From: Oligoflexia bacterium | GTDB lineage: Bacteria; Bdellovibrionota_C; UBA2361; SZUA-149; DAOLCO01 | DNA: 64,000 nucleotides | Assembly: GCA_035327825.1 (NCBI GenBank) | Contig: DAOLCO010000004.1 | Coordinates: 5,950-69,949, forward strand | Direction of reading: 5' to 3' | In this document: positions 1 to 64,000 of the stretch, in pieces | Position numbering within the stretch: position 1 is the stretch's first letter | How the letters are laid out: each line of letters opens with the position of its first letter | Notes under the pieces: model-generated | Databases searched by the model: none | What the model was told of the DNA's origin: nothing | What the model saw: only the letters and a program-made list of their open reading frames with translations | Made by a program: the position numbers and the translations under genes

Positions 1-306
1 ATCAAGGTTAAGACAGGAATAATGCTGGGACTGGGAGAGATTGAATCGGAAATTGACCAGGTCTTGAGAGATTCATATGAACATGGAGTTAGAATTTTTA
101 CGGCAGGTCAGTATATGCAACCAACTCGTAATCATTTACCCGTTCAAAGATATCTGCTGCCAGAGGAATTTAATAGAGTGGAAGTCTTGGCTCGTCAGAT
201 TGGATTCCCGGTAGTTTTTTCGGGGCCTCTTGTTCGTTCCAGTTACCATGCCGGAGAGGTGCACTCAAGTTTGAATGAACACCTTGCAAATAGTGTAAAT
301 ATTTAA
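1..306 (+). CDS. lipA: lipoyl synthase, C-terminal fragment (5' end outside window)
   Basis: ORF runs off the window start in frame. The tail (GLGE...ILTxGQYxQP...) matches the conserved LipA C-terminus. Confidence 0.75.
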   Translation: MKVKTGIMLGLGEIESEIDQVLRDSYEHGVRIFTAGQYMQPTRNHLPVQRYLLPEEFNRVEVLARQIGFPVVFSGPLVRSSYHAGEVHSSLNEHLANSVNI

Positions 307-346
307 TTTTTTGTCCGGGGCTTTAGTGTTTAAAGCTGCATTTTAT

Positions 347-1627
347 ATGAATAATAAAATAAGTGAACACAGTTCTTTTCCCAGGGTTAAAGGACTTCCC
401 CCTTACTCTCTTGGCAAAATTGCAAACAGGGTACATGAGCTACGTGCCGGAGGTAAAGATGTAATTGATTGCAGTCAATTGAATCCAGCCCTTAAACCCC
501 CTCAACTAGCGGTTGATAAACTTGTACAGGTATCTTTGTTGCCACATAATCATCGATACTCTGCTTCTGGTGGTATTGCTCTTCTTCGTACGGCATTTAC
601 TGAATATTACAAAACAAAATTTAATGTGGAGATCGATGCAAATCAGGAGATTGTTGTTACCCAGGGAACCAAGGAAGGTATTGCTCACTTGCTTCAAGCC
701 ATACTTAATCCGGGGGATACAGTACTGGTTCCTGTTCCTACATATCCTGTTCATACTGCCTCAGTGTGTCTTGCCGGGGCAGGTTTTGTTGGTGTTCCCC
801 TCTGGAAATCATTTGATCATATGAGTGAAAAAAATGGAATTTTAACCGGTGATAGTGAATATTTTTTCACTCGGCTGGAAAATCGTTATTTTCAGACCTG
901 GCCAAGACCTCGTATTCTTGTTACCAGCTTTCCTCATAATCCGACGACAAGTATTGTAACAAAATGTTTTTATGAGAGATTAATATCTTTTGCAAGTTTG
1001 CATAATTTGTTTATAGTAAATGATTTTGCTCACGGAGATTTATATTTTTCTCAAGAAGACAGATGCAGCATTTTATCTTTGCCCCATGCCAAAGAAGTGG
1101 CAGTAGAATTTTACTCGCTTTCCAAGGGGTTTTCTCTTCCAGGGTGGCGGATTGGTTGTGGTGCCGGAAATGCAAATTTATTAAATGCTCTAAAGAGCGT
1201 TAAAAGTTATATTGATTTTGGTATCTTTCAGCCACTTCAGGTTGCAGCTTCTGAACTGCTTAAATATGAGAGTTCTTATGATCGAAATTCAGCCAGGGTT
1301 GATCCTAATGCTGAAAGTTCAGTTATTTCTGATAATACTGACTTGTATCGTCACCGTCGGGATATTTTGAAATCTATACTTGAACAAAATGGATGGAACG
1401 TTATTTCAAGTCGAGCTACCCCATTCATATGGTGTCGCTTACCTGAAGATATGAGAAGCGCTGGATCTCAGACTGTTGCAGATTTATTACTTGAGAAAAG
1501 ACACCTTGCCTGTTCACCCGGGCAGGGTTTTGACTCTCAGCAAGTTGATTGTATGCGGTTTTCACTTGTTGAATCTGAAACAAGACTTAGGGAAGTTTCT
1601 AACCGCATTCGTGATTTTGGACTATAA
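347..1627 (+). CDS. PLP-dependent aminotransferase, class I/II fold (AspC / LL-DAP aminotransferase-like)
   Basis: SLSKGFSLPGWRIG PLP-lysine motif and FPHNPTT motif. The ORF track starts at TTG 311; the in-frame ATG at 347 is the more likely start. Confidence 0.7.
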   Translation: MNNKISEHSSFPRVKGLPPYSLGKIANRVHELRAGGKDVIDCSQLNPALKPPQLAVDKLVQVSLLPHNHRYSASGGIALLRTAFTEYYKTKFNVEIDANQEIVVTQGTKEGIAHLLQAILNPGDTVLVPVPTYPVHTASVCLAGAGFVGVPLWKSFDHMSEKNGILTGDSEYFFTRLENRYFQTWPRPRILVTSFPHNPTTSIVTKCFYERLISFASLHNLFIVNDFAHGDLYFSQEDRCSILSLPHAKEVAVEFYSLSKGFSLPGWRIGCGAGNANLLNALKSVKSYIDFGIFQPLQVAASELLKYESSYDRNSARVDPNAESSVISDNTDLYRHRRDILKSILEQNGWNVISSRATPFIWCRLPEDMRSAGSQTVADLLLEKRHLACSPGQGFDSQQVDCMRFSLVESETRLREVSNRIRDFGL

Positions 1628-1658
1628 TAATTCTCTTTGCATGGTGTTATACGTTACG

Positions 1659-2873
1659 ATGAAATTAAATATGTTAAAAAAAACAGGTTTGCAAAAAATT
1701 ATTAGAATTTCTGTGCTGGCAAAGTTATCTTGCTTATGTATTATTACTTTTCTGAATTTACTGGCTAATACTGAAATTGCATTCCCTGAGAAGAAGAACA
1801 GTGAAAATTGTCCTAAAGCGCTAGTTGAACTTAAAAAACTTGAAATGGCCAATTTGTCAGTTTTGGATCATAGAAAGGGACTTGAAAATGTAGAACAACT
1901 TTGTCCTTCTCTGGTAGAAGGACAATACGAATTTGGTCGCTGGTATCTGGAGCAAGGTAATTATTCAGAAGCTTCACGTTATTTCAAGCAAGCTGAAAAT
2001 CTGAAGCCCAGACTTGAACATGCATTAGGCCTTGCAAAAGCAAAATCGATGTTGCTTGATTTTGTTTCTGCAGAAACAATTTATAAGGAAGCAATTGGAA
2101 AATATTCAGGCCACTGGAGTTTGCTTGAAGGACTTGGTGTACTTTACCTTAGTCTTGGCAAATACCAGGATGCGGAAGAGCTTTTTCGCCAGGGTCTTCA
2201 GGATCAGTCGCTAGAAGGAAGTCTTTATTATAATCTTGGAGTTGCTCTTGAAAGGCAGAATAGAATTGATGAAGCTATGTTAAGTTTTAAGACTGCTCTT
2301 GATAAATCTCCTCTTCTTGTTCAGGCAAGAGTTGCCCTTATAAAGGGCCATTTTGAAAAGGGTGAGTTTCTTGAGGCAAAACGTCTTGGGGAGCAAGGGA
2401 TGTTGCACAGCCCCGGAAATACTGAATTATTAATAATGCAGATTCAGGTTCTAGACACAATGAATAGCCCAAGTGAAGCTCTGAGGCTGGTGGAACGTCT
2501 TCCTGATTCTACTTCAAGATCAATGAAATCCGCCTTTAAGGCAGTGTTGTTATTAAGGGATGGAGAAAAGGAGGAGGTTCAGAAAATTTTTTCGGAGTGG
2601 TTTGGATCTGATCAGCGTGTGAGCGCTGATAATCTGGATGTAGCAAGAGCTTATTCCTATTTCCTTCTAGTTGAGAAAAAATTTGAAAAGGCAGAAATGA
2701 TCCTTGAGCAGATAATAGAAATTCGTCCTGATGATGCTAGTATGCTTAATAATCTTGGTGTAGCTTGTCAGTCATTAGGTAAAATTGATAAGGCAAAAGA
2801 TTATTTTCGTAAGGCTGGAGCTCTTCTTCCAGCCTCGTCAGTAGTCAAAGCTAATCAGGAAAAAATTTCATAA
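1659..2873 (+). CDS. secreted TPR-repeat protein
   Basis: Hydrophobic signal-like N-terminus (MKLNMLKKTGLQKIIRISVLAKLSCLCIITF). Multiple 34-aa TPR-like repeats (YYNLGVALERQNRIDEA, LNNLGVACQSLGKIDKA). The ORF track's upstream extension overlaps the aminotransferase. Confidence 0.6.
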   Translation: MKLNMLKKTGLQKIIRISVLAKLSCLCIITFLNLLANTEIAFPEKKNSENCPKALVELKKLEMANLSVLDHRKGLENVEQLCPSLVEGQYEFGRWYLEQGNYSEASRYFKQAENLKPRLEHALGLAKAKSMLLDFVSAETIYKEAIGKYSGHWSLLEGLGVLYLSLGKYQDAEELFRQGLQDQSLEGSLYYNLGVALERQNRIDEAMLSFKTALDKSPLLVQARVALIKGHFEKGEFLEAKRLGEQGMLHSPGNTELLIMQIQVLDTMNSPSEALRLVERLPDSTSRSMKSAFKAVLLLRDGEKEEVQKIFSEWFGSDQRVSADNLDVARAYSYFLLVEKKFEKAEMILEQIIEIRPDDASMLNNLGVACQSLGKIDKAKDYFRKAGALLPASSVVKANQEKIS

Positions 2874-2918
2874 ATTCGATTTCAGTTAATAACGTATAAA
2901 TTTTAAACCAATGATTAT

Positions 2919-4700
2919 ATGAAAGAAATTCTAAGGTCATCATTTAGATCTCATTATTGTGGCGAGTTATCTTCAAAAAATGTTGGGGAAAATGTTTGTC
3001 TTAGTGGTTGGATGAGAAGGAGAAGAGATCACGGCGGACTTATTTTCATAGATCTTGCAGATTTTTCCGGTAGAGTTCAATTAGTCTTCTCTCCTGAAAA
3101 TGAGGTTTCTTTTAAAGTTGCTGAATCTGTAAGAAATGAATTTGTAATCACTGTTCAGGGCACTGTCCGTGATCGTCCTTCAGGTACGGAAAATGCTGAA
3201 CTTTCTACCGGCTCAATCGAAATTTCTGTTAGTTCAGCAAGTATTCTGTCAAAATCTGAGGTTCCTCCTTTCATGATAGAAGATGAGACAGATGCGAAGG
3301 AGGAATTAAGACTCAGATATCGATATCTCGACATTCGTCGTCCTCATGTTCAGAACATTCTTAGAACTCGCGCTTCTGTTTGTCGTGCGACACGAAGTTA
3401 TCTTGATTCCCTTGGGTTTTGCGAAATTGAAACCCCAATTTTGTCCAAACCTACACCTGAAGGTGCAAGGGATTTTCTGGTTCCATCCCGGCATCAGTTC
3501 GGTTCTTTTTATGCTCTTCCCCAGTCACCCCAGTTATTCAAGCAGGTTCTGATGTGTGGTGGAATGGATAAGTATTATCAGATTGTAAGATGTTTTCGTG
3601 ATGAAGATTTCAGGGCAAATCGTCAGCCTGAGTTTACTCAAGTTGATATTGAGATGTCATTTGTAGGAGAAGAGGAGGTTCAGAGAGTTGTTGAAGGTTT
3701 GGTTTCTCATATCTGGCAGGAAGTAAGAGGAATGACTCTTGAAACTCCATTTCTTCATATGAGCTATGATGAAGTAATGTTAAAGTATGGACTTGATGCA
3801 CCAGATTTAAGATTTGATCTTGAGATTTCTGACGTTACAGAAGTTTTCAGAAGTATCCAGTCTGATCGTATTCTTGAAACTCTTTCCACTGGTGGGGTAG
3901 TTCGGGGTATTCTTGTTCCCGATGGAGCTTCACTTTCCAGAAAGGATATGGATGAGCTTACTTCTTTTGTTTCTTCTTATGGGGCGAAGGGACTTGCCTG
4001 GTTCAAGAATGAGCAGGGTGTATTAAAGGGGCCTCTAGCAAAGTTTTTTCCAGAGAATATGCATTCAGATATTATTAAGGAGTTATGTCTTTCTGAGTCG
4101 GATTGTTATCTGGCTATATCTGATCAATTATCAGTTGTTTGTGCAAGTCTTGGAGCACTAAGGGTTAAGCTTGCCCAGAGATTTGAACTTATAGATGGAG
4201 ATAAGCTTTCTTTTGTCTGGATTGATTCATTCCCATTACTTGAGTTCGATCCAGTGGCTAAAAGGCATGTTGCGGTTCACCACCCTTTTACTGCTCCTCA
4301 ATTTAATTCTGTTAACAAAATATCTGAACTTAAAAGTGATCCTCTTTCAGTAAAAGCAAGGGCATATGATCTTGTGCTAAATGGACAGGAAATACTTGGA
4401 GGAAGTATAAGAATTAATGATACTGAACTCCAGGCGGAAATTTTTAATCTTCTTGGAATATCAAGGGAAGAGGCTCAGTCCAAATTTGGATTTTTGCTTG
4501 ATGCTCTATCCTTTGGTGCGCCCCCACATGGTGGAATTGCAATGGGTCTTGATCGGGTTGTAATGATTCTTTGTGGAACTGATTCAATACGTGAAGTAAT
4601 TCCCTTTCCAAAGACTCAGCGTGGTGCTGATATTATGGTTGGAGCACCAGCGCCTGCCGGTGTAGAGCAGCTTTTAGAGCTTGGGATCAAGGTGTTGTAG
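2919..4700 (+). CDS. aspS: aspartyl-tRNA synthetase
   Basis: N-terminal OB fold (RDHGGLIFIDL), class II motifs (FRDEDFRANRQPEFTQVDIEMSF; GGSIRINDTELQ), typical length. Confidence 0.93.
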   Translation: MKEILRSSFRSHYCGELSSKNVGENVCLSGWMRRRRDHGGLIFIDLADFSGRVQLVFSPENEVSFKVAESVRNEFVITVQGTVRDRPSGTENAELSTGSIEISVSSASILSKSEVPPFMIEDETDAKEELRLRYRYLDIRRPHVQNILRTRASVCRATRSYLDSLGFCEIETPILSKPTPEGARDFLVPSRHQFGSFYALPQSPQLFKQVLMCGGMDKYYQIVRCFRDEDFRANRQPEFTQVDIEMSFVGEEEVQRVVEGLVSHIWQEVRGMTLETPFLHMSYDEVMLKYGLDAPDLRFDLEISDVTEVFRSIQSDRILETLSTGGVVRGILVPDGASLSRKDMDELTSFVSSYGAKGLAWFKNEQGVLKGPLAKFFPENMHSDIIKELCLSESDCYLAISDQLSVVCASLGALRVKLAQRFELIDGDKLSFVWIDSFPLLEFDPVAKRHVAVHHPFTAPQFNSVNKISELKSDPLSVKARAYDLVLNGQEILGGSIRINDTELQAEIFNLLGISREEAQSKFGFLLDALSFGAPPHGGIAMGLDRVVMILCGTDSIREVIPFPKTQRGADIMVGAPAPAGVEQLLELGIKVL

Positions 4701-4882
4701 GGGATTTAAATAATATTTAAGGATAAAAGAATTCATGCTTCTTCTTCGCCCGTAAAACTTTTGATGGGCGTGTTTCGCAACAGATCCATAACCCGCATTA
4801 TTATTCATATCCAGATTTGCTGATAGGATCGTTTTTCAGCACTCCCAAATCTTCTTTAGATTCTGTCATGCCGAACCATAAC

Positions 4883-6034
4883 TCATACCCCATACTTTTT
4901 ACAAAAATCCATAAAAGGAATTATCTTCAGATTATCATCAATTTGCCTTGATTCTTCACCAACATGCACTTGATAAAATTTAGGGATATTTGTTCTCTTT
5001 CTGAAGTAATCAAGATGAGGCGAGAGGTTTAGGGAATCAGAAAATTTTGCTTCAACAGCAAATTCAGGTTTTTTATTTTTAAGAACTACAAAATCAACTT
5101 CTCTTGCGTTTGTGTCACGAATATATCGTAACTCCATCTTATGTCCTTCAGTATCTTCAAGGAAATGGCAATAGGAAAGCAGGTGACTTGCAACAAGATT
5201 TTCAAAACGTATTCCGGGGTTTTCGATTTGTGTCCAGTCCCAAAGATAAATTTTTTGTTCTTTTTTAACTGCCTTTATCTTAGGAGATCCAAATGGTGGA
5301 ACTAGAAATGAATAATATAAAGAACCTAAAATTCCAATCCACCTCTTTGAGGTTTTAAAATCTATTTCAAGGTCATTAGCTATGCTACTCATGGAGAGTG
5401 GAGACCCTACTCTTCTTGGAAGCTCCTCAGCCATTTGTTCTAGTTTATCAAGGTCCTTGACGGTATATAGATCTCTCAAGTCATCTTTTACAAGTCTCCC
5501 GATACGTTGGGTGTGCCACCTTCTGAGGTCTCTCTGATCTTTTGAAGATAACATTTCCGGGAAGCCACCATACTCCAAAAGCAGATCAAGATTATTTCTG
5601 CTATATCCCAGTTCTCCCAATGTATAAGGACCAAGTCTGTAATAGAAATATCTTCCAAGTAGAGAATCTCCTCCCTTTCTGTAATGATCAAGCCTTGCAG
5701 AGCCTGTGATTAAGAATTTATGTGAATGCTTAAGAGTGTCATAGAAGCCTTTAATGAGATTTCTCCATCCCTTTGACTTATGAATTTCATCAAGAACAAT
5801 CAAGTTCTGTTCACTTGGCCATTCTCTATTTCGAATTTTTTTTCTATGTTCAGCAAGATCCCAATTGAGATACCCAGGATGACCATCCGAGTAATTTTCT
5901 ATAAGGGATTGCGCCAGGGTAGTTTTCCCTATCTGTCGAGGACCTCCCAGAAAAACCATTTTCTTTTCAAGGTCTTGGGTAATATACGGTAAAATTTTTC
6001 TTTGTGGTAAAACTGGCATGAGTCTATTATCCAT
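4883..6034 (-). CDS. AAA+ ATPase, DUF4143 family
   Basis: Walker A GGPRQIGKTTLAQ near the N-terminus. Overall layout matches the AAA_14/DUF4143 family. Confidence 0.7.
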   Translation of the reverse strand: MDNRLMPVLPQRKILPYITQDLEKKMVFLGGPRQIGKTTLAQSLIENYSDGHPGYLNWDLAEHRKKIRNREWPSEQNLIVLDEIHKSKGWRNLIKGFYDTLKHSHKFLITGSARLDHYRKGGDSLLGRYFYYRLGPYTLGELGYSRNNLDLLLEYGGFPEMLSSKDQRDLRRWHTQRIGRLVKDDLRDLYTVKDLDKLEQMAEELPRRVGSPLSMSSIANDLEIDFKTSKRWIGILGSLYYSFLVPPFGSPKIKAVKKEQKIYLWDWTQIENPGIRFENLVASHLLSYCHFLEDTEGHKMELRYIRDTNAREVDFVVLKNKKPEFAVEAKFSDSLNLSPHLDYFRKRTNIPKFYQVHVGEESRQIDDNLKIIPFMDFCKKYGV

Positions 6035-6292
6035 GATTGTAAAATGGAGTCAAGTCTGTTTTAGTGCAATCTCTAAAGAAACATATTTTCAAAGAGCTCT
6101 GAAAGAAGTACCGCTCTTTTTTTCTTTCCGACACTTCGGGTGACTTGCATTCTCTACGTTCAGTATATGCGCCCAAAAAATATACAGGGGGATTCACCTT
6201 CGGCTCAAATACCCCAATTTAATTTTCCATACGGAAAATCAAATCATGTGGGGTATAAATGCCGTAAGCTACTGACAGGTAATGTTAAAACA

Positions 6293-8545
6293 CTACTTTA
6301 ACAAACCAGGTACGACAAATTGAGGCAAGGTGTTGGTGTTTCTTTTAAGCCTGGTTGTTGTACCGAATATAAGGGCATTTCCTGTTGGCGTGACCCTGAC
6401 TGTTCCATAAGAATTTGCTATCGTACCAAATAATCCAAAATCATGAAGATTAACTTCCTTACTTTCAAACGGTGCAAATGACATGGTTCCACTTGCTCCG
6501 GAGCTTGATTGTGAAGCTATGAGAATGTTTGCTGATCCAGAAAGGGCAGCTGTATTATGTAATCTTAATCTACTTTCCATTGACAGAAAAAGGTTATAAC
6601 TGCCATTTAAAATACTACTTCCGGACGTTACCTCCTGAGTTCCACTGATTGAAGATATTGAACCAGAGACAGGATCTCTGAAATAAAACATTGATTGAGA
6701 AGCAAGGGGAGTTCCACCAGTCGGAGTTATGCTTCCAAATCCAATACTTCCAGCGGGCAGTATTTGAGATGTATTTAAATGAAACTGAGAGTATGGATTA
6801 AGCCCAATAGTCTGATTACTTAGTAAGTTACCAGATTCACTGAAAATCTGAACCTGGGCAGAATTTCCCTGACTTGAGGGATTTACAAGTTCAATCCAGT
6901 TCTGATGTGTGTCCCTGTCTCCAACAGGAAAATAATGAGTCCCATTAAGACCTTTGGTTGCTACCAAAGGAAAGGCAAAGTTAAATGCAGTTCCTCCAGT
7001 TTTATAACCATAGCGAACCAGTTGGGCACTGTATTTTGCATTGATATCTACGGGAACTATTTCAAGAAGTCCAACATTACCTGGTCCAGGACTTACATGT
7101 CCACCATCTATATCTGCCCGATTTCTGCTGGCAAGAGAAATATTTGTTTCAGATAAAAGTACACCTGACTGATTATACTTTTTTACAAGAAATGATTTAG
7201 TGCCAGTATCGAGATTAACAACTGAAAGCCAGTTAGCAACAAGATTTGATGTTTCCCCAGGGTTAAAACTTGGCTGAAATGTATTAAAGCTCACTGAGCT
7301 TTTGTTGGTTATTGGAGGAGCAAATGGTAATGCATATGCAAAGTCAAAATCAGTAAAGCTGCCACTGACTTTAGGTTTATAATAACTGATTCGTCCGCTA
7401 ACATTACTCGATATTTGAACCACACCATAGGAGTCTGTACTGTATCCACTTAATTGATTTAGAATAACATCAAACTGCTGTCCAGCAGGAACTGAAAATG
7501 AATTGGTTGAGACATGAGTCCCTGCAGCATTAAAGAGATTCACTTTTGCTGTTACTGCACTTCCACTAGTATTTTGAATCTCAGCAATATTTACTAAACC
7601 AATAAAACCATTCCATAAACCATAATCACCATCTGTCTCACTTAAAGGCTCACTTGGCGTAACTGAAACAGGAGGCGGAGGATTGCCCGATACTGGGCTG
7701 CTGGATGTCGGAGTGTACTCGTTAATCCAGCTAAGATAATGCGGGACTCTGGCCCAGACACCAAATTTATTTGGAAGGGCGCATCCTTCTCCAAAACTTG
7801 TAGCGCCAATCAGAAGTGGTGCATTAGTTCCACCAATAACCAGTGGCCCTCCGCTATCTCCCTGACAGGCATCCTTTCCTCCTCCCTGAACCCCAGCACA
7901 TACCATTCCGGCAGTAATTGAATTACCATACATGGTATTACATGCGTTATTTGTAATTACCTGCAAATCAACCTGAAGAAGTAGTGGAGATGAAGAACCA
8001 CCTGAACTTGTAGTTCCCCATCCGATAGCTGTGCTTACAAGTCCTGCAAGTTCTGATGAGGGATCAGCTATACCAATAATTGTTCCTGTGTTTGATGGAG
8101 ATGCGAGCTCAAGAAGAGCAATATCATTGTTACTTGTGTTTTCATTATATTGAGGATGGGGGATAATCCTTTTAACATTGATTGTTTCCCCGCCATTTTG
8201 CCTGAGATCATGAAGTCCTATTCCTACTTCCATACTTTGAGGGGTCTCTTCAGCTATGCAGTGCGCTGCAGTTACAACCCACGTGGTTGCAATTAGGGAA
8301 CCTCCGCAAAACTGGCGATTAAATTTATTACCGCTACCTTTACTAAAAAGCCCAACCATAAAAGGCCATGAACCAGGACTAGCTTCAATCCCGCCAACAA
8401 TTCTTGGACGAATTACATCATCAGGATTTGATGCATAAGAATCTGTTCTAAGTTGAATGAAGGAAAGATTAACTAAAAAGAGAAAGATATAAACAGGTTT
8501 GAATAATTTATGTGTCATAAACCTTGATACTCCAGGTTTTTTCAA
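6293..8545 (-). CDS. secreted trypsin-like (S1 family) serine protease with long C-terminal extension
   Basis: Signal peptide, IVGG start, catalytic triad contexts (TAAHC, DIALLEL, GDSGGPL). A Pro-rich linker is followed by a ~450-aa S/T/G/N-rich region. Confidence 0.8.
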   Translation of the reverse strand: MKKPGVSRFMTHKLFKPVYIFLFLVNLSFIQLRTDSYASNPDDVIRPRIVGGIEASPGSWPFMVGLFSKGSGNKFNRQFCGGSLIATTWVVTAAHCIAEETPQSMEVGIGLHDLRQNGGETINVKRIIPHPQYNENTSNNDIALLELASPSNTGTIIGIADPSSELAGLVSTAIGWGTTSSGGSSSPLLLQVDLQVITNNACNTMYGNSITAGMVCAGVQGGGKDACQGDSGGPLVIGGTNAPLLIGATSFGEGCALPNKFGVWARVPHYLSWINEYTPTSSSPVSGNPPPPVSVTPSEPLSETDGDYGLWNGFIGLVNIAEIQNTSGSAVTAKVNLFNAAGTHVSTNSFSVPAGQQFDVILNQLSGYSTDSYGVVQISSNVSGRISYYKPKVSGSFTDFDFAYALPFAPPITNKSSVSFNTFQPSFNPGETSNLVANWLSVVNLDTGTKSFLVKKYNQSGVLLSETNISLASRNRADIDGGHVSPGPGNVGLLEIVPVDINAKYSAQLVRYGYKTGGTAFNFAFPLVATKGLNGTHYFPVGDRDTHQNWIELVNPSSQGNSAQVQIFSESGNLLSNQTIGLNPYSQFHLNTSQILPAGSIGFGSITPTGGTPLASQSMFYFRDPVSGSISSISGTQEVTSGSSILNGSYNLFLSMESRLRLHNTAALSGSANILIASQSSSGASGTMSFAPFESKEVNLHDFGLFGTIANSYGTVRVTPTGNALIFGTTTRLKRNTNTLPQFVVPGLLK

Positions 8546-8659
8546 GAAGATAGCGTAACTATTCGGTACTTATTCTGAAATACTGAAGGCGAATTTAGAA
8601 TTTTAAGCTTTTTGAGATATAGATATTTTTAGGGTGGTAGCTTTTATGAGAATTGGAGT

Positions 8660-8734
8660 TGGTAGGCGCGGGGAGGATTGAACTCCCGACTTCTTGCACG
8701 TCAAGCAAGCGCTCTCCCGCTGAGCTACGCGCCT
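8660..8734 (-). tRNA. tRNA-Val (anticodon GAC), CCA encoded
   Basis: Hand-folded cloverleaf: 7-bp acceptor AGGCGCG/CGCGCCT, D-arm GCTC/GAGC, anticodon stem CTTGC/GCAAG with loop TTGACGT, T-arm GGGAG/CTCCC with TTCAATC loop, discriminator A then CCA. Confidence 0.85.
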
Positions 8735-9130
8735 AAAATTATTGATAAAATGTCCTGTAAGTTCATTTTTATCATTAACAGTAAAGTTTCCTAGCATAGC
8801 TTCAACCTTATTTAAAGTTTCAATACAGTTAGATAACTAATCCCCGATCTCTAATACAATAACAATTTAAGAGCACTAAAAGCATAGGATATTATGTTTT
8901 TAATTAAACTCAAATCTTGCTGATTATTTGCCATACCCCTTTCAAATTACCCTGTATTTTGCTATTAAGCGGGACAATTTTTGTGCAGGGATTCCATTTA
9001 TATTGATTTATCATGTAAACTTAATAGGATATGTAAGTTTTTTGATAGAAAGTTTTATTTTAGTCAGTATATTTATTTTTATCCGATAATTTTTTTAATA
9101 CTGTGTTTCTAAATTCCTAGGGTGGCAGAT

Positions 9131-9331
9131 ATGCCAAAAATGAAAACTAACAGAGCGGCTGCAAAAAGATACACTAAAACAGGTGGTGGTAAAGTTAAGA
9201 GGGGCTCTGCTTTCAGACGTCATATTCTTACTTCCAAATCTTCCAAAACAAAGAGGCAGTTAAGATCACCAGCTTACATTTCAGATGCAAATATTAAGGA
9301 AGTTGAAAGGAGACTTTTACCCTACGGGTAG
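9131..9331 (+). CDS. rpmI: 50S ribosomal protein L35
   Basis: [33 protein letters not shown] is the canonical L35 sequence. SD AGGGTGG lies ~8 nt upstream. A GTG at 9122 is an alternative start. Confidence 0.9.
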
Positions 9332-9354
9332 TTTTTAAAGACTAAATAAATCAT

Positions 9355-9396
9355 AAGTTAATACAGTTTAAGTTAATACAGCTTAAGTTAATAAAG
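9355..9396. repeat. three tandem ~15-nt copies (AAGTTAATACAGYT) in the rpmI-rplT spacer
   Basis: Copies start at 9355, 9370 and 9385, immediately upstream of the rplT SD AGAGGG. Confidence 0.6.
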
Positions 9397-9404
9397 AGGG
9401 TATC

Positions 9405-9824
9405 ATGCGGGTTAAAAGAGGCGTTAAAGCCAAGAAAAGAAGAAGCAGTGTATTTGAACGGGCCAAAGGCTTTCGTGGTCGTTCAAAAAATACCATCCGT
9501 CAAGCCAGCAGTCGCGTGGATAAGGCAATGCGGTACATGTACCGTGATCGAAAGAGGAAAAAAGGTGACTTTCGAGCAATCTGGATACAGAGGATTAATG
9601 CTGCTGCAAGAATAATGGGCATGAACTATAACGGCTTTATAAGTGCACTAAAAGTTGCAGGAGTTGAGCTTGACCGTCGAATGCTCGCAAAAATTGCTGT
9701 AGAGCGACCTGAAGCGTTCAAGGCTGTAGGTGATATTGCTTCTAAACATGTACAACCTTGTAGTGTTTTAAAAGCACAAACCTTTTCTAGTGTTGCGTCA
9801 TCGGGTATTTCTGCTGAAGTTTAG
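9405..9824 (+). CDS. rplT: 50S ribosomal protein L20 (with short C-terminal extension)
   Basis: MRVKRGVKAKKRR...AIWIQRINAAAR is the canonical L20. It sits directly downstream of rpmI. Confidence 0.92.
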   Translation: MRVKRGVKAKKRRSSVFERAKGFRGRSKNTIRQASSRVDKAMRYMYRDRKRKKGDFRAIWIQRINAAARIMGMNYNGFISALKVAGVELDRRMLAKIAVERPEAFKAVGDIASKHVQPCSVLKAQTFSSVASSGISAEV

Positions 9825-9895
9825 TTTGAGTTTCTTCTTGGCTATAGCTTTTAAACTCGTTTAGTCAGGCCTTTGCGATCAATACAGGTGTTCTC

Positions 9896-10900
9896 TTGGA
9901 GATGCTTTCCAGTGTTAAGTCAATTCTTGCAGATGCTACAACAGCCATACTTGAATCCAGTTCAAGTTCTCAAATTGAAGAAATAAAAGTTCATTTTCTC
10001 GGAAAAAAGGGAGTTCTTACTGGAATTCTTAAGGGTCTTTCAAATTTATCTGCCGAGGAGAGGAGAGAGCTTGGAGAGGCTGTAAATATTGCCAAAAACT
10101 CTATTAATGATCAACTTACCAAAAGACTTGAGGAAGTTGCAAGGCTGGAAGAAGAAGTAGCACTTAAAAGTGAAGCTATTGATGTCACTCTTCCTGTTAA
10201 AATGCCTGTCATGACTGATACCTGTGGCGCAATTCATCCACTTAGTCAGGTACAGAAGGAACTAGAGGATATTTTTATCAGCCTTGGTTTTGATGTTGTT
10301 GATGGACCTGAGGTTGAGAGTGAATTTTACAATTTTGAGGCACTTAATGTCCCGGGCTGGCATCCAGCAAGAGATATGCAGGATACTATCTGGACTACTT
10401 TGCCCGGATTACTCCTTCGCACCCAGACTTCACCGATACAGGTTCGTTCTCTAAAAGAGAGAAAAGCCCCAATAAGAATTGTAGCCCCAGGTAGAGTGTT
10501 CAGATATGAGCGTGTAGATGCAACCCACGGCCATACTTTCTACCAAATGGAAGGTATGATGATAGATCGGGAAGTTTCTGTGGGACATCTTGTATATTTC
10601 ATGAAAACCCTTCTCAGAAAGATTTTTGGATTTGAGCCCCGTATTCGTTTAAGACCAGGATACTTCCCTTTCGTTGAGCCTGGTTTTGAGCTTGATATAT
10701 GGTTTCAGGAAAGGTGGATGGAGCTTCTTCCGTGTGGTCTGGTTCACCCTCAAGTATTAAGGTACGGTGGAGTAGATCCTGATGAATGGCAGGGGTTTGC
10801 CTTTGGTCTGGGGCTAAGCAGGCTGGTTATGAGCAGGTTTCAGATTGATGATATTCGCTATTTACTAGGATCTGATTTCCGTTTTTTAAACCAGTTTTAA
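9896..10900 (+). CDS. pheS: phenylalanyl-tRNA synthetase alpha subunit
   Basis: FRYERVDATHGHTFYQMEGMMID class II motif, with pheT immediately downstream. Start ambiguous: TTG 9896 or ATG 9902. Confidence 0.92.
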   Translation: MEMLSSVKSILADATTAILESSSSSQIEEIKVHFLGKKGVLTGILKGLSNLSAEERRELGEAVNIAKNSINDQLTKRLEEVARLEEEVALKSEAIDVTLPVKMPVMTDTCGAIHPLSQVQKELEDIFISLGFDVVDGPEVESEFYNFEALNVPGWHPARDMQDTIWTTLPGLLLRTQTSPIQVRSLKERKAPIRIVAPGRVFRYERVDATHGHTFYQMEGMMIDREVSVGHLVYFMKTLLRKIFGFEPRIRLRPGYFPFVEPGFELDIWFQERWMELLPCGLVHPQVLRYGGVDPDEWQGFAFGLGLSRLVMSRFQIDDIRYLLGSDFRFLNQF

Positions 10901-10926
10901 TTTAAACCATGGATTATAATTTTTAA

Positions 10927-13578
10927 ATGAAGATTTCCCGTGAATGGTTACTGGAATTTGTTGATTTTTCTGATTTATCCGGAGAGGATTTTTCCGAACT
11001 TATTACAACTCGAGTTGCCGAAGTTGAAGAATGTTACAAAGTTGGTACTCCAATTGAATCTGCTGAAGTAGCAGAAATCCTGGAGTTTTCTCCTCATCCT
11101 GAGCGTAATAAATTATCTGTAGTAAGACTTGCTACTCTGGCTGGTGTGCAGACTCTTGTATGTGGGGCAAATAATCTTAAAAATGGAGCTCAGGTTTTGT
11201 ATGCTCCCCCTGGTTCATCCGTAAGAAAACCTGGTCGTCCAGCAGAAGAAGAAGAGCTTGTTACAGTAGAAGCAAGAGAGTTTGCCGGAATAATGAGTGT
11301 GGGCATGATTCTTTCCGAGTCTGAGCTTGGAATAAGTCCTGATCATGAGGGGATTTTACTACTTAATGAGTTAACTGAAAGTTCTTCCTCGTCGAGTTTT
11401 AATTCTGAAAACAAATTCAAAATCGGAGATAAAGCCGCATCAATATTTCCAGGTCCGGATTTAATAATAGACATTGATAACAAGTCGCTAACTCATCGTC
11501 CAGACCTTTGGAGTCACTTTGGCTTTGCTAGAGAAATTTCAGCTATTCTTAAGCGTCCGCTGAAAAAGCCGATGGATTTGTTCTCTGATGGAACATATTT
11601 TAACTATTACGATAAATCTAAAGTTGATACTGAAGAATTTAATTCTCTTATCGGAAAAGAAAAGCCAATCAGCCCATTTAGTGTAAGAATCGGAAGTGAA
11701 TCTGGATCAAAGCGTTTAAGTTTTTTTTATATTGGAGGGTTATCTAATAGAACTTCACCATTATGGATAAGACGACGACTGTTTATGATAAATGCAGGGA
11801 TAAGAAATTTACTTGTAGATTGTAGTAATTATGTACTTCATGAAACAGGACAACCAAATCATGCATATGATCCTTCAAAACTTTCAGGTAAAACTCTTGA
11901 GGTAAGAAAAGCTGTTCAAGGTGAAAAATTCACCGGTCTTGATCTTGTTGATAGAATCCTTGATAGCAGAGATATTGTTATAGCAGATGATGAAAAAGCT
12001 CTTGCGCTAGCAGGTATTCTTGGTGGTAATTCCTGTTCTGTAAGCGATGATACAAGGGAAATTCTACTTGAAAGTGGTCACTTTGATCCTGTATTTGTCA
12101 GACAGACAGCAAAGCGACATCAAGTCAGGACGGACTCTTCAAATCGATTTGAAAAAAGTATTTCACCTTTTCAAATTCCTTTAGCTCCAATAAGATTTAT
12201 TGATATTTTAAAACGGGCGGGAGAGAATCCCGAATTGCCTTATGCATGGAGCGACAACTTTCCCTTAAAGCCGGCTCCAGTCATGGTTCAGTGCAGGCCA
12301 GAATATATAAGAAGCAGATTGGGTGGAGTTCCTGAGACTGATAAGGAGATTTCCGATATCTTGTCAAGACTGGGTTTCGGCGTTGATAACAATACAGAAA
12401 CCTTATCTAATTCTTATGAAAGTTCCACCAGATTAACCGTTCCTTATTACAGAGCTACCAGTGATGTTACAATCGAAGATGATCTGGTTGAAGAGGTTGG
12501 AAGGATAATAGGATTTGATCGTGTTCCTGAGAAGGCCCCACTTATTGAGGCTATAGGAAGTGCAAGAACGCTAACTGGTAATGCCGAAGTAACTTTAAGA
12601 GAAAGTCTTTCTGCTCAAGGTCTGGTTGAGTTATCTAATGACAGTTTTTGCTCTATTAGCGAAGCTCAGGAGTTGGGTTACTGTGTAGATGATGCAATTC
12701 GTCTTTTAAACCCAGTTGATCAAAACTCAGATGCTGTCCAGACAACACTTGTCCCAGGTCTTCTTTCTGTAGCCAGATCAAATTCTCGTCATTTTGCGAA
12801 ATGCTCTGGTTTCGAGATTGGCAGGAGTTATCATTTATCCGGTTCTTGTGATGACTCAAAAATATTATCAGGGGATTCCTCCATAACTGATACCAATGTG
12901 ATGGAAAGGCGCCTTCTTGGATTATTCACTATGGGTGATATTCAAGAGCGCTCATGGGGAGAGCCAGAAGTATCTAGTGGTATTTTATTTTACAGCCTTT
13001 CTACCGTGATAAGAAGAATAGCTCGTGTTTTAGGTGGTGGCGAATTTGAGCTTGTTCCTTTAAAAGAGGAAATAAACAGGAGCAAGTCCCAGGATTTTAC
13101 ATCTCTCAAGAGCTGGATGCATCCGTTTAGGTCAGCCTCTATCAAAATTGGAAACCTAAATGTTGGAGTGATTGCTGAGGTAAGGCCAAGTGTGATTAAT
13201 ATAAGGCAGTCCAGGGTTGTTATTGCTGAAATTGATATTGAAGCATTAATGGCGACTCGAGTTAATTCTCAAGCGACATTTCTCCCTATATCACGCTATC
13301 CTGAGAGTTTTTTTGAGATATCAATTGTAATGCCTCTTGAGGAAAGGTTTTCAAGAATTAAATCAACTTTTTATGCAAATCTTGGTGAACCCTGTTTAAG
13401 ATCTATTTTGCCAGTAGCAGTTTATCAAGGTGCTCCACTTCATGAATCTGAAAAGAGCTTATCAATTCGATTTGTATATAGTAAGGAAAGTGGTACTGTT
13501 ACAACTGAGGAACTTGAGTCTTTTCGCTCATCTGTCCTTAATGTCGTACAAAAATCAAAATACAGATTAAGAAGTTAA
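10927..13578 (+). CDS. pheT: phenylalanyl-tRNA synthetase beta subunit
   Basis: Typical PheT N-terminus MKISREWLLEFVDF, ~880 aa, follows pheS. Confidence 0.92.
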   Translation: MKISREWLLEFVDFSDLSGEDFSELITTRVAEVEECYKVGTPIESAEVAEILEFSPHPERNKLSVVRLATLAGVQTLVCGANNLKNGAQVLYAPPGSSVRKPGRPAEEEELVTVEAREFAGIMSVGMILSESELGISPDHEGILLLNELTESSSSSSFNSENKFKIGDKAASIFPGPDLIIDIDNKSLTHRPDLWSHFGFAREISAILKRPLKKPMDLFSDGTYFNYYDKSKVDTEEFNSLIGKEKPISPFSVRIGSESGSKRLSFFYIGGLSNRTSPLWIRRRLFMINAGIRNLLVDCSNYVLHETGQPNHAYDPSKLSGKTLEVRKAVQGEKFTGLDLVDRILDSRDIVIADDEKALALAGILGGNSCSVSDDTREILLESGHFDPVFVRQTAKRHQVRTDSSNRFEKSISPFQIPLAPIRFIDILKRAGENPELPYAWSDNFPLKPAPVMVQCRPEYIRSRLGGVPETDKEISDILSRLGFGVDNNTETLSNSYESSTRLTVPYYRATSDVTIEDDLVEEVGRIIGFDRVPEKAPLIEAIGSARTLTGNAEVTLRESLSAQGLVELSNDSFCSISEAQELGYCVDDAIRLLNPVDQNSDAVQTTLVPGLLSVARSNSRHFAKCSGFEIGRSYHLSGSCDDSKILSGDSSITDTNVMERRLLGLFTMGDIQERSWGEPEVSSGILFYSLSTVIRRIARVLGGGEFELVPLKEEINRSKSQDFTSLKSWMHPFRSASIKIGNLNVGVIAEVRPSVINIRQSRVVIAEIDIEALMATRVNSQATFLPISRYPESFFEISIVMPLEERFSRIKSTFYANLGEPCLRSILPVAVYQGAPLHESEKSLSIRFVYSKESGTVTTEELESFRSSVLNVVQKSKYRLRS

Positions 13579-13592
13579 ATTTCTGCTCCTAT

Positions 13593-14096
13593 ATGCCTCA
13601 AACAAAAGAGAGAATTGATTCTGAGCAAAATCTGGAGGGTTTAGTTTGTAGGTCAATTACCCCTGATCTTGTCGACTACATATATAATCTTGAACAAAGA
13701 GTATACCCTAATGGCTGGTCCCGCGCATTGATAGAGTCTGAGTTTGATAAAGTAATTTCTTTAAGGCTTGGTCTATTTAACAGATATCAGTTGTTACTCG
13801 GTTATTCATTCAGTTATCTGATTGAAGATGAGTTACATTTATTGAATATTGCTCTGGATCCTGAATATCAGGGGCAGGGGCTTGGTACATATCTGTTATC
13901 TGAAATTATTTCTAAAGCTTCAGTTATGGGTGCCAGGGTTTCATATCTTGAAGTGAGAAGGTCAAACCAAAGGGCAATATCGCTCTATCGGAAGTTTGGT
14001 TATGTTGAAACGGCATATCGGAAAGCCTACTATCAGGATAATCATGAGGATGCCATTTTAATGGAAGCCGATATAGGTAGGGCATCTATTATCTAG
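13593..14096 (+). CDS. rimI: GNAT N-acetyltransferase, RimI-like
   Basis: LNIALDPEYQGQGLGTYLL ... LEVRRSNQRAISLYRKFGY ... HEDAILM aligns with E. coli RimI motifs. Confidence 0.7.
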   Translation: MPQTKERIDSEQNLEGLVCRSITPDLVDYIYNLEQRVYPNGWSRALIESEFDKVISLRLGLFNRYQLLLGYSFSYLIEDELHLLNIALDPEYQGQGLGTYLLSEIISKASVMGARVSYLEVRRSNQRAISLYRKFGYVETAYRKAYYQDNHEDAILMEADIGRASII

Positions 14097-14174
14097 TAAA
14101 TATCTATGGATTGACCATTTTGCTATTTTAATATATACTCCCCGGCATTATTACTAATTCCTGGGGCTGATATA

Positions 14175-15761
14175 ATGGGCAAAGTTAAAAAACAAGCTTC
14201 TTCACCTAAGTCGCCAAAATCACAGGCTAAAGCATTAAAGCCACAAAAAAAGGGTTCTAAAGCTTCTAAGGGTTTAAAATTAAAAAATAAAAAGCCTGAA
14301 AAATCTGTTTCCTCAAGAACAAGTGCTAAAAAGAAAGCTGTTTCTAAAAGTAATAATTCCAAAAAGGGTATTTCCAGCAAAAAGACCAAGGTTGCAGTAT
14401 CTTCCAGCCTAAAAAAGGGGGAGAAACAAAAGTCTGCCGTGAAGTCTACAGTTAAGCCTGCTAGTAATCCTGCTGGGAAGTCTAAAGTAAAATCTGCATT
14501 TGCCTCTGTTGGGAATTATAAGGATAAAAAGATTAATGCCAAGAAAGATCTTAAATCCCAATCATCAAAGTCTACCAAATCTCTCTCGACAGCTTCAAGT
14601 GTAAAGAGTTCAGTTAAATCTGAAAATTCAAAATCAAATAAATCTTCTATTAAAAAGACTGGTAGCCTTGGTGTAAGTAGTGTAGACTTCAGCACCTTCA
14701 AAGGAAGGGGTTCATCCACTCGTAAAGAAGCAGTTGGTGGACAGTTAACCGTTTCGGGAAATAAAGATAATATTATGCCTTTAAAGTCATCTGCTGATAA
14801 CAAATCTGATTCTTCAGAGGTAAATAACAAGCCTTTACTTTTATCAGCTAATGATGGGGCTCCTGCTGATGAGCCGATAAAGAGAAAACGGGGCAGACCT
14901 AGAAAGACCGATTCCTCTGGATCATCTGCTAATAAACTACAGGAAACAAAAGGAGTTCGGCGATTTGGTATGAACTATGGTAGGCCTGGTGTTGCCGCAG
15001 GCAGATACTCCTGGAGTGCAGAAACAGGAACTTCCCTTGTAGACAAACCAGCCAGTGAGAATAATTCATTACGCGGCAGTTCAAAATCGGAAATATCTTC
15101 TGATAACATTTATTCTTCAAACGGACGCTTTGAAACAAATGGCAAGTCTGCAACTGGTACTATTAATGGTCATTCAAGCAGAAGCAGAAAGGGCCTTAGC
15201 TCACAAATCACTGTTAGTAATAATTATAGTGATGAGGGTCTTGCAAATGGAGATTCTTCCGACGAAATCCCGATGATTGAGTTTATACAAGGCGATAAGG
15301 TGGTGTATCCGGCACATGGGTTGGGTAAAATAGATGCCGTACAGGTTCGAAATGTTGGTGGTACCCAGCAAAAATTTTATATGATTGTTATTGTTGAAAC
15401 TGGTATGAAGATAATGGTACCAGTAAGTCAGGCAAGAACAGTTGGTCTTAGGCGAGTTGTTGACACTGGTACTGTTGACAAAGTCTATGATATTCTTCGT
15501 GACAAGAATGTGGCCATAGACAATCAGACCTGGAATAGGAGATACAGGGAATATTCCCAGAAAATCAAAACAGGTTCGGTACTTGAAATTGCATCTGTTA
15601 TCAGGGATTTAACAGTACTAAAGATAGAGAAAGAACTTTCCTTTAATGAAAGACGTATGCTTGATACTGCTCAGGGTCTTTTAGTGAAAGAGCTTTCAAT
15701 AGCTAAATCAAGCTCTGAGGACAGCATAAAGGAAGAACTTGAGTTAATCTGTCAGCCTTGA
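14175..15761 (+). CDS. CarD/CdnL-family RNA-polymerase-interacting regulator with N-terminal histone-H1-like K/S-rich tail and an AT-hook
   Basis: C-terminal ~170 aa carries the CarD_CdnL_TRCF signature (FIQGDKVVYPAHGLGKIDAV...). N-terminal ~350 aa is K/S/A-rich low complexity with KRKRGRPRKT at ~14877-14906. Confidence 0.75.
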   Translation: MGKVKKQASSPKSPKSQAKALKPQKKGSKASKGLKLKNKKPEKSVSSRTSAKKKAVSKSNNSKKGISSKKTKVAVSSSLKKGEKQKSAVKSTVKPASNPAGKSKVKSAFASVGNYKDKKINAKKDLKSQSSKSTKSLSTASSVKSSVKSENSKSNKSSIKKTGSLGVSSVDFSTFKGRGSSTRKEAVGGQLTVSGNKDNIMPLKSSADNKSDSSEVNNKPLLLSANDGAPADEPIKRKRGRPRKTDSSGSSANKLQETKGVRRFGMNYGRPGVAAGRYSWSAETGTSLVDKPASENNSLRGSSKSEISSDNIYSSNGRFETNGKSATGTINGHSSRSRKGLSSQITVSNNYSDEGLANGDSSDEIPMIEFIQGDKVVYPAHGLGKIDAVQVRNVGGTQQKFYMIVIVETGMKIMVPVSQARTVGLRRVVDTGTVDKVYDILRDKNVAIDNQTWNRRYREYSQKIKTGSVLEIASVIRDLTVLKIEKELSFNERRMLDTAQGLLVKELSIAKSSSEDSIKEELELICQP

Positions 15762-15824
15762 TTTATTTCTAAAAGAGTTTTCTCTCTTTACGGAATCTTT
15801 AGTTAATCAGATCATGGTAGATAA

Positions 15825-16628
15825 ATGAGTGTTTGTATTTATCCCCAAAATATATGGGCTATTGTGCCTGCTGCTGGATCAAGCAGCAGAATGGGGTGTA
15901 CTCTAGAAGCTGAATCTGAAAAAGTATCAAGCAAGGTACTTATTCCTCTGGAATCATCATGGACAGTGCTTCATGAATCTCTTAAACAGTTATGGCTTTC
16001 TGGAGTCAGGGTTCTTGTAATCCCGACTAAGGTAGAGTTAATAGAAGAGATAAATAAAATTGCAATTGAAACAGGGGACTGGAATTATCTTAAGGTATGT
16101 CAAGGCGGGGAGACGAGAACGGATTCTGTATTAAACGCAGTTAGCTATTTAAAAGATTTACGAGAAAACACAGTTTGTCTGGATAATAGAAATCAGGATG
16201 AACCAATTGTTATTATTCATGATGCAGCTCGGCCATTTTGTAGTGTTTCCTTAATTGAAAAGGCAATTAAAATTTCAAGAATAGAGAAGCATGGCGCAGT
16301 TATTGGAGTTCCTGTTATCTCAACGATAAAAGAAGTTAATGGTGAAGGATTTATAACAAATACACCATTAAGAGAAAAATTATGGGAAGCTCAAACACCA
16401 CAGGTCTTTCCGTTTGACAATTTTGTTTTTGCTTACGAATCTTTAAAAAACTCCGGACACATATTCTATGATGATTCTTCAGTATATGAATCTGCAGGGT
16501 TTACAGTTAAAATTGTAAGAGGAGAATATCAAAATTTGAAAGTTACAACTCCAATAGATATTGAAGTTGGAAGAATAATTTATAAAACAATAAGATTAAA
16601 AGGTGGAAAGGGTTCTAAACCTGAATAA
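15825..16628 (+). CDS. ispD: 2-C-methyl-D-erythritol 4-phosphate cytidylyltransferase
   Basis: AIVPAAGSSSRMG, GGETRTDSVL, HDAARPF, TPQVF and NLKVTTPID align with IspD motifs. It carries a ~25-aa insertion after the P-loop. Confidence 0.75.
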   Translation: MSVCIYPQNIWAIVPAAGSSSRMGCTLEAESEKVSSKVLIPLESSWTVLHESLKQLWLSGVRVLVIPTKVELIEEINKIAIETGDWNYLKVCQGGETRTDSVLNAVSYLKDLRENTVCLDNRNQDEPIVIIHDAARPFCSVSLIEKAIKISRIEKHGAVIGVPVISTIKEVNGEGFITNTPLREKLWEAQTPQVFPFDNFVFAYESLKNSGHIFYDDSSVYESAGFTVKIVRGEYQNLKVTTPIDIEVGRIIYKTIRLKGGKGSKPE

Positions 16629-16674
16629 TTAAAAACCCACTCCACCGATAATATGAATCAGGATCAGGGTTAAT

Positions 16675-17031
16675 TTAACCTTGATCCGGACTGTTTTCGT
16701 CGCTGGTATTTTCGCTCATATTCTGAGAATAAAGTTTGTTATACCGATCTTCTGAAAGAAATACATCAAAAGGAATAGCAGAGGCTGCCGCTCCAAAGTT
16801 ATTTTTGATTTCTTCCAGCTTTTTCTCAGACAAATTGCCTTTTCCGCGCCTTAGTTCGGACGCATAACAAGGAGAAATTCCAAACTCTTTTGCGATAAAG
16901 GCATCGAGAATACCTTCTTTGGTTGGCACTCTGTATCCGGGCTTCTTAAATCTGAAAATACCACGAAAACATAGCAGTCTTCGTTCTTTATGCAATTCAC
17001 TTGAAGGTGGAGCTCTCTTTTTCTTACTCAT
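16675..17031 (-). CDS. small basic hypothetical protein, possible HTH DNA-binding
   Basis: Likely start at MSKKKR; the ORF track extends to 17085. ILDAFIAKEFGISPCYASELRRGKG looks helix-turn-helix-like. No family recognised. Confidence 0.35.
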   Translation of the reverse strand: MSKKKRAPPSSELHKERRLLCFRGIFRFKKPGYRVPTKEGILDAFIAKEFGISPCYASELRRGKGNLSEKKLEEIKNNFGAAASAIPFDVFLSEDRYNKLYSQNMSENTSDENSPDQG

Positions 17032-17161
17032 TATAAAATACCTAAAAAAACCATGGAACTCTTTCCATCCATACTTTTCACTCAAAAAAAGTCAAAATTA
17101 TGTATTAAAAAGAAACAGGTGACATCCCTTTCACCTTTGAAAAACATTTAGACACAAATTC

Positions 17162-17887
17162 CTACATTTTGGAAAGTAATCTCTTTACATGACTAAGACG
17201 TAACTCGAGATTGGTCAGTTCCTGTCGTAGTATTGAGACTTTTTCGCTAATATCTGAAATATCAACTTCCTTAATCTCAGGTGCAGCAAGAACCACTTTT
17301 GCCAGTCCAGGCAGTTTTTCTTTCAGCTCATCTGGTAAAGGTATTGAGTCATTATGCGAACTTCCAAGTAACTGAAAGAAAATTGCCCAAAGCTCAATTA
17401 ATGAAAACTCGGCAGCTCCTGATAAAGAAAGATCAGAAAGCCAGAGATTTTCTCCTTCACTTCGAATAAATGCGTTCTTTCCAACAAGGATACCATCTGG
17501 TGACGTTTCAAATGGTGGATCAAAGATACTTTTTGATGGCGTAATTTCCTTAACAAACTCAGAATGAAGAAGAGTTCTTGCAGCTTGTATCAGGAATTTA
17601 TTTGTCATGTTCTGAAACGGAAGCCAGTATCCTGGAGCAAGCTCTCCTTGAAGACCCGGAATGTTACATGTTTTGAATGCATCAAATTCATGCCGAGCGG
17701 ATTGAAGCAAAAGAAAAAGCTCATTTGGATTTAGTCGCAGGGGATCATTCTCATCGTAAGCAAATTCAAGGTCTTCATAAGAGTCTCCTTGAATTATAGA
17801 TTCCACGATTTTGTATCCTGAACTTTTACTCTGAACAAGTGCAAGAGCCCGATCATCGTCTAAGTCGACAAATGAAATTGGAGTCAT
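17162..17887 (-). CDS. hypothetical protein (island gene E)
   Basis: Clean 241-aa ORF with no recognisable motifs. A hairpin (17951-17987) separates it from the upstream GHKL gene. Confidence 0.5.
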   Translation of the reverse strand: MTPISFVDLDDDRALALVQSKSSGYKIVESIIQGDSYEDLEFAYDENDPLRLNPNELFLLLQSARHEFDAFKTCNIPGLQGELAPGYWLPFQNMTNKFLIQAARTLLHSEFVKEITPSKSIFDPPFETSPDGILVGKNAFIRSEGENLWLSDLSLSGAAEFSLIELWAIFFQLLGSSHNDSIPLPDELKEKLPGLAKVVLAAPEIKEVDISDISEKVSILRQELTNLELRLSHVKRLLSKM

Positions 17888-17940
17888 TAAAAACCTCCTT
17901 TATAACCAAAATTAAGTAGATGTCACGAAATTTTAGTCCT

Positions 17941-17987
17941 TATATAAAAGGGCGAGATGCGGTTAATATCTAAAACCTCATCTCGCC
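17941..17987 (-). terminator. hairpin (GGCGAGATG / CATCTCGCC, 19-nt loop) followed by CUUUUAUAUA on the minus strand
   Basis: 9-bp perfect inverted repeat 75 bp downstream of the GHKL ATPase stop. The loop is large, so only moderate confidence as an intrinsic terminator. Confidence 0.4.
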
Positions 17988-18025
17988 GGGAAAATCTCCC
18001 AAGAACTAAGAATAGGGACGTGAGA

Positions 18026-19576
18026 CTATTGACCCTTCTTTTTCTTGTTCCTGTGCAAAGTAATCTGCCGTTGTGTCGGAAGCTTGATCCGCCCGTGAGT
18101 GAACCAAAGTAGCACCGAAGGATGCTCTATACAGTTTACAAGGATTGGGAGAGGAGGGAACTCGCCATCGTGGAGAGCTCCGTATCTGCTGATCTGGCTT
18201 AGTACCTCGATAGCGAGAAGAGCCTTTGCTAGTTCTCTCTTTTCATTGCTTCTTCCGCATTCTTCGAAGATAGTTTTCACTGGTCCATATGATTCATTAA
18301 TTGTAATCAATCGAGGATTAGCAACAATAGGATCATTCTCCTGACCGTCTCGCTGGAAAACAATCTTGGGCGGAGTCTTTGTTTTTCTTCCAGTACCAGG
18401 AGGATTTTTAGGGGGCTTTTTACCACCTTTACCTCCACCTTTTCCACCTCGATGTCCATCGTCTTCGTCGTCGTCACCCTCTTCGGAGGTTTTTTTTCGA
18501 CCACCGCCAAGGGTCAGTTCAAACTCGTCAATTAAATAATCGAGCAAGTCCTGATGAATGACGTCGTCAACATGCATTGCATTGTATGCATCCAGAAATT
18601 CATGAAGAGATTCAGGCAGATCTTCTGCAACGATCTCTGAAGCCACGGTATCATCGAAACCGGTTATCTTACTCCTGAATATATCGAATTTAAAGCCTTT
18701 AACAGCCTCAATAATGAGGATTACCTCAGACTGACCGCAGTAGATTCCCGCGGTGTTGACCTTGGCAATTCCACCTCTGTGACTATCCCACCACTCTACA
18801 CACTCTCCATCGGCAGCAAAGCTAAAAGGTGGTGCACTCCATGGACTTACGAGTTCACTTTGCCTTCGGCTTGCCTTTTGAGGACGAATCCCCCAATGAA
18901 GATTAAAAGCTGGACAGGTCGTAGTGCCTTTATAGGCTTTGGTCCCGTTGACCTCGCAAAGAGCTTTGAGAGAGCCAAGGGCACCTACGATCCGAATCTC
19001 TGAACTTCTATCAACGGCGGTAACAACAACCTCGCCAGGAATTGAGAGGTAACGTTGATTCAGAAACTCAATTATCTTCGTTATGCTAAAATTAGCACTC
19101 TTAAGGTGAACTGAAGTGCCTGAGCGCTTATCGAGGGAATCACGTGGAATTGAAACAAATTTTCCAACTCCGTGCTCCGTATCGGGAAGACCCTCAAAGT
19201 GCGTACCATCATCTGTAGCTTTCAGGATGATCTGATAAGCCTGATTATTTTCAGGCGACCTTTGGCAGTGGCTTGTGAATACTGCAGGACCACAAAGGGC
19301 ACTTGCAATCTTGGAGCCGATTCCCATTCTTTGGGCTGCTCCTCTTCCCAATTTACTGGAGCTAGATCCAAGTCCAGTCAGATAAAGGCGCATTTCCTTT
19401 GGAGTCATTCCTTTTCCATTGTCCCGAATCAGGATACCGCCAGATGGGTGTTCTTCAATCCGAACACATGTTGCACCACCGTCGATGGCATTTTGTACCA
19501 TCTCTCGGATTGCAATTAGCGGGTCAATGTCTTCGGGAAGAAGAAATGCCGCAGAAACCAGGTTAAGCTTAGCCAT
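18026..19576 (-). CDS. GHKL/Bergerat-fold ATPase (HATPase_c_3; MORC/Hsp90/MutL-like) with disordered G/K/D-rich linker
   Basis: N-terminal motifs EMVQNAIDGGAT (N-box), IRDNGKGMT (G1) and MGIGSKIAS (G2). C-terminal GGGRKKTSEEGDDDEDDGHRGGKGGGKGGKKPPKNPPGTGRKTK linker. Possibly GC-elevated: ~41-51% in four hand-counted 100-nt windows. Confidence 0.75.
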   Translation of the reverse strand: MAKLNLVSAAFLLPEDIDPLIAIREMVQNAIDGGATCVRIEEHPSGGILIRDNGKGMTPKEMRLYLTGLGSSSSKLGRGAAQRMGIGSKIASALCGPAVFTSHCQRSPENNQAYQIILKATDDGTHFEGLPDTEHGVGKFVSIPRDSLDKRSGTSVHLKSANFSITKIIEFLNQRYLSIPGEVVVTAVDRSSEIRIVGALGSLKALCEVNGTKAYKGTTTCPAFNLHWGIRPQKASRRQSELVSPWSAPPFSFAADGECVEWWDSHRGGIAKVNTAGIYCGQSEVILIIEAVKGFKFDIFRSKITGFDDTVASEIVAEDLPESLHEFLDAYNAMHVDDVIHQDLLDYLIDEFELTLGGGRKKTSEEGDDDEDDGHRGGKGGGKGGKKPPKNPPGTGRKTKTPPKIVFQRDGQENDPIVANPRLITINESYGPVKTIFEECGRSNEKRELAKALLAIEVLSQISRYGALHDGEFPPLPILVNCIEHPSVLLWFTHGRIKLPTQRQITLHRNKKKKGQ

Positions 19577-19589
19577 TTAAGGCCTCCAT

Positions 19590-19698
19590 ATTTAAAAACA
19601 GGAAAAAACGCTTTTTAACCGCAACTCGCGGACACTTGATTTTTAGCTGATGATTTATAGAAAAAAGGTAAACACCAAGTGTCCGCGCAAAAGTTGCG
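19590..19698 (-). terminator. imperfect inverted repeat plus U-run, then GGAGG RBS for the GHKL gene
   Basis: GCAACTCGCGGACACTTG (19621-19638) pairs with CAAGTGTCCGCG...AGTTGC (19676-19697). On the minus strand it is followed by GCGUUUUUUCCUGUUUUU, with GGAGG 9 nt upstream of ATG 19576. Confidence 0.35.
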
Positions 19699-19831
19699 CG
19701 AATCTACCCTGTAAATAAGAGAAAGAGCGATTATGATTACGTTTTGTGATAAGCCGAAAAAGCATATCATAAAACGTAGCGTGTGGAAAACCCACCCGCT
19801 ACTTCGGTAAAGTAGCAAAAACCTAAATAAA

Positions 19832-20758
19832 CTAAGGAGTGGCAGGAGGAGAAAGATTCTGTTCTCTTGCCTTTAGCTCATTAGCCCAGCTTTGAAGTCG
19901 CTGTTGTCTTTTTTCTAGAAGGCCAAGGTGAAGAGTGATTTCTTCCTGATCCGGAGCAATACCTAAAGGACTTGATCTTGCTTTTGCTAGTTCAATTTCA
20001 AGAGCCTTATTTCGTTCTCGAAGCTCTTCAAGCTCTTGAAGAAGGGCAAGGACTCCTTCCTGATATTCGTTCTCAGATTTTCTGAGAGTTTCAATCAATG
20101 AGTTAATTTCCTCCGTGTTAAAAGAAGAAGTAACTGGTATAGGTTGAGCCGATTCTTCTTCTAATAACAAAGAAGGTTCTTCACGATTCAGGATAACGGG
20201 ATCAGGTATTCGAACTCCATCAATATCCCAGCAATCTAGATCATGAACAGGTAGCTGAGGGACCTGATAAATCCCCATTATAGGATCAGAAAAGAGGCGA
20301 ACTGCAAGTTCACACCAAAGATCAAACGATGCGTCAACAGTCCTTCCCTTACTACTTGTAAATTTGAAGTTTCCGGACTTGTGTCTAACGGTTATATGAC
20401 CAATCACAAGGGATTTTTCAGAACTACCAATGTCTTCCCAGGGATTCATTTTTTTCGAGATATCAATGCCCTGCCTTTTTAATTTTCGTAGAGCCTCCTC
20501 GAAATTCCTGATAACCTTCTCCTTGGAGCTGTTACCTGGATTAAAGAGATACTCATTGGTAGCAACAAGCTGATCAGGGACAAGTTTGTTATGATAGTTA
20601 AACCAAAGAACAAAATTGCACCAGCGTGCAAGAATCCTGATGTTCATTACAACATCTCTTGAAAATGTAGGATTCACTTCCCGAAAGACCCATGAGTTAT
20701 CAGATTCCTGCCTTTTGAAATGAAATCCGTTAATGGTCACATGCTCTTTTTGAGTCAT
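19832..20758 (-). CDS. hypothetical protein with C-terminal coiled coil (island gene C)
   Basis: 308-aa ORF. The C-terminal ~80 aa is heptad-like (LQELEELRERNKALEIELAKA). No known family recognised. Confidence 0.5.
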   Translation of the reverse strand: MTQKEHVTINGFHFKRQESDNSWVFREVNPTFSRDVVMNIRILARWCNFVLWFNYHNKLVPDQLVATNEYLFNPGNSSKEKVIRNFEEALRKLKRQGIDISKKMNPWEDIGSSEKSLVIGHITVRHKSGNFKFTSSKGRTVDASFDLWCELAVRLFSDPIMGIYQVPQLPVHDLDCWDIDGVRIPDPVILNREEPSLLLEEESAQPIPVTSSFNTEEINSLIETLRKSENEYQEGVLALLQELEELRERNKALEIELAKARSSPLGIAPDQEEITLHLGLLEKRQQRLQSWANELKAREQNLSPPATP

Positions 20759-20968
20759 TTTTTCTCCTTTATAGGTTAAAACCCTTTTTAATTTTCCACA
20801 CGCACATTTTGATTTGCAATTTTAAAAAGATAAAATCAAAATATGCGTATATTCGCTCTTCTACTCAAAGTAATAATTTTGCTGCAGATTCAGCCAGTTT
20901 ATATAAAACTGGGCGATTGAATTTTGTAATAAAACCGCCCAATGTATGTGAAAATTAACGAGTAGCTC

Positions 20969-22078
20969 CTAAGCTCGAATTATTTCCTCAAGTACTCTGA
21001 AACTTTGGTCTTTGAGATGAGGGAATACTGTTCCTTCCATAAAGATTTTAAGAAGTTCCATTGGCTCCAGTTGCCGGGAAGGACTTGCAACTTTTTCGAT
21101 TGACTTATGGACAGGAGTTTTTTCCTGTTTAAAGCTGACCAAGTCGCTATCCATGATTTGATTAAATGAAAGGATTGGATCTTCAATTTCGTTTGATCCA
21201 ATAATGACCAAAAGAATAAAGCCAAATTGCGAAGGTTCAAGGTTGTCCGAAATTAGAAATTTGCCTTCTGATGCAATGAAAGTATCATCATTTTCAGATT
21301 GCTCACTTCTTAGCTCATCTACAAAACCATGAGGCGTGATGTCAAAGGGAGTCTCAAGTGTTTCTTCGATTCGTAGAATGAGAAGTTTCCTCTTAATTAA
21401 CAGTGTATCATCTTTCGTGAAGAGAATATCCAGAGGGATTTGAAAATCAAAGAGTTCCAAAAGTTCTTCTGGCAACACTTCTCGAAAATCCGAATGACCC
21501 TGGTCTTTCAATTTTGAAAGTATATACTCACGAAGTTCCACCAGAGAACCGAATTCTAGCAGTTCTCCGCTCTTATCTTGTGCCAGTGATTGCTTTTCTG
21601 AAGGCTCACCATAGACCAGAGCAACTGACGAGGGATCAAAGAAGTAATTTTTACCCCTTATAATTTCTCCTGAGAGAACAACCAGGGCGACGTTTATCCA
21701 GTCAGTCCATGGAGCTGATCGAGATAAAATCTTCCATGGAAGTGAGGTAGATTCACGTTCAATAGTTACTATTCCGGAACTAACCTTTAGAAGAGTTCCT
21801 GAATTCACTTGATCTGTTCCAGATCTGAATTGAGCAAGATATTTTGCCTTTTTTAGAAATCGGCTCTCTAGTAACTTTTTAAAAAGAGTTAAAAGATCTT
21901 TGTGAGATAAGTGGTAAGTAGTATGTCCTGCGACTTCATGATAATCCATTCTCCCCCAATCTCGTCTAACAGTTCGAGACTGATACTCGTAAAACATTGA
22001 GTGATCATCATCGGATGTCTTAGGTCCTAGGATGACCTGGATGTGAGGGAGCTTGACTCCTCGTGGAGCTATGCGCAT
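20969..22078 (-). CDS. hypothetical protein (island gene B)
   Basis: 369-aa ORF with acidic stretches. No recognisable catalytic motif. Confidence 0.5.
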   Translation of the reverse strand: MRIAPRGVKLPHIQVILGPKTSDDDHSMFYEYQSRTVRRDWGRMDYHEVAGHTTYHLSHKDLLTLFKKLLESRFLKKAKYLAQFRSGTDQVNSGTLLKVSSGIVTIERESTSLPWKILSRSAPWTDWINVALVVLSGEIIRGKNYFFDPSSVALVYGEPSEKQSLAQDKSGELLEFGSLVELREYILSKLKDQGHSDFREVLPEELLELFDFQIPLDILFTKDDTLLIKRKLLILRIEETLETPFDITPHGFVDELRSEQSENDDTFIASEGKFLISDNLEPSQFGFILLVIIGSNEIEDPILSFNQIMDSDLVSFKQEKTPVHKSIEKVASPSRQLEPMELLKIFMEGTVFPHLKDQSFRVLEEIIRA

Positions 22079-22216
22079 TTTTAAATCCTTTCTTAAAAAT
22101 ATTATTCAATCACCCGTGATAAAAAAGGGTGCTTGAATCTGCAGCATCTACTCTTTATAATTTCAAAGATCAGCTAGTTTTTGTGAAAGGATGCATTTAA
22201 ACCTTTTTACTGATGC

Positions 22217-22262
22217 CAGACTCGGGGACTTGACGAATTGTCTGGTCCCCGAGTTGGCTTTT
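22217..22262. terminator. strong GC-rich hairpin (ACTCGGGGAC / GTCCCCGAGT, 10 bp) followed by TGGCTTTTT on the plus strand
   Basis: Perfect 10-bp inverted repeat with a 15-nt loop, between island genes A and B. The T-run is on the plus strand while the flanking genes are on the minus strand. Confidence 0.45.
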
Positions 22263-22279
22263 TACGAGCAGCGAAATTC

Positions 22280-23230
22280 TTAAACAGTTTTTCTCTCGTT
22301 TCTTATCTGATGAACTCTCTTTCGGAAATTATTGGCATAAAGGCGTTTTCTTCCCGCCTTGCTTTTTTCCTGAAAATCCCTTAGTTCATCCCAAAGCTCT
22401 TTAAGGGTCATTCCATTATCTCCGACTTTACCGTGCTCATTTTTTGTCCTTCTTTCAATGTCTCGGAGCACATCTTCAACATCGGAAAGCTCAGTGCATT
22501 GTCGGATTGAAGCCAGAATTCTGGAGAAGCTTACACCATCAGAGTAGTATCCACCTTGACCTCTCTCTTCCAGAACTTCTTTGGTTTCTAGTGAAAGTTT
22601 GGGCACTCCCCTGGAAATGAGAATTTGATCAATACAGTGAGCAAGATGAGATGCTCCCCCAGCTCGTTCCATTAATTCGGTAACAAGCTTTAGCTCCTTG
22701 TCAATATCATTTGACATCTCACCAACCAGTGCTTTTAGTTCATCAAGTTCAAGCCGTTCTTTTGAAATTTCTTCTCGTTTCTGTTGAAGTTCAGCCTGAA
22801 TTTCCGAACGTTCTTTTAGAAGTTCAGAAAGTTCAGCTTTTAAAGTCTGAATCTGTTCTGCAAGCTTATTAACTTCAGCACGCTTTTGAACAATATCCCC
22901 ATCAATTTTTTGTTCCTGAGGGCTTGTTTCAATTTTTGGTTCCTGTGATGAACCGATTGGCAAAGTTTCGACAAATGAGCGAATCATATCCATGCATTCT
23001 GGCATGATACGACCCTTCAATTCCAGCTGTAACTTTTCGCGAAGAACGGATTCCATCTTCTCCGCAGAGAAACGTTCTGGAACCCTCGCTTCATGCTGTT
23101 GAAGAAGAGCAGAACGAAGATTTGCTAAAGTCTGCGCTTCAAATGAAGATACACTTTTGCACCATGTTTTTACCTCAGGTTGAGACAGGAGCCATACCAC
23201 CGATCCTAATACTTCCGGATTTTTTGTCAT
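22280..23230 (-). CDS. hypothetical coiled-coil protein (island gene A)
   Basis: Long central coiled coil (QKRAEVNKLAEQIQTLKAELSELLKERSEIQAELQQKREEISKERLELDELKAL). Likely start at MTKNPEVL; the ORF track extends to 23290. Confidence 0.5.
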   Translation of the reverse strand: MTKNPEVLGSVVWLLSQPEVKTWCKSVSSFEAQTLANLRSALLQQHEARVPERFSAEKMESVLREKLQLELKGRIMPECMDMIRSFVETLPIGSSQEPKIETSPQEQKIDGDIVQKRAEVNKLAEQIQTLKAELSELLKERSEIQAELQQKREEISKERLELDELKALVGEMSNDIDKELKLVTELMERAGGASHLAHCIDQILISRGVPKLSLETKEVLEERGQGGYYSDGVSFSRILASIRQCTELSDVEDVLRDIERRTKNEHGKVGDNGMTLKELWDELRDFQEKSKAGRKRLYANNFRKRVHQIRNERKTV

Positions 23231-23276
23231 TATATATCCTTTTTGTAAAAACCTATCCATTAAAACCAAAATGCAT

Positions 23277-23327
23277 CCTGCTCCAAACAAGAAAGTAGTA
23301 AATACTACTTTCCACTTTTGAAGCAGG
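23277..23327. promoter_or_regulatory. palindromic operator-like site upstream of island gene A, in the divergent promoter region shared with the sensor kinase
   Basis: Perfect 9-bp arms GAAAGTAGT-AAAT-ACTACTTTC (23291-23312). They are nested in an imperfect outer repeat CCTGCTCCAAA...TTTGAAGCAGG. An AT-rich ~280-bp intergenic region follows. Confidence 0.4.
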
Positions 23328-23605
23328 TCTGATCCTTGTCCCGGATTACTATGTTAAAGAGATAGTCCTGAAAAAGTAGGTATAATAATACGCATACTTT
23401 TAAAGGTGAAATGAGCTAGTTTACTATCATATTAGTGGGAAAAATCAAGATTTGGATAAATCTTAAGATATATATAATAATAGTATAGTAATTATAAGTA
23501 GTTATAGCGTCACTATAGGCTAATGAGTTAAGAAACTTGAGTATTTATCCTAATAGCATTAGCTCTAATATTGAGCTAATATTTTGAATTAATACAAATC
23601 TTTAA

Positions 23606-24874
23606 ATGACGATTAATAATTCCATATCAAATCTTAGCAATCAGCAAATTATCTTCCTTGCCGAACTACCAAGGTTCCTGAATTCAACTCTGGTCACGGC
23701 TGACATTATTGATATTCTGCTAAGAAAGCTTTGCCTTGAGCTAAAATGTGAAGCTGCAACTACATTTCTACTTTCCAGCTCAGGTATGGAACTTCGCTTC
23801 TGGGCCTCGCATGGCGGAAAAAGTTCAGAGCTTTCCGGTAAAAAAATGCCTGCTGATCAGGGTATTGTAGGTTGGGTTATTAAAAACCGGAAATCTGTTC
23901 ATGTAAGAGACGTTAATAAAGATGAGAGATTTTTTAAAACAATAGATAATGAAACGGATTTTAAAACCAAAGAAATTCTCTGCTCTCCACTTATAGCACA
24001 GGGAGAAAAAATTATTGGAGCAGTTCAGGTTCTTAATTCCCTTAATGAATCGGGATTTAATGAAACTGATCAGCTATTTATTGAACGAGTGTGCGACCAG
24101 GCATCTCTCGCAATTTTTAATGCCCAGCTATATCACAATGCAAGAAAATCAGCTCAGACTCTTGCTGAACTCCAGAGAAGAAGGGATGACCTGATTTCTG
24201 TTATCTCCCATGAATTCAGAACACCTCTTAATATAATTCAAAATTCAATTGAACTTCTCGGAATGAGTGATATTAATGAAGATATGAGAAATCAAATTGA
24301 GAGTACTGCAGCGAGAAGTATAACAAAATTGACTGAGCTGATTTCCCGGATGAGGGATGTTTCAGAGTCTGCTCCTGGCAGCACTTTTATAAAAAAAGAG
24401 AAAATATCCTTAAGTGAACTTTTTAAAACACTTGAATCCGAATTTTCTATAGTGTGCAGTGATAAACGTTCCTTAAATCTCAGTTTTGATATTAGGGAGG
24501 GTGCAGAGCATGCTAAAGGTGATAGCACCCTGATTGCTGTTGCTATTATTAATTTAATCTCAAATGCTATTCGATTCACCCCAGATGGTGGAAAAATTAG
24601 TGTTACAGCAAGTAGTTCTTCAGGACTTGTCAAAATAAGTGTTTCTGATTCTGGCATAGGTATTTGCGAAAGCAATCATCAACTTATATTTGAAAAATTT
24701 TATGAAGTTACTGATGTAGCAAATCACAGTTCAGGTAAATTTGAATTTCGCTCCAGTGGCCTTGGGCTGGGACTACCAACAGTAAAAAATATCTGTGAAG
24801 CCCATGGAACAGAACTTGAGCTTCAAAGTTCTATTGATTCTGGAAGCTGTTTTAGCTTTTGCCTTCAAAAATAA
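23606..24874 (+). CDS. GAF-domain sensor histidine kinase
   Basis: N-terminal GAF-like region, HisKA H-box ISHEFRTPLN, and a C-terminal HATPase_c domain. Confidence 0.8.
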   Translation: MTINNSISNLSNQQIIFLAELPRFLNSTLVTADIIDILLRKLCLELKCEAATTFLLSSSGMELRFWASHGGKSSELSGKKMPADQGIVGWVIKNRKSVHVRDVNKDERFFKTIDNETDFKTKEILCSPLIAQGEKIIGAVQVLNSLNESGFNETDQLFIERVCDQASLAIFNAQLYHNARKSAQTLAELQRRRDDLISVISHEFRTPLNIIQNSIELLGMSDINEDMRNQIESTAARSITKLTELISRMRDVSESAPGSTFIKKEKISLSELFKTLESEFSIVCSDKRSLNLSFDIREGAEHAKGDSTLIAVAIINLISNAIRFTPDGGKISVTASSSSGLVKISVSDSGIGICESNHQLIFEKFYEVTDVANHSSGKFEFRSSGLGLGLPTVKNICEAHGTELELQSSIDSGSCFSFCLQK

Positions 24875-25135
24875 GAGTCTTTCTGAAATTCAGGAAATGT
24901 TCAAAAAAGAGCGAGAAAAGTATTAGAAAATCCCTTTAATTACAGACCTATTATGCTAAGTGCCTGAAATGATTTATTATAAAAATGTTCAAAATTGTTC
25001 ATATTTTTTAAAAAAACTCTAAAGCTTTCATAAGGTTGTGACGTTAACAATTTTAAGGGCAGGAAGTAGTTCAAAATTGTACGGACTTTCGACTCAAAGA
25101 ATTATAAGCTGAAATAAGAATAGAGATAAAAAATC

Positions 25136-25384
25136 ATGGATAATACACTAAACAAGAAAGAAAACATTGAGACAGAAGTAAATAGTTCAGTAGCTGAAGC
25201 CAAGGTAAGAAATAAAAGAATACCTAGACCAAGAAATCTGACAGTACTAAAACTTGAACTTATTGCTGAGCGTGCAAGAAAAATTAAACGAATTAAGGAT
25301 GCAATCACAGCCGGTAATTACTCAGTCGACTCAAAGCTGGTAGTTAGTGCACTTACCAAAAGTTTCTCCGAGGAGGATCTCTAG
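25136..25384 (+). CDS. flgM: anti-sigma-28 factor FlgM
   Basis: 82 aa. The C-terminal IKRIKDAITAGNYSVDSKLVVSALTK matches the FlgM sigma-28-binding region. Confidence 0.65.
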   Translation: MDNTLNKKENIETEVNSSVAEAKVRNKRIPRPRNLTVLKLELIAERARKIKRIKDAITAGNYSVDSKLVVSALTKSFSEEDL

Positions 25385-25448
25385 AAAGTAATTACAAAAA
25401 TTTAAACTGGATGCTCTAGCACTTTATTTGAGTCGCTATTAATGATAA

Positions 25449-26519
25449 TTGAGGCATAATATGAATGCCTCAAATTGTACTTCTTATATTGCAAGAATTG
25501 TTGGTGAGGAATCTCCTCTAGAGATTCATTCTGCATTTTTCGAAAGAGAAGATCTATTAAACTATCTTGTGGGAACTCGTCTCCATTCAAGCTTGTTGTC
25601 GCAAAGAAAGAGAGTTTTTTCCTTGCTTATGCGTCCAGTATGGAAAGATATAATTTCACTTCTTTCAAATCTTGGTTCAAATAGCATAGAGGGTTACCAT
25701 GTTGACCAGATTGGACGACTGGTAACAAATTTTTCCTTTGGCCTGGAAGGGGAGAAGATTCAGGCTAAATTAAGGGATAACCTTATATTGTGTCTTAAGC
25801 ATCTCATACCCTGGAGAAAGGGACCATTTTGTATTGGTGGAGTAAATATTGATGCAGAATGGGATAGTAATATCAAATACAGTGAACTTAAGAGTGTAAT
25901 TAAATATTTCTCTGGTGCAAGCATACTTGATATCGGAGGAGGAAATGGATATTACGCTTTTAGAATGCGTAAAGATGGGGCTAAATCAGTAATTTCTCTT
26001 GATCCATCAGAAAAATTTTTTTATCAATTTGAACTTTTTCAAAAATTTGCAAAAGACCCCTATACTCAATATGAACCTCTGAGTTTTGAATATGCTGGAA
26101 TGCTTGGCCACAAGTTTGATATTGTATCCTGCATGGGTGTAATATATCATCAGAAAAATCCCCTATATTTGCTTGAGTGCTGCAAAGAAGCATTAAATAG
26201 GAAAAAAGGCACTCTAATACTTGAGTCTATGGTTCTGGACAGTAATAAAAATGAATCTTTCTTTCCACCGGGAAGATATGCAAAAGCAAGAAATGTGTTT
26301 TTTATACCTTCTGTTTTAGCACTAAATGCCATGTGCCAAAGAGCTGGATTCAGAAAAATTGAACTTATAAGCATGCGTTATGTTGGACTTGAGGAACAGG
26401 CGAGGCGAGAATATGCCCCTTATGAGAGTCTTTCTGATTTTCTTGATCCAATTGACAGATCTAAAACTATAGAAGGATATCCCGCACCAGCTCGAGCAAT
26501 TATAGTAGCAAGTTTATGA
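25449..26519 (+). CDS. cmoB: tRNA U34 carboxymethyltransferase CmoB
   Basis: [23 protein letters not shown] aligns with E. coli CmoB [34 protein letters not shown] is the SAM fold; [23 protein letters not shown] is the conserved C-terminus. Confidence 0.88.
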   Translation: [356 protein letters not shown]

Positions 26520-29062
26520 CAAATTTAAACATTGTTGTTGTAAATGATCAAACACTGGAAGAGCAATATCCTTTCAGGAACTATATTAATTCGCCGATAA
26601 TTCGATTAACAAAACCATCCTCTCGCCAAAGTTTTTATGGAAGTACCATGGAAATTAATGCATGGTGCATGTTACCAGAAGAATATGAAACTCCATTATT
26701 AAAAGAACATATTTCATTAAAATGTTTTGTTGCCGCAACGGATCAGTTCGAATCAGTCGCGCTTCATGAAATCATTTATAAAGGTTCTGAAATTTTACCT
26801 CTTTCTCAATGGACCATTTCAAATCCAAAGCAATATTATCTGTCACCAGATAAGAAAATATGGGGGTTCCCACTTCAAATTTCCGGAATTTTAAACCTAT
26901 CATATTTAGATCGTAGTAGAAATTATAACATTTTTCTTCAACTTGAGCTCTTAGGTTCTGTTTGTAACTCCAATCTTGCTACTATTTATCTTGGGAATAA
27001 AGCTGAAATTGCAGGAAAAGTTCATGGTGGTCCCTTACAAATTCTTCCAAGATATATTTTTTCTGATCAACTTATTCTTCAATCATGGGCATTAGAATGT
27101 GATCATAAAATATCTTCTGTTGAAACAATAGTTAAAACAACCGAATCCAAAATAGAACATATTATCAAGAGGGTTTACACCGAAATTGATTTGTCAGGTA
27201 ATTTTTCTGCACTTCCAGATATTCCAGAGTACAAAAAATCTGGTATTGAAACTATTATCCAATTTGACAAGAATTTTTTTGACGGTAAGGATTATCAGGA
27301 CATTTCTATTCACCAGACAGTCCTATCAACTTCTGGAAAGATACATGAATTTTTGCTTGGACTATCCCGTGTCTACAATAAGACCATTCAACCTGTTTAT
27401 ATCAGCAGTGTCAAAACTACATCTGATTTCGTGGAAATATCTGGCTGCCTTTCACGTACGGCTGATATTTCTGATGTTCTTGTTATTAAAGGTAAAGGAC
27501 GTGAAGTTATTATTCCATTATCACATGATGCTAATAAGTTTTGCAAAGATGGATTTGAGCTTTCATGGTCAATCAGCCCAAATTATCCATTAGAATTTGG
27601 ATCTGTATCACTCTCTTCAGAGGATCAATTTTACCTGAAAATTTCAACTGACTCTATAAATTCCTTTGGCGACAGATTTTCCTTATCCAAGAAATCTAGT
27701 TCCGGAACAATAATACTACTTGAAGATTCCTTTTTATCACAATTTAATTTTACTTCTAGTCAAAAAAACAAGGGTTTATTAATTCCCCTGATTAATTCAT
27801 TCAAAAATGCTCTTAATATGCATTCCGGACTTACAAATCATAATGAAACTTTAAAAAACGATTATTTAAAACCATCGCCTGATTCCTCTGGCTTTAAGGA
27901 AGAAAAAAATTTACATTTTTTTATGCATAGCTTTTCTGCAACAGAAGGTGCCCCAATTGTAGCCAGTAATATTATAAAGTCTCTTTCAGAAGTTTCAACT
28001 AATAATCTCCAAATAACAGGATTTCTTGATGGTGATTTGAAAAGTGATCTTTTACCATATGCCACAAAGGTATCTCTTAGAAATGAAGGATCAATGTATT
28101 CTCAATCAACTAACCGTTACCTTAATTTGTTGAGTGAGCTTGTTGCAGGAATAAAGAGAGATAAAACTTCACTTGTTCTCGCAAATGGGCTTGATGCGTT
28201 TATTGCAATTGATGCTGCAAACAGAAGTCTTGTTCCTTCCGTCTGGATAATTCACGAAAGTGTTGATCCTGGTGATAAATATAGAGAACATGGCTTAAAA
28301 ATTCGAACTCATTTTTTATCAGCCCTTAGAAATGCTAGCAGGATAGTATTTGTCAGTGAAACTACCAGAAAATTATATTCAGATCTGATTGACTTTAAGC
28401 AAACGGTAATAATTCCTAATGGCATTGATCAGAAGTCATTTAATCTTCAAATGGATAAATATAACAGAACTAACGAAAGAGAGATGCTAGGCATTGATTC
28501 AGATACAAAGGTATTTCTCTCTGTTGGTACAATTTGCGAGAGAAAGGGGCAGGAGAGAACACTTGCGGAATTTGTACAGTTTAGAGAAAAATTTCCAGAG
28601 ATTAACTGTAAACTTGTTTTGGTAGGTGCCCGACCAATGCCTTTTCTTGAGCTAGTAAAAAAAATGATAATTGATCTTGCCCTTGTTGATCATGTAATAT
28701 TAATACCTGAAACTAAAGAGGTTCATCGCTATTATAAATTAGCAGATGCTTTTGTTATAAATTCAAGAGAAGAATCATTTCCACTTGTTGTACTAGAGGC
28801 TTTTGCCGCCGGACTTCCTGTCATTTCTACCAATGTTTATGGACTTGGAGAAATCCTAATCAACGAAACCAATGCGCTTCTGTTTGATGGAGACAAGAAA
28901 GGTCAACTGGCAGATTTGATGTACAGAATTATTAATGATTGTGGATTATCTGATAAACTCAGTCAGGGTGCTTTAAATTCTTTAAAGGCCAAATACACCC
29001 TGGAAGCAACTATTTCTCAATATAAGCAAACTATTAGAGACTGTTTTTTTTCAAAAAATTAA
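26516..29062 (+). CDS. bipartite protein: ~450-aa N-terminal domain of unknown function fused to a C-terminal GT4 (GT-B) glycosyltransferase
   Basis: C-terminal EESFPLVVLEAFAAGLPVISTNVYGLGEIL is the GT4 signature. The start overlaps the cmoB stop (ATGA), suggesting translational coupling. Confidence 0.7.
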   Translation: MTNLNIVVVNDQTLEEQYPFRNYINSPIIRLTKPSSRQSFYGSTMEINAWCMLPEEYETPLLKEHISLKCFVAATDQFESVALHEIIYKGSEILPLSQWTISNPKQYYLSPDKKIWGFPLQISGILNLSYLDRSRNYNIFLQLELLGSVCNSNLATIYLGNKAEIAGKVHGGPLQILPRYIFSDQLILQSWALECDHKISSVETIVKTTESKIEHIIKRVYTEIDLSGNFSALPDIPEYKKSGIETIIQFDKNFFDGKDYQDISIHQTVLSTSGKIHEFLLGLSRVYNKTIQPVYISSVKTTSDFVEISGCLSRTADISDVLVIKGKGREVIIPLSHDANKFCKDGFELSWSISPNYPLEFGSVSLSSEDQFYLKISTDSINSFGDRFSLSKKSSSGTIILLEDSFLSQFNFTSSQKNKGLLIPLINSFKNALNMHSGLTNHNETLKNDYLKPSPDSSGFKEEKNLHFFMHSFSATEGAPIVASNIIKSLSEVSTNNLQITGFLDGDLKSDLLPYATKVSLRNEGSMYSQSTNRYLNLLSELVAGIKRDKTSLVLANGLDAFIAIDAANRSLVPSVWIIHESVDPGDKYREHGLKIRTHFLSALRNASRIVFVSETTRKLYSDLIDFKQTVIIPNGIDQKSFNLQMDKYNRTNEREMLGIDSDTKVFLSVGTICERKGQERTLAEFVQFREKFPEINCKLVLVGARPMPFLELVKKMIIDLALVDHVILIPETKEVHRYYKLADAFVINSREESFPLVVLEAFAAGLPVISTNVYGLGEILINETNALLFDGDKKGQLADLMYRIINDCGLSDKLSQGALNSLKAKYTLEATISQYKQTIRDCFFSKN

Positions 29063-29305
29063 CCAGAATATGCCACCATTTGGTCTTTATCCATGCCTGA
29101 TAAACCAGAAAAATACTAGAAAAATAGCCTCTTAGCTTACATATCCCCAAGGTAGGATATTATTTTAATCTACCTTCAATTTTCTCCCTCCTTGGTGGAC
29201 TTTTTCCTACCATTAGTTTAGCCTGTTTGAAGCTCTGGATTTAACCAGAGGAGCGTTTGTGGCAACCCTTTTAAAGTTCATTTAATTCAACAAAGGTGTT
29301 CAGTA

Positions 29306-30580
29306 GTGGCGACAAAAGTAAATAACAGTTTAATTGTAGGGCTTGATATAGGTACAACCAAGATTGCAGTTATTGTAGCTGATCGCTTGCCTGGAGGTAA
29401 GGTTGATATAATCGGCATAGGTACTCATCCTTCCGAGGGTCTTCGAAAAGGAGTTGTTATAAACATTGAAGCCACTGTTAATTCCATCCAGCGTGCTATC
29501 GAAGAAGCTGAACTTATGGCCGGTTGTCATATAACTTCAGTGTTTGCAGGAATTGCAGGTTCTCATATTAAGGGATTTAACAGTCATGGCATTGTTGCTA
29601 TTAAAAACAAGGAAGTAAGTCCAAAAGATATAGAAAGAGTCATTGATGCGGCAAAAGCAGTCGCTATTCCAATGGATCGTGAGATCCTTCATATATTGCC
29701 ACAGGAGTACATTGTCGATGAGCAGGATGGCATTCGTGAGCCTCTTGGTATGTCAGGTGTCAGACTCGAAGCTAAAGTACATATTGTCACTGGAGCTGTT
29801 GCTTCAGCCCAAAATATTGTAAAAAGTGCCAATAGAGTTGGCCTTTCAGTTGAAGATATTGTTCTTGAGCCTATAGCATCTGCTGAGGCAGTACTGTCTC
29901 CTGAAGAAAAAGAACTAGGCGTTGCCATGGTTGATATTGGTGGGGGCACAACTGATCTTACAATTTTTCATGCTGGCGCAGTCAAACATACTGCCGTAAT
30001 CCCCCTTGGAGGAAATCATATTACAAATGATATTTCTGCTGGACTAAGAACGCCGGTTTCTTCGGCTGAATTGATCAAGAGGAAATACGGACTTGCTTAC
30101 AGAGCTATGTCCAAGCCTCAGGATACTATAGAGGTTCCATCAACCGGTGGCAGGGATCCTCGAATATTACCAAAACATAGCTTAACTGAAATTATTGAAG
30201 CTCGTCTTGAAGAAATATATACTCTTGTACACAGAGAAATTATTCGTTCAGGATTTGATGAATTCCTTACCGCTGGACTTGTACTTACAGGCGGCACTGT
30301 CCTTCTTGAGGGTTCGGCAGAGTTAGCTGAGGACGTATTTAATCTTCCTGTCAGAGTAGGTTATCCAACAGGAGTTGGTGGGCTTATTGACGTTGTAAAT
30401 TCACCTGCCTTTGCAACTGGTGTTGGACTAGTAATATACGGGGCGCGTAATTCCCAAATAATTGAGTATGGAAGAGGACGTTCATTTACAAATGATAGTT
30501 CATCTGCTCATGGTTTTACTATATTTGAGAGAATAAAAGAACGAATGACATCCTGGTTTTCCGGTGTCCCAACATCCTGA
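29306..30580 (+). CDS. ftsA: cell division protein FtsA
   Basis: GLDIGTTKIAVIVAD, DIGGGTTDLTIF and the C-terminal amphipathic helix ERIKERMTSWFSG match FtsA rather than PilM/MreB. GTG start. Confidence 0.88.
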   Translation: MATKVNNSLIVGLDIGTTKIAVIVADRLPGGKVDIIGIGTHPSEGLRKGVVINIEATVNSIQRAIEEAELMAGCHITSVFAGIAGSHIKGFNSHGIVAIKNKEVSPKDIERVIDAAKAVAIPMDREILHILPQEYIVDEQDGIREPLGMSGVRLEAKVHIVTGAVASAQNIVKSANRVGLSVEDIVLEPIASAEAVLSPEEKELGVAMVDIGGGTTDLTIFHAGAVKHTAVIPLGGNHITNDISAGLRTPVSSAELIKRKYGLAYRAMSKPQDTIEVPSTGGRDPRILPKHSLTEIIEARLEEIYTLVHREIIRSGFDEFLTAGLVLTGGTVLLEGSAELAEDVFNLPVRVGYPTGVGGLIDVVNSPAFATGVGLVIYGARNSQIIEYGRGRSFTNDSSSAHGFTIFERIKERMTSWFSGVPTS

Positions 30581-30613
30581 AATAACATGATTTTTTTAAG
30601 GTCTTAAAATATC

Positions 30614-31120
30614 TTGAAGTGTACCAGTTCTCCCCAAAGGTATCTTGATGAATGTCTTTCCGTAATGAAAGCTGATGGTGCGAGGATTACTCGAACCAGA
30701 AAGGCTGTAATAGAATGCCTGGCCGTAACTGAACATCCACTTACTCCTCAGGCTATAGTTCAACTTCTGTCTAAAAATCAGATTGATAATACCAAAAATC
30801 CTGGAAATGCCCCGGAAGTGGAAGAAAATAATTCCATTGATCTTGCCTCTGTTTACAGAATCCTCAAGTATATGAGTTCATTGGGATTAGTTCATCAGCT
30901 TGGTTCTGATGGAGGTTTTTTTCCCTGTACACATGCAAGTTGTAATAGCGGAGTACATCTTCTTACGCGTTGTGAACAATGTGAAAACACTAAGGAAATA
31001 CACATGCCAAAGGATATTACAGCTGGCCTCATCTGGTATATTGAAAACGAAACTGATTTTCTCCCCGAAAGTCATATTCTTGAAATCAGTGGAACCTGCA
31101 ATAATTGTCGATCAATTTAA
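30614..31120 (+). CDS. Fur-family metalloregulator (Fur/Zur/PerR-like)
   Basis: Winged-helix region RITRTRKAVIECL...HPLTPQAIV plus C-terminal Cys pairs (CEQC, CNNC). The probable start is ATG 30665 (MKADGARI). Confidence 0.65.
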   Translation: MKCTSSPQRYLDECLSVMKADGARITRTRKAVIECLAVTEHPLTPQAIVQLLSKNQIDNTKNPGNAPEVEENNSIDLASVYRILKYMSSLGLVHQLGSDGGFFPCTHASCNSGVHLLTRCEQCENTKEIHMPKDITAGLIWYIENETDFLPESHILEISGTCNNCRSI

Positions 31121-31166
31121 CTATAAAATAAGTCATATTCACTTAACCACATTGCATAAGATTCAT

Positions 31167-33518
31167 ATGAACGAAAAAGAAAGAGCTCTTCAATATCACG
31201 AATTCCCGAGACCAGGTAAAATCTCCGTCCAGGCGAGTAAACCCTGTGAAACTGCCTATGATCTTTCACTGGCTTATAGTCCAGGTGTTGCGGTACCATG
31301 TCTTGAAATTGCGGCTGATGAAAGTAAAGTTTACCAGTACACATCCAAGGGAAATCTGGTAGCTGTTATTAGTAATGGAACGGCCGTCCTCGGTCTTGGT
31401 AATATTGGACCAAGTGCCTCCAAGCCAGTAATGGAGGGCAAAGGAGTTCTATTTAAGTCATTTGCCGATATTGATGTCTTTGATCTTGAACTTCAATGTA
31501 ATTCCAAAGAGCACTTGATTGATACCATTGCTGCACTTGCACCAACTTTTGGTGGTATTAATCTTGAAGATATTAAAGCACCTGAATGTTTTGATATTGA
31601 AACTGAACTTCAAAAACGCTTGGATATTCCGGTATTTCACGATGACCAGCATGGAACAGCTATTATTGCAGCAGCAGCCCTGATTAATGCCCTTGAAATT
31701 ACAGGCCGGAAAATTTCCACCATACGTCTTGTAATAAGCGGCGCAGGGGCAGCGGCCCTTGCTTCAGCTAAACTCTTGTTTAGCCTTGGATTCAAACCTG
31801 AAAATCTTCTTTTAGTGGATTCTGTTGGTGTTGTTTATAAAGGCAGAACAGAAGGAATGAATAAGTACAAGGAAGAATTTGCAGTTAAAACAGAAAAACG
31901 CACACTTGAAGATGCTGTCGCAGGTTCCGATGTTTTTTTTGGATTATCTGGTAAGGACATTCTCACACCAAAAATGCTATTAAGCATGTCTAAAAACCCG
32001 ATTGTTTTTGCGATGGCGAATCCTGATCCTGAAATAAATTATGATCTCGCCAAAAAGACTCGTTCTGATGTTATAATTGCTACTGGCAGAAGTGACCATC
32101 CTAATCAGGTGAATAACGTATTAGGGTTTCCGTTTATATTTCGTGGAGCACTCGATGTAAGGGCTCGAGGTATAAATGAGGAAATGAAACTTGCTGCAGT
32201 ATATGCCCTTGCAAGACTTGCTAAAGAACCTGTTCCTGACAGTGTAAAGGCAGCTTATGGTAATACAGATTTCTCATTTGGTGCTGACTATTTAATTCCT
32301 AAACCATTTGATCCAAGAGTCCTTTACTATGTTTCTCCGGCAGTGGCAGATGCTGCCATGAGAAGTGGTATGGCCAGAATTAATCTTGATCTGGAAGATT
32401 ACACTCTTAAACTCAAAGGTGCACAAAATGCAGGAAGAGTTATCCTAAGAACCTGGCATACTATTGCTCGAAGAGGGATAAAGAAGAGAATTGTCTTTTC
32501 CGAAGGTAGTAATGAAAGAGTTGTTAACGCAGCTCACATGGCTGTTTCAGAGGGTGTTTGCAGCCCAGTTCTTGTTGGTAATCGCGAGGCAATTCTCGCT
32601 GAGTTTAAAAAACTTGATTCCTTGCCTGAAGGGATAGAAATAATTGATCCTGAGAATGACAAACGATATTCTGATTTTGTAAAACGCTTTTTTCAAATGA
32701 GGTGCAGAAAAGGTGTTACACTTACTGAAGCATTTCGACTCTTAAAAGAAGATACGATTTTCTCAACCATGCTACTTAATGAAGGTCATGTTGATGGTCT
32801 TATTGGTGGAGTAGACAGAAATTATCCTCAGTCAGTAAAACCACTTTTAGAATTAATTCCCGTTCACGAAGACTATTCTACGACTGCTGGTCTTTATATC
32901 GTATCAATAAAAGATAAAATTTTATTCTTTGCTGATACTACAATCCATCTCTCAATGTCTCCTGATATTCTCGCGGAAATTGCTTTAATGTCAGCAGATT
33001 TTGCAAAATCAATGAATTGTGAACCTCGCATAGCAATGCTTTCTTATTCCAATTTTGGAAGTTCCTCTCACAGTGCTGCCAGAATGGTTAGAGAAGCAGT
33101 TGATATTGTAAGAGGCCGTAACCCAAAACTGACCATTGATGGAGAAATGCAAGCTGATACTGCATCTGATCCATCAATTCTCGCTCAGTATCCATTCTCT
33201 AACCTTTTCATGTCTGATGGAGAAAATACCCCTTCATCAAGTGCAAATGTATTTGTATTTCCCGATATGCAATCCGGGAATATATCATATAAATTACTTC
33301 AACGACTTGGTGGGGCACGTGTCATTGGACCAATACTTCTTGGACTATCAAGACCTGCTCACATACTTCAGCGTCATGCATCAGTAGATGAGATTTTTAA
33401 TATGACTACAGTTGCGGCTGCACAAGCTTCACTTCTTGAATCAGACAAAGAAAACTCGAAAAGGAAAGTTAATGAAAGTACTTCGAAAACACTTTTTCTG
33501 AAAAGATCAGCTGGCTAG
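31167..33518 (+). CDS. maeB: NADP-dependent malic enzyme (malic enzyme domain fused to PTA-like domain)
   Basis: N-terminus [21 protein letters not shown]...SLAYSPGVA matches MaeB, with a ~330-aa PTA-like C-terminal domain. The ORF track's upstream extension to 30900 overlaps the Fur gene and is unlikely to be real. Confidence 0.88.
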
Positions 33519-33526
33519 TATTTCTT

Positions 33527-34972
33527 ATGCTTAAAACAAAGAACCTTGTTATTCTTTTTACTGATATTGCCGGGTATACAGAATATACCAGTAACCGATC
33601 TCGAATTCAAAATCAGCAAATGGTTGATAAGCACAATTCAATCCTTTTGCCTGTTATTCGTCGGTTTAAGGGAAGACATGTAAAAAGTATTGGGGATGCT
33701 CTTTTGCTCACATTCACTTCACCTACTGATGCTATGCGTTGTGCCATGGCAATGCAGGACGCACTGCATGAACATAATCTGGGAGTTCCAGAAGCCGATC
33801 AGATACATATCAGAATCGCTGCAAGCCTTGGCGAGGTTCGTACAACACGAAATGATGTTTTTGGTGAAGCCGTCAATCTTACAAGTAGAATTGAAACAAT
33901 TACACCCTCCGATGAAATTTACTTCAGTGAGGCAGTTTATTTAGCCATGAATAAGGCCGAGGTGCCGGCTGTTGAAATTGGTATGCAGGAATTAAAGGGT
34001 ATTCCAAAGCCCGTAAAAATATTTGCAATACCGCGTTTTGCTGACAGCAAGCTGGTATCTGAACCTCATAGCTCAATTGAAACAGATCCTAGAATTGCTT
34101 TTCCTTATGGTGGAATGCATCTCAATCAGGGATTTTCAAATACAAATTGGATAAAGGGCGTTATTTCATCTGATATTTCAAAAAATTACCCAAAGATTTC
34201 CAGAAATATCCTGATAAGTCTTGCTATTGGCGTAGTTTTGATACTTTTAGTCGGTAATTATGATTTTTTCCTTAAACCACATAATCTTGTAATAAAGGAA
34301 CAGATATCTCAAAATTCTATTAATCCTCTTAATCCCTTAGAACAAACTCTCCCCGCCAGCGAATTATCATCTAGCAAAATATCTTCTCAGAGAGGAAGAT
34401 TAGATGGCCTTATTAAAGATCTAGCAGAACAGAATAATATTACCAAATCAACTTCATCTGGTGATTCATCTGAGTCTGAGAATGCTGTGATTGGAAACAC
34501 AAACTGGATCGTTGTTGATCCGATGATGGATATTAAAGGCCCGTTGTTGCCTCCACCTATGGAAGTTTTACCAGAAAATGATAACAAGCCTAATCTAACT
34601 ACAGGACTTAGCTCTACTGATCCGATAGTTAAAAGTAATCCACAATCAAGTGTTGTCATTGAAACAACAGGTAATACAAAGTCAAAAAAAAATACATTTG
34701 CAGCCACATCAAAGCTGTCTGAAAAGATTAATTCAGACACAGAGAGCAGGAAGCCTTCGAATGTATTTCGTAATATATCTCAAGTCAAAGCCGCATATAA
34801 GGCTAATAAAATTACTAAAGATACTTACAAGCAGCAAGTCAACAGAATTGAATCAGAGTATGAACGCAAGGTTCAGGAGGAAAAATATGCTTATCGATCT
34901 AACAGGATCAGCAAAGATCAATATAAATCAAGAGTCCGTGCACTGAAACGCGAGTACTACGGCGATAGATAA
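33527..34972 (+). CDS. class III adenylate/guanylate cyclase with TM segment and C-terminal SHOCT-like repeats
   Basis: Cyclase domain (LFTDIAGYTEY...GEAVNLTSRIE) at the N-terminus. A TM helix ILISLAIGVVLILLVG lies at ~34190-34260. Two C-terminal repeats ITKDTYKQQVNRIESEY and ISKDQYKSRVRALKREY resemble the SHOCT motif. Confidence 0.8.
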   Translation: MLKTKNLVILFTDIAGYTEYTSNRSRIQNQQMVDKHNSILLPVIRRFKGRHVKSIGDALLLTFTSPTDAMRCAMAMQDALHEHNLGVPEADQIHIRIAASLGEVRTTRNDVFGEAVNLTSRIETITPSDEIYFSEAVYLAMNKAEVPAVEIGMQELKGIPKPVKIFAIPRFADSKLVSEPHSSIETDPRIAFPYGGMHLNQGFSNTNWIKGVISSDISKNYPKISRNILISLAIGVVLILLVGNYDFFLKPHNLVIKEQISQNSINPLNPLEQTLPASELSSSKISSQRGRLDGLIKDLAEQNNITKSTSSGDSSESENAVIGNTNWIVVDPMMDIKGPLLPPPMEVLPENDNKPNLTTGLSSTDPIVKSNPQSSVVIETTGNTKSKKNTFAATSKLSEKINSDTESRKPSNVFRNISQVKAAYKANKITKDTYKQQVNRIESEYERKVQEEKYAYRSNRISKDQYKSRVRALKREYYGDR

Positions 34973-34977
34973 AAGGA

Positions 34978-36378
34978 TCAAATACCATTCAGTACATCTT
35001 TATCTTTTGCTGAACTAGAGTTCCATTCAAGTGTACTTTCAATCAGACTGGAAAGAGCTCTTGCCGCATCAACTTCACCGTGAATTGTGCGTACAATTTT
35101 GGGAAATGATAATTCATATTTCTCATGAGATTCCTTTAGCCAGCGAATAAGTTCACCTCTGTCAGCATGAGCTGAAAGACCAGAAAGGGATTTAATTTTC
35201 GCCTTGACTGGGATATCTTTTGCAAAAATACGTATTGTATTTTCTCCTCTTAATAAGCGATCTCCACGAGTACCATCTGCCTGATATCCAACAAATACCA
35301 CTGTTGTTTCAGGTTTTGATATCCAATGTGACAAATGATGAAGTATTCGACCACCAGTTGCCATACCACTTCCGGCTATAATAATTCTTGGTCCGGTCAT
35401 CTTGTTTGATAGCTTTGATTGCTCCTGAGTCTCCAGAAAAACAGTTTTCCGAGTCTTAAGTATAATTTTACCTTCTTCCAAATCGGTTTTGGCTTCTTCA
35501 TCGAAATAATTTCGATATCGATGATATATATCTGTTGCATCAATGGCCATTGGGCTGTCCAGTAATACAGGAATTTCCGGAATAAGCTCCTCTCTTTCAA
35601 GTTTTGCAATTAAATATAGTAAATGCTGAGCTCGACCAATAGAAAATGAGGGGATTAATATTGGTCCTCCTGACTGTAAACTTTCCAGAATAATATTTTG
35701 AAGTGCTGTTTCGACATTCTCATTTCCGTGATCACGATTACCATAGGTTGATTCACATAAAAGTATATCACCAAGTGGCACAGGCTCGGGATCAGGAAGA
35801 ATTGGAATATCATATCTTCCGATGTCACCTGAAAATGTTATAGTTTTCCCGTCAATTGAAAAATTAAGTATTGCAGCGCCCAGAATATGACCTGCAGAAT
35901 ATGGAGTCACAAAAATTCCTGGCAGAATTTCCCTGGCTTTATGAGGCTCAAGTGTTTTGAATAATTTAATAGCCTCTTCAGCATCTCCTCCTGTATAAAG
36001 TGGGAGGGCAGGATGATGTTTAGAACTTCCATGCATATTGGCATATCGAGCCTCTTCCTCCTGAAGCCTAGCACTGTCAAGAAGGATAAGTCTGGTTAGT
36101 TCTACTGTTGGTGCAGTCGCATAAATTGGGCCGAAAAATCCCTCCTTAACAAGTCTTGGCAAATAACCAGTATGATCAAGATGCGCATGAGTAAGTATTA
36201 CTGCCGAAATTGACTCAGCAGGAACTGGAAATGATTCCCAGTTGCGGAGTCTAAGCTCTTTTCTGCCCTGAAAAAGTCCACAATCAACCAGTATCCTGTC
36301 TTTTCCCCTTTCTAGAAGAAATTTTGAACCTGTTACAGTTCCAGATGCCCCAAGAAATTCAAGCTTATATGAACTCAT
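34978..36378 (-). CDS. MBL-fold beta-CASP hydrolase (RNA-metabolising metallo-beta-lactamase family)
   Basis: The HxHxDH motif (THAHLDHTGYLP) and ~466 aa length fit the beta-CASP/RMMBL architecture. Confidence 0.75.
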   Translation of the reverse strand: MSSYKLEFLGASGTVTGSKFLLERGKDRILVDCGLFQGRKELRLRNWESFPVPAESISAVILTHAHLDHTGYLPRLVKEGFFGPIYATAPTVELTRLILLDSARLQEEEARYANMHGSSKHHPALPLYTGGDAEEAIKLFKTLEPHKAREILPGIFVTPYSAGHILGAAILNFSIDGKTITFSGDIGRYDIPILPDPEPVPLGDILLCESTYGNRDHGNENVETALQNIILESLQSGGPILIPSFSIGRAQHLLYLIAKLEREELIPEIPVLLDSPMAIDATDIYHRYRNYFDEEAKTDLEEGKIILKTRKTVFLETQEQSKLSNKMTGPRIIIAGSGMATGGRILHHLSHWISKPETTVVFVGYQADGTRGDRLLRGENTIRIFAKDIPVKAKIKSLSGLSAHADRGELIRWLKESHEKYELSFPKIVRTIHGEVDAARALSSLIESTLEWNSSSAKDKDVLNGI

Positions 36379-36408
36379 AAAGATGATATCCTGTTAAAAT
36401 ATTAAGGG

Positions 36409-37827
36409 TTAAGCCCCGTCAAGTAAACTTATCATTTCCTTTACAGTTCTTATTTTTGAGGCATTTTTACCAAGTCTTATGCCATCCATCTTTTCATTTT
36501 CTTCAATTTTTTTCCAATCTGCAAAAGTGGTTATTCTCATCCCTGATCTTTCCAGTTTTGACCAAAGTAACTGGGGATCTTTTGTGTTTCTTTGAAGAAG
36601 TTCAGGAATATCTGAGACAATACTCTTCACTGTTTCTACGCTATCCGACTTGTTTGTACCTATTACTCCACTTGGACCTCGTTTAATCCATCCTGACGTA
36701 TATAATCCTCTAAGAATATTTGAATTACCAGAAACAGAATCCTGGTTATTAACAATACGACCTTCTATATTTGGATAAATTCCCATTTTATAGTCAAAGG
36801 GTATACCCTCAATGCCTGATCCGAAGTAGCCTACGCTTCTAAACAAAATGTCGCAAGGTAGTATCTCCTGATCACCGGTGCTTTCAGTTTTTCTTGCTTC
36901 AAGTGGACCCGTCAGATAATTCTTTTCCAGTTTAATACCAGTTAAAATTTTATTTCCAATCAATGAAATTGGAGATAAGAAAAACCTTATATAAAATACG
37001 CGGTTCTCAGGCTTTATCTTACTTTCAGAAAATGATTTTAGAATTTCAAAATTTCTTCTGACTCCTTTGGGTGCATCACTTAGCCATTTTTCCTCTTCAT
37101 TACTCAAAATAAGGTCTTCACTTCTTACTGATACTGATACTCCAGGAAGTTCTCCAAACTCAGCCAATTCTTTATCTGTGCAGGCAATTTGAAGGGGTCC
37201 TCTTCTACCTATAAGATGAACTTCCCTTAAGGTGCTATTTCTTAAAGTATCAAGAGCATATGAACCAATATCAGTTGAAGCAAGCTCATCAGGGTTTCTC
37301 AATAAAATTCTTGCTACGTCGAGAGCAACATTTCCTTGACCAATTATAGCAGCTGTTTTAATTTTCAGATCAAATGACTTTTCCGTAAACCAGGGATGAC
37401 TATTGTACCATCCAACAAATGAAGTTGCAGTTTCAGAGTTAATCAGATTTTCACCAGGAATTGACAAATTTCTGTCATGATGCGCTCCGTGACAAAGTAT
37501 AACGGCATGATAATGATCAAGGAGTTCATTTATCTGGATATCAATTCCAACTCTGATATTACCAACAAAAGTCACTGATGAATTTGTTAAAATCCTTTCA
37601 AATCCTTTTTGAACTTCTTTGATTTTAAAATGGTCAGGAGCAACCCCAGAACGAACCAGGCCATAAGGAGTAGGCAATGCTTCAATGACTGTTATATGAG
37701 CATCCGGGACAAGCTTTAATAGAGCTTCGGTTGCAAATATACCCGCGGGACCTGCCCCTACGACTGCAACATTTATTGAGTCTTTATTTGATAGAGAGCC
37801 TTCAGAATCCATAATGCTAAGAAACAA
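36409..37827 (-). CDS. FAD/NAD(P)-binding oxidoreductase, adrenodoxin-reductase/FprA-like
   Basis: N-terminal Rossmann motif VAVVGAGPAGIFATEAL, a second GQGNVALDVARIL dinucleotide motif, ~470 aa. Confidence 0.6.
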   Translation of the reverse strand: MFLSIMDSEGSLSNKDSINVAVVGAGPAGIFATEALLKLVPDAHITVIEALPTPYGLVRSGVAPDHFKIKEVQKGFERILTNSSVTFVGNIRVGIDIQINELLDHYHAVILCHGAHHDRNLSIPGENLINSETATSFVGWYNSHPWFTEKSFDLKIKTAAIIGQGNVALDVARILLRNPDELASTDIGSYALDTLRNSTLREVHLIGRRGPLQIACTDKELAEFGELPGVSVSVRSEDLILSNEEEKWLSDAPKGVRRNFEILKSFSESKIKPENRVFYIRFFLSPISLIGNKILTGIKLEKNYLTGPLEARKTESTGDQEILPCDILFRSVGYFGSGIEGIPFDYKMGIYPNIEGRIVNNQDSVSGNSNILRGLYTSGWIKRGPSGVIGTNKSDSVETVKSIVSDIPELLQRNTKDPQLLWSKLERSGMRITTFADWKKIEENEKMDGIRLGKNASKIRTVKEMISLLDGA

Positions 37828-37912
37828 AGCTCTCTTTAAGAATTAAAGCAATTCACCGATTATCAGCTAGCTATAAATTAAAACGGTAAAAAGAAGAGAA
37901 AAAGAACAAGCC

Positions 37913-38167
37913 TTAAGCTCCAGGCTTTCCATACTTCTTGTTGAATTTATCAATTCTTCCTTGAGTATCAAGTAGTCTGGTGGCTCCAGTGTAAAAGGGA
38001 TGGGAGTAGCTTGATATCGCAAGCTGATACAGTGGATATTCGTTACCATCTTCCCACTTGATAGTCTTGTCAGTCTTAACAGTTGAGCGACTAAGAAAAG
38101 ATTTTCCTGAAGAAGCATCAGAAAAAACTACATGCCTGTAAGTTTCTGGATGTATACCTTGTTTCAT
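37913..38167 (-). CDS. rpmE2: 50S ribosomal protein L31 type B
   Basis: [10 protein letters not shown]...HPFYTG with no CxxC zinc ribbon. Confidence 0.85.
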
Positions 38168-38217
38168 AATATGATTCTTTAAATAAAAATTAAATTAATA
38201 CTGAAGAGTAAACAAAA

Positions 38218-38523
38218 TTACCAGCTTGCTTTAGTAACGCCCGGCAGAAGCCCTTCAAGGGCCTTTAGACGAACCATGGAGCGGGATAAACCAAATTTTC
38301 TGTAAAATCCTCTGGAGCGTCCTGTAAGAAAGCATCTGTTTCTGACACGAATTGCTGAAGAGTTGCGAGGAAGACCCTGTAACTTTGCCTTGGCCTCCTC
38401 ACGCTCTTCCCAGGTAGAATGAGGGTTGCGAATAGTTTCCTTAAGCTCGGCACGCTTGGTAGCATACTTCTTTACCAGTCTGATTCTTTTATTATTTTTT
38501 TCAATTCTGCTTTTTTTTGCCAT
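38218..38523 (-). CDS. rpsN: 30S ribosomal protein S14 (long, Cys-less form)
   Basis: [13 protein letters not shown]...[23 protein letters not shown]...W is canonical S14, 101 aa. Confidence 0.88.
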
Positions 38524-38646
38524 CGCTTATCCAAATCGTTAAATAAAACTAAAATCCTGTAAAATTTTGATTGATCACCCTAAAGCGGGTAAAACCGGCG
38601 CATTTATACTATAAATATAGATAGTAAGTAAAGCCTGCTTAAAGAG

Positions 38647-39465
38647 CTATAGAAGTTGATTAATTTGATCACGAATTGACAATGCCTCTGCTCTTACTAC
38701 TTGCTCAAAGTCACTACCTTTAGTTTTATGAATAATTCCCCTTGATGAGCTAATAATCAGCCCAAAATCAGAATTTCTACCTGAGCTTACCACGGAATGA
38801 AGATCACCGCCCTGAGCACCAATTCCTGGAACAAGAAACCATGTATTTTTAGCTATTTCCCTGATTTGTTTCATAATATCAGGATAGGTGGCACCTACAA
38901 CCAGTAAAAAATCGCCTTTATCCTGCCATGAATCAACTTGTCTTGCGACTTCAAGGTAAAGCTCTTTGTTGGGGCACTTTAAGTCCTGAAGCATGCTTGA
39001 GCCAGGATTGCTGGTTTTACAAAGGATTATTAAACCTTTTCCCTTCCATTCAAGAAAGGGCTCTATAGCGTCAAAACCAAGATATGGATTTAAAGTAACA
39101 GCATCAGCACCATAACGATCGAAGCACTCAACTGCATAATGACGCGCAGTAGATCCAATATCACCTCTTTTTGCATCAAGTATAACAGGTATTTCCGGAT
39201 AGGTGCTCTTAATGAACCTTATAGTTTCCAAAAGCTCTTCTTCTTTTGAAAGAGCCGAATAATGAGCAATTTGTGGTTTATAAGCACACACCAAATCTGC
39301 AGTAAGATTGATAATGCATTTATTAAATTCTAAAAATGGTTTTTCTTTATTTTTAAACACATCTGGCAAACGATCAAACTCAGGATCTAGCCCAACACAA
39401 AGATAACTTTTATTTATTTTGGATGCCCGGGAAATTTTATTGGTAAAATTGATATCAATATTCAT
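38647..39465 (-). CDS. pyrF: orotidine 5'-phosphate decarboxylase (type 2)
   Basis: LCVGLDP, ILDAKRGDIGST and the ~270 aa length are typical of long-form PyrF. Confidence 0.85.
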   Translation of the reverse strand: MNIDINFTNKISRASKINKSYLCVGLDPEFDRLPDVFKNKEKPFLEFNKCIINLTADLVCAYKPQIAHYSALSKEEELLETIRFIKSTYPEIPVILDAKRGDIGSTARHYAVECFDRYGADAVTLNPYLGFDAIEPFLEWKGKGLIILCKTSNPGSSMLQDLKCPNKELYLEVARQVDSWQDKGDFLLVVGATYPDIMKQIREIAKNTWFLVPGIGAQGGDLHSVVSSGRNSDFGLIISSSRGIIHKTKGSDFEQVVRAEALSIRDQINQLL

Positions 39466-39478
39466 GCTCTACTATTTA

Positions 39479-40267
39479 TTATCTTCTGAAATTTTCGGGA
39501 AGATCAAGCCACTCTTTAAATGAAATTCCAGTTTTTTTATTGGCTTCCACAAAATCCCACAAAATTTTATCGATAGTATTATCATCATTTATAAGACTCT
39601 TAAATCTTCGTTCCTGATAAAAAAAACCGAATTTGGGAGATAGTTGCTTAGATGCTTCTTCAATACTAATCCCATAACGTAAATGAAGAAGAAGTGCGGT
39701 AACAATTCCACTTCTATGAGTCCCACTGGTGCAATGTACAAGTACAGGACCATTAATCTCCTCTGCGATCTTGATCAAGCGCTTAAAAGCTTTCTTCTGT
39801 CTTGTGTTGCTACCATTGAGGGGAAGCCAGATATATCTTGAACCATTTTTTTTAACTAGAGCTTTTTCTGAAGATTCACCTTCTTCCCGATCACCGCCAA
39901 GCCTAAGGTCAATGACATTCTTGATGCCATAAAGCACTAATTTTTCCTCTAAAACCTTATTGGATAATTTCGCACTTCGATAAAGTTCGCCAGGACGAAC
40001 TTCATGAAAATTATCCGATGATACCATGTGAGCCAAGGCAGAAGTAAATGAGGTTTGATCAGAAACAATCTGAAAAGCAAATCCTGATATTAAAATCAAA
40101 AAAAAGATAATTAAGATTGTCAAAATACCTGAATATAAACGAGAAATTAATTTTATTGATCTCATAAGGACCTCAAATTTTCTTTTTAATGATTTCCATA
40201 TGATTTTATGACTAAACTTGTTCAATTGGGAATAGTAAAAAATTAAGCTACCTTTTTTTTGCTTCAA
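39479..40267 (-). CDS. membrane-anchored protein tyrosine/dual-specificity phosphatase
   Basis: CX5R P-loop VHCTSGTHRSG; N-terminal TM helix ILTILIIFFLILISGFAF. Confidence 0.75.
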   Translation of the reverse strand: MKQKKGSLIFYYSQLNKFSHKIIWKSLKRKFEVLMRSIKLISRLYSGILTILIIFFLILISGFAFQIVSDQTSFTSALAHMVSSDNFHEVRPGELYRSAKLSNKVLEEKLVLYGIKNVIDLRLGGDREEGESSEKALVKKNGSRYIWLPLNGSNTRQKKAFKRLIKIAEEINGPVLVHCTSGTHRSGIVTALLLHLRYGISIEEASKQLSPKFGFFYQERRFKSLINDDNTIDKILWDFVEANKKTGISFKEWLDLPENFRR

Positions 40268-40892
40268 AAATGCGAAGGGGAGGGATATTTCTCATTTCTA
40301 TGTTTGATCTTGTTATGGAAAAATACTCCAAAAGCTTGTTTTTTATATCTTGCTGACCAATTGAAAGAGAAATTAGAAACTGATAAACAAGAAAGGCTCC
40401 ATTATCCGAAAGCACACTAAGTGTTCCTTTTAGTATGGTATCTTTTAAAGTGGGAGGGAACATCGAAAATGGAATACCAGAAACTATATAATCTGCCCTA
40501 TTTGATTCAATTAACTGCTCTGAATATAATTTTTCAATATGAAAAACTACGTCAGCTGCTGAACCCTCAATAACAATCAGACGTTCATCCTTGATTTCTT
40601 CTGCAAGCGCTCTTGCAAAATCAGGGTTATTTTCAATTGCTACAAGCCGGGAATTTACAGGAAGCTGACTTAGTACATATTTAGTAATAACCCCACCACC
40701 AGGACCAAACTCGATGAATAACCCGCACCTGGATAAATCAATTCCACTAAATATTCTTTTAATTCCAAAAACTGAGGTAGGAGCAATTGATGCAACTTCA
40801 GGATCTCTTATAATATTTGAAATATATGACAAAACAGAATCTTGAGTACCTGTTTTGATGTCAAACTTCTCTTTCATAGTCCTAGCTTCCAT
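40248..40892 (-). CDS. class I SAM-dependent methyltransferase (rRNA adenine dimethylase-like fold)
   Basis: GLFIEFGPGGGVIT glycine-rich SAM motif. Overlaps the phosphatase gene by 20 nt. Confidence 0.55.
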   Translation of the reverse strand: MEARTMKEKFDIKTGTQDSVLSYISNIIRDPEVASIAPTSVFGIKRIFSGIDLSRCGLFIEFGPGGGVITKYVLSQLPVNSRLVAIENNPDFARALAEEIKDERLIVIEGSAADVVFHIEKLYSEQLIESNRADYIVSGIPFSMFPPTLKDTILKGTLSVLSDNGAFLVYQFLISLSIGQQDIKNKLLEYFSITRSNIEMRNIPPLRIFEAKKR

Positions 40893-40910
40893 TAACCACT
40901 CACATTAAAT

Positions 40911-43133
40911 TTAACTAACATAATCCCGAAGTAACTTTTCCCTTTTTCCCCTGGAGGAATTTTTTAAATCAATAAAAACAGAAAGATCATCTACAAATGA
41001 ATGCCTAGTAGGCAAGTTTCTAATAGCAAAAAAGAATAGTCGAAAAAAGTAACCCAAAGAACTTAAAATAATGATCAAAGAAAAGATTAGCCTGGAGCAT
41101 TCGCCTATATCTAACTGCTTATACCAATACTTTCTCTCATTAAGGTAATAAAGAGTTAAAAGCCTGTTGCGACCCAGATGCTGAGTTGAACTGCCACCTT
41201 CATGAAGCACGGTTGCTTTTGGCACCAGAATTGAAGGTAAGCCATGACTTTTTATGCGCATTGAGAGATCAACATCTTCATACCATGCAGGAAAAAATGA
41301 ATCATCAAAACCCTTTATATCTCTAAAAACTTGTGAAGGTATGAAGAGACATGCTCCTGAAACATGCTCTACTTCCAGATAATCAGGTCCTTTTGAATTG
41401 GTGCTTGCAAGTGAATTAGCTATTATATAGTCATCTTCATAATGGTAAAATCTTGATACCGGATTATCAGGCCAAATGGCTTCAATAAAAAAAGTATTCA
41501 TAAAAACAGAGCCAAGTGACGGCAGCTTTTTACCTGAATACTTACGTTGAGGTTTTTTATCATCAGAATTAACTGGTATAGGGCTAACAAGACCAGGATT
41601 TTCGATTGATTTAATTGCGTTAATGCAAAATTTGAATGCATTTTCAAGTGGAGCAATATCAGGATTTAGAACCAGATAGCAATCTGCATCGTTATCAGCA
41701 AGTAATGCATGATTATTGGCCCCGGCAAAACCAAGATTCAAACCTGGTTCAATAAGTGATATATGATTATTATTTACAACTAAAGCTCTAACTTTTTCAA
41801 AATATGGATCATTTGGGCTGTTATTTGTAATAGAAAGATGCCAGCTGATTTTAATATCATCTTCACATCTTTTAAGCTCATCAATTACAGCAGATATATT
41901 CCTTATTATTGATTCACTTTGATAATAAGAGACGATTGAAACATGTAATTTAAAAGGATAAGATTCCTTGTTGAAAGAATTTTTATCCCTATACCGACAT
42001 GCATTAAGAGCATCTTGTCCACTGTAGAATAATGACAAAAAAGATAAATCTGAACAGGCCATTCTAGATCTGATCCATGAATTTTTGCTTAAAGCCTGGG
42101 ATGATTTTAGAAAAGCACCTTTAAGTCCAGACAAAGAGCTTCTCTCAAATATAAGGCAAGCTAATATCACAATACAATTACGAATCAGAACCATTGGGCA
42201 AAGCAGCAAAAAGTTTAAAAATCCAAGGGTTTGAAGTTGAAGAAGAAATCTGTTCTGAACTCCAAGTGAATTAATCAGCTCATTCTGGGAAGAACGGTTA
42301 TCATGAAGCACTCTTCTGACATGAAAACCAACCGCACGTGGTTCATACCTGTATCGCCAACCAAGCAGTTTTGCTCTAAGACTTAACTCTGCATCTTCCC
42401 TGTACATAATAAAGGCTTCATCAAGAAATTCTACTCCTTCCATAGCTATATCTTCAGAACTTCGGTAACGTATTTCTGGAGGAAAAGATACATCTTCAAT
42501 AAAATCCCTGGAGAACATGAGGCAGGCACCAGTTCCGCCACTTACAAATTGTGGAGCTGAAAATTTAACCTCTCCCTTTGAATTAGCTTCTGGCTCACCA
42601 GAACCTCTGTCAAAATGACGAAATGATGGAACAAAATACATTCCCGCAGCATCCAGTACATCTCGCTGAAGTAGATTGAATGAGGGATCTGTCCTGTAAA
42701 GCTTTGGTGTAACTGCTCCTATTCGCAGTTGATTATTTTGAGTACTTGAGCCAAATGCCCTATACATTTCCAATATGCAGTCAGGATCAAGCACCATGTC
42801 CGGATTAATCAAAACAATATAATCTGCATTGTTTTTTAGTGCATAATTGATTGCAACATTGTGAGCAGGACTGAAACCCAAGTTACTATTAAGTAAAATT
42901 ATATGAACCCTGTTAGTATATTTGTTTTTAAATTTTTCAATAATTGTGCGGCTTTTATCTGAAGAAGAATTATCTGCAATAATAATATTTATATGAAATC
43001 CCTTCTGCGTACTCTCAATTACAGAATGGAGGCATTTCTCTATCGTCTTGTCACTATTATAGGTAACTATTTGGGCAAAAATGTGAACTTCACTATCTGT
43101 AGTGCTAACAGGAGAGTCGTTCTTGCTTGCCAT
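40911..43133 (-). CDS. two-domain glycosyltransferase (tandem GT2 domains)
   Basis: Two repeats of the GT-A signature: IFAQIVTYNSDKT...IIADNSSSD and VSIVSYYQSES...ITNNSPND, each followed by DxD-containing segments. Confidence 0.7.
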   Translation of the reverse strand: MASKNDSPVSTTDSEVHIFAQIVTYNSDKTIEKCLHSVIESTQKGFHINIIIADNSSSDKSRTIIEKFKNKYTNRVHIILLNSNLGFSPAHNVAINYALKNNADYIVLINPDMVLDPDCILEMYRAFGSSTQNNQLRIGAVTPKLYRTDPSFNLLQRDVLDAAGMYFVPSFRHFDRGSGEPEANSKGEVKFSAPQFVSGGTGACLMFSRDFIEDVSFPPEIRYRSSEDIAMEGVEFLDEAFIMYREDAELSLRAKLLGWRYRYEPRAVGFHVRRVLHDNRSSQNELINSLGVQNRFLLQLQTLGFLNFLLLCPMVLIRNCIVILACLIFERSSLSGLKGAFLKSSQALSKNSWIRSRMACSDLSFLSLFYSGQDALNACRYRDKNSFNKESYPFKLHVSIVSYYQSESIIRNISAVIDELKRCEDDIKISWHLSITNNSPNDPYFEKVRALVVNNNHISLIEPGLNLGFAGANNHALLADNDADCYLVLNPDIAPLENAFKFCINAIKSIENPGLVSPIPVNSDDKKPQRKYSGKKLPSLGSVFMNTFFIEAIWPDNPVSRFYHYEDDYIIANSLASTNSKGPDYLEVEHVSGACLFIPSQVFRDIKGFDDSFFPAWYEDVDLSMRIKSHGLPSILVPKATVLHEGGSSTQHLGRNRLLTLYYLNERKYWYKQLDIGECSRLIFSLIIILSSLGYFFRLFFFAIRNLPTRHSFVDDLSVFIDLKNSSRGKREKLLRDYVS

Positions 43134-43167
43134 TTACTTGCCTTTGCTGAAAGACTGGAATACTTGA

Positions 43168-44841
43168 CTACTGTTTAAGACAATGGGTCTTCATGCATAA
43201 TGAATGAGTACCAAGTCTTCTGCCATCCTGAAATAATCCAAGCATTGGATAAGGTTTGGATTTAATGCTCCACGGGCTGACTGGACTCATTCCCGACCCT
43301 TTTTTTCTCATTGAAAGGGTGTATTTTTTCCCTGCGGATTGAAGTTGAGGATCGAAATCAACTTTTACCCACTGATTGTTTTTAATCAATGAACTGTTTA
43401 ATGATTTTTTTGCAACAACTCGTAAACCAGAATGAAAATCAGACTCACCTGTATATTCAGATAGATTAATCTCAATTTCACCATCCGTCTCATGACCATG
43501 AGTTCCAAAAAGTAATTCAATTTCCTTAAGTCCGTTTATTCGGCAAATGAAGTGCTGTTCCAGGGTGCTATTAATACCAAAAGCAAAATCACAAGACTCT
43601 GCAATGTCAATTGAAATATCAATCTCCCTATTAGAACTTATAACAGGAGTATCAAGAATATTGATAATTTGATTTGCCGCTTTCTTGCGGTCAAAAAGCT
43701 CTTTTGCTAGTAATAAGGCATTTTTTGATTTTGTAACTACCAATAACGGATCGTTGAAAATTTCTTCTATCACTTCTCTAAAAGCACGTTCATCCCCTGG
43801 AGCTATGCACCATCCAGCGTTAAATTTCTTTATTGAATCCGCAAGATCTGCATAATTATTATAAATTATCGGAATACCAGCCCATAAGTAAGTTGTTGTC
43901 CTAATTGTAATTGCAAGTTCCCTTTCTAAATTCCAGCTCATTAAATCAAGAGCGACATCTGCATTTGGAAGTAACTCCACAAACTTCTCAAGGGGCAGAA
44001 GTGGCAATCGTTTCACACGAGGATTTTGCTCAAGTGAATAAAACAGTTCGTCATACTTTCCCGTATTAATATCATAGTTAGGATGTTTACCTCCTATCAG
44101 TGTCAAAGTACCCAGATTGCGATTTTTTAGTTCATTTGAAAGATTCTCCAGACCCCAGGTTGGATCCTGCCACGGAAGAAAAACTCCACCAAAAATAAAT
44201 GAAGGACTGAAAAGACCGGAACTGCTACTGTTGCTATCAATTGATAGAGTTTTTGATCCAGATATTCTTTCAATTCTATTCTTTGTATTTTGATCTTCAA
44301 TGGGAGGTAGGGGCATTGCTATTGTACATATTCGCTCTTCAGGACGGGAAACTTTCGCGCGCATCAGCCAGGACAAAAAATATAATCTTTGCTTCTGGCC
44401 TGAAACGATAAAATAATCAGCACAGGCTAAAGCATTTAGTTTGCCATGAACAGCTGCATTGTAGTTATCTTCACCCTGAAAATATCTTTCAAGCAGATGT
44501 GGACCTGCAAGATCAATGATTAATGGTTGTCTTGGTTTTCTGCCCAAAGTCCATGCAGGCCAATGTCCACAGAAGATAACATCAGGGTTTGTTTCGGAAA
44601 TTATTTTTGCCTGATTAACAGCATCAAAGGCATAGCGATTTAACTCTTTAAGAATTTCTTTAGATACTTTTTCATTTAACGAAGAATTTATACCATCAAG
44701 AGCTGATAGTGGTACAGAAAATATCACCTCATGTCCAAGATCTCTCAGTCCTTCAGCAATTTGATTTGTCCTTAGAGCTGTCCCCGAAGTAGGATAGCCG
44801 GATAAGGGAGGTAAATCGGTAGCAAATATAAGAATTTTCAT
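43168..44841 (-). CDS. GT4-family glycosyltransferase with ~180-aa C-terminal extension (paralog A)
   Basis: MKILIFATDLPPLSGYPTSGTALRTNQIAEGL N-terminus. A conserved block LMSWNLERELAITIRTTTYLWAGIPIIYNNYADL is shared with the divergent paralog. Confidence 0.7.
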   Translation of the reverse strand: MKILIFATDLPPLSGYPTSGTALRTNQIAEGLRDLGHEVIFSVPLSALDGINSSLNEKVSKEILKELNRYAFDAVNQAKIISETNPDVIFCGHWPAWTLGRKPRQPLIIDLAGPHLLERYFQGEDNYNAAVHGKLNALACADYFIVSGQKQRLYFLSWLMRAKVSRPEERICTIAMPLPPIEDQNTKNRIERISGSKTLSIDSNSSSSGLFSPSFIFGGVFLPWQDPTWGLENLSNELKNRNLGTLTLIGGKHPNYDINTGKYDELFYSLEQNPRVKRLPLLPLEKFVELLPNADVALDLMSWNLERELAITIRTTTYLWAGIPIIYNNYADLADSIKKFNAGWCIAPGDERAFREVIEEIFNDPLLVVTKSKNALLLAKELFDRKKAANQIINILDTPVISSNREIDISIDIAESCDFAFGINSTLEQHFICRINGLKEIELLFGTHGHETDGEIEINLSEYTGESDFHSGLRVVAKKSLNSSLIKNNQWVKVDFDPQLQSAGKKYTLSMRKKGSGMSPVSPWSIKSKPYPMLGLFQDGRRLGTHSLCMKTHCLKQ

Positions 44842-45194
44842 TTTAATTCTAAATCCCGGTACTATGAGGTCTTTAAAAAATACGAATTATTAATTCTGAA
44901 CCGAACGGGCTGTTTTAAAACATCCCCAGGCTCCCTTGGCGGTAGTATTGAAATCAGTGGCGGAAAATACATTAATAGCAACAGGTTACAATTTTCACCA
45001 AGAGCATCTTAGAGAACAATTTAGACAGTTTACAAGATAAGCACAATATCCTACAAACCGAACGACACTTTCCGTATATTAAGCGTCAATTAATATTGCC
45101 AAGACCTACCAGATGATATGAATCGATTCAATCGCAAGCGTGGCGGTATTAATCTTACTATTTATTAACTTAGCTGAACTGGAGCTATAAACTG

Positions 45195-47045
45195 GTGAAA
45201 GTTCTATTATTCAGTAACGATACTATGCCTTTTGGAACCCTTCCAACCAGTGGGGGAGGACTTCGTTGCTGGCAATTATATCAGGGGTTAAGAAGTCAGG
45301 GTATTGAAGTAATAGCATCAATGCCTGCTTTTACTTTTCTTACCCAGAAATATTTCTCGGAAATCCCGGAAGAAGTAAGAGCTAATTTATGGGAATGGCA
45401 TACCCAGGATGATATCTTTGAAAGGAACAAACCTGATGCTGTAATTTTTGCTTCAAACTGGGATCACTATAACTTAAGAAAAAAACCAGATGTTCCTCTT
45501 ATTGTTGATCTTCACGGCTCAAGGTTGATTGAGACCGCACTTTTTGGTGACCAGGCCGACTGTAACAAAAAAGTAGATGTATTTTCAAGAGCTGATTTAC
45601 TTTTATCTGCCGGAAAAAGACAAAGAAACTATTTTTATGGTTGGCTTACTCAGGCCGGCAGAGTACCTGAATGCGATCATTTCATTCGGTATATACCGGT
45701 ATCGCTTGGGCCGGAGAACTTTGTAAGAAATGATTTACCCCCAAGCTCAATTAATTTTCCATTGATAGTGAGTGGGGGAGGGTGGTTTCCATGGCAAGAT
45801 CAATCGAAAGCAATTTTTCAGATTGCCCGTTACTTTATTGAAAAGAAAAAGGGTAAACTTCAGATTTATGGAACACCTCACGATAATCCTTCTCCTTCTC
45901 CAGAAGAACTTGCAATAAGGCGCATTTTTGCATCCGTAGAAGACCTTTCGACAAAACATGGAGAAGTAGATGTAGTAGGTTATGTAGGAAGGGATGATCT
46001 ACTTAAAGAATACAGCAAAGCATCTGTTGCTCTTGAATTAATGACCTATAACCTTGAGCGTGAACTCGCATTTACCACGCGTACTATTGAATATTTGTGG
46101 TGTGGATTACCTGTAATTTACAATAATTATTCTGAAATTAGTGATCACATTTCAGAATATGATGCTGGATGGACAATTGATCCTGGTGACAGTAGTGCAT
46201 TAAAATTAGTGCTTGATGAGATAATGGATAATCCGGAAATTATAAGATCAAAATCCAGAAATGCACAGCAACTTGCAAGAGAAAGATTTTCCTGGGATAA
46301 AACCATAAATCCACTTGTTGATTTTCTTAAGAATCCCGTAATCTCAAAGGAATTAACTCCATGCATATCGTTTGTTGGAGGTCGCGCTTCTTATCTTACT
46401 CCAGGTGGATCACCACTTGAGATCCCCCTTTCCTGCGCTAAAGATGAATCAATTGAAATGAATTGCAAAATAAGGTTGAGTCAGCGTTTTATTTTCCCAA
46501 CTGAAGGAGTCTGGGCCCTGGAAGTACCTTATCAACTTGAAAAATCGATTGGAGAGATTACGCTAAAAGTAAAATCAAAGTACGGTTTTACTATCTCAAA
46601 ACGAAGGCATTTACTAAGCGTAATTCCAAAACATGGCACTTTTCTTTTACCACTTTCACGAATATTTAGACCACTTGGGGGGAGTGCTGGTATTCTGGAA
46701 ATTGTTTATGAAGGTGTTTCTGGTGGCATGTTGCTAAATGGCCTGCTTGAACCAGTATACCCTTTGCTTGAATCAGCTGAAGTTTCTTCTTTTGTGGCTC
46801 GTGATTCCCTTGGAAGAGAGTCTAGGGCCAGTGTTTTAAAATTCCAGTTCCATGCCGGCGCCAGTAGAACTTATCATCTTCGAAGTATGATTGAGAGAGC
46901 TTACTGGCTGATAAGACAGGGGCAAATAAAACGATTAGTAAGGGCGGTATTAAGAAGGATGGGCTCAAAAAAAACTGCTGTTTTAAGAAAAATTATATCC
47001 TTATTCAAGTCCCTAAGGTTTCATAGTTCGGCCCAAAAGGTGTAG
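45195..47045 (+). CDS. GT4-family glycosyltransferase with C-terminal extension (paralog B)
   Basis: MKVLLFSNDTMPFGTLPTSGGGLRCWQLYQGL and LMTYNLERELAFTTRTIEYLWCGLPVIYNNYSEI are clearly paralogous to 43168-44841. The two genes are divergently transcribed. Confidence 0.7.
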   Translation: MKVLLFSNDTMPFGTLPTSGGGLRCWQLYQGLRSQGIEVIASMPAFTFLTQKYFSEIPEEVRANLWEWHTQDDIFERNKPDAVIFASNWDHYNLRKKPDVPLIVDLHGSRLIETALFGDQADCNKKVDVFSRADLLLSAGKRQRNYFYGWLTQAGRVPECDHFIRYIPVSLGPENFVRNDLPPSSINFPLIVSGGGWFPWQDQSKAIFQIARYFIEKKKGKLQIYGTPHDNPSPSPEELAIRRIFASVEDLSTKHGEVDVVGYVGRDDLLKEYSKASVALELMTYNLERELAFTTRTIEYLWCGLPVIYNNYSEISDHISEYDAGWTIDPGDSSALKLVLDEIMDNPEIIRSKSRNAQQLARERFSWDKTINPLVDFLKNPVISKELTPCISFVGGRASYLTPGGSPLEIPLSCAKDESIEMNCKIRLSQRFIFPTEGVWALEVPYQLEKSIGEITLKVKSKYGFTISKRRHLLSVIPKHGTFLLPLSRIFRPLGGSAGILEIVYEGVSGGMLLNGLLEPVYPLLESAEVSSFVARDSLGRESRASVLKFQFHAGASRTYHLRSMIERAYWLIRQGQIKRLVRAVLRRMGSKKTAVLRKIISLFKSLRFHSSAQKV

Positions 47046-47069
47046 TATCCGATTGAAAGAGATTACCGG

Positions 47070-47909
47070 ATGAACAGTAAATTATCTAAAAAGCAGATAT
47101 CTGAAAAACAAATATCTGAGAAACAAAGGAGTGAAGCAAAAATGAATACATTACCAGAGGATAAGTATTCACTTCTGGACGAATCAAACAGCAAGGCAGG
47201 TTCCAATAAAACTACTTCTAAAACGTCGGAGGGTATAGGCAAAGAATCCGAGATTTATACCAGCCGCTTTAGTCCTGCTCAGGAAAAAGTTCGTGAAGAG
47301 ACATGGGATATTCTTGTTAGTGAGTTTTTTCAGAATTACGTATCTCCTGATGATTGTCTTCTTGATCTTGGAGCAGGAGATGGTCTTTTTGTTACCAGAA
47401 TCAAGGCAAGACGACGAATAGCAGTAGATCTTTCTTCTCATGTAAACAAACTTGAATCTGCCGGGATAGAGGTTTTGCAATGTCTGGCAAGTGATTTCGT
47501 GAGTAAACTCAATGAGCCTGCAGATGTAATTTTTATGAGTAATTTCCTTGAGCACTTGCCGGATAAGCGTACTGTGATTGAAGTATTTGACGAATGCAGA
47601 AGGGCACTTTCACCTGATGGAAAGGTACTGATCCTACAACCCAATATAAGATATGTTGGTGTCAAGTACTGGGATTATATAGACCATCATATTGCTCTTA
47701 CAGAACATTCTCTTGTCGAAGGGCTTGAAGTATCTGGATTCAGGGTAGAAGAACTTATTCCAAGATTTCTGCCATATACTGCCAAATCGGGCGTAGGGGC
47801 AATTAGCGGAATGTTTGATACGAAATCACTCGTATCTGCATATCTTAAAATACCACTGTTGTGGAAATTTCTTGGAGCACAGACTTTTATCTGTGCACGA
47901 AAAAAATAG
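47070..47909 (+). CDS. class I SAM-dependent methyltransferase
   Basis: LLDLGAGDGLF motif I. An N-terminal tandem KQISEKQISEKQRSE repeat is encoded by a 15-nt DNA repeat at ~47085-47130. Confidence 0.6.
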   Translation: MNSKLSKKQISEKQISEKQRSEAKMNTLPEDKYSLLDESNSKAGSNKTTSKTSEGIGKESEIYTSRFSPAQEKVREETWDILVSEFFQNYVSPDDCLLDLGAGDGLFVTRIKARRRIAVDLSSHVNKLESAGIEVLQCLASDFVSKLNEPADVIFMSNFLEHLPDKRTVIEVFDECRRALSPDGKVLILQPNIRYVGVKYWDYIDHHIALTEHSLVEGLEVSGFRVEELIPRFLPYTAKSGVGAISGMFDTKSLVSAYLKIPLLWKFLGAQTFICARKK

Positions 47910-47945
47910 TACTTACATTTATTAAAATTAATCTAGAAAATATTT

Positions 47946-49169
47946 ATGAATAAAGAAATAGTTGTTGTTGGTGGATGTGGTCACGTTGGACTTCCACTTG
48001 GAGTAAAATTATCAGAAGCTGGTTTCAAAACCAGCCTTGTAGATATTGATCAAAAAGCTATCGACAAGGTTAATTCCGGACAGTTCCCCTTTCTTGAAAG
48101 AGGTGGGGATGAACAACTGCAGTTCGCAATTAAAAGAGGACTAAGGGCAACCAGGGATGCAAACGTATGTCGCACGGCTGATGCTGTTGTATTCGTAATA
48201 GGCACACCAGTAGACGAGCATCTTAATCCCAAGATTTCTGATGTGATCAAAATTTTTGATTATTATGTTCCGCTACTTAAGCCAGGAACTCTAATTATCA
48301 TGCGCTCTACCTTGTTTCCGGGAACCATGGAGCACCTGAAAGAAAGGCTTAAGGAGCAAAAAATTGATGTAAAAATTGCATTCTGTCCAGAGCGCGTTGC
48401 TCAAGGTTATGCTCTTGAGGAAATTGATTCACTACCGCAAATTGTGTCAGCTTATGAAGAAGAAAGCTTTCAGAGTGCATATGATATATTTAAAAGGCTT
48501 GCCCCATCCGTTATTCGCCTAACTCCAATCGAAGCTGAAATGACAAAACTAATGGCAAATTCATGGCGCTATCTTGAGTTTGCTATTGCAAATCAGTTTT
48601 ATATGATTGCTGAATCCAAGGGTGTTGATTTTTTTAAAATTTATGATGCAATAAGGTATGATTATCCAAGAGCCAGTGGTTATAAATCTCCGGGTCTGGC
48701 TGCCGGCCCATGCCTGTTTAAAGACACAATGCAGCTTGCAAGTTTCTTTGATCACCAGTTTTATATGGGCCACTCTGCAATGTTAGTCAATGAGGGCCTG
48801 GCAGGATTTCTCGTGGACAAAGTCGCTAAAATTTTTGGTGATTCTCTTTGGGGGAAAAAAGTTGCCCTTCTTGGAATGACTTTCAAGGCTAATAACGACG
48901 ACATAAGAGAATCATTGAGTTATCGGTTAAAAAAAGGGCTTGAGTTTAAAGGCGCTGAAGTTCTTGATCATGATCCCTACCTTGAAAACAAAAATGAACT
49001 TGAAGCAATTCTTGAGGAGGCAGATGCCTTGGTAATTGGCACCCCTCACGATGAGTATAAAAAACTTGCTCTAAAAAAACCATGTATTGATGTTTGGGGC
49101 ATTTTTAATCGTCCACATCTGGAGGTTTTGCAAGGCGAAATATCTGCAAACAGAGCTGCAAATAGTTAA
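47946..49169 (+). CDS. nucleotide-sugar (UDP-glucose/GDP-mannose family) dehydrogenase
   Basis: N-terminal Rossmann IVVVGGCGHVGLPLG, ~407 aa, consistent with the UDPG_MGDP_dh family. Confidence 0.75.
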   Translation: MNKEIVVVGGCGHVGLPLGVKLSEAGFKTSLVDIDQKAIDKVNSGQFPFLERGGDEQLQFAIKRGLRATRDANVCRTADAVVFVIGTPVDEHLNPKISDVIKIFDYYVPLLKPGTLIIMRSTLFPGTMEHLKERLKEQKIDVKIAFCPERVAQGYALEEIDSLPQIVSAYEEESFQSAYDIFKRLAPSVIRLTPIEAEMTKLMANSWRYLEFAIANQFYMIAESKGVDFFKIYDAIRYDYPRASGYKSPGLAAGPCLFKDTMQLASFFDHQFYMGHSAMLVNEGLAGFLVDKVAKIFGDSLWGKKVALLGMTFKANNDDIRESLSYRLKKGLEFKGAEVLDHDPYLENKNELEAILEEADALVIGTPHDEYKKLALKKPCIDVWGIFNRPHLEVLQGEISANRAANS

Positions 49170-49208
49170 ATCGAATTTAATATTGAACACAGAATAGAAA
49201 GGGCAAAT

Positions 49209-50243
49209 ATGTCTGATAACAAAAAAATATTGGTAACAGGATCAGCTGGTTTTATTGGTGGTTATGTTGTTGAAGAATTACTTAATAATGGTTGGACAGT
49301 TGTTGGTATAGATAATTTCTCCAAATATGGCGAAATTGAAAAGTCTTATGATTCTCACCCCAATTATCATTTTGTAAGGGGAGATGTGAAAAACACTCCT
49401 CTTATGATGGAGCTGGCTGAAGGATGTTCCCATATTCTTGCAGGAGCTGCAATGATTGGTGGTATAAGTTACTTTCATGAGTTTGCATATGATTTACTTT
49501 CTGAAAATGAAAGAATTATGGCTTCAACTTTTGACTCTGCAATACATGGCTGGAAGAAAGGAACTCTTAAGAAAATTACCGTTCTAAGCTCCAGTATGGT
49601 TTTTGAATCAACTAACAAATTTCCTAGTCCGGAAGGCGAAGAACTTGCTTGTCCTCCACCAAAGAGTACTTATGGGTTTCAAAAACTAGCCTGTGAATAT
49701 TTTGCCAGAGGCGCTTTTGAACAGTATCAGCTACCTTACACAATTGTTAGACCATTTAACTGTGTAGGAGTAGGGGAGAAAAGGGCTCTTTCAGACCATG
49801 AAATAATGTCTGGAAATGTTAAGCTTGCGATGAGTCATGTAGTTCCTGATTTGATCCAGAAGCTTGTTAAGGGCCAAGATCCGCTTCATATATTGGGAGA
49901 TGGCTCACAAATAAGGCACTATACATATGGAGGAGACCTTGCCAGAGGCATACGAATAGCAATTGAACACGAAAAAGCCCTAAACGAGGACTTCAATATT
50001 TCAACTGAGACAGGAACAACGGTTAGAGAGCTTGCAGAAGTTATATGGAAAAAAATCAAGGGTGATAATGTGCCATTAAGAATGGTATCTGATGATCCTT
50101 TTGTTCATGACGTTCAGAAAAGAGTTCCTGATTGTAGCAAGGCAAAGAAGTTACTTGGATATGAAGCCACTACTTCTCTTGAGCAAATTCTTGACGAGGT
50201 TATTCCTTGGGTTACTGAGCAGGTTAAACTGGGTGCAATATAA
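49209..50243 (+). CDS. NAD-dependent nucleotide-sugar epimerase/dehydratase (extended SDR)
   Basis: ILVTGSAGFIGGYVVEELL Rossmann motif and a YxxxK context (STYGFQK). Confidence 0.75.
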   Translation: MSDNKKILVTGSAGFIGGYVVEELLNNGWTVVGIDNFSKYGEIEKSYDSHPNYHFVRGDVKNTPLMMELAEGCSHILAGAAMIGGISYFHEFAYDLLSENERIMASTFDSAIHGWKKGTLKKITVLSSSMVFESTNKFPSPEGEELACPPPKSTYGFQKLACEYFARGAFEQYQLPYTIVRPFNCVGVGEKRALSDHEIMSGNVKLAMSHVVPDLIQKLVKGQDPLHILGDGSQIRHYTYGGDLARGIRIAIEHEKALNEDFNISTETGTTVRELAEVIWKKIKGDNVPLRMVSDDPFVHDVQKRVPDCSKAKKLLGYEATTSLEQILDEVIPWVTEQVKLGAI

Positions 50244-50288
50244 AATTCCTAATATGATTAATTCGTAGCTCTGCAATCATTTTTAACA

Positions 50289-51071
50289 ATGAAGTCTTGT
50301 GTAAATACAGCCAAGGTCTTGCCAAGGGATAAAGTGGATAATCTGGTTCAAATTATGTCACCAGTTTATAACGAAGGTGATGCTGTACTAAAATTGTACT
50401 CAGAACTTGTAGATGTTAACAACATACACTTTGATAGATTAACTTTTGTATATGATTTTGATGGTGATACTACTTTGCCTTTCATAAAATCTCTTTGTGA
50501 AAAAGACACCAGAGTAAGGGCAGAAAAAAATACCTTTGGAAAAGGTGTAATCAATGCCATGAAATGGGGATTCTCCAATGCCGAACCAGGGCCTTTTATT
50601 GTTGTAATGGCTGACAATTCTGATAAGCTCTCTATCATTCCTGAATTGATTCGTTTGTGGGACGAAGGTGCAAAAGTAGTTGTACCTTCTCGTTATATGA
50701 AAGGTGGTAAGCAGCATGGAGGCCCAAAACTTAAAAAATTCTTGTCCGGCTTTTCAGGTCGTGTACTTAAATTAGCAGGGTTTCCAACCTCCGATCCTAC
50801 CAATAATTTTAAACTTTATGATGGGAACTGGTTAAGATTACAAAAAATTCAAAGTTCTGGTGGATTTGAAGTGGCTTTGGAGCTCACAGGAAAAGCTTTT
50901 CTTGGGGGCTTCTCTATTAAGGAAATACCTACAGAATGGTGGGACAGAACTCAAGGGAAAAGTAATTTCCGAATGTGGGCCTGGTTACCCCTATATCTCA
51001 AGTGGTACATTCCATTACTTCTTAAAACTCCATTTTACAAACTGAAAAGAATTTTAAAGGGGATTAATTAA
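50289..51071 (+). CDS. GT2 polyprenol-phosphate glycosyltransferase (DPM1/ArnC-like)
   Basis: IVVMADNSDK and VVVPSRYMKGG...FLSGFSGRVL resemble dolichol-phosphate mannosyltransferase-like GT2s. Confidence 0.65.
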   Translation: MKSCVNTAKVLPRDKVDNLVQIMSPVYNEGDAVLKLYSELVDVNNIHFDRLTFVYDFDGDTTLPFIKSLCEKDTRVRAEKNTFGKGVINAMKWGFSNAEPGPFIVVMADNSDKLSIIPELIRLWDEGAKVVVPSRYMKGGKQHGGPKLKKFLSGFSGRVLKLAGFPTSDPTNNFKLYDGNWLRLQKIQSSGGFEVALELTGKAFLGGFSIKEIPTEWWDRTQGKSNFRMWAWLPLYLKWYIPLLLKTPFYKLKRILKGIN

Positions 51072-51121
51072 AAGGTTATTAAAATTCAGAACCAGTAAAC
51101 CTTTTATTGAGTTAAGTTTTA

Positions 51122-51658
51122 ATGGCAGAAGAAGGTGTAAATAAAGACAAAAAAGGAAAAAAAACTTCGACAGATAAGGAGCAGAAAAATTTCGGTTTAT
51201 CTCATCGAAAAAAAATCCTGATTTCAAGTTTAATATTTCTGATTATTATTTTCACACTTATCACTGTTTACTTTTGGTCTATAAATAAAAAAAATGATAC
51301 CCAACTACACGATGAGAATAAACTAACTGTAATTGAAGTAGATGATCCTGATGAAGTTTTAGAAGGTGCCGTAATGCCTCTAGAACCATTTGTTATAAAT
51401 TTAAAATCAAATACTGGAATACTTTATCTGAAGGTAGCAGTTCAATTTTATGATACAGTTCCAAACGAAGAAACCCTTGGAAGAATTCCTGCAGTACGTG
51501 ATTTTATTATAGAAACTTCATCGGGCTTTTCGGCAGAGGAGCTGTTAAGAAAAGGACCTGAATCTTTACGCCTTGCCATACAACAAGGCATTAATCAGAG
51601 ACTACCAGAAGAAGACCAGGCACATAATGTCTTTATAGAGCAATTTCTGATAAGATAA
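51122..51658 (+). CDS. fliL: flagellar basal-body-associated protein FliL
   Basis: Basic N-terminus, single TM helix (ILISSLIFLIIIFTLITVYF) and LEPFVINLKSNTGILYLKVAVQFYD match FliL. Confidence 0.75.
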   Translation: MAEEGVNKDKKGKKTSTDKEQKNFGLSHRKKILISSLIFLIIIFTLITVYFWSINKKNDTQLHDENKLTVIEVDDPDEVLEGAVMPLEPFVINLKSNTGILYLKVAVQFYDTVPNEETLGRIPAVRDFIIETSSGFSAEELLRKGPESLRLAIQQGINQRLPEEDQAHNVFIEQFLIR

Positions 51659-51685
51659 TAAGTGGTAAAAACCAGTTATTATCAT

Positions 51686-52201
51686 CTATACGTCATCCTC
51701 ATCCTCTCTCTCAGGAGGAGTGTTAACTTCATCCAGGGTAACAATTCTGGGAGGAATTTTGAGAGCGTTTGCTATATCCTCAGGAAGGGGAGGTGGTGGA
51801 GCTGAAAGCTGTGCCTTTAAGTCATCAGGAAGCTCCTGTGGGCCCATTTCAAGTTGACGTTTTAGATCATCAGGAAGCTCTGGTGGGGGAGCATCCAGTT
51901 GCGCTTGTAAATCAGGAGGAAGATCAATGGGATTGTTACTCTCCGGTTTTAACGAAGCCCGGGAAATATCTTCGGGAAGATTCAAGTCTCCCTTTAGGGT
52001 AGTCGAATAGTTTGAATTGGCTTTATCACTATCATCTTTAATTGGCTGTGAACTCTTGGTTTTATCACTAAGAATGTTGGAAGAATTTGTTTTAGCAGTA
52101 TTACTCCCGGAATTTTCGATATTTCCACGTAAATCACTGGAGAAATAGAAATACGCTACAGCGAGAAGCAGGACATAAATCAGCAAATTATTCTTTTTCA
52201 T
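51686..52201 (-). CDS. secreted proline-rich repeat protein
   Basis: Signal peptide, then imperfect repeats PPxLPDDLKxQL (three or more copies). Confidence 0.5.
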   Translation of the reverse strand: MKKNNLLIYVLLLAVAYFYFSSDLRGNIENSGSNTAKTNSSNILSDKTKSSQPIKDDSDKANSNYSTTLKGDLNLPEDISRASLKPESNNPIDLPPDLQAQLDAPPPELPDDLKRQLEMGPQELPDDLKAQLSAPPPPLPEDIANALKIPPRIVTLDEVNTPPEREDEDDV

Positions 52202-52341
52202 AATTACTTATTATCATTAGGAGTTTCTAATAGCAAAAATCAAACGCTCTCTCACTCACAGACGAATACCTACCTGGAAATATTCTCAGATTATGTAATA
52301 CTCCGGTATTAACTTTATTACTATTCTATTTCCCGCCCGGT

Positions 52342-53361
52342 ATGACATCATTGATTAATTATTTTATCAGGTTCCGGTTTATTACTTTGTTAATATTTGT
52401 TGTTCTGTTTTGTACTTTGATTCCTGCCTGCACCCTTCCTCCTTCTGATAATTCCCCAAGGTTTCTTGATATGCAAGAATTTGCCCAGATTAGCAATCTG
52501 ACTAACGCAAAAGCATATCTCAAAGCAGGTCAAATAGGACGGGCTGAACCTATATTACGAAGAATGGTTAGGGACAATCCAGACCTTGTGGTAACACTCA
52601 ATGATCTTGGATATTTGTTGTTACTTGATGGGAGGTATGAGGAAGCAGAGAAAGTTTTTAATGATGCATTAAGGATTGAACCCAGGCTCATATCGATCAG
52701 AATTAATCTTGCCAGAGTTTATTCCCTTACAGAAAAATATAGTGAAGCCATTAAACAATATGAAATTGCTGAAGATATAATTTACAATCTTTCAACAAGA
52801 AGTTATGAAGAAATCAACAAAGAACCCGTTGTTCCAGGGCTTATCGCAAAAATTAAAAGAAACAAGGCGTCTATTTACTACCTTATGGGAGAGTATGATG
52901 AAGCAATCTGCAATTCATTAATAGCCCAAATGGAAAATCCGGTTATGCAGGAGGTCAGTATTCACTCAAGACTTCTAATGTCTCTTGAACTATTGTCTGC
53001 TGCTCATGAACTGCTAAAATCAGCTCTTATAGTACATGAAGACAGGCTTCCAGCCAGCATGATGTTCGACTACGGACTTGTTTTGGTAGCCATGGAATCT
53101 TTCGATACCGCGATTCTTGTTTTTGATCGGGTTTTGGGGATAAGTGCACTTGGCATGGAGGAAAAGACAGCAAGCAGATTTCTGAGATATGCAATTGAGA
53201 AAAACCCATCAGAAGCTCTTTTAATAAAGGAATCCCTACTGGATGACGCGCTTTCTCCATGCAAAAGAAATAAATTTGATTCGGCTGGCTACTGGCCGTA
53301 TCATGTAAATCAATTAATTCTGGATTCATACAAAGAGGTTTGTAGAAGTGGAACAACCTAA
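52342..53361 (+). CDS. TPR-repeat lipoprotein
   Basis: Signal peptide with a lipobox-like LIPAC. TPR-like repeats (LNDLGYLLLLDGRYEEAEKVFNDAL). Confidence 0.6.
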   Translation: MTSLINYFIRFRFITLLIFVVLFCTLIPACTLPPSDNSPRFLDMQEFAQISNLTNAKAYLKAGQIGRAEPILRRMVRDNPDLVVTLNDLGYLLLLDGRYEEAEKVFNDALRIEPRLISIRINLARVYSLTEKYSEAIKQYEIAEDIIYNLSTRSYEEINKEPVVPGLIAKIKRNKASIYYLMGEYDEAICNSLIAQMENPVMQEVSIHSRLLMSLELLSAAHELLKSALIVHEDRLPASMMFDYGLVLVAMESFDTAILVFDRVLGISALGMEEKTASRFLRYAIEKNPSEALLIKESLLDDALSPCKRNKFDSAGYWPYHVNQLILDSYKEVCRSGTT

Positions 53362-55123
53362 AAAATCTGATCCATCAGGCAATAATGAAAATAATGATCT
53401 TTTAGATATCGAAGATTATAATGATTCTATTTCTAAAGAAAAGTCCGGGATAAATGCCAATTCATTTAATCCTGATGTTTTAACCTTGAGGCCAGTTTCT
53501 GTTTCCGATCCCATGTCCTCAGTTTCATTTTCACCAGAACCCCTTTCAAATGATTATGATTATTCTGACTGGAATTTCAATACTGAAAACACAATTAATC
53601 AGCCGATTCAGGATTCTTCATCTGATTACTTTTCGCCTACCGATGACAGAAGTCAATATGGAATGAAATTTCAACAGTCATATTTACAGGGTCGATATTC
53701 AAACAGATCAGGTGGCAATGTAGTAAGTATGTCCAAAGGCCCTTCGGGACGTGTCCCTCCTCACTCACCTGAATCTGAACAGGCAGTTCTTGGCGGGGTT
53801 CTTTTGGACAATGAAGCACTGCACAGTATAGTTGAAATACTTGGCCCAAAAGATTTCTACAGGGGAGCTCACTCAGATATTTTTTCTGCAATGCTTTCGT
53901 TAAGCGAGAGGCATGAACCGATAGACATAGTGACCCTGAGCAGTGAACTTAAAGCAAAGGGATTACTGGATTCTGCCGGTGGCACAGAGTACCTTTCAAT
54001 TCTGGTCGATGCAGTGCCAACCTCCGCTCATATGCAGTACTACAGCAGACTCATCAGGGAGATGTCCATCAGAAGACAACTAATACATCAGGCTGGGGAA
54101 ATTTCCAGCCAGGCGTTTGAGTGGGGCACACGGATTGATGATTTACTGGATCAAGTTGAACAAAGGATTTTTGCCATATCAGAATCTAAGGTTAAACCCA
54201 GCTTCGCCCGAGTTAGTGATGTTGTAAAAGACACAATAAAGCATGTAGAAGAACTATACATAAACAATGACCAGTTAACCGGTATACCCTCAGGTTTTCA
54301 TGATTTGGATGAGATGACTTCCGGGTTTCAGAAATCAGATCTTATAATTATTGCTGGTCGACCAAGCATGGGTAAAACAGCTCTGGCACTTTCAATCGCT
54401 CGTCATGTGGGTGTTGAATGCAGTAAACGCGTAGCAGTTTTTTCTCTAGAAATGTCAAAAGAGCAGATAGTCATGCGATTGTTGTGCTCTGAAGCAAAAG
54501 TCAGTAACTCAAGGGTTCGCAGTGGGAAGCTAGCCGAAAGTGACTTTCCGAAATTAGTTGATGCTGCTTCAAAGATTTCTTGCGCTGAAATTTTTATTGA
54601 TGATACACCTGCGATTTCTGTCCTTGAACTTCGTGCAAAGGCAAGAAGACTACATAGGGAGTCTCCATTAAGTTTAATTGTTGTCGATTATCTTCAATTA
54701 ATGAGAGGAAGTTCAAGAACGGCCGAAAGACGTGATCAGGAAATATCCGAGATTTCTTCGGCGCTTAAAGCTATTGCTAAAGAGTTATCAGTTCCGGTTA
54801 TTGCACTTAGCCAGTTGAATCGTGCAGTCGAATCCAGAAATGACAAACGTCCAATGATGGCTGATCTTCGTGAGTCGGGAGCTATTGAACAGGATGCAGA
54901 TATAATAGGATTTGTTTACAGAGATGAGGTGTACCATCCTGAAACTATGGATAAGGGTGTTGCTGAACTTATAATTTCAAAGCACAGAAATGGTGCAGTA
55001 GGAACCGTTCGTCTTGGTTTCCAGGGGGAAATTACTCTGTTCGTTAATCTTGAAGAAGACCATGAAACTTATGATTATCTTGGAGCTGATCTTGGATTAG
55101 GCGAAGATGATGATTTAATTTAA
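53348..55123 (+). CDS. dnaB: replicative DNA helicase DnaB (with ~127-codon open N-terminal extension; conserved core starts at ATG 53729)
   Basis: RVPPHSPESEQAVLGGVLLDNEAL aligns with the E. coli DnaB N-terminus. Walker A GRPSMGKTALAL and a RecA-like C-terminal domain. The upstream 127 codons are stop-free and S/D/N-rich. Confidence 0.9.
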   Translation: MEQPKKSDPSGNNENNDLLDIEDYNDSISKEKSGINANSFNPDVLTLRPVSVSDPMSSVSFSPEPLSNDYDYSDWNFNTENTINQPIQDSSSDYFSPTDDRSQYGMKFQQSYLQGRYSNRSGGNVVSMSKGPSGRVPPHSPESEQAVLGGVLLDNEALHSIVEILGPKDFYRGAHSDIFSAMLSLSERHEPIDIVTLSSELKAKGLLDSAGGTEYLSILVDAVPTSAHMQYYSRLIREMSIRRQLIHQAGEISSQAFEWGTRIDDLLDQVEQRIFAISESKVKPSFARVSDVVKDTIKHVEELYINNDQLTGIPSGFHDLDEMTSGFQKSDLIIIAGRPSMGKTALALSIARHVGVECSKRVAVFSLEMSKEQIVMRLLCSEAKVSNSRVRSGKLAESDFPKLVDAASKISCAEIFIDDTPAISVLELRAKARRLHRESPLSLIVVDYLQLMRGSSRTAERRDQEISEISSALKAIAKELSVPVIALSQLNRAVESRNDKRPMMADLRESGAIEQDADIIGFVYRDEVYHPETMDKGVAELIISKHRNGAVGTVRLGFQGEITLFVNLEEDHETYDYLGADLGLGEDDDLI

Positions 55124-55226
55124 TGAATTGTGAATGATCTTGCATGGTCTTTTTGTTAAATATCCGGTTCTTGTTTTTAAGCTTTCTTTAATGTAGGAAT
55201 TATTAATTAAAAGGTTTTTCTTTTAT

Positions 55227-55301
55227 CGGGGTGTGGCGCAGCCTGGCTAGCGCGTTCGCTTGGGGTGCGAGAGGTCGGCGGTTCAAATCCGCTCACCCCG
55301 A
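55227..55301 (+). tRNA. tRNA-Pro (anticodon GGG)
   Basis: Hand-folded: acceptor CGGGGTG/CACCCCG, D-arm GCGC/GCGC, anticodon stem TTCGC/GCGAG with loop TTGGGGT, T-arm GGCGG/CCGCT with TTCAAAT loop. No encoded CCA. Confidence 0.8.
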
Positions 55302-55493
55302 TTCATTTATGAATATATAAATTTACCCCTTAATATGGTGTTAATTTATTTCCCGTCCTTCCAAAAATATTTATCAAAATAGCATCATGTTTTCAAGTAG
55401 TTGCGTTTTTTAAATTGCGGCACTTAATCTTTTAAGTGATGATTATAAGATGGCCAAGAATTTAGTTAACAAATCTTGAGTATAAAAGTCTAA

Positions 55494-56366
55494 ATGAGAT
55501 CAATTCTTTCATCATTACTCATTGCATCTTTGATGTTCATGACTGCTTGTTCCATCGGCGGGTTTGGCGCGAGAAAGCAGGTACCAGCCAAGCCTGTATA
55601 TCATACTATCAAAAAGGGGGAGAGCTTGCTTGGTATTAGTGGAAGATATCTTTCTACTCCTGATGAGATACTTTTGCTGAATGGAATGCAGACAACACGT
55701 TATCTAAGAGTTGGACAGCGATTGCTTGTTGGTTATCAGTACGAAGATGAGATTAAAACTGGTATAATGAGAGCTTCAATAAGGTCTGGATCAACTTCTA
55801 ATCAGTTGCCATCGTCGTCAGAATCAGAATTTGTTGGAGGTTCTCGTAGTGGTGATTACGTTTACCTTGAGGGAGGGAAAATTGCCTGGCCATTACTTGA
55901 AAAAGCCCGAATAGTCTCAGGATTTGGACCAAGGCGATCATCATTTCATGATGGACTCGATGTCGCTGCACCTGTTGGTACAACTATAGTCTCAGTACAT
56001 AATGGCATTGTCGCATATTCAGGGTCTGACCTTGGAGGCTATGGAAATCTTATTGTAATCAAAGGAGATGATGGATTGATTTCAGTTTATGCTCACAACC
56101 GAAAGAATTTTGTCTCTAAAGGCTCACGGGTATCCAAAGGCCAAAAAATTGCTGAGGTTGGTTCTACTGGTCGGGCAGAAGGCCCGCACTTACACTTTGA
56201 GGTTAGGGCCAAGGATACCCGTGGACGTGCTGTCGCTATTGATCCCATGCCACTTCTTAAACCTGAATATGAACAAAAGCCAAGATTCCGAGTTAATGAG
56301 AGCCTGAAACCAATTCTTGCCTGGCTTGATGGCAAATCTGATAAAACCGTAGCATCTGGAAAGTGA
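55494..56366 (+). CDS. LysM-domain M23 family metallopeptidase lipoprotein (NlpD-like)
   Basis: Lipobox MTAC; LysM motif YHTIKKGESLLGISGRY; M23 motifs HDGLDVAAPVGT and GSTGRAEGPHLHFEVR. Confidence 0.85.
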   Translation: MRSILSSLLIASLMFMTACSIGGFGARKQVPAKPVYHTIKKGESLLGISGRYLSTPDEILLLNGMQTTRYLRVGQRLLVGYQYEDEIKTGIMRASIRSGSTSNQLPSSSESEFVGGSRSGDYVYLEGGKIAWPLLEKARIVSGFGPRRSSFHDGLDVAAPVGTTIVSVHNGIVAYSGSDLGGYGNLIVIKGDDGLISVYAHNRKNFVSKGSRVSKGQKIAEVGSTGRAEGPHLHFEVRAKDTRGRAVAIDPMPLLKPEYEQKPRFRVNESLKPILAWLDGKSDKTVASGK

Positions 56367-56548
56367 ATAAAGTCAGATTGAAATCATAGGGAAGAGCCTG
56401 ACCCGATGATAAAGCTTGCGTTTATCTATCAACTGAATATAATAAAACTGCTGTTTATTTTCAAATGCTTACGTATCGATGCTGACTATTTTGGCGTCTG
56501 AATTATGGGCGTGTTAAGTGTTTTTGTTGTAGGTGTTATTTTTTACGC

Positions 56549-56622
56549 GCTCTCGTAGCTCAGTAGGATAGAGCACAGGTTTCCTAAACCTGGGGTCATA
56601 GGTTCGAATCCTATCGGGAGCA
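56549..56622 (+). tRNA. tRNA-Arg (anticodon CCT)
   Basis: Hand-folded: acceptor GCTCTCG/CGGGAGC (one G-U), D-arm GCTC/GAGC, anticodon stem CAGGT/ACCTG with loop TTCCTAA, T-arm ATAGG/CCTAT with TTCGAAT loop. Confidence 0.8.
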
Positions 56623-56767
56623 TTGTGAGTCTAAAGTAATGGGTTTAAGGCATTGGTATCGCTTATTAACTTTTTCGGTTTTTTTTGTTTATTTCCGGAT
56701 TGGTTTCTTGGCTGTTTGAATTAGTATCCCTGATAAATTTTTATTGTTTGATTAAGGATCTTAGAAT

Positions 56768-57067
56768 ATGAACAAGTCTGAGTTGGTTGAGAAAATGGCA
56801 GAGAGAAGTGGAATTGGTGTTATCCAGGCTGAAGAACTTGCTAATTTGATGTTTGGCAAAATGAAAGCATCACTTCTTAATGGCGATAGAATAGAAATTC
56901 GTGGCTTTGGAAGATTCAAGGTTAAGCAGTATGAGAGCTACTGGGGCAGAAACCCCAAGACCGGAGAGAAGATACTTGTTTCTCCAAAAAAACTACCTAC
57001 ATTCAAGTTGGGAAAAGAGCTTAAAAAGCGTTTGAATGGTGGCGAATTACCTGGTGTTGATGATTAG
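56768..57067 (+). CDS. HU/IHF-family DNA-binding protein
   Basis: GFGRFKVKQYESYWGRNPKTGEKILV carries the RNPxTGE arm signature of bacterial HU/IHF. Confidence 0.8.
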   Translation: MNKSELVEKMAERSGIGVIQAEELANLMFGKMKASLLNGDRIEIRGFGRFKVKQYESYWGRNPKTGEKILVSPKKLPTFKLGKELKKRLNGGELPGVDD

Positions 57068-57105
57068 ATAGTATTCATCTTTTTTAAAAATTTTAAAGTT
57101 ATTAT

Positions 57106-57483
57106 ATGTCGATAGACTATCTTGAAGATCTTGAAAGAATTATTGATTCAGGAAAGGACATGTATGTTTGCCCTGGTGCCCAATCTGCTGACTGGGAGCT
57201 ATCAAATGATCTGGAAAGTCTAAGAAAAAAAGCCCAGCGGACTGCAAATGCGCTCAAATTTCAGGTGCATATCTACCGCGTAATCAATAAAGGTGATACC
57301 CTTGGAGAAGATAGTTTTTTAGTTGTCCGAAAGATACTGGATTCTACTGCCAGGGGTGAGCCTAGATTTCAATGGGCTATTGTTGATACAAAGGAGGCCG
57401 CTGAAATGCTAAGGGACGTATCTCAAGGTCCAACTCCTTATTTTGGTGCAACCGTTGAAGAAACATTCCATCCTGGCAAGTAG
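57106..57483 (+). CDS. hypothetical protein
   Basis: 125-aa ORF with good coding look and no family recognised. One hand-counted 100-nt window gave ~46% GC. Confidence 0.4.
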   Translation: MSIDYLEDLERIIDSGKDMYVCPGAQSADWELSNDLESLRKKAQRTANALKFQVHIYRVINKGDTLGEDSFLVVRKILDSTARGEPRFQWAIVDTKEAAEMLRDVSQGPTPYFGATVEETFHPGK

Positions 57484-57609
57484 ACTGTATAATATTTTTG
57501 AATTCTTATGTGCCGAAGTTGCTCTTTAAATTCCTGACTTCCTGATTTGTATCGTTTCTGTTAAGTCTGATTCATAATAAAAATTTTAAATTTATTTCTA
57601 CCTGGTTAT

Positions 57610-57864
57610 ATGAAATTTACAAGAAAAAAGGTACGAGGTATCGTTAAGGGGCGTTATCTTGATGGCATTAAACCTTCATTATGGGACAAACGTGTTGATG
57701 GTCTCGATATAGTTATAGATGAGGACGGAGAGACTCTTTGTCTATATTCAACAGGTGATCAGTCTACACCTCAACCAGGCTGGGAAATTCTGATTACTGG
57801 ACAAAGACCAGATAATCCTGAATACCTTGAGTGGACTTTGTACGGAGTACAAAAAGTGACTTAA
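57610..57864 (+). CDS. hypothetical protein
   Basis: 84-aa ORF, no recognisable motif. Confidence 0.35.
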   Translation: MKFTRKKVRGIVKGRYLDGIKPSLWDKRVDGLDIVIDEDGETLCLYSTGDQSTPQPGWEILITGQRPDNPEYLEWTLYGVQKVT

Positions 57865-58021
57865 ATACTATATAAGGCTTTTACTTTTAAGGTATGCCCG
57901 ATAACATTACTTATCGGGCATGGAGGATGTGTATAGTTATTTTTATATTTAGTAATTTTATAATTCATTAACTTTTGGTGCTTAATTTCTGAATAAGTTT
58001 TTAATCACCTGAATTCTAATT

Positions 58022-59200
58022 ATGCACATTCCCTCAGATATAGAAGGACCACTGGAAATCCTGACCATTTCCGGACGAAAGTTATATTTGCTTGGCACAG
58101 CCCATGTCAGTAAAAAAAGTGCAGATGAAGTTAGATCCTTAATATGTTCAATAAAGCCAGACGTGGTGTGCATAGAGCTTTGTCATTCACGCATGGAATC
58201 ATTTTCAAATCCTGACAGATGGAAGAACACCGATATATTTGATGTAATAAAATCAGGTCGTACATTTTTATTACTTGCCCAGGTAGTTCTCGCCTCCTTT
58301 CAAAAACGTATAGCAAATAAATTGGGCATAGAACCTGGCGCAGAAATGAGAGCTGCAATAGAAGCCGCAAAAGAAGTTGGCTCCAGAGTAGAAGTAATTG
58401 ACAGAGATGTTAAAATTACCCTCAGGAGAACCTGGAAAAAGCTTTCTATATGGTCAATTCTGAAACTTATCGCCTCTTCATTTGTATCTGTAGATCCATC
58501 CAAAGAGGTAAGCCTTGAAGAAATTGAAGCATTAAAAGGTAAAGATGAACTATCAGCTGCACTACATGAATTTTCTGAAAAATTGCCAGAAGTAAAGGAA
58601 ACTCTGGTCGATGAGCGTGACAGTTATATGTCTAGCAAACTTCAGAAGGTTCAGGGAGAAGTTATCGTTGCTGTTCTGGGCGCTGGGCATTTACCAGGAA
58701 TGACCAGACATCTCACAGCAAATGCAGTGCTGGATCACGAGCAACTAGAAGTAGTACCCCCAACAGGACTTTTTTTTAAAATACTGGGTTATTCTATCCC
58801 AATTGGTTTTGTTGGGGTAATTTTATATGCGAGTTTAACAATTGATCTGGCTACGGGGCTATCAATGATGGGCGCATGGGCAGCACTTACTGGTGCTTGT
58901 GCTGCAATTGGAGCTGGGCTTGCGCTGGCTCACCCTGTCTCTATTATTGCTGCTGCGCTTGCCGCTCCTGTTGCTTCTTTACATCCTGGTATTGCCACTG
59001 GCTGGGTTTCCGGACTGGTTGAAGCCTGGTTAAGAAAACCCAAGGTACAGGATTTCGAGTCGATTGCCGAAGACCTTGAGTCATTTAGGGGTTTTTGGAA
59101 AAATCGTGTTATGCGTATAATACTTGTAGTTTCTTTTTCTAACCTTGGATGTCTTATTGGAATGTGGCTTGGCTCGCTAGAGGTTATTCAGAAATTTTAA
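58022..59200 (+). CDS. TraB/GumN (PrgY-like) family protein
   Basis: LYLLGTAHVSKKSADEV...VCIELC near the N-terminus is the TraB-family signature. The C-terminal half is hydrophobic. Confidence 0.7.
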   Translation: MHIPSDIEGPLEILTISGRKLYLLGTAHVSKKSADEVRSLICSIKPDVVCIELCHSRMESFSNPDRWKNTDIFDVIKSGRTFLLLAQVVLASFQKRIANKLGIEPGAEMRAAIEAAKEVGSRVEVIDRDVKITLRRTWKKLSIWSILKLIASSFVSVDPSKEVSLEEIEALKGKDELSAALHEFSEKLPEVKETLVDERDSYMSSKLQKVQGEVIVAVLGAGHLPGMTRHLTANAVLDHEQLEVVPPTGLFFKILGYSIPIGFVGVILYASLTIDLATGLSMMGAWAALTGACAAIGAGLALAHPVSIIAAALAAPVASLHPGIATGWVSGLVEAWLRKPKVQDFESIAEDLESFRGFWKNRVMRIILVVSFSNLGCLIGMWLGSLEVIQKF

Positions 59201-59207
59201 TCTCATA

Positions 59208-59690
59208 ATGGAGGTCCTTAACAACATGATCAGTCTAACTTACCTCCATCCAATAGCCGCGGGCTTCCCCTTTCCTCTTTTTATAGCCGCTTTTCTCACT
59301 GAACTTATGGCCTATTTTGCTCTTACAAATCACTGGAGAAATAGTGCGTTTTTTTTGGTTATCTTGGCTTCAATATGTTCTGTAATTGCGTACTATTCAG
59401 GATTTTATCAAGTTGGAGAAGCTAATAAAACTTTTATAGTAGATCAGGATCTTATAACAAGGCATCAAGCAATAGCCCGTGTTCAAACTCTGAGTCTGAT
59501 TCCCCTTTTACTATTTGGCTTAATTCGGAGCATCAAGCAAACGGAACTTATACACTGGATATATGTTCCATTTCTTATTCTTTCATTGATCCTAACAGGA
59601 GCAACATCTCATCGTGGAGGAATGCTGGTTTTTGAACAAGGTGCTGGAATTAGCAGGCCATGTGAAAAGACAATTCCTGATCCTGAATAA
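59208..59690 (+). CDS. integral membrane protein (4 TM, DUF2231-like)
   Basis: Four hydrophobic segments; no catalytic motif. Confidence 0.45.
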   Translation: MEVLNNMISLTYLHPIAAGFPFPLFIAAFLTELMAYFALTNHWRNSAFFLVILASICSVIAYYSGFYQVGEANKTFIVDQDLITRHQAIARVQTLSLIPLLLFGLIRSIKQTELIHWIYVPFLILSLILTGATSHRGGMLVFEQGAGISRPCEKTIPDPE

Positions 59691-59758
59691 TGTTATACTA
59701 AAAGTGGAATCTTGTACTTTTTCAGCTTTGCTAGTTGTTTCTAACAAAAACAGCATAA

Positions 59759-60721
59759 TTATCGAGCGGAAAATACATATCGGGGAATCTCTGGCAAGTG
59801 CCCTACTTCTGAATTTCCAATTCTCCCAGCTATTGAGCTGACAAAAAACTGATCCACGAGACTTACTTCTTTTGCAATTTCTTTTGTCCTTGAATCTGTA
59901 GTACCAAAAGGTACAGCAAAACCCGATACTCTGCCAGGAATAATCTCATTTAATTCTTCATGACAACTTATAATTTCATCTCGAACTATATCTTTTGGAA
60001 GACGCGTTAAAGGATAATGATGTTTTGTGTGTGACCCAATTTCAACAAGAGGATTTGTTGCTAAATTTCGTATTTGATCTGGCATTAAAAACAAGGTTGA
60101 AGTGACTTTTTTCTCATCAAAATTGCTATCAACTTCAGTAATTAACTTAAAAAATTCCCGATTAATTACTGAAACAGTATCAGTCAGTGTAAAATAATCT
60201 ATAAAATCATTTATCAGTGCTTTTCGGGATTTTTTGAATGAAGGAATTGCAGATCTGGCAATATCATTAATTCTTTCAGGTAAATATTCGAATAAGTAAC
60301 TAAGCTTGTTTAGCCAAGGGATAAAGCCATTTAAAGGTTCTGAATTAATAAAAATCTTCGAAGGTAAACGATATTTTTCAAGAATTGGCAAAGCTAAATT
60401 GCAATAACTCAATAACCCATCATCAAAAGTAATAGAGCACAATGGTTCAGTATTATCTGGATTAACAATCCTGGAAAAAGGAATAATTCTGTAATGACAG
60501 CTCAATAAATAAATAAATTCTTCGAATATTTCCCTTGAAGTGCTTACACCAAGGTGCTTAGTGAAAGGAGTATCGTTACCAATATTATGAAACAGGAAAA
60601 CCCGTCTGGATCTGCCAAAAACAGGAAACCTGAGATAATCAATAATCCTTAATTTTGAATAAAACGACAAACCCGAAAGGCGAAAAGGTTTTAAAAATGC
60701 CCGGTGGTTCATTGAAATCAT
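59759..60721 (-). CDS. polysaccharide deacetylase (NodB-homology, CE4)
   Basis: ITFDDGLLSY matches the NodB motif TFDDG. Confidence 0.65.
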   Translation of the reverse strand: MISMNHRAFLKPFRLSGLSFYSKLRIIDYLRFPVFGRSRRVFLFHNIGNDTPFTKHLGVSTSREIFEEFIYLLSCHYRIIPFSRIVNPDNTEPLCSITFDDGLLSYCNLALPILEKYRLPSKIFINSEPLNGFIPWLNKLSYLFEYLPERINDIARSAIPSFKKSRKALINDFIDYFTLTDTVSVINREFFKLITEVDSNFDEKKVTSTLFLMPDQIRNLATNPLVEIGSHTKHHYPLTRLPKDIVRDEIISCHEELNEIIPGRVSGFAVPFGTTDSRTKEIAKEVSLVDQFFVSSIAGRIGNSEVGHLPEIPRYVFSAR

Positions 60722-61854
60722 GAACCTGTGCGATCCAAAGAAGCATTTTGGTCAATAAAAATAGTCTGGGTTGGATAGGCAAAGTCAATACCAGATGCTT
60801 CAAAATTTTCAATTAAGGCAAGATTTATGCTTTGTTGTATATTCATATAATCAATATATTCGCTACTAAGCACAAAATATACCACTTCAAAGAGTAGTGC
60901 ATAATCACCAAATGATGCAAAATGAGCCCGATCAAAGCTCGTTTTTTCATGACTTTGAATTATTGTCTTTAACATATCAGGTATTAATTTTATTTTCTCA
61001 GCTGGAGTCTGATACGTTACCCCGAAATTAAATACTATTCGGCGCTGATTCATACGTTTGAAATTTTTTACCCGCTTTTGAATCAGATCAGAATTTGCAA
61101 CAACTATCTGCTCACCAGAAATGCTACGAACTCGAGTTGATTTGATTCCAATTTTTTCCACCGTGCCACGCATATCATCAACTACAATAAAGTCACCAAC
61201 TTCAAATGGTTTATCAAGTAATATGGATAAAGAACAAAATAAATCTCCAAGAATATTCTGAACAGCAAGGGCAACAGCAATACCACCAACTCCAAGCCCA
61301 GCTATAAGAGCAGTAATATTAATTCCCAGGTTATCAAGCAGCAAAAGTACAAATAATAACCAGATAATGAAGCGCGCAAAGAATGAGACTAGCCAGTAAC
61401 TTGATGATGTTCCCTGAGTTAAACTGGAAGCGCCACTCACTTCGGCATTTTTCAGTTTCATAGCAAGAAAAAATCTTGCAAATGTATCAAGCCATATTGC
61501 TACCTGCAGGAATAAGGTAATTGCAAAAGCCTTAGCAAGTAAAACTGATAATGTTTCAGAAAGTGCAAGAAAGCCGATACTTATCTCAGCTGAAAGAAGT
61601 ACTATAAAAAATGATTTGGTATTATCAAGAACCTGACTAAGGGGCTCTAGCAAATTCTTCATTACACCAGATTCAACCTTGTGTAATTTGTTCTTTAAAG
61701 ACTTTAGTAAGAAATTAATTACATAAGATATAAACAGAGTTGCAAATAATACCAGTAATATATCAAGAATATTGTTGCCTTTGATATCAAAGCCTGAAAT
61801 CCTATCAAAAGCCGATCCAATGTATTCTTGACTAAAGAAGTATGAAGAATTCAT
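60718..61854 (-). CDS. small-conductance mechanosensitive channel (MscS family)
   Basis: TM region followed by the MscS beta-domain motif VGDFIVVDDMRGTVEKIGIKSTRVRSISGEQIVVANSDL. Confidence 0.8.
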   Translation of the reverse strand: MNSSYFFSQEYIGSAFDRISGFDIKGNNILDILLVLFATLFISYVINFLLKSLKNKLHKVESGVMKNLLEPLSQVLDNTKSFFIVLLSAEISIGFLALSETLSVLLAKAFAITLFLQVAIWLDTFARFFLAMKLKNAEVSGASSLTQGTSSSYWLVSFFARFIIWLLFVLLLLDNLGINITALIAGLGVGGIAVALAVQNILGDLFCSLSILLDKPFEVGDFIVVDDMRGTVEKIGIKSTRVRSISGEQIVVANSDLIQKRVKNFKRMNQRRIVFNFGVTYQTPAEKIKLIPDMLKTIIQSHEKTSFDRAHFASFGDYALLFEVVYFVLSSEYIDYMNIQQSINLALIENFEASGIDFAYPTQTIFIDQNASLDRTGS

Positions 61855-61914
61855 TTAATGCATTCGGAGAGTTATCAGTGAGAACTAGTTAAAAATGAGA
61901 GCTAGTTAAAAATC

Positions 61915-62205
61915 TCAGGAAGCTGCTGACTCTTTCTCTTTTGGCAATACTCTCAGCTTTCCAACTACGGGAGTATTTATTACAAGTGCAGTCTCAACAT
62001 CAGTTCTTTTCCACTCAACGTCAAGATGTCTATTTTCAATGGTAAAATATTTTGAGATGACATCCATCAAGTCTTTCTTGAAAAGTTCCATTTCTGCAGT
62101 AGAAAGCCCACTTCTATCCTGAACAAGTACCATCTGCAAGCGATTCTTGGCTGGTACTTTAGACTGACTCTTGCCAGTAAGTAGAGAGGTCAGAGTTTTA
62201 AACAC
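61915..62205 (-). CDS. minE: cell division topological specificity factor MinE
   Basis: 96 aa. LQMVLVQDRSG...FKKDLMDVISKYF is MinE-like, and it sits directly downstream of minD. Confidence 0.8.
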   Translation of the reverse strand: MFKTLTSLLTGKSQSKVPAKNRLQMVLVQDRSGLSTAEMELFKKDLMDVISKYFTIENRHLDVEWKRTDVETALVINTPVVGKLRVLPKEKESAAS

Positions 62206-62360
62206 GGCAGATCTCCTTCTCGATTTAACTTTAGAGAGTAAAAGAAAATTCCCAAACTACCAAAGTTACTTTTTAAACTAATACTAAAGCAAACAACATT
62301 ATCAATTCCAAAACTAAACCGCATCACTCAAGCAACCCCCAAAAACAATCAACACCACAA

Positions 62361-63188
62361 TCACGCAGCCCTGAGCTTCTTTCCCAGACGAGCTAGAAAA
62401 CTCATATTTAAATCCGGATTATCAAGTGGGAGTTCTGCCCCCATCATGCGCTCCGCAACTTCAATAAATGAACGGCCAGCTCGTGACTTAGGATTATATA
62501 CAACTGGTTCACCAGTATTAGATGAAACAACTATGTCATTATCCCTAAGAACAAGACCAATTTGTTCAATTCCAAGGATGTCAATAACATCCTGAGGAGA
62601 AAGCATATCTCCCCTTCGAACCATATCCTTGTCAACCCTGTTAATGATAAGCTGTGGCTCAATGCCTTGGGCAGATAAAAGGCCCACCACACGGTCGGCA
62701 TCGCGAATTGCTGAAACTTCAGGTGTTGTAACTACAATGGCACTGTCAGCACCGGCACATGCATTTCTGAATCCTTGTTCAATCCCTGCTGGTGAATCAA
62801 TTAGAATAAAATGAAACTCACTTTTAAGTTGTTTTACCAGATCAGCCATCTCACCAGTTGAAACGGCATCTTTGTCGTCGGTTTGTGATGCTGGCAAAAG
62901 AAAAAGATTATTGGATCTCTTAGACTTAATGTAGCCTTGTTGTGGTTTGCAAACTCCCTTAACAACATCCACCAGGTTAAAAACAATTCTGTTTTCCAAA
63001 CCCATTATCACATCAAGATTTCGAAGACCGATATCAGCATCAATTACCAGGACGCGCTTACCCTTCATCGCCAGAGCTGCGCCAAGATTTGCCGTAGTTG
63101 TCGTCTTTCCAACACCACCCTTCCCGGAAGTAATTACAATCGCTTTTCCTGTCATCTGTTCCCCTTGGTATATATTGTTACGACCCAA
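62361..63188 (-). CDS. minD: septum site-determining ATPase MinD
   Basis: Deviant Walker A ITSGKGGVGKTTTTANLG and a C-terminal amphipathic helix. Likely start at MTGKAIV (~63155). Confidence 0.92.
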   Translation of the reverse strand: MGRNNIYQGEQMTGKAIVITSGKGGVGKTTTTANLGAALAMKGKRVLVIDADIGLRNLDVIMGLENRIVFNLVDVVKGVCKPQQGYIKSKRSNNLFLLPASQTDDKDAVSTGEMADLVKQLKSEFHFILIDSPAGIEQGFRNACAGADSAIVVTTPEVSAIRDADRVVGLLSAQGIEPQLIINRVDKDMVRRGDMLSPQDVIDILGIEQIGLVLRDNDIVVSSNTGEPVVYNPKSRAGRSFIEVAERMMGAELPLDNPDLNMSFLARLGKKLRAA

Positions 63189-63340
63189 TGAAATTTATTT
63201 GAATACCAAAACCTGAACTATAAACCAAGAATAATACTAACTGCCGAAAATTCTTCACGAATTAAGTACAAGATCAACAACACCAACTATATACTATAAA
63301 CAAATACTCAAAACTATGAGTAATGTCTTTAAAGTATAAT

Positions 63341-63919
63341 CTAGCGCTTTCTACCTGATATCGCGCTATTAAGCAGACGGGCCGAATAAGGCTCTACTAC
63401 TATCATTCTATTATCAATTCTTGCAATTTCCGGCCCCCTGCCAACTTCACCACTTCCACGAGAAACCACCGAACCAATCCTTAATTGCATCGGTTGCATC
63501 TGAAGGGCAATAACAACCCTATCCAGATTATCATCTTCATAGGCACCAGCATGAGCAGTTCCCCTCAGACTTCCAATGACGACAACATCCCCTCCAGCAA
63601 TCAGATCAGCTCCGGGATTAACATCACCAAGTACTATCAGGGAGAATGGTGTTTCAATACGTTGACCAGAACGCAAAGTGCCGGTGACTATACGAGCATT
63701 TGCTTCTTCATCAAAAACCAGATCTGCTCCCAGATACTGAGCAACTCTTTCGGTATAAGCTCCACTAACTAGGGGAACCCCTGAAGTAAATGAGTAGGCA
63801 CCCTCACGTGAAAGCCCTTCATAACCATCCCCAGAAGCAAGTTTTTCAACACGATCAAGCAGATTTTCAATGGCAGGAGAACTTGATACGGAAGCAAAAT
63901 TACTTGAGGATTTAAGCAT
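63341..63919 (-). CDS. minC: septum formation inhibitor MinC
   Basis: C-terminal beta-helix region TGTLRSGQRIETPFSLIVLGDVNPGADLIAGGDVVVIGSLRGTAHAG is the MinC signature. minC-minD-minE gene order. Confidence 0.75.
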   Translation of the reverse strand: MLKSSSNFASVSSSPAIENLLDRVEKLASGDGYEGLSREGAYSFTSGVPLVSGAYTERVAQYLGADLVFDEEANARIVTGTLRSGQRIETPFSLIVLGDVNPGADLIAGGDVVVIGSLRGTAHAGAYEDDNLDRVVIALQMQPMQLRIGSVVSRGSGEVGRGPEIARIDNRMIVVEPYSARLLNSAISGRKR

Positions 63920-64000
63920 TTCATTGTCCTCAAATAAATCCAGAGAATGTGCAAGTCCGGGTGATGAGCCTCCAAATTCTCTTAAAAGTAGTTCATCTCC

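Follow-up and report, generated by a model that had tools for sequence, protein, structure and literature searches.

CdnL binds RNAP β and stabilises open promoter complexes at σA promoters, for example those of rRNA genes. The CdnL of Myxococcus xanthus and the CdnL/CarD proteins of Mycobacterium, Thermus and Caulobacter are made of an RNAP-interacting domain (RID) and a five-helix C-terminal domain. According to one account, factors of this family act by binding RNAP and not by reading DNA sequence, and basal promoter kinetics determine what effect they have (PMC10232725). Lacking an HMGA-like domain, the CdnL of M. xanthus does not bind DNA (PMC8156234). M. xanthus CarD has an N-terminal RNAP module, followed by a C-terminal acidic region and then four RGRP hooks; its HMGA-like domain is disordered and binds the minor groove of AT tracts, and human HMGA or histone H1 can take its place (PMC8156234). 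CarD is said in the same paper to exist in myxobacteria only, and AT-hooks are called rare in bacteria (PMC8156234).

Here we analyse a gene in a 64-kb stretch of DNA (the window) from a member of the Bdellovibrionota, class Oligoflexia by its NCBI label. The protein it encodes shares the RID and the five-helix domain with the standalone factors, as well as the RNAP-binding Phe, the Trp, the R-R-x-R patch and a position directly 5′ of ispD. Standalone CdnL proteins are typically ~160-170 aa long, however, whereas the window protein has 528 aa, with a 366-aa N-terminal tail that carries an AT-hook. We know of no cultured member of this organism's lineage. In the open literature searched, we found no paper describing a tailed CdnL with an AT-hook, nor any mention of Lys-rich N-terminal extensions on CdnL.

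The CdnL core and its locus

The gene is a single ORF from ATG to TGA in the ORF list of the window; its reading frame opens at 14157, and the first start codon in frame is that at 14175 (Table 1). It lies in a pheT-rimI-cdnL-ispD context, separated from rimI by 78 nt and followed by ispD, which starts 64 nt 3′ of it. The GNAT-cdnL-ispD order is kept both in tailed relatives (L001-L005), where the synteny is pheS-pheT-rimI-cdnL-ispD, and in tail-less ones (L006, L085, L086, L088). Linkage of cdnL/carD to ispD is documented, and is frequent but not obligatory (PMC2919716, PMC8820732). By Pfam, the adjacent genes are the rimI-like gene and ispD, and neither is carG-like; no second CarD/CdnL domain was found in the 64-kb window, and an Rfam scan of the window returned three tRNAs only, with no match in the tailed cdnL region. 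The putative promoter 5′ of the gene is a consensus match only, the number of such sites being no higher than in shuffles.

Table 1. Features of the tailed cdnL gene and its surroundings (positions in the window)
Feature	Position	Strand	Details
rimI-like GNAT acetyltransferase, upstream neighbour	13593..14096	+	167 aa; Pfam Acetyltransf_1, E 4e-15
Putative promoter TTGACC-17-TATACT	14111..14139	+	consensus scan, 10/12 matches; ~36 nt 5′ of ATG 14175
Spurious antisense ORF within Lys-rich coding part	14123..14389	-	88 aa; Phe/Leu-rich product, the complement of AAA/AAG codons
Full-length tailed CdnL CDS	14175..15761	+	528 aa, 56.7 kDa, pI 10.2; homologue N-termini align (M-[AG]-[KRS]...)
Lys/Ser-rich polycationic segment, aa 1-180	14175..14714	+	K 27%, S 24%, A 8%, P 3%, pI 10.9
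Possible vestigial second hook, VDFSTFKGRGSSTRKE (includes FKGRGS)	14682..14729	+	alignment A1, columns ~281-310
Canonical AT-hook KRKRGRPRK, aa 236-244	14880..14906	+	invariant in 20/20 homologues
Clade-specific motif KGVRRFG...RYSWSAETG, aa 259-285	14949..15029	+	G260, R263, Y278, W280, S281, A282, E283 invariant
Ser/Asn/Gly-rich linker with acidic end, aa 286-366	15030..15272	+	insertion visible in alignment A1
Internal ATG, Met367	15273..15275	+	start codon of public annotation, 162-aa product
RID, CarD_TRCF_RID (PF02559), Tudor-like, aa 371-429	15285..15461	+	Pfam E 1.2e-14
CarD_C (PF21095) helical domain, aa 436-522	15480..15740	+	Pfam E 2.6e-28
ispD, downstream neighbour	15825..16628	+	Pfam IspD, E 2.7e-42

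The family of the core is agreed upon by Pfam, by a PDB sequence search and by Foldseek with an AF2 model, in line with the first-pass annotation, which had recognised a CarD_CdnL domain at the C-terminus; from the two Pfam spans, the folded part amounts to ~160 aa. The RID has four β strands with pLDDT of ~90 or above in the AF2 model, and Foldseek matched it to CdnL/CarD RID structures; the core has a TM of 0.74 to T. thermophilus CarD. In the PDB sequence search, M. xanthus CdnL (PDB 2LWJ) matched the core with 52% identity and an E of 2.4e-51, whereas the E for the N-terminal domain of M. xanthus CarD (2LT1) was only 3.2e-6.

Every functionally mapped residue of M. xanthus CdnL is kept in the sequence alignment with the core. 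Using an offset of 365 taken from the 2LWJ alignment, F401 in the RID aligns with M. xanthus F36, and the F36A substitution abolishes RNAP binding by M. xanthus CdnL (PMC4182748). Similarly, W453, R455/R456/R458, F490 and R493/R494 correspond to W88, R90/R91/R93, F125 and R128/K129; all of these positions, like F401, are invariant in alignment A1. Judged by its sequence, the core is a complete CarD/CdnL module and a CdnL orthologue, not a myxobacterial CarD.

The N-terminal tail

The tail had been described in the first-pass annotation as K/S/A-rich over ~350 aa and as H1-like. The richness in Lys and Ser is borne out, but Ala is not abundant (8%), and the extreme composition spans ~180 aa, not 350. 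Within this segment, where KKQASSPKSPKSQAKALKPQKKGSKASKGLKLKNKK is found at aa 5-40 and SPKSPKS at aa 10-16, the net charge is +5 to +10 in every 30-aa window; aa 181-365 are S/G/N-rich and only mildly basic. The net charge before the WSAE motif is +54 (pI 10.4), and among the window's 57 ORFs of 100 aa or more, it is this tail that contains the 60-aa segment of highest net charge. Tandem repeats were not found in the tail DNA, and thus the low complexity is not that of a recent slippage array. Disorder, which the same annotation had proposed to check, is predicted: in two AF2 runs aa 1-365 had pLDDT <50 (~50-59 at the hook and the motif) and no secondary structure. The tail (aa 1-366) is thus predicted to be intrinsically disordered, and it is polycationic.

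The C-terminal tails of histone H1 contain ~30-40% Lys, are Ala/Pro-rich and carry S/TPKK motifs. Like these eukaryotic tails and the H1-like C-terminal domain of Anaeromyxobacter dehalogenans CarD, the window tail is Lys-rich, disordered and highly basic. It is, however, Lys/Ser-rich rather than Lys/Ala/Pro-rich, poor in Ala and Pro, and N-terminal, and the Pfam families Linker_histone and HC2 gave no match in the tail at E up to 10. The likeness to H1 thus appears to be one of composition only.

The canonical AT-hook noticed in the first pass, KRKRGRPRKT (aa 236-245), matches Pfam AT_hook with 19.8 bits as an isolated peptide and with 16.7 bits within the whole tail, against a cutoff of 17.4. 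KRKRGRPRK resembles the first hook of HMGA1. The tail shares with eukaryotic HMGA1 a Lys/Arg-flanked R-G-R-P, disorder and a nearby acidic stretch, but in the window protein only one hook is present and it is joined to an RNAP-binding domain of bacterial type, and there is no sign of common descent. While the window protein has one canonical hook, sister subclades have 2-3 canonical GRP hooks and a degenerate RGRK repeat; this hook array, together with the net-acidic linker of these subclades, is an HMGA/CarD-like layout. The segment VDFSTFKGRGSSTRKE of the window protein may be a vestige of a second hook, as it lines up with KRGRGRPRK, a hook of the multi-hook sister subclade; this reading depends on aligning low-complexity sequence. 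The loci that bear the hook are AT-rich, with 34-43% GC, and the nucleoid of the window organism has 38% GC.

Between the hook and the core lies a second conserved element, RYxWSAETG. A 68-aa query spanning the hook and this motif, searched against 1.84 billion representatives, returned only members of the CdnL clade and unrelated multi-hook or repeat proteins, the multi-hook ones matching at the hook alone; RYxWSAETG was not found outside this CdnL clade among these representatives. Docking of RYxWSAETG on the core found no support in the two AF2 runs (pLDDT ~50-59, no structure). The conservation of this motif is not accounted for by a model in which the tail tethers the protein to DNA. The linker from WSAE to the RID is 90 aa long in the window protein, compared to 32-41 aa in 19 of 19 relatives, and its net charge is -3, compared to -2 to -10 in the relatives.

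The first-pass annotation had argued from the ~1 kb without stop codons that the low-complexity region is truly translated, and the comparison with relatives points the same way. The probability of 365 stop-free codons by chance at this base composition is ~1e-11, and the frame stays open across many indels in 20 homologues. In the window and L001-L005 (six genomes), the amino acids of KRKRGRPRK and RYxWSAETG are invariant while their codons vary synonymously. In 20 homologues the hook and RYxWSAETG are kept unchanged although their codons differ by many synonymous substitutions; the tail is therefore evidently translated, and this pattern is the computational signature of purifying selection on the AT-hook.

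Relatives and the origin of the tail

The nearest relatives by core are ordinary tail-less CdnLs of Bdellovibrionota/Oligoflexia. They have 73-80% core identity, the same synteny and at most 36 open codons 5′ of the core; when the core alone was the query, no more than 15 additional residues were present in 88 of the 120 closest cores. A first homology search had indicated that nearly all relatives are tailed, but this was due to a word-index bias towards Lys-rich sequences, and the core-only search and the genome loci agree that most are tail-less. As the closest relatives of identical synteny genuinely have no tail, the window protein evidently gained its own in situ. Moreover, since the core is CdnL-type and not CarD-type, the locus is the housekeeping rimI-cdnL-ispD locus and the closest relatives have no tail, the gain was evidently independent of CarD and at the opposite end of the core. 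Both an independent fusion and a domain order reversed with respect to M. xanthus CarD had been proposed in the first pass; the former is supported by these findings, and the latter is confirmed by the published layout of CarD (PMC8156234).

Myxobacterial CarD is likewise an RNAP-binding module fused to a disordered, basic RGRP-hook region with an acidic stretch adjacent. The CarD tail is C-terminal and has four RGRP hooks, whereas the window tail is N-terminal, has one RGRP and is joined to the core by a weakly acidic linker (net -3). The CarD core is CarDNt-type and that of the window protein CdnL-type; CarD is a dispensable paralogue beside CdnL, found in myxobacteria, while the window gene is that of the housekeeping cdnL locus of a member of the Bdellovibrionota, with no adjacent carG. 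The interchangeability of HMGA-like and H1-like domains in CarD (PMC8156234) fits the mix of hook-rich and Lys-rich tails within the clade of the window protein.

Other N-terminally tailed CdnLs are those of clade C (P0028-P0120) and clade B (P0020-P0027), both labelled in the databases only as ‘Pseudomonadota bacterium’, and that of L030 (Bdellovibrionaceae UBA2339). In all three, a Lys-rich basic extension of 30-290 aa precedes the CdnL core, and ispD lies 3′ of cdnL where looked at; neither an AT-hook nor RYxWSAETG was found in their tails. The clade C tails have motifs of their own (SLAERISKSxLVK, LKLVAK, SKITRSE and VIxGxFG). MAFFT paired the hook of clade A with SKITRSE, and RRFG with xRFG, but we rejected homology between the clade A and clade C tails because hhalign of the tail profiles gave a probability of 0.2%. 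Bootstrap support in an NJ tree is 71.5% for clade A and 98% for clade C, but at most 19% for deeper nodes, so that the tree does not decide between single and multiple gains. The L030 tail is likely a separate gain, since this protein groups with tail-less Bdellovibrio-type CdnLs. A C-terminal extension (P0067) and a CdnL-IspD fusion (P0029) are probable frameshift or read-through artefacts. Lys-rich N-terminal extensions on CdnL, of 30-385 aa, are thus common and labile in this part of the tree.

Competing readings and proposed function

If the public annotation of the window genome were right, the gene would make only a 162-aa CdnL from ATG 15273, with the upstream 1.1 kb as an untranslated leader or decaying relic; alternatively, long and short isoforms would both be made. 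The NCBI/nr product, P0169 (‘CarD family transcriptional regulator [Oligoflexia bacterium]’), matches aa 367-528 with 100% identity, its Met lies 4 residues before the RID, and most CdnL proteins have about this length. A start just 5′ of the CdnL domain, which the first-pass annotation had named as the competing case, agrees with this record, but it is not conserved: an ATG is found at a similar position in L004 only, while the codon equivalent to Met367 is GTA, GTT, GTC and GTA in L001, L002, L003 and L005, where the nearest start-capable codon is 16-48 codons 5′ of the domain boundary. In the window itself, the nearest SD-like GGAG is 20 nt 5′ of ATG 15273, which is not a usable distance, and a consensus scan found no + strand promoter-like site before it. 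The 366 upstream codons are open, and their motifs are conserved as protein through synonymous substitutions across six genomes. The public record also calls as a gene a 79-aa version of the antisense ORF (L084 2851-3090, minus strand), which has no Pfam match and is implausible within a Lys-rich coding region. We consider a short product, alone or as an isoform, improbable; a conserved internal start giving a tail-less isoform is rejected for the clade because the codon is not kept in relatives, although a short isoform in the window organism alone is conceivable. The public annotation evidently misses the tail, cutting the protein to 162 aa and calling the antisense ORF instead. Still less credible is a permuted CarD of the myxobacterial type, whether an orthologue or acquired horizontally, that acts with a CarG-like partner at ECF-σ promoters. 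Both kinds of CarD module are present, the RNAP-binding PF02559/PF21095 part and a disordered region that has an AT-hook and an acidic stretch, but the core is far closer to CdnL than to the CarD N-terminal domain (E 2.4e-51 and 52% identity compared to E 3e-6), the neighbours in the cdnL-ispD housekeeping locus are rimI and ispD with no carG-like gene, the nearest relatives are tail-less CdnLs, and CarD and CarG are reported from myxobacteria only (PMC8156234).

A more serious competitor, though one we hold to be rather unlikely, accepts a translated tail whose main role is not with DNA: it might bind RNA, nascent rRNA or ribosomes, act through polyphosphate or condensates, affect stability or localisation, or be an entropic spacer, with the hook as an RNA- or protein-binding basic motif. 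The tail is long and Ser-rich with one hook only, the invariant aromatic RYxWSAETG resembles a protein-interaction short linear motif more than a DNA-binding element, and the 30-290-aa Lys-rich tails of other CdnL clades have no hook at all. Moreover, Lys-rich disordered tails elsewhere, such as the K-rich IDRs of snoRNPs, are reported to bind RNA or drive compaction (PMC11528048). Against this, a Lys/Arg-flanked RGRP is the canonical AT-hook of the DNA minor groove, and the hook is the most conserved single element of the tail, is multiplied in sister subclades into an HMGA-like array with an acidic linker, and occurs in AT-rich genomes. In addition, the sole analogue studied by experiment, the tail of CarD, binds DNA (PMC8156234).

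The reading that we favour, with moderate confidence, is that of a housekeeping CdnL with a disordered, polycationic, DNA-binding N-terminal tail of ~366 residues. The C-terminal 160 aa would most likely act like the CdnL/CarD of M. xanthus and mycobacteria: the Tudor-like RID would dock on the RNAP β lobe, and the helical domain, which has the conserved Trp and the Arg patch, would touch the transcription bubble at its upstream edge. The tail would supply an autonomous affinity for DNA, which standalone CdnL is without: the invariant AT-hook may insert into the minor groove of AT tracts, while the Lys/Ser-rich aa 1-180 may bind DNA electrostatically, like a histone-H1 or HMGA tail. A single AT-hook alone binds weakly, and HMGA has 3 hooks and CarD 4, compared to one in the window protein. 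The tail could hold CdnL on the AT-rich nucleoid, anchor it to AT-rich promoter-flanking DNA, or both, and either mode of tethering might strengthen or bias stabilisation of the open complex (RPo). We infer that the protein binds RNAP, that its tail binds DNA and that promoter choice may be affected. Such a design would follow the same logic as the HMGA-like domain at the C-terminus of myxobacterial CarD, but would have arisen independently and at the other end of the protein.

A bolder version, which we put forward only tentatively, is that in a small lineage the essential CdnL itself has been turned into a chromatin-type architectural protein, a second and convergent invention of the CarD design, its tail holding RNAP-associated CdnL on the AT-rich nucleoid and steering it to AT-rich upstream DNA. 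If this were true, a factor blind to DNA sequence would have gained promoter selectivity, nucleoid compaction might be coupled to rRNA transcription, and the invariant RYxWSAETG would provide a second contact, of a new kind, with RNAP or DNA. It would also contrast with the myxobacteria, where a spare paralogue took the architectural role.

The analysis flags a systematic annotation error, in which the public record of this genome shortens the protein to the usual 162 aa and calls an antisense ORF where the tail is encoded. The existence of tailed and tail-less orthologues with 73-80% identity at the same locus offers a natural experiment on tethering, promoter choice and open-complex stability. 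An RNAP-binding module joined to a eukaryote-like disordered DNA anchor appears to be a recurrent solution.

Core and tail of the window CdnL

A single ORF of 528 amino acids spans positions 14175-15761 of the plus strand; its frame is open from 14157, and the first start codon in frame is the ATG at 14175. We have shown computationally that its CdnL core is intact and that the gene is orthologous to housekeeping cdnL. The closest solved structure is M. xanthus CdnL (2LWJ; E 2.4e-51, 52% identity), followed by Streptomyces, Mycobacterium and Thermus CarD/CdnL; the N-terminal domain of M. xanthus CarD (2LT1) matches at E 3e-6 only. An AF2 model from a 50-sequence alignment has pLDDT values of 84-97 over aa 366-528, with four beta strands followed by helices, and Foldseek gives a TM of 0.74-0.75 against T. 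thermophilus CarD. All residues mutagenised in M. xanthus CdnL are present in the window protein (query minus 365, the offset from the 2LWJ alignment) and are invariant in clade A, the hook clade that comprises this protein and 19 relatives.

The only domain-model match in the N-terminal 365 aa is a 13-residue AT_hook motif (aa 236-246), with a Pfam score of 16.7 bits within the tail and 19.8 bits for the peptide alone (cutoff 17.4 bits); the AT-hook core claimed by the first-pass annotation is borne out by this match and by its invariance among relatives. Similarly, the description of the first ~350 aa as K/S/A-rich holds for Lys and Ser (27% and 24% of aa 1-180, which have a pI of 10.9 and a net charge of +5 to +10 over every 30-aa segment), but not for Ala (8%; Pro is 3%) or for the extent, as the extreme composition covers ~180 aa and aa 181-365 are rich in Ser/Gly/Asn and only mildly basic. 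The tail ORF is not due to chance: a stop-free run of 365 codons has a P of ~1e-11 at the local base composition, of the 57 window ORFs that reach 100 aa, this one has the most positive 60-aa segment, in its tail, and no tandem DNA repeat was found in it. The tail is, by computation, disordered and polycationic with a selected AT-hook.

Features of the window protein, with the equivalent M. xanthus CdnL residues, and of other genes in the window
Feature	Position	Remark
CarD_TRCF_RID	aa 371-429	Pfam, E 1.2e-14
CarD_C	aa 436-522	Pfam, E 2.6e-28
F36 equivalent	F401	reported role in RNAP binding
W88 equivalent	W453	conserved Trp
R90/R91/R93 equivalents	R455/R456/R458	reported essential for RPo stabilisation
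F125 equivalent	F490	mapped by mutagenesis
R128/K129 equivalents	R493/R494	mapped by mutagenesis
AAA_14 + DUF4143 ATPase	4883-6034 (minus)	PADLOC candidate defence system PDC-S01 match, E 2.8e-45
750-aa protein	6293-8545 (minus)	trypsin domain at the N-terminus (E 4e-61); the long C-terminal region matches no Pfam family at E <= 0.001
rimI-like GNAT acetyltransferase	13593-14096	directly 5' of cdnL
Promoter-like TTGGCA-16-TATAAT	14515-14542 (minus)	11/12, strongest match of the region
Six successive ORFs	16675-23290 (minus)	directly 3' of ispD; 136, 241, 516, 308, 369 and 336 aa

The long form and the shorter public annotation

The 19 close relatives recovered by homology search (core identity 82-90%) all carry a basic N-terminal extension, of 135-385 aa. 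The length and sequence of the tail vary widely across the 20-sequence alignment, A1; K236-R-K-R-G-R-P-R-K244 is invariant, and the same is true or almost true of a second element, G260/R263 ... R277-Y278-x-W280-S281-A282-E283-T284-G285. Across the window and five genome loci, the hook and RYxWSAETG core are encoded by many synonymous codons (AGA, CGA, CGT, CGG and AGG for Arg, AAA and AAG for Lys, GGC, GGT and GGG for Gly, CCT and CCA for Pro), and fixed residues with differing synonymous codons indicate that purifying selection acts on the protein. The homologues can also be aligned at their N-termini (M-[AG]-[KRS]...), and the 78-nt spacer 5' of 14175 holds a promoter-like TTGACC-17-TATACT, a consensus match only.

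The alternative, named in the first-pass annotation as its own refutation, is that translation starts near the CdnL domain and leaves the K/S-rich region untranslated. Indeed, this is how the gene appears publicly, by gene calling alone. A core-only search found P0169, a 162-aa protein that is 100% identical to aa 367-528 and is named 'MAG TPA: CarD family transcriptional regulator [Oligoflexia bacterium]' in NCBI/nr; its record (GCA_035324615.1, contig DAOLBI010000005.1) equals window 11273-19760 save for a single SNP and a stretch of N, puts the start of the gene at ATG 15273, leaves ~0.9 kb unannotated and calls a 79-aa antisense ORF within the Lys-rich region. The codon equivalent to 15273 is GTA, GTT, GTC and GTA in L001, L002, L003 and L005 and ATG in L004 only, and the closest start-capable codon in the former four loci is 16-48 codons further upstream. 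The GGAG closest to ATG 15273 is 20 nt upstream, outside Shine-Dalgarno distance, and a consensus scan found no plus-strand promoter-like site ahead of it. A short form as the sole product is therefore disfavoured. We take the long form to be real and the tail to be truly translated, as first proposed, on the basis of the synonymously maintained elements, the aligned N-termini and the improbable open frame; an additional short isoform may also exist in this organism.

The minus-strand promoter-like match at 14515-14542 runs antisense within the Lys-rich part of cdnL and may just reflect AT-rich sequence; in mycobacteria, carD has an antisense RNA, AscarD (PMC8820732). In the public record a run of N also splits the gene for the 516-aa GHKL ATPase into 235-aa and 277-aa calls (locus L084, 6754-8305), while the window sequence is continuous there (18026-19576).

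Origin and distribution of the tails

The order pheS-pheT-rimI-cdnL-ispD is common to the five tailed loci, L001-L005, from uncultured Bdellovibrionales, Bdellovibrionota or Proteobacteria MAGs (NCBI labels the present organism Oligoflexia, a class of phylum Bdellovibrionota), and the housekeeping cdnL/carD gene is known for its linkage to ispD (PMC2919716; PMC8820732). The nearest relatives outside the hook clade in a core-only search (L085-L088; core identity 73-80%) keep GNAT-cdnL-ispD in this order, and L085 and L086 also have pheT upstream. Their start lies at the domain boundary with no more than 36 open codons ahead of it, and they are thus truly tail-less; L006-L008 and L013 are likewise tail-less. 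This survey of related genomes, suggested in the first-pass annotation, indicates that housekeeping cdnL acquired the tail in situ, at its 5' end. Tail-less nearest relatives at the shared locus rule out inheritance of the tail from a CarD-like ancestor, and, with a match to 2LWJ far above that to 2LT1, they support the proposed independent fusion of a DNA-binding tail to CdnL.

The rimI-like GNAT gene also precedes cdnL in L001-L008, L085, L086 and L088, in tailed and tail-less lineages alike; since this linkage predates the tail, a specific connection with acetylation of tail lysines is no more than speculation. On the other side, the six ORFs 3' of ispD matched no family of Pfam, NCBIfam or PADLOC except HATPase_c_3 (GHKL/MORC-type) in the 516-aa protein, and the three closest to ispD (136, 241 and 516 aa) have no counterpart in L001-L005. 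The region looks like a lineage-specific insert.

Every hook-clade member has the same order of parts: a Lys-rich stretch (charge ahead of the WSAE motif, net +14 to +72), none to three further hook-like repeats, the invariant hook, GxRRFG...RYxWSAETG, a linker and the CdnL core. The linker is short and net acidic (32-41 aa, charge -2 to -10), and the window protein alone has one of 90 aa. One subclade (P0010, P0015-P0018) has three canonical GRP hooks and a degenerate KKRGRKPK, an HMGA/CarD-like array in mirror image, and the subclade of the window protein combines a single hook with a long stretch of Lys/Ser; FKGRGS (aa 175-180), which aligns in A1 with a hook of the multi-hook subclade, may be the vestige of a lost hook. 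These versions parallel the HMGA-like and H1-like forms of myxobacterial CarD, which are functionally interchangeable (PMC8156234). Only clade A has the AT-hook and RYxWSAETG module: when 1.84 billion representatives were searched with a 68-aa query, all other matches were to unrelated proteins with repeats or several hooks. Loci with the hook are AT-rich (34-43% GC), and the hook-less tailed loci L030 and L081-L083 have 53-55% GC, in a small sample.

A first search had suggested that almost all relatives are tailed; this was rejected as word-index bias towards Lys-rich sequences. Among the 120 closest cores from the core-only search, 88 have at most 15 extra N-terminal residues, 13 have 16-40, another 13 have 41-100 and six have more than 100; nearly all extensions are basic and rich in Lys/Ala/Ser/Val. 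Tailed CdnLs occur in 6 of 80 GTDB species loci. Clade C (P0028-P0120; loci L082/L083, 5001-5930) is a large separate clade, labelled 'Pseudomonadota bacterium' only, with genes directly 5' of ispD-ispF in genomes of ~53% GC, and its basic tails of ~150 aa have their own conserved motifs (SLAERISKSxLVK, LKLVAK, VPVSKITRSE, VIxGxFG); the tail profiles of clades A and C have no similarity (hhalign probability 0.2%). Clade B tails are pure low complexity. Long (AKKTV)n/(AKKAV)n arrays in the N-terminal tails of P0097, P0101 and P0114 match Pfam HC2, the chlamydial histone-H1-like nucleoprotein, and the P0026 and P0052 genes also lie directly upstream of ispD. The 231-aa Lys/Ser/Ala/Thr-rich tail of L030 (Bdellovibrionaceae bacterium UBA2339, 5305-6489) is probably a separate gain, as its CdnL groups with tail-less Bdellovibrio-type CdnLs. 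NJ bootstrap support is 71.5% for clade A and 98% for clade C; deeper nodes are unsupported, so the tree does not fix the number of tail gains and losses.

A CarD-like design on CdnL

From family knowledge (PMC8156234, PMC4182748), the RNAP-interacting domain of the window CdnL would bind the RNAP beta lobe, and its C-terminal domain would contact the promoter around -14 to -10 and stabilise RPo. The disordered HMGA-like domain of CarD binds the minor groove of AT tracts, for example at -63 and -77 of PQRS, and H1 can stand in for it (PMC8156234). By analogy, the tail may lend CdnL a DNA affinity of its own, keeping it on the nucleoid and/or anchoring it to AT-rich DNA close to promoters; with 32-90 disordered residues, the linker is long enough for the tail to contact DNA on either side of the complex. 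M. tuberculosis RNAP complexes (PDB 9E7V-9E88), whose chain sequence is given as an N-terminal SMT3-CarD fusion, are weakly compatible with tolerance of N-terminal additions, as the tag may have been cleaved before imaging.

In the searched literature CdnL is standalone and non-DNA-binding, CarD-type fusions are confined to myxobacteria and AT-hooks are rare in bacteria (PMC8156234). The accessible literature gave nothing relevant on N-terminal CdnL extensions or on AT-hooks in Bdellovibrionota, and neither did the CdnL papers since 2021. We classify the window protein as a convergent, mirror-image CarD-like design on a CdnL orthologue. The tailed CdnL is not a new principle; it offers a natural experiment that is clean and testable, and it corrects an annotation.

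Follow-up and report, generated by a model that had tools for sequence, protein, structure and literature searches.

Does a run of six genes, only one of which can be assigned to a protein family, form a functional unit, and if so, of what kind and from what source? The question is raised by a minus-strand block (16675-23230) in the MAG of an uncultured member of the Oligoflexia, a relative of Bdellovibrio, where it lies between ispD and a gene for a GAF sensor kinase. The window referred to throughout is the whole 64,000-nucleotide stretch of DNA that was analysed. Our preferred reading, in which we place about even confidence, is that the block is a copy of a rare and undescribed paraMORC-like cassette that was laterally acquired and acts on DNA in genetic conflict.

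A six-gene block among housekeeping genes

The six minus-strand ORFs that a preliminary description of this DNA had reported are all present at 16675-23230:

16675-17085, minus strand: gene A, longest ORF; the gene-caller start gives 16675-17031, 118 aa
17162-17887, minus strand: gene B, 241 aa
18026-19576, minus strand: gene C, the GHKL ATPase gene, 516 aa
19832-20758, minus strand: gene D, 308 aa
20969-22078, minus strand: gene E, 369 aa
22280 to 23230, 23269 or 23290, minus strand: gene F, 316, 329 or 336 aa depending on which of the alternative starts is used

Both flanks are easily annotated, with L35, L20, PheS, PheT, an acetyltransferase, CarD and IspD on one side and the GAF histidine kinase, FlgM, a methyltransferase and a GT4 glycosyltransferase on the other. 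Five of the six block genes have no Pfam match, as against about three of some 35 genes elsewhere in the window. The impression that only the 516-aa GHKL protein could be assigned to a family proved accurate: gene C matches HATPase_c_3 (1.6e-10, residues 21-98), and the other five proteins, compared with Pfam, NCBIfam, PADLOC and PHROGs, gave no family and only coiled-coil noise. The two long coiled coils noted from the sequence were located in D (residues 215-302) and in the centre of F (residues ~105-210), and B adds a short C-terminal one; F also ends in a basic tail. The host lineage is itself isolated. Its IspD is without a close relative among 185,579 GTDB species representatives, and the IspD and PheT genes examined fall into 90%-identity clusters of one or two members, all from this species.

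A GHL ATPase of a rare family

Gene C gave 73 HMMER matches in a full scan of 1.84 billion cluster representatives, and about 25-30 of its relatives are full length, with identities of 20-31%. This GHKL family is known from metagenomes only, and its only named hosts are one Oligoflexia and one Bdellovibrionales MAG. Residues E25, N29, D52, G56, G85, G87 and T154, which make up the Bergerat motifs (N-box ExxxN, G1 DxGxG, G2 GxG, and GT), are invariant in 25 out of 25 family members; gene C thus has a Bergerat-fold ATP-binding domain in which all ATP-binding motifs are intact. A transducer residue, R301, is likewise invariant across the aligned family and would touch the gamma-phosphate.

The AF2 model of gene C (pLDDT 81.7) consists, over residues ~1-350, of a GHKL domain followed by an S5-fold transducer. 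Foldseek aligned the model over 350-420 columns to two-domain GHL modules, with 250-296 residues matched (MORC3, SMCHD1, MutL, ParE, TRAP1); the closest structures were MORC3, SMCHD1 and MutL, and the best match was MORC3. With both the ATP-binding domain and the S5 transducer found, gene C belongs to the GHL (GHKL plus S5 transducer) ATPase superfamily. Beyond the transducer lies a disordered linker (residues 358-399) that is basic and rich in G, K and P, and a basic G/K/P/R linker together with basic tails is kept family-wide. The C-terminal domain (residues 404-515) is beta-plus-helical and has no known relatives; its profile found no match in the PDB.

Recurrence of the ATPase with similar partners

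The preliminary description had proposed asking whether homologues of the GHKL gene co-occur with homologues of its neighbours, and the same kinds of partner do recur. In eight other loci, all metagenomic (L011-L015 and L019-L021), the GHKL gene stands with Pfam-less partners, namely one or two genes of a family that we call X upstream and/or, directly downstream, a Y gene or one for a fused X/Y-like protein. Four of the eight (L011, L013, L014 and L015) also carry a gene for an A-like protein. The X-GHKL-Y(-A) order and strand are kept across distant loci, and the partners' positions are equivalent between the window and the other loci. X and Y proteins have in common an L(S/R)D...Y.PWL motif in beta-meander-plus-helix modules, and X ends in a coiled coil. 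The surroundings differ at every locus, and the cassette occupies unrelated chromosomal sites. Flagellar genes and genes for tRNA synthetases, SRP54, Mfd, Mla and GyrB are among its neighbours, and no contig carries more than one copy. L017, a distant family member, has phage-like surroundings and shares an overlapping operon with an SF-II helicase gene. Because the ATPase co-occurs with X, Y and A-like partners in eight other loci, and gene A of the window is an A-like member, the evidence supports reading the block as a module whose genes are linked in function, rather than as orphans that came together by chance.

How far the window's own partners can be recognized as homologues of those elsewhere varies from gene to gene. 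The expectation held for A (E 1.3e-7) and, weakly, for D (E 0.004); for B, E and F, homology to the partner proteins of other loci was not demonstrable, and the agreement is one of position only. Gene A was recovered by a profile of six A-like proteins (hmmsearch E 1.3e-7; hhalign 88.6% probability, E 2.6e-6) and by single A-like proteins (phmmer E 4e-5 to 2e-3), and these similarities place it in the A-like family seen beside the GHKL gene at other loci. Its weak PDB profile matches (E 0.16-1.5) are nearly all Cro/C1/controller helix-turn-helix proteins, and it matches PADLOC HTH_VI at 0.021, suggesting that this basic 118-aa protein is probably of the XRE helix-turn-helix type.

Gene D has an N-terminal domain of two beta-meander-plus-helix modules ahead of its C-terminal coiled coil, according to an AF2 model made from a single sequence (pLDDT 47), which can be read for secondary structure only. 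Its match to the X family is weak (hhalign E 0.004) and is colinear over D residues 23-173, and in a MAFFT alignment with that family the motif is kept, with D158, Y164 and P167 invariant; D is thus a probable, divergent member of the X family. When an HMM of the X/Y motif was run over 230 window ORFs, D ranked first (E 0.26), E third (E 0.63) and F sixth, all with E values of at least 0.26. The non-significant match in E sits at residues ~121-149, and E is possibly a second X-like paralogue, by comparison with L021, where a pair of X paralogues precedes the GHKL gene. Gene B lies directly downstream of the GHKL gene, in the slot that the Y family fills in seven other loci, and showed no significant similarity to that family (phmmer E 1.7, hhalign E 0.2). 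For F, a counterpart was sought in the other loci and none was found.

Structured spacers and an inverted repeat

The hairpins described between the genes were found again, with slightly adjusted limits in two cases (19627-19687 and 22220-22254), and were joined by others. The elements are as follows:

16661-16687, both directions: hairpin over the stop codon of gene A, facing the ispD end; 12-pair stem then a T-run, terminator-like in both directions
17951-17987, minus strand: C-B spacer hairpin resembling an intrinsic terminator, followed by a U-run; 14-nt arms, 93% complementary; spacer MFE z -5.9
19627-19687, minus strand: long hairpin in the 255-nt D-C spacer, which precedes the GHKL gene; 22-nt arms, 86% complementary; spacer MFE z -5.5
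19738-19778 and 19795-19819: further hairpins in the same 255-nt D-C spacer, with a terminator-like site at 19819-19795
20800-20848, minus strand: hairpin in the 210-nt E-D spacer; 16-nt arms, 94% complementary; spacer MFE z -4.4
~20909-20942: second E-D spacer hairpin, terminator-like
22220-22254, minus strand: hairpin in the 201-nt F-E spacer; 15-nt arms, 87% complementary; spacer MFE z -4.5
23291-23312, no strand assigned: inverted repeat GAAAGTAGTA-AA-TACTACTTTC, located 61 nt before the start codon of F at 23230

Four of the five block spacers fold far better than their shuffles (z -4.4 to -5.9), compared with z -2.2 to +1.0 in other intergenic regions of the window. Strong structure is also a property of the spacers in the other loci (17/17). 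The block hairpins have no sequence in common with one another.

The inverted repeat had been described as a perfect 22-bp palindrome. It is present at 23291-23312, and its 10-nt arms are perfect; the AA at its centre is non-palindromic, so there is no perfect 22-mer. It occurs as a single copy in the window, where the chance expectation is 0, and may be an operator (for A?) or a 5'-UTR hairpin.

Composition and signs of acquisition

The elevated GC content claimed for the ATPase gene is real: it stands at 46.6%, with a GC3 of 0.40 against 0.277 +/- 0.033 in 39 other window genes (z +3.7). All six island genes have a GC content of at least 39%, compared with 35-37% in the two flanking genes, and their codon scores deviate most in C (z -5.5), E (-3.8) and A (-3.1), more weakly in B, D and F. 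As in the window, the whole module in L012, L014 and L021 is GC3-rich and contrasts sharply with its flanks, so that a sharp GC3 island is seen in four of seven hosts; in L013, L015 and L020, module and flanks showed no contrast in composition. In the window, the codon usage of the island genes moves in the direction of the ribosomal protein genes (z +1.0 to +2.3), and so expression level, and not foreign origin, could account for part of the contrast in composition. In L012, the gene for ribosomal protein S16 does not have a high GC3, and expression level is thus no explanation of the contrast there. Lateral acquisition, as first suggested, is favoured by the composition together with the non-syntenic locations, and the cassette was probably transferred laterally. 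Every assembly with the flanking genes also has the block and belongs to the same population. In the one that was compared base by base, GCA_035324615.1, the differences from the window over 7.1 kb are four SNPs and a gap of 10 N.

Hallmarks of mobility and defence were sought around the block and its relatives. The nearest tRNA gene is 8 kb from the block, and none was found in nine related loci; no direct repeats above chance flank the block. The gene tables of the loci list no integrase, transposase or defence genes near the cassette, no capsid, terminase or replication genes were seen at it, and the phage, plasmid and viral (IMG/VR) collections held no relatives. We recognized no nuclease, helicase, methylase, TIR or other effector domain in the block, and no SF-II helicase, methylase or nuclease gene beside the GHKL gene in the eight other loci. 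PADLOC-DB v2.0 HMMs, run against the six window proteins and ten X/Y proteins of other loci, gave marginal or coiled-coil matches only, in agreement with the earlier remark that the partner set resembles no named system. The more specific suggestion of a defence system did not fare as well, given no effector, no defence or mobility neighbours, no tRNA or repeat boundary, and no phage, plasmid or viral relatives. A defence role for the cassette is plausible but unsupported.

Proposed action and alternative explanations

If it works as MutL, MORC and SMCHD1 do, the ATPase would dimerise on ATP binding into a clamp, which the basic linker and tails might keep on nucleic acid. The coiled-coil partners X and Y could be adaptors or regulators that load or bridge this clamp, the helix-turn-helix protein may regulate or target the cassette, and the cassette as a whole would restrain or compact foreign DNA rather than cut it. 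What the data show is the family and its fold, the intact ATP-binding motifs, the recurring neighbourhood, the contrast in composition and the structure of the spacers; a clamp on DNA, the roles of the partners and a part in conflict are inferred, and the function is possibly defence or DNA handling. A bolder form of the idea is that of a nuclease-free, MORC-like genome surveillance, a laterally moving counterpart of MORC/SMCHD1 silencing confined to the Bdellovibrionota, in which an adaptor-loaded GHL clamp and an XRE-like factor entrap or compact foreign (or prey) DNA; we regard this as speculative and improbable at present.

The block could instead be a native housekeeping or cell-biology system of the Bdellovibrionota, for example a MORC/SMCHD1-like nucleoid-organising or chromosome-compaction machine with coiled-coil scaffolds, and we think this somewhat unlikely, if a serious contender. 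It would fit the ordinary chromosomal neighbours at every locus, the single copy per contig away from mobility and defence genes, the named hosts, which are Oligoflexia and Bdellovibrionales MAGs only, the lean of the island's codon usage towards ribosomal protein genes, and the structured spacer or terminator that each gene has of its own, suggesting tuned stoichiometry. However, the family is very rare, with 73 matches in 1.84 billion cluster representatives, its chromosomal context differs at every locus, the GC3 island is sharp in four of seven hosts (with an S16 gene in L012 that is not GC3-rich), and the partner proteins show a rapid divergence more typical of conflict genes.

Two further explanations appear weaker. 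Were the block derived from a mobile element such as a prophage, integrative element or integron-like cassette array, as its cargo or as what remains of it, its structured spacers would be recombination or packaging signals, and one would expect, as observed, a composition unlike that of the flanks and genes on one strand with imperfect hairpins between them; the phage-like region around the distant L017, with its SF-II helicase operon, also points this way. Yet integrase, transposase, capsid, terminase and replication genes, tRNA and att-like repeats are all unseen, phage, plasmid and IMG/VR collections gave no match, the hairpins have no common sequence, and the kept X-GHKL-Y(-A) order is not expected of independent integron cassettes, making this a distinctly unlikely account. 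That the genes have no functional link, with a GHKL gene fallen by chance among fast-evolving orphans of a poorly sampled lineage, might be argued from the isolation of the host's IspD among 185,579 representatives, from IspD and PheT clusters that are equally confined to this species, and from the lack of detectable homologues of B, E and F. This reading is already largely refuted by the conserved neighbourhood, in which the GHKL gene stands with A-like, X and Y partners in the same order and strand in eight independent loci; the concentration of Pfam-less genes in the block (5/6 against ~3 of some 35) and the structured spacers common to the loci also speak against it, and we consider it very improbable.

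If the cassette acts on DNA, it would represent a nuclease-independent mode of action in bacteria, for which six genes are a tractable set for testing. In any case three uncharacterised families are defined here, a GHKL subfamily with a private C-terminal domain, the X/Y module and the A-like protein, and an operon architecture is documented that is unusual for the strong structure of its intergenic spacers. Rarity (~70 detectable relatives) and the metagenome-only record limit the immediate reach of these findings.

Comparison with known systems

Among the known systems closest to the cassette are the prokaryotic MORC and paraMORC ATPases of restriction-modification and defence loci. Iyer, Abhiman and Aravind (2008, PMC2292703) describe these ATPases, in every bacterial context, as partners of helicases, methylases or nucleases. 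Like MORC and paraMORC1-5 as defined there, gene C has an N-terminal GHKL domain with all ATP motifs followed by an S5 fold with a conserved basic residue, and the family has its own C-terminal extension and a sporadic distribution suggestive of lateral mobility. It is not MORC in the strict sense: the MORC-specific S5-domain motif GhXhhpXXRhl, taken from PMC2292703 and searched by regular expression, occurs in 0 of 25 family members. Nor is it a restriction-modification-linked system of the MORC/paraMORC kind, as the neighbourhood of SF-II helicase, methylase and/or endonuclease (RE fold, HNH, Vsr) is missing and only the distant L017 has an SF-II helicase. Unlike paraMORC3, 4 and 5, its C-terminal domain has no RE-fold (E-D-ExK), TIR or HxH features, and unlike those of MORC/paraMORC, its partners are a new X/Y superfamily and an XRE-like protein.

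MutL is the best sequence-level match of gene C in both the PDB and NCBIfam, from the N-box to the G1 region, and has the same three-part layout of GHKL plus transducer, long disordered linker and separate C-terminal domain. Identity with MutL was rejected because gene C matches the NCBIfam model over residues 19-66 only and scores 33.8 bits where the cut-off is 180. Neither a MutL_C nor an endonuclease domain was found in gene C, and its linker, unlike that of MutL, is strongly basic. Gene C also resembles VcSduA, a Shedu type I-D protein with GHKL and DUF4263 nuclease domains (PMC12137116), and TmtA (PADLOC model) in having an N-terminal GHKL domain and a clamp-like middle domain thought to control downstream activity. 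The direct match to PADLOC TmtA is marginal (E 0.0018, residues 18-59 only), and in contrast to VcSduA, which is a single protein, there is a multi-gene cassette and no DUF4263 or PD-(D/E)xK domain.

Compared with the eukaryotic chromatin ATPases SMCHD1 and MORC2/3, the cassette is bacterial and is without CW, SMC-hinge or other chromatin-reader domains. Coiled coils are associated with all of them, in the cassette in trans, as parts of separate partner proteins, and the ATP-driven dimerising DNA clamp proposed here is modelled by analogy on these enzymes. Iyer et al. (2008, PMC2292703) argue for an origin of eukaryotic MORC and SMCHD1 in conflict systems of bacteria.

Block, flanks and source

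The six co-oriented genes A-F at 16675-23230 form a genuine and conserved module of several genes, hitherto undescribed, that centres on a MORC-like ATPase, the product of gene C, and this module was probably acquired laterally. All six open reading frames were recovered by ORF calling as the preliminary description had them:

16675-17031, minus strand: gene A, 118 aa (start as chosen by gene callers)
17162-17887, minus strand: gene B, 241 aa
18026-19576, minus strand: gene C, GHKL ATPase, 516 aa
19832-20758, minus strand: gene D, 308 aa
20969-22078, minus strand: gene E, 369 aa
22280-23230, minus strand: gene F, 316 aa (329 or 336 aa with upstream starts)

The same description held that only the ATPase can be assigned to a family, and searches against Pfam, NCBIfam, PADLOC and PHROGs indeed recognise C alone (HATPase_c_3 at 1.6e-10, residues 21-98), returning nothing beyond coiled-coil noise for A, B, D, E and F. 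The flanks consist of ordinary genes, with L35, L20, PheS, PheT, an acetyltransferase, CarD and IspD upstream, and a GAF histidine kinase, FlgM, a methyltransferase and glycosyltransferases downstream. Orphans are not unique to the block, as three further Pfam-less genes lie in the polysaccharide/glycosyltransferase region (43168-44841, 40248-40892 and 51686-52201, all minus strand, encoding 557, 214 and 171 aa), yet they are far sparser there than in the block.

Two other features of the surroundings deserve mention. An AAA_14/DUF4143 ATPase gene (4883-6034, minus strand) lies some 10 kb upstream of the block, next to the gene of a trypsin-domain protein of 741 aa (6293-8545, minus strand). 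The CarD homologue (14175-15761, plus strand; CarD_TRCF_RID and CarD_C domains) carries an N-terminal extension of ~370 aa that is of low complexity, K/S-rich and contains the AT-hook-like motif KRKRGRPRK; the NCBI MAG annotation of this protein covers the 162-aa C-terminal part only. Myxococcus CarD has an HMGA-like domain, which this extension recalls, but in the window protein it is placed N-terminally.

The window sequence comes from a metagenomic contig of 122 kb (ENA ERZ794932 NODE_89), and the same sequence occurs under the label 'Oligoflexia bacterium' in NCBI TPA MAGs, including GCA_035324615.1. Over 7.1 kb the latter departs from the window by four substitutions, all in gene F, and one 10-N gap, and the assemblies carrying the block region represent one population sampled. 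Its GHKL gene is split into two partial proteins (277 and 235 aa), not by a frameshift but by that scaffold gap, which lies within the gene (window equivalent about 18735-18744).

A new family of GHKL ATPases

A word-indexed search with the GHKL protein returned zero homologues, an artefact in which even the query's own cluster was missed, because G/K/D-rich linker words swamped the list of 8000 candidates; such searches are unreliable for any query with G/K/D-rich low-complexity linkers. When 1.84 billion cluster representatives were scanned exhaustively with HMMER, 73 matched at E <= 1e-3, 25 of them at E <= 1e-10, and some 25-30 relatives are full length (490-580 aa, 20-31% identity). A metagenome scan yielded a single match, on a truncated 1.1-kb contig. 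In the family alignment the Bergerat motifs are invariant (E25, N29, D52, G56, G85, G87, T154), as are W228, G277 and R301, the last in the transducer. Every member has the basic, G/K/P/R-rich linker, and both the C-terminal domain and the basic tails are conserved throughout the family. The AF2 model of C (pLDDT 81.7, pTM 0.77) has three parts:

residues about 1-350: GHKL domain and S5-like transducer
residues 358-399: disordered linker
residues 404-515: beta-plus-helical C-terminal domain

In structure it comes closest to the two-domain ATPase modules of GHL proteins such as TRAP1 and ParE. A BFVD fold search gave generic GHKL, topoisomerase and RIIA matches only. Similarity to MutL, Hsp90 and MORC2 at the sequence level is confined to the first 65-130 positions, profile searches detected no relatives of the C-terminal domain, and none of 25 family members has the S5 motif that Iyer et al. 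(PMC2292703) describe as specific to MORC. For these reasons we regard C as a new paraMORC-like family (MORC-related prokaryotic GHKL ATPases) with a MutL-like three-part layout, neither MORC sensu stricto nor MutL.

A conserved cassette in other genomes

Whether the GHKL gene keeps company with particular partners, a point that the preliminary description left for checking, was examined around nine family members at other metagenomic loci (L011-L015, L017, L019-L021), neighbours being grouped by all-against-all phmmer and profile searches. At eight of them (all but L017) the adjacent genes are Pfam-less and on the same strand, and three groups of partners recur beside the GHKL gene. X proteins (350-540 aa; one or two paralogues) are encoded directly upstream and combine an N-terminal globular part with a C-terminal coiled coil. 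Y proteins (190-300 aa) are encoded directly downstream; in L013 and L015 a fused X/Y-like protein (530-555 aa) stands in their place. Small A-like, XRE-like proteins occur in L011, L013, L014 and L015. Common to X and Y is a module, found in 19 instances across these loci, in which a beta-meander precedes a helix with L(S/R)D at its end, followed by Y.PWL. None of the partner proteins of these loci has a Pfam or PADLOC match, and literature searches found no description of the cassette.

An additional Pfam-less family (655-676 aa) accompanies the cassette in L013 (14771-16738) and L015 (6865-8895; phmmer E 3.5e-7), and L014 15485-16087 and L015 6197-6841 show weak mutual similarity. In some hosts the cassette may thus extend to more genes.

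Judged from sequence, secure homology between the window and these loci is limited to A and C. Gene A groups with the A-like family (hmmsearch E 1.3e-7; hhalign 88.6% probability, E 2.6e-6). Its segment GISPCYASELRRGKGNLSEKKLEEI fits the XRE helix-turn-helix pattern, and its weak PDB profile matches are almost all to Cro, C1 or controller proteins; A is thus a probable HTH protein by inference. Gene D is a probable X homologue: it has the same architecture, aligns colinearly with the family (hhalign E 0.004) and keeps motif residues D158, Y164 and P167; its single-sequence AF2 model (pLDDT 47) was too low in confidence for a fold search. An HMM of the X/Y motif ranked D first, E third and F sixth among 230 window ORFs, at non-significant E-values of 0.26 to 1.0. 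Neither profile HMM nor hhalign significantly detected the motif in B, E or F, and the similarity of B to Y was likewise not significant. These three genes are equated with cassette partners by position alone, the window order (two or three unassigned genes, GHKL gene, 200-240-aa gene, small basic protein) following closely that in L020 and L021.

Structured spacers

The hairpins reported between the genes are present, and the palindrome upstream of the first gene is an inverted repeat, though not a perfect 22-mer, since its perfect 10-nt arms surround a 2-nt centre. Cassette spacers of 130-330 nt (window 17032-23605; L011-L021) fold far better than shuffled sequence. Four of the five window spacers have z-scores of -4.4 to -5.9, the stretch preceding F has one of -3.3, and all 17 spacers in the other loci fall between -2.1 and -7.3; nine other intergenic regions of the window gave -2.2 to +1.0. 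Some hairpins resemble intrinsic terminators, and an Rfam search of the block found no RNA family. The hairpins may set the stoichiometry of the components. An integron-like cassette array was considered because hairpins separate co-oriented genes, and was rejected in view of the conserved gene order across loci and the absence of any sequence common to the hairpins.

Probable lateral acquisition

The raised GC of the ATPase gene that the preliminary description had estimated is real (46.6%, compared with about 38% over the whole window), and its GC3 is 0.40 against 0.277 +/- 0.033 in 39 other window genes. All six block genes exceed both flanking genes in GC, and codon usage deviates in C (z -5.5), E (z -3.8) and A (z -3.1). 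The module of L012 is a sharp island in GC and GC3 (0.57-0.60 against 0.45-0.52), as are those of L014 and L021, and every locus has different flanking genes, all of which counts for lateral transfer. Against it, module and flanks show no compositional contrast in L013, L015 and L020, the codon usage of the block moves towards that of the ribosomal protein genes in the window, the cassette has no integrase, transposase, tRNA or flanking repeat near it in any locus examined, and phage, plasmid and IMG/VR collections gave no match to C, B, D, E or F. A genome-contig scan with IspD found a sole match, in Syntrophomonadaceae (34% identical), and GTDB representatives hold no close relative. On balance, acquisition of the cassette by lateral transfer is likely, though not proven.

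Possible function and known systems

The ATP-binding motifs are intact, the GHKL and transducer fold includes an invariant arginine, the linker and tails are basic, the C-terminal domain is private to the family, and the ATPase has conserved neighbours, namely coiled-coil partners of a single superfamily and a probable HTH protein. Analogy with MutL, MORC and SMCHD1 suggests that the ATPase could act as an ATP-driven dimerising clamp on nucleic acid, with X and Y as adaptors or bridges; A would be a regulator or targeting factor, and the inverted repeat at 23291-23312 a candidate operator. The earlier reading of the block as a conflict or defence system stands as regards an undescribed multi-gene module, given the partners conserved at eight loci, and lacks support as regards defence: we found no effector in the block, so nothing speaks for a restriction-like or abortive-infection mechanism. 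A conflict role, should the cassette have one, would more probably lie in restraining or compacting DNA. That the cassette serves defence is speculation. The main competing reading is a function in the nucleoid or in cell biology that is specific to the lineage.

Among known systems, MutL has a three-part layout like that of C. The link to paraMORC loci comes from the ninth locus, L017 (8009-11970), whose surroundings look phage-like (RNA ligase, SNase, HTH genes, many small ORFs). Here the gene of a more distant GHKL protein (P0033, 557 aa) belongs to an operon of overlapping genes, together with those for a 338-aa SF-II helicase (ResIII/Helicase_C) and for a protein of 328 aa without known family, which ties the GHKL family to the classic paraMORC-helicase theme.

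Follow-up and report, generated by a model that had tools for sequence, protein, structure and literature searches.

Gene B, as we term the open reading frame at the centre of this study, almost certainly encodes an active GHKL-plus-transducer ATPase of a new family, and that family is rare, undescribed and confined to uncultivated bacteria. The gene lies on the reverse strand of a 64,000-nucleotide stretch of DNA from an Oligoflexia bacterium, the whole of which we call the window, and very probably forms a conserved A-B-C gene module with members of two further families, here named A and C. GHKL-plus-transducer ATPases (MutL, MORC, SMCHD1, Hsp90, type II topoisomerases) are ATP-gated clamps with key roles in DNA repair, in the silencing of chromatin and in the folding of proteins; relatives in prokaryotes are known so far mainly from restriction and Shedu-type immunity. 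B is a clamp-type protein powered by ATP and a relative of MutL and MORC, enzymes that handle DNA. It appears to belong to no named family. The MORC signature motif is missing, scores with MutL models stay well under the cut-offs, and B lacks nuclease, TIR and Hsp90 domains. Its fold, the conservation of its motifs, the architecture common to its family, its conserved neighbours and the common box upstream can be seen directly in the data. Gene B and its parts are laid out as follows.

18026..19576, reverse strand: gene B, the 516-aa GHKL-plus-transducer ATPase that is the object of study
19097..19576, reverse strand: N-terminal strap and Bergerat ATP-binding domain, residues 1-160, placed by invariant or nearly invariant columns, Pfam and the MutL alignment
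18509..19096, reverse strand: transducer (S5-like) domain and helical subdomain, residues 161-356, with invariant W228, G277 and R301
18368..18508, reverse strand: disordered G/K/D/P-rich linker, residues 357-403, an acidic block and then a basic block
18062..18367, reverse strand: folded alpha/beta C-terminal domain, residues 404-505, three strands and then helices
18029..18061, reverse strand: basic tail TLHRNKKKKGQ, residues 506-516, read from the sequence

The reading frame opens with an ATG and has the ribosome-binding site GGAGG ahead of it at 19588-19581. A sequence-only reading of this gene had assigned it to the MORC/Hsp90/MutL-like ATPases from three Bergerat-fold strings, and all of them are present: the N-box EMVQNAIDGGAT at residues 25-36, the G1 motif IRDNGKGMT at residues 50-58 and the G2 motif GRGAAQRMGIGSKIAS at residues 77-92. 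The key residues of the domain are E25, N29, D52, G54, G56, G85, G87, K89 and T154. In an alignment of 25 family sequences, the catalytic or ATP-binding residues E25, N29, D52, G56, G85, G87 and T154 are invariant and G54 is among the motif residues that are invariant or nearly so. GHKL motifs I (ExxxNxxD), II (DxGxG), III (the G-rich, GxxGxG-like lid) and IV (a conserved T) can thus all be recognized in B. Pfam HATPase_c_3 matches residues 21-98 with an E-value of 1.6e-10 and 41.6 bits against a cut-off of 25, too strong a match to be due to chance; HATPase_c reaches 23.1 bits against a cut-off of 26.4. The same reading had left open whether an S5-like transducer follows the ATPase; the structure model (mean pLDDT 81.7) contains such an alpha+beta second domain after the ATP-binding domain, as in other GHKL+S5 transducer ATPases. 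A prediction from the single sequence of B alone was uninformative (AlphaFold, pLDDT 33). R301, invariant in the family alignment, falls in the transducer region of the model and is a candidate gamma-phosphate sensor. On the whole, the sequence-only interpretation of the protein is supported.

The family to which B belongs came to light only in an exhaustive HMMER scan of 1.84 billion representatives, which gave 73 matches in total and about 28 near-full-length relatives, all metagenomic, the best of them aligning over most or all of B with an E-value of 9e-47. Word-indexed homology searches with the single sequence, the family alignment or the A-family alignment recovered nothing beyond the query and generic GHKL proteins. 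A metagenome scan added one further full-length locus (L023) and four short contigs. The hosts comprise the Oligoflexia genome, a Bdellovibrionales metagenome-assembled genome and other such assemblies, and this confinement to uncultivated lineages explains why the module has so far gone undescribed. The chromosomal neighbours of the module differ in every locus, and the GC3 of gene B is 0.40 compared with 0.21-0.33 in other genes of the window; the module looks horizontally acquired and accessory. The borders of the island carry no convincing flanking direct repeats, att sites, integrase or tRNA, and a search of genome contigs for IspD as a guide to synteny gave only an unrelated Syntrophomonadaceae match.

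The linker GGGRKKTSEEGDDDEDDGHRGGKGGGKGGKKPPKNPPGTGRKTKTPPK (residues 357-404) had been singled out as both disordered and unusual. Disorder is evident, with pLDDT below 50 over residues 358-399, but the claim of unusualness does not hold, for nearly all family members have a low-complexity G/P/K/R/S-rich segment at the equivalent position. All relatives share this architecture, which makes the linker a feature of the family as a whole and one that compares with the linker of MutL. It contains 14 G, 12 K+R, 8 D+E and 6 P; its own net charge is only about +1 to +4, and the linkers of the family are net positive in 17 of 25 members. Beyond it, the C-terminal domain of about 100 residues is folded (modelled at pLDDT 82-92), and its profile has no match in PDB or Pfam and no detectable relatives beyond the family. 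Its alignment is without any invariant column, acidic and lysine positions included, and therefore offers no endonuclease motif. Profile comparisons with families A and C and with the other orphans of the window showed no relationship. K/R-rich C-terminal tails recur in most family members.

The genes around B, among which the sequence-only reading saw no DNA-cleavage, helicase or methylase partner, proved to be more informative. Nuclease, helicase and methylase genes are indeed missing, but two conserved unannotated families accompany B: A and C flank it in nine loci (L003, L004, L005, L006, L008, L009, L010, L023 and L033), and in L002, the locus of the closest relative, C follows B. Contigs with A or C partners span 48-66% GC. 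Family A consists of a globular domain and a coiled coil, family C of proteins of about 200-300 aa, and both are orphan families in which we found no conserved catalytic-looking residues. The two share a motif region of roughly 45 residues with the pattern LSDxRT...YxPFL (hhalign E 8e-4), and fusion proteins in L009 and L023 match both profiles. The divergent member at L034 has neither A nor C; it lies in a phage-like region together with genes for an SFII helicase, an RNA ligase and an SNase. In the window, where the island covers 16.6-23.3 kb, the surrounding genes are these.

19832..20758, reverse strand: upstream gene, 308 aa, probable family A member by hhalign and the A profile
17162..17887, reverse strand: downstream gene, 241-aa orphan, occupying the family C position
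20969..22078, reverse strand: 369-aa orphan gene with the same promoter-like box and a weak A-profile match
22280..23290, reverse strand: 336-aa orphan with a heuristic central coiled coil at 132-194
16675..17085, reverse strand: small (118-136 aa) putative helix-turn-helix protein at the island end, from PADLOC and similarity to L002

These five open reading frames gave no significant Pfam, PADLOC or PHROG matches beyond coiled-coil noise. The 308-aa protein has an N-terminal domain of about 190 residues with an FSDP...YQVPQLP motif, then an acidic stretch and, by a heuristic, a coiled-coil-like C-terminus at 220-303. It is the only match of the A profile over the open reading frames of the window (E 8e-4) and probably belongs to family A; hhalign placed it there with a probability of 83.7% and an E-value of 8e-6 over 142 columns, but a second alignment gave only 29.7%, so that our confidence in the assignment is moderate and depends on the alignment. 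Homology of the 241-aa downstream protein to family C was not detected with the C profiles (hhalign probability below 1%), whereas in L002 the equivalent position is held by a C member (92.8%). The 369-aa protein matches the A profile weakly (E 9e-4 in a 5-sequence database) and, as read by eye, may contain the motif common to A and C, VLSGEIIRGKNYFFDP. Whether the 336-aa gene is part of the module is uncertain; its matches to SMC, LmuB and JetC models are of the coiled-coil type only. The small helix-turn-helix protein matches HTH_VI and Control_protein weakly in PADLOC (E 0.02-0.04) and resembles (blastp E 1e-3; phmmer E 5e-4) the product of a 171-aa gene in L002, next to the closest GHKL relative.

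We propose, as a reading to which we give slightly less than an even chance, that B is the ATPase subunit of a previously undescribed A-B-C module and works as a clamp. Binding of ATP through E25, N29, D52 and the G-loops would lead two N-terminal domains to dimerise via the N-terminal strap, and the transducer would supply the conserved basic residue R301 for hydrolysis. The flexible, mostly basic linker would connect this ATPase engine to the small non-enzymatic C-terminal domain and lysine-rich tail, which may tether B to a polyanion (DNA being the likeliest), to another protomer, or to both. A, with its globular domain, acidic stretch and coiled coil, and C would bind to B and provide for target recognition or output, and the module genes would in most loci be transcribed separately from a common module-specific promoter-like box, with long 5′ hairpins. 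Dimerisation and the docking of A and C are inferred. B probably acts on nucleic acid; the case for such a substrate is one of analogy and charge, since searches of B, A and C revealed neither a DNA-binding domain nor a nuclease or other effector. The variable chromosomal sites and the horizontally acquired look of the module make an accessory role, in conflict or in genome maintenance, more likely than a core housekeeping one. A rare undescribed family with two equally obscure partner genes, it is a promising candidate for a novel molecular machine. If functional, the module would represent a new output for the GHKL-transducer clamp engine and a compact three-gene system in which to study how clamps are coupled to non-enzymatic partners. 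The family is a branch without links to restriction or Shedu, with two conserved partner families that contain no known domains.

Better-known relatives of B offer other explanations. MutL N-terminal domains are its best sequence matches, and its succession of ATPase and transducer, disordered linker and C-terminal domain is like that of MutL, in which an N-terminal LN40 ATPase is followed by a disordered linker and a C-terminal dimerisation domain; B might then be a divergent MutL paralogue in DNA mismatch or very-short-patch repair. We hold this to be extremely unlikely. NCBIfam MutL models score only 18-34 bits against cut-offs of 180-937 and cover only residues 15-77 (the best reaches 33.8 bits against 180, over residues 19-66 only), and the transducer and C-terminal families PF01119 and PF08676 are absent from the Pfam matches of the 25 members at E <= 0.01, which comprise HATPase_c_3 and HATPase_c only. 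The short C-terminal domain, without an invariant residue, resembles nothing solved, no mutS or mutH lies near gene B, and the family, which unlike MutL has its own partners A and C, is far too rare for a repair orthologue. The MORC family is defined by the S5 motif GhXhhpXXRhl (PMC2292703), which occurs in 0/25 B-family members, likewise when the expression is relaxed, and no MORC is found among the best 60 sequence-profile matches of B. In further contrast to MORC2, MORC3, MORC4 and SMCHD1, B has no CW domain, coiled-coil insertion or hinge, and the coiled coil of the module is on a separate protein, A. B might instead be an Hsp90-like remodelling chaperone, with A and C as co-chaperones or clients and the linker as counterpart of the Hsp90 charged linker, but we judge this improbable. 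The Hsp90 linker separates the N and middle domains, whereas that of B comes after the transducer, as in MutL, which is also the better sequence match. No Hsp90 Pfam family is detected in the window protein (E <= 1) or the 25 members (E <= 0.01), the PDB profile matches of B are confined to the N-domain, and its C-terminal domain is much shorter than those of Hsp90, HtpG and TRAP1; a polyanionic substrate fits the basic tail and the basic linkers better. Practically no weight attaches to a kinase reading, in which B would provide the catalytic domain for a sensor histidine kinase or some other GHKL-superfamily protein kinase. A genuine GAF histidine kinase is encoded 4 kb from gene B at 23606-24874 and HATPase_c gives the sub-threshold match described above, but B does not combine an N-terminal HisKA/DHp domain with HATPase_c above cut-off.

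Further rivals are a phage and a defence origin. A viral fold search brings up numerous models of rIIA and of phage topoisomerase ATPases (E 1e-13 to 1e-8), those of T4-type rIIA matching the ATPase-plus-transducer part of B (E 1e-11 to 1e-8), and L034 lies in a phage-like context, as might be expected if B were a leftover rIIA-like or other phage gene in a degraded prophage. These viral matches are no better than the cellular GHKL ones, however, and rIIA proteins are 600-900 aa long with other C-terminal parts, while no rIIB equivalent lies near B. Neither 50,697 phage records nor 72,556 plasmids gave a tblastn match, a scan of 2.9 million viral contigs gave only generic ATP-binding-motif matches, the sole PHROG match is weak (E 8e-5, residues 21-72), and the island contains no integrase, capsid, tail or tRNA gene, so that we regard a prophage remnant as very improbable. 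B could also be the ATP-driven switch of a novel system of defence against phages or plasmids along paraMORC lines, with A or C as a cryptic effector or sensor, which we consider unlikely; this reading bears on the role of the module in the cell and could hold together with the clamp mechanism. In prokaryotes, most GHKL+S5 families have links to restriction or defence (PMC2292703), and paraMORC3 is a variant of Shedu with activity shown by experiment (PMC12137116). The B family is uncommon, with a patchy distribution and a chromosomal location that varies, the GC3 of gene B is atypical for the window, the small helix-turn-helix gene nearby weakly resembles R-M control proteins, and the L034 member adjoins a helicase, a ligase and a nuclease. 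Against this, no PADLOC model matches B, A or C (in PADLOC-DB 2.0 the best match of B is TmtA, E 0.0018 over 42 residues, and its neighbours give coiled-coil noise only), 11 of 12 loci are without nuclease, TIR, methylase or helicase, and the flanking genes are housekeeping genes rather than defence islands, with no defence genes next to the B island. A and C, moreover, have no conserved catalytic-looking residues, and long intergenic gaps with separate promoter-like boxes are unusual in defence operons. B is like paraMORC 1-5 in being a prokaryotic GHKL+S5 protein with a family-specific C-terminal extension and a sporadic distribution (PMC2292703), and through the SFII helicase beside the L034 member. 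But paraMORCs are defined by linked methylases, endonucleases or SFII helicases, or by a fused RE-fold nuclease or TIR (PMC2292703, PMC12137116), and no methylase, restriction-fold or HNH endonuclease or SFII helicase occurs in the window island, L002-L010, L023 or L033. Nor is the C-terminal domain of B an enzyme; the comparison with paraMORC covered neighbourhood and domain content. Shedu type I-D (paraMORC3/VcSduA) has a C-terminal DUF4263 PD-(D/E)xK nuclease (PMC12137116), which is absent from B, where the corresponding domain has neither a Pfam or PDB match nor an invariant acidic or lysine column.

In the A-B-C module with B as its clamp, which remains our preferred reading, a promoter-like box, TCTTT-N13-17-GTAGA, precedes each gene in most loci and is followed by a long leader hairpin. 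The corresponding elements in the window are these.

19700..19730, reverse strand: promoter-like box TCGCTCTTTCTCTTATTTACAGGGTAGATTC upstream of gene B, found by regular expression
19620..19699, reverse strand: leader stem-loop (about 30 bp) directly after the gene B box, from RNA folding and an inverted repeat
22105..22173, reverse strand: box CTGATCTTTGAAATTATAAAGAGTAGATGC and leader hairpin upstream of the 369-aa gene
20800..20873, reverse strand: partial box TTACTTTGAGTAGAAG and 19-bp leader hairpin upstream of the 308-aa gene, z -3.5
19787..19816, reverse strand: terminator-like hairpin and T-run after the 308-aa gene
17946-17987, 20905-20940 and 22221-22253: similar terminator-like hairpins after B, the 369-aa gene and the 336-aa gene, respectively

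A search for TCTTT-N14-19-GTAGA over 356 kb of searched strand gave 15 matches, 13 of them directly upstream of module genes in sense orientation; by our own arithmetic, about 2 matches would be expected by chance. The box of the 369-aa gene (22173-22144) has a position weight matrix score of 25.3, although that site belonged to the training set. In the leader of gene B the stem-loop is followed by GGTTAAAAA and then by the ribosome-binding site; it folds at -37.7 kcal/mol (z -4.1), and none of 200 shuffled sequences was as stable. Comparable hairpins occur in 8 other leaders, and leader hairpin z scores range from -2.2 to -5.4. We infer that the box acts as a promoter, and the terminator-like hairpins after individual genes suggest that each module gene is a separate transcription unit. 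The box was rejected as a sigma-28 promoter, and it does not match TTAAG-N16-CCGATA, from which attack-phase genes of Bdellovibrio are transcribed (PMC3627812). Since the leader hairpins vary in sequence from one gene to the next within a locus, a role as common operator is unlikely. Rfam gave no matches on the island at gathering threshold, the only ones in the window being tRNAs elsewhere, and below threshold only chance-level miRNA and preQ1-II matches (E 0.15-0.55).

On a bolder reading, which we put forward as possible but rather doubtful, A-B-C would be a self-contained, unrecognised three-protein ATP-driven machine with a dedicated transcription signal, the box together with its 5′-hairpin leaders, conserved across bacteria of 38-56% GC. 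Its parts would be a MutL/MORC-like clamp, one partner with a coiled coil and another, small one, with a docking domain common to both partners. Such a machine with its own signal would call for a sigma factor or activator specific to the module, and its function, whether a new immunity or chromosome or nucleoid remodelling, would have no described counterpart. Two additional box matches lie in L023, which was fetched later, and the module at L033 is a tight operon without the box.

The gene singled out by the sequence-only reading encodes a protein, here called B, that represents a rare and undescribed branch of the GHKL-plus-transducer ATPases and belongs to a conserved three-gene module of putative function.

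18026-19576, minus strand: B open reading frame, ATG start, 516 aa, GGAGG ribosome-binding site 5-12 nt upstream

All peptide strings quoted in that reading are found in this open reading frame. Pfam HATPase_c_3 matches residues 21-98 at 41.6 bits (cut-off 25; E 1.6e-10), whereas the histidine-kinase type, HATPase_c, scores below its cut-off. The earlier placement in the former group holds, and a histidine kinase is an unlikely identity for B. NCBIfam MutL models match about the first 60 residues weakly (18-34 bits against cut-offs of 180-937), and searches of PADLOC and PHROGs with B gave no meaningful match. Taken together, these comparisons show that B is a real feature and a GHKL ATPase; both the observation and the classification made at first sight were correct.

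Word-indexed searches of 5.8 billion proteins with B as the query found no family; HMMER run exhaustively against 1.84 billion cluster representatives returned 73 matches at E <= 1e-3, about 28 of which are proteins of 490-580 aa spanning most or all of B. The best relative shares 31% identity across residues 15-514 (E 9e-47). In an alignment of 25 family members, E25, N29, D52, G56, G85, G87, T154, W228, G277 and R301 are invariant and G54, M57, K89, N173 and G198 nearly so, and the family carries complete GHKL motifs I-IV, to which the second domain adds a conserved arginine. Named members derive from Oligoflexia and Bdellovibrionales MAGs, a taxonomic range made uncertain by one locus whose neighbours are labelled Alphaproteobacteria. 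Two low-GC metagenome contigs (0.37-0.40) encode longer GHKL proteins of 647-684 aa (L024 169-2223 and L026 307-2250). The family profile matches these across ATPase and transducer (E 1e-36 to 1e-41), though they carry insertions; they may form a sister family, on contigs too short to reveal gene context.

Single-sequence structure prediction of B gave a pLDDT of 33; with the 25-member alignment as input, the model reached a pLDDT of 81.7 and a pTM of 0.77, with values below 50 limited to residues 1-5, 133-135 and 358-399. In this model the middle region of about 300 aa comprises what remains of the ATPase domain, together with a transducer of the S5-like type and a helical subdomain, a positive answer to the check for a transducer that the sequence-only reading had proposed. 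The charged linker described there as unusual is real but not peculiar to B: a low-complexity G/P/K/R/S-rich segment of about 40 residues occupies the same position in 24 of the 25 members (by script), making it a family character conserved in composition and not in sequence, and it is comparable to the MutL linker. It is followed in family members by a C-terminal domain of about 100 residues and then, usually, a K/R-rich tail. In B this domain is modelled as three strands followed by helices (pLDDT 82-92). Its profile has no match in PDB or Pfam and the family no invariant column there, so that a hidden nuclease is unlikely.

Among solved structures, profile comparison places MutL N-terminal domains nearest to B (E 1e-11), followed by HtpG/Hsp90 N-domains (1e-8), with no MORC among the top 60 solved-structure matches. 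The B family falls short of both the MutL and the Hsp90 family models, and a MutL-type repair protein is unlikely. MORC proteins are defined by the S5 motif GhXhhpXXRhl (PMC2292703), which is present in none of the 25 members. The paraMORC families are marked either by neighbouring genes for methylases, endonucleases or SFII helicases or by a nuclease or TIR domain fused to the ATPase (PMC2292703), and paraMORC3 is now recognised as a variant of Shedu whose nuclease is DUF4263 (PMC12137116); none of these hallmarks is found at B. B is a predicted MutL/MORC-type engine that apparently lies outside every named family, set apart from paraMORC by its domains and its neighbourhood. A prophage remnant is likewise improbable. 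B lies in a 6.7-kb island (16.7-23.3 kb of the window) where six minus-strand ORFs with no match in databases follow one another, and a tRNA, an integrase and a flanking repeat were sought at the island borders in the window, with no convincing candidate.

The absence of a partner nearby, as first reported, is true of the known partner types, but conserved orphan partners take their place. We compared the contigs of ten B relatives and one further locus from a metagenome scan. In nine loci (L003, L004, L005, L006, L008, L009, L010, L023 and L033; 48-56% GC), B is preceded by a member of family A, proteins of 350-540 aa with an N-terminal domain of about 190 residues bearing an ILRD..T...RYxxPWL motif, an acidic stretch and a coiled coil. 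In most of these it is followed by a member of family C (200-300 aa, LSDxRT...YxPFL motif), as it also is in the closest relative, on a 3.5-kb contig (L002). The two families have their motif region in common (hhalign E 8e-4) and no relatives in Pfam or PDB except coiled-coil noise. In two loci the gene downstream of B encodes a 555-571-aa fusion matching both profiles (L009 11900-13567 and L023 7764-9479), which favours either descent of A and C from one origin or a docking domain shared by both; L006 has a second A-like gene after B. The 308-aa gene that lies immediately upstream of B in the window resembles family A in architecture, is the only window ORF matched by the A profile (E 8e-4) and aligns with it over 142 columns (hhalign probability 83.7%, E 8e-6); because a second alignment was weaker (29.7%), we grade it only a probable A member. 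The 241-aa gene downstream occupies the C position, with no detectable similarity to C. An expanded module in L003 (7447-19499), inserted between flaG and fliD, holds A, B, C and four more orphans, two of them A-like, with long inverted repeats of CAAGGACAAG-type units in its spacers. The divergent member P0019 lies in a phage-like stretch lacking A and C (L034), the sole link among B family loci to the classical paraMORC-helicase theme. Within this stretch (6009-11214) it shares a tight operon with genes for an SFII (ResIII/DEAD) helicase, two orphans of 328 and 99 aa and an RNA ligase; an SNase-domain gene is close by, and the stretch resembles a phage or mobile element.

Spacers between module genes measure 140-450 bp in most loci and, on reading, proved to have in common a box of approximately GCTCTTT-N13-17-G(A/G)GTAGA. 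The sites in the window are as follows.

19700-19730, minus strand: box upstream of B (regex/PWM)
22144-22173, minus strand: box upstream of the 369-aa gene (PWM)
20858-20873, minus strand: partial box upstream of the 308-aa gene
19620-19699, 20800-20848 and 22105-22137, minus strand: leader stem-loops

In 178 kb, searched on both strands, an unbiased regex, TCTTT-N14-19-GTAGA, matched 15 times, with 13 of the matches directly upstream of module genes in sense orientation, against a chance expectation of about 2 in total by our arithmetic; the two outside the module equal the number expected by chance. Sites upstream of module genes occur in contigs of 38-56% GC (the window, L003-L010 and L023). 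L023, fetched later, added two boxes, one preceding B and the other preceding the third gene, and is only a partly independent replicate owing to its resemblance to L009. The 64-kb window holds no other strong site (best remaining PWM score 16.2). Right after the box, the nine leaders tested form long, near-perfect stem-loops of about 11-30 bp, with z scores between -2.2 and -5.4, which vary in sequence from gene to gene and have no Rfam match; those outside the window lie at L004 9830-9960, L005 5530-5660, L006 4130-4260, L009 11818-11899, and L010 4991-5139 and 6910-7010. Many leaders also have an AAGGTT-like box between stem-loop and ribosome-binding site. The hairpins may serve as 5′ structures that stabilise the mRNA, or as sites for RNase III. 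Given the boxes, the leaders and the terminator-like hairpins after the preceding genes, each module gene seems to form a transcription unit by itself, governed by one signal that is specific to the module and common to its genes, and we infer a promoter function for the box. This shared promoter-like and leader architecture is unusual. The downstream element of the box is GGGTA-like and loosely recalls SigB/SigF-type promoters. A sigma-28 promoter of the kind preceding Bdellovibrio attack-phase genes, TTAAG-N16-CCGATA, was ruled out, as the box does not match it (PMC3627812). The putative regulation by the box is not universal, since L033 (4505-10228) is a compact operon without it, comprising a 754-aa orphan, A (403 aa), B (543 aa) and C (197 aa) with gaps of 2-15 bp, a version that would be convenient for cloning.

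B thus has its GHKL active site intact and an arginine conserved in its transducer, and a flexible linker leads to a small separate C-terminal domain and a basic tail; the module adds two partner families, both conserved, and an upstream signal that its genes share. Drawing on established knowledge of MutL, MORC, GyrB and Hsp90, we propose that ATP-dependent N-terminal dimerisation would close B into a clamp, with the C-terminal domain serving for tethering or dimerisation, the basic linker and tail binding a polyanion, probably DNA, and A and C docking via their shared region. Among candidate roles we rank an accessory conflict- or defence-type function first, ahead of chromosome or nucleoid maintenance and then Hsp90-like protein remodelling.

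The GC3 of B is 0.40. Across 18 further genes from the window's first 38 kb it ranges from 0.21 to 0.33, with the island neighbours topmost (0.28-0.33); because the value for B is 0.41 without the linker, its height does not stem from the glycine-rich segment. This shift, the chromosomal setting of the module, different in every locus, and the position of the closest relative on a 66% GC contig suggest that B was acquired horizontally, from a donor of higher GC. A protein identical to B is encoded on a 122-kb metagenome contig (ENA ERZ794932), and a database entry covering its first 277 residues is titled 'ATP-binding protein, partial [Oligoflexia bacterium]'; the nearby IspD is identical to NCBI proteins of 'Oligoflexia bacterium' MAGs, and the nearby PheS clusters with such proteins at 90% identity. 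The island is flanked by housekeeping genes, on one side by pheS, pheT, rimI, a CarD-like gene and ispD, and on the other by a GAF histidine kinase, a flgM-like gene, cmoB and a GT4 glycosyltransferase. At the island end (16675-17085, minus strand), a small putative helix-turn-helix protein resembles the product of a 171-aa gene beside the closest GHKL relative (L002 34-549, minus strand; 33% over 58 aa, E about 1e-3) and may be a regulator specific to this sub-branch of the module. CarD proteins are typically about 160-320 aa long; the one in the window (14175-15761, plus strand) is unusually long at 528 aa, with CarD_TRCF_RID and CarD_C domains among precomputed Pfam hits and no NCBIfam match.
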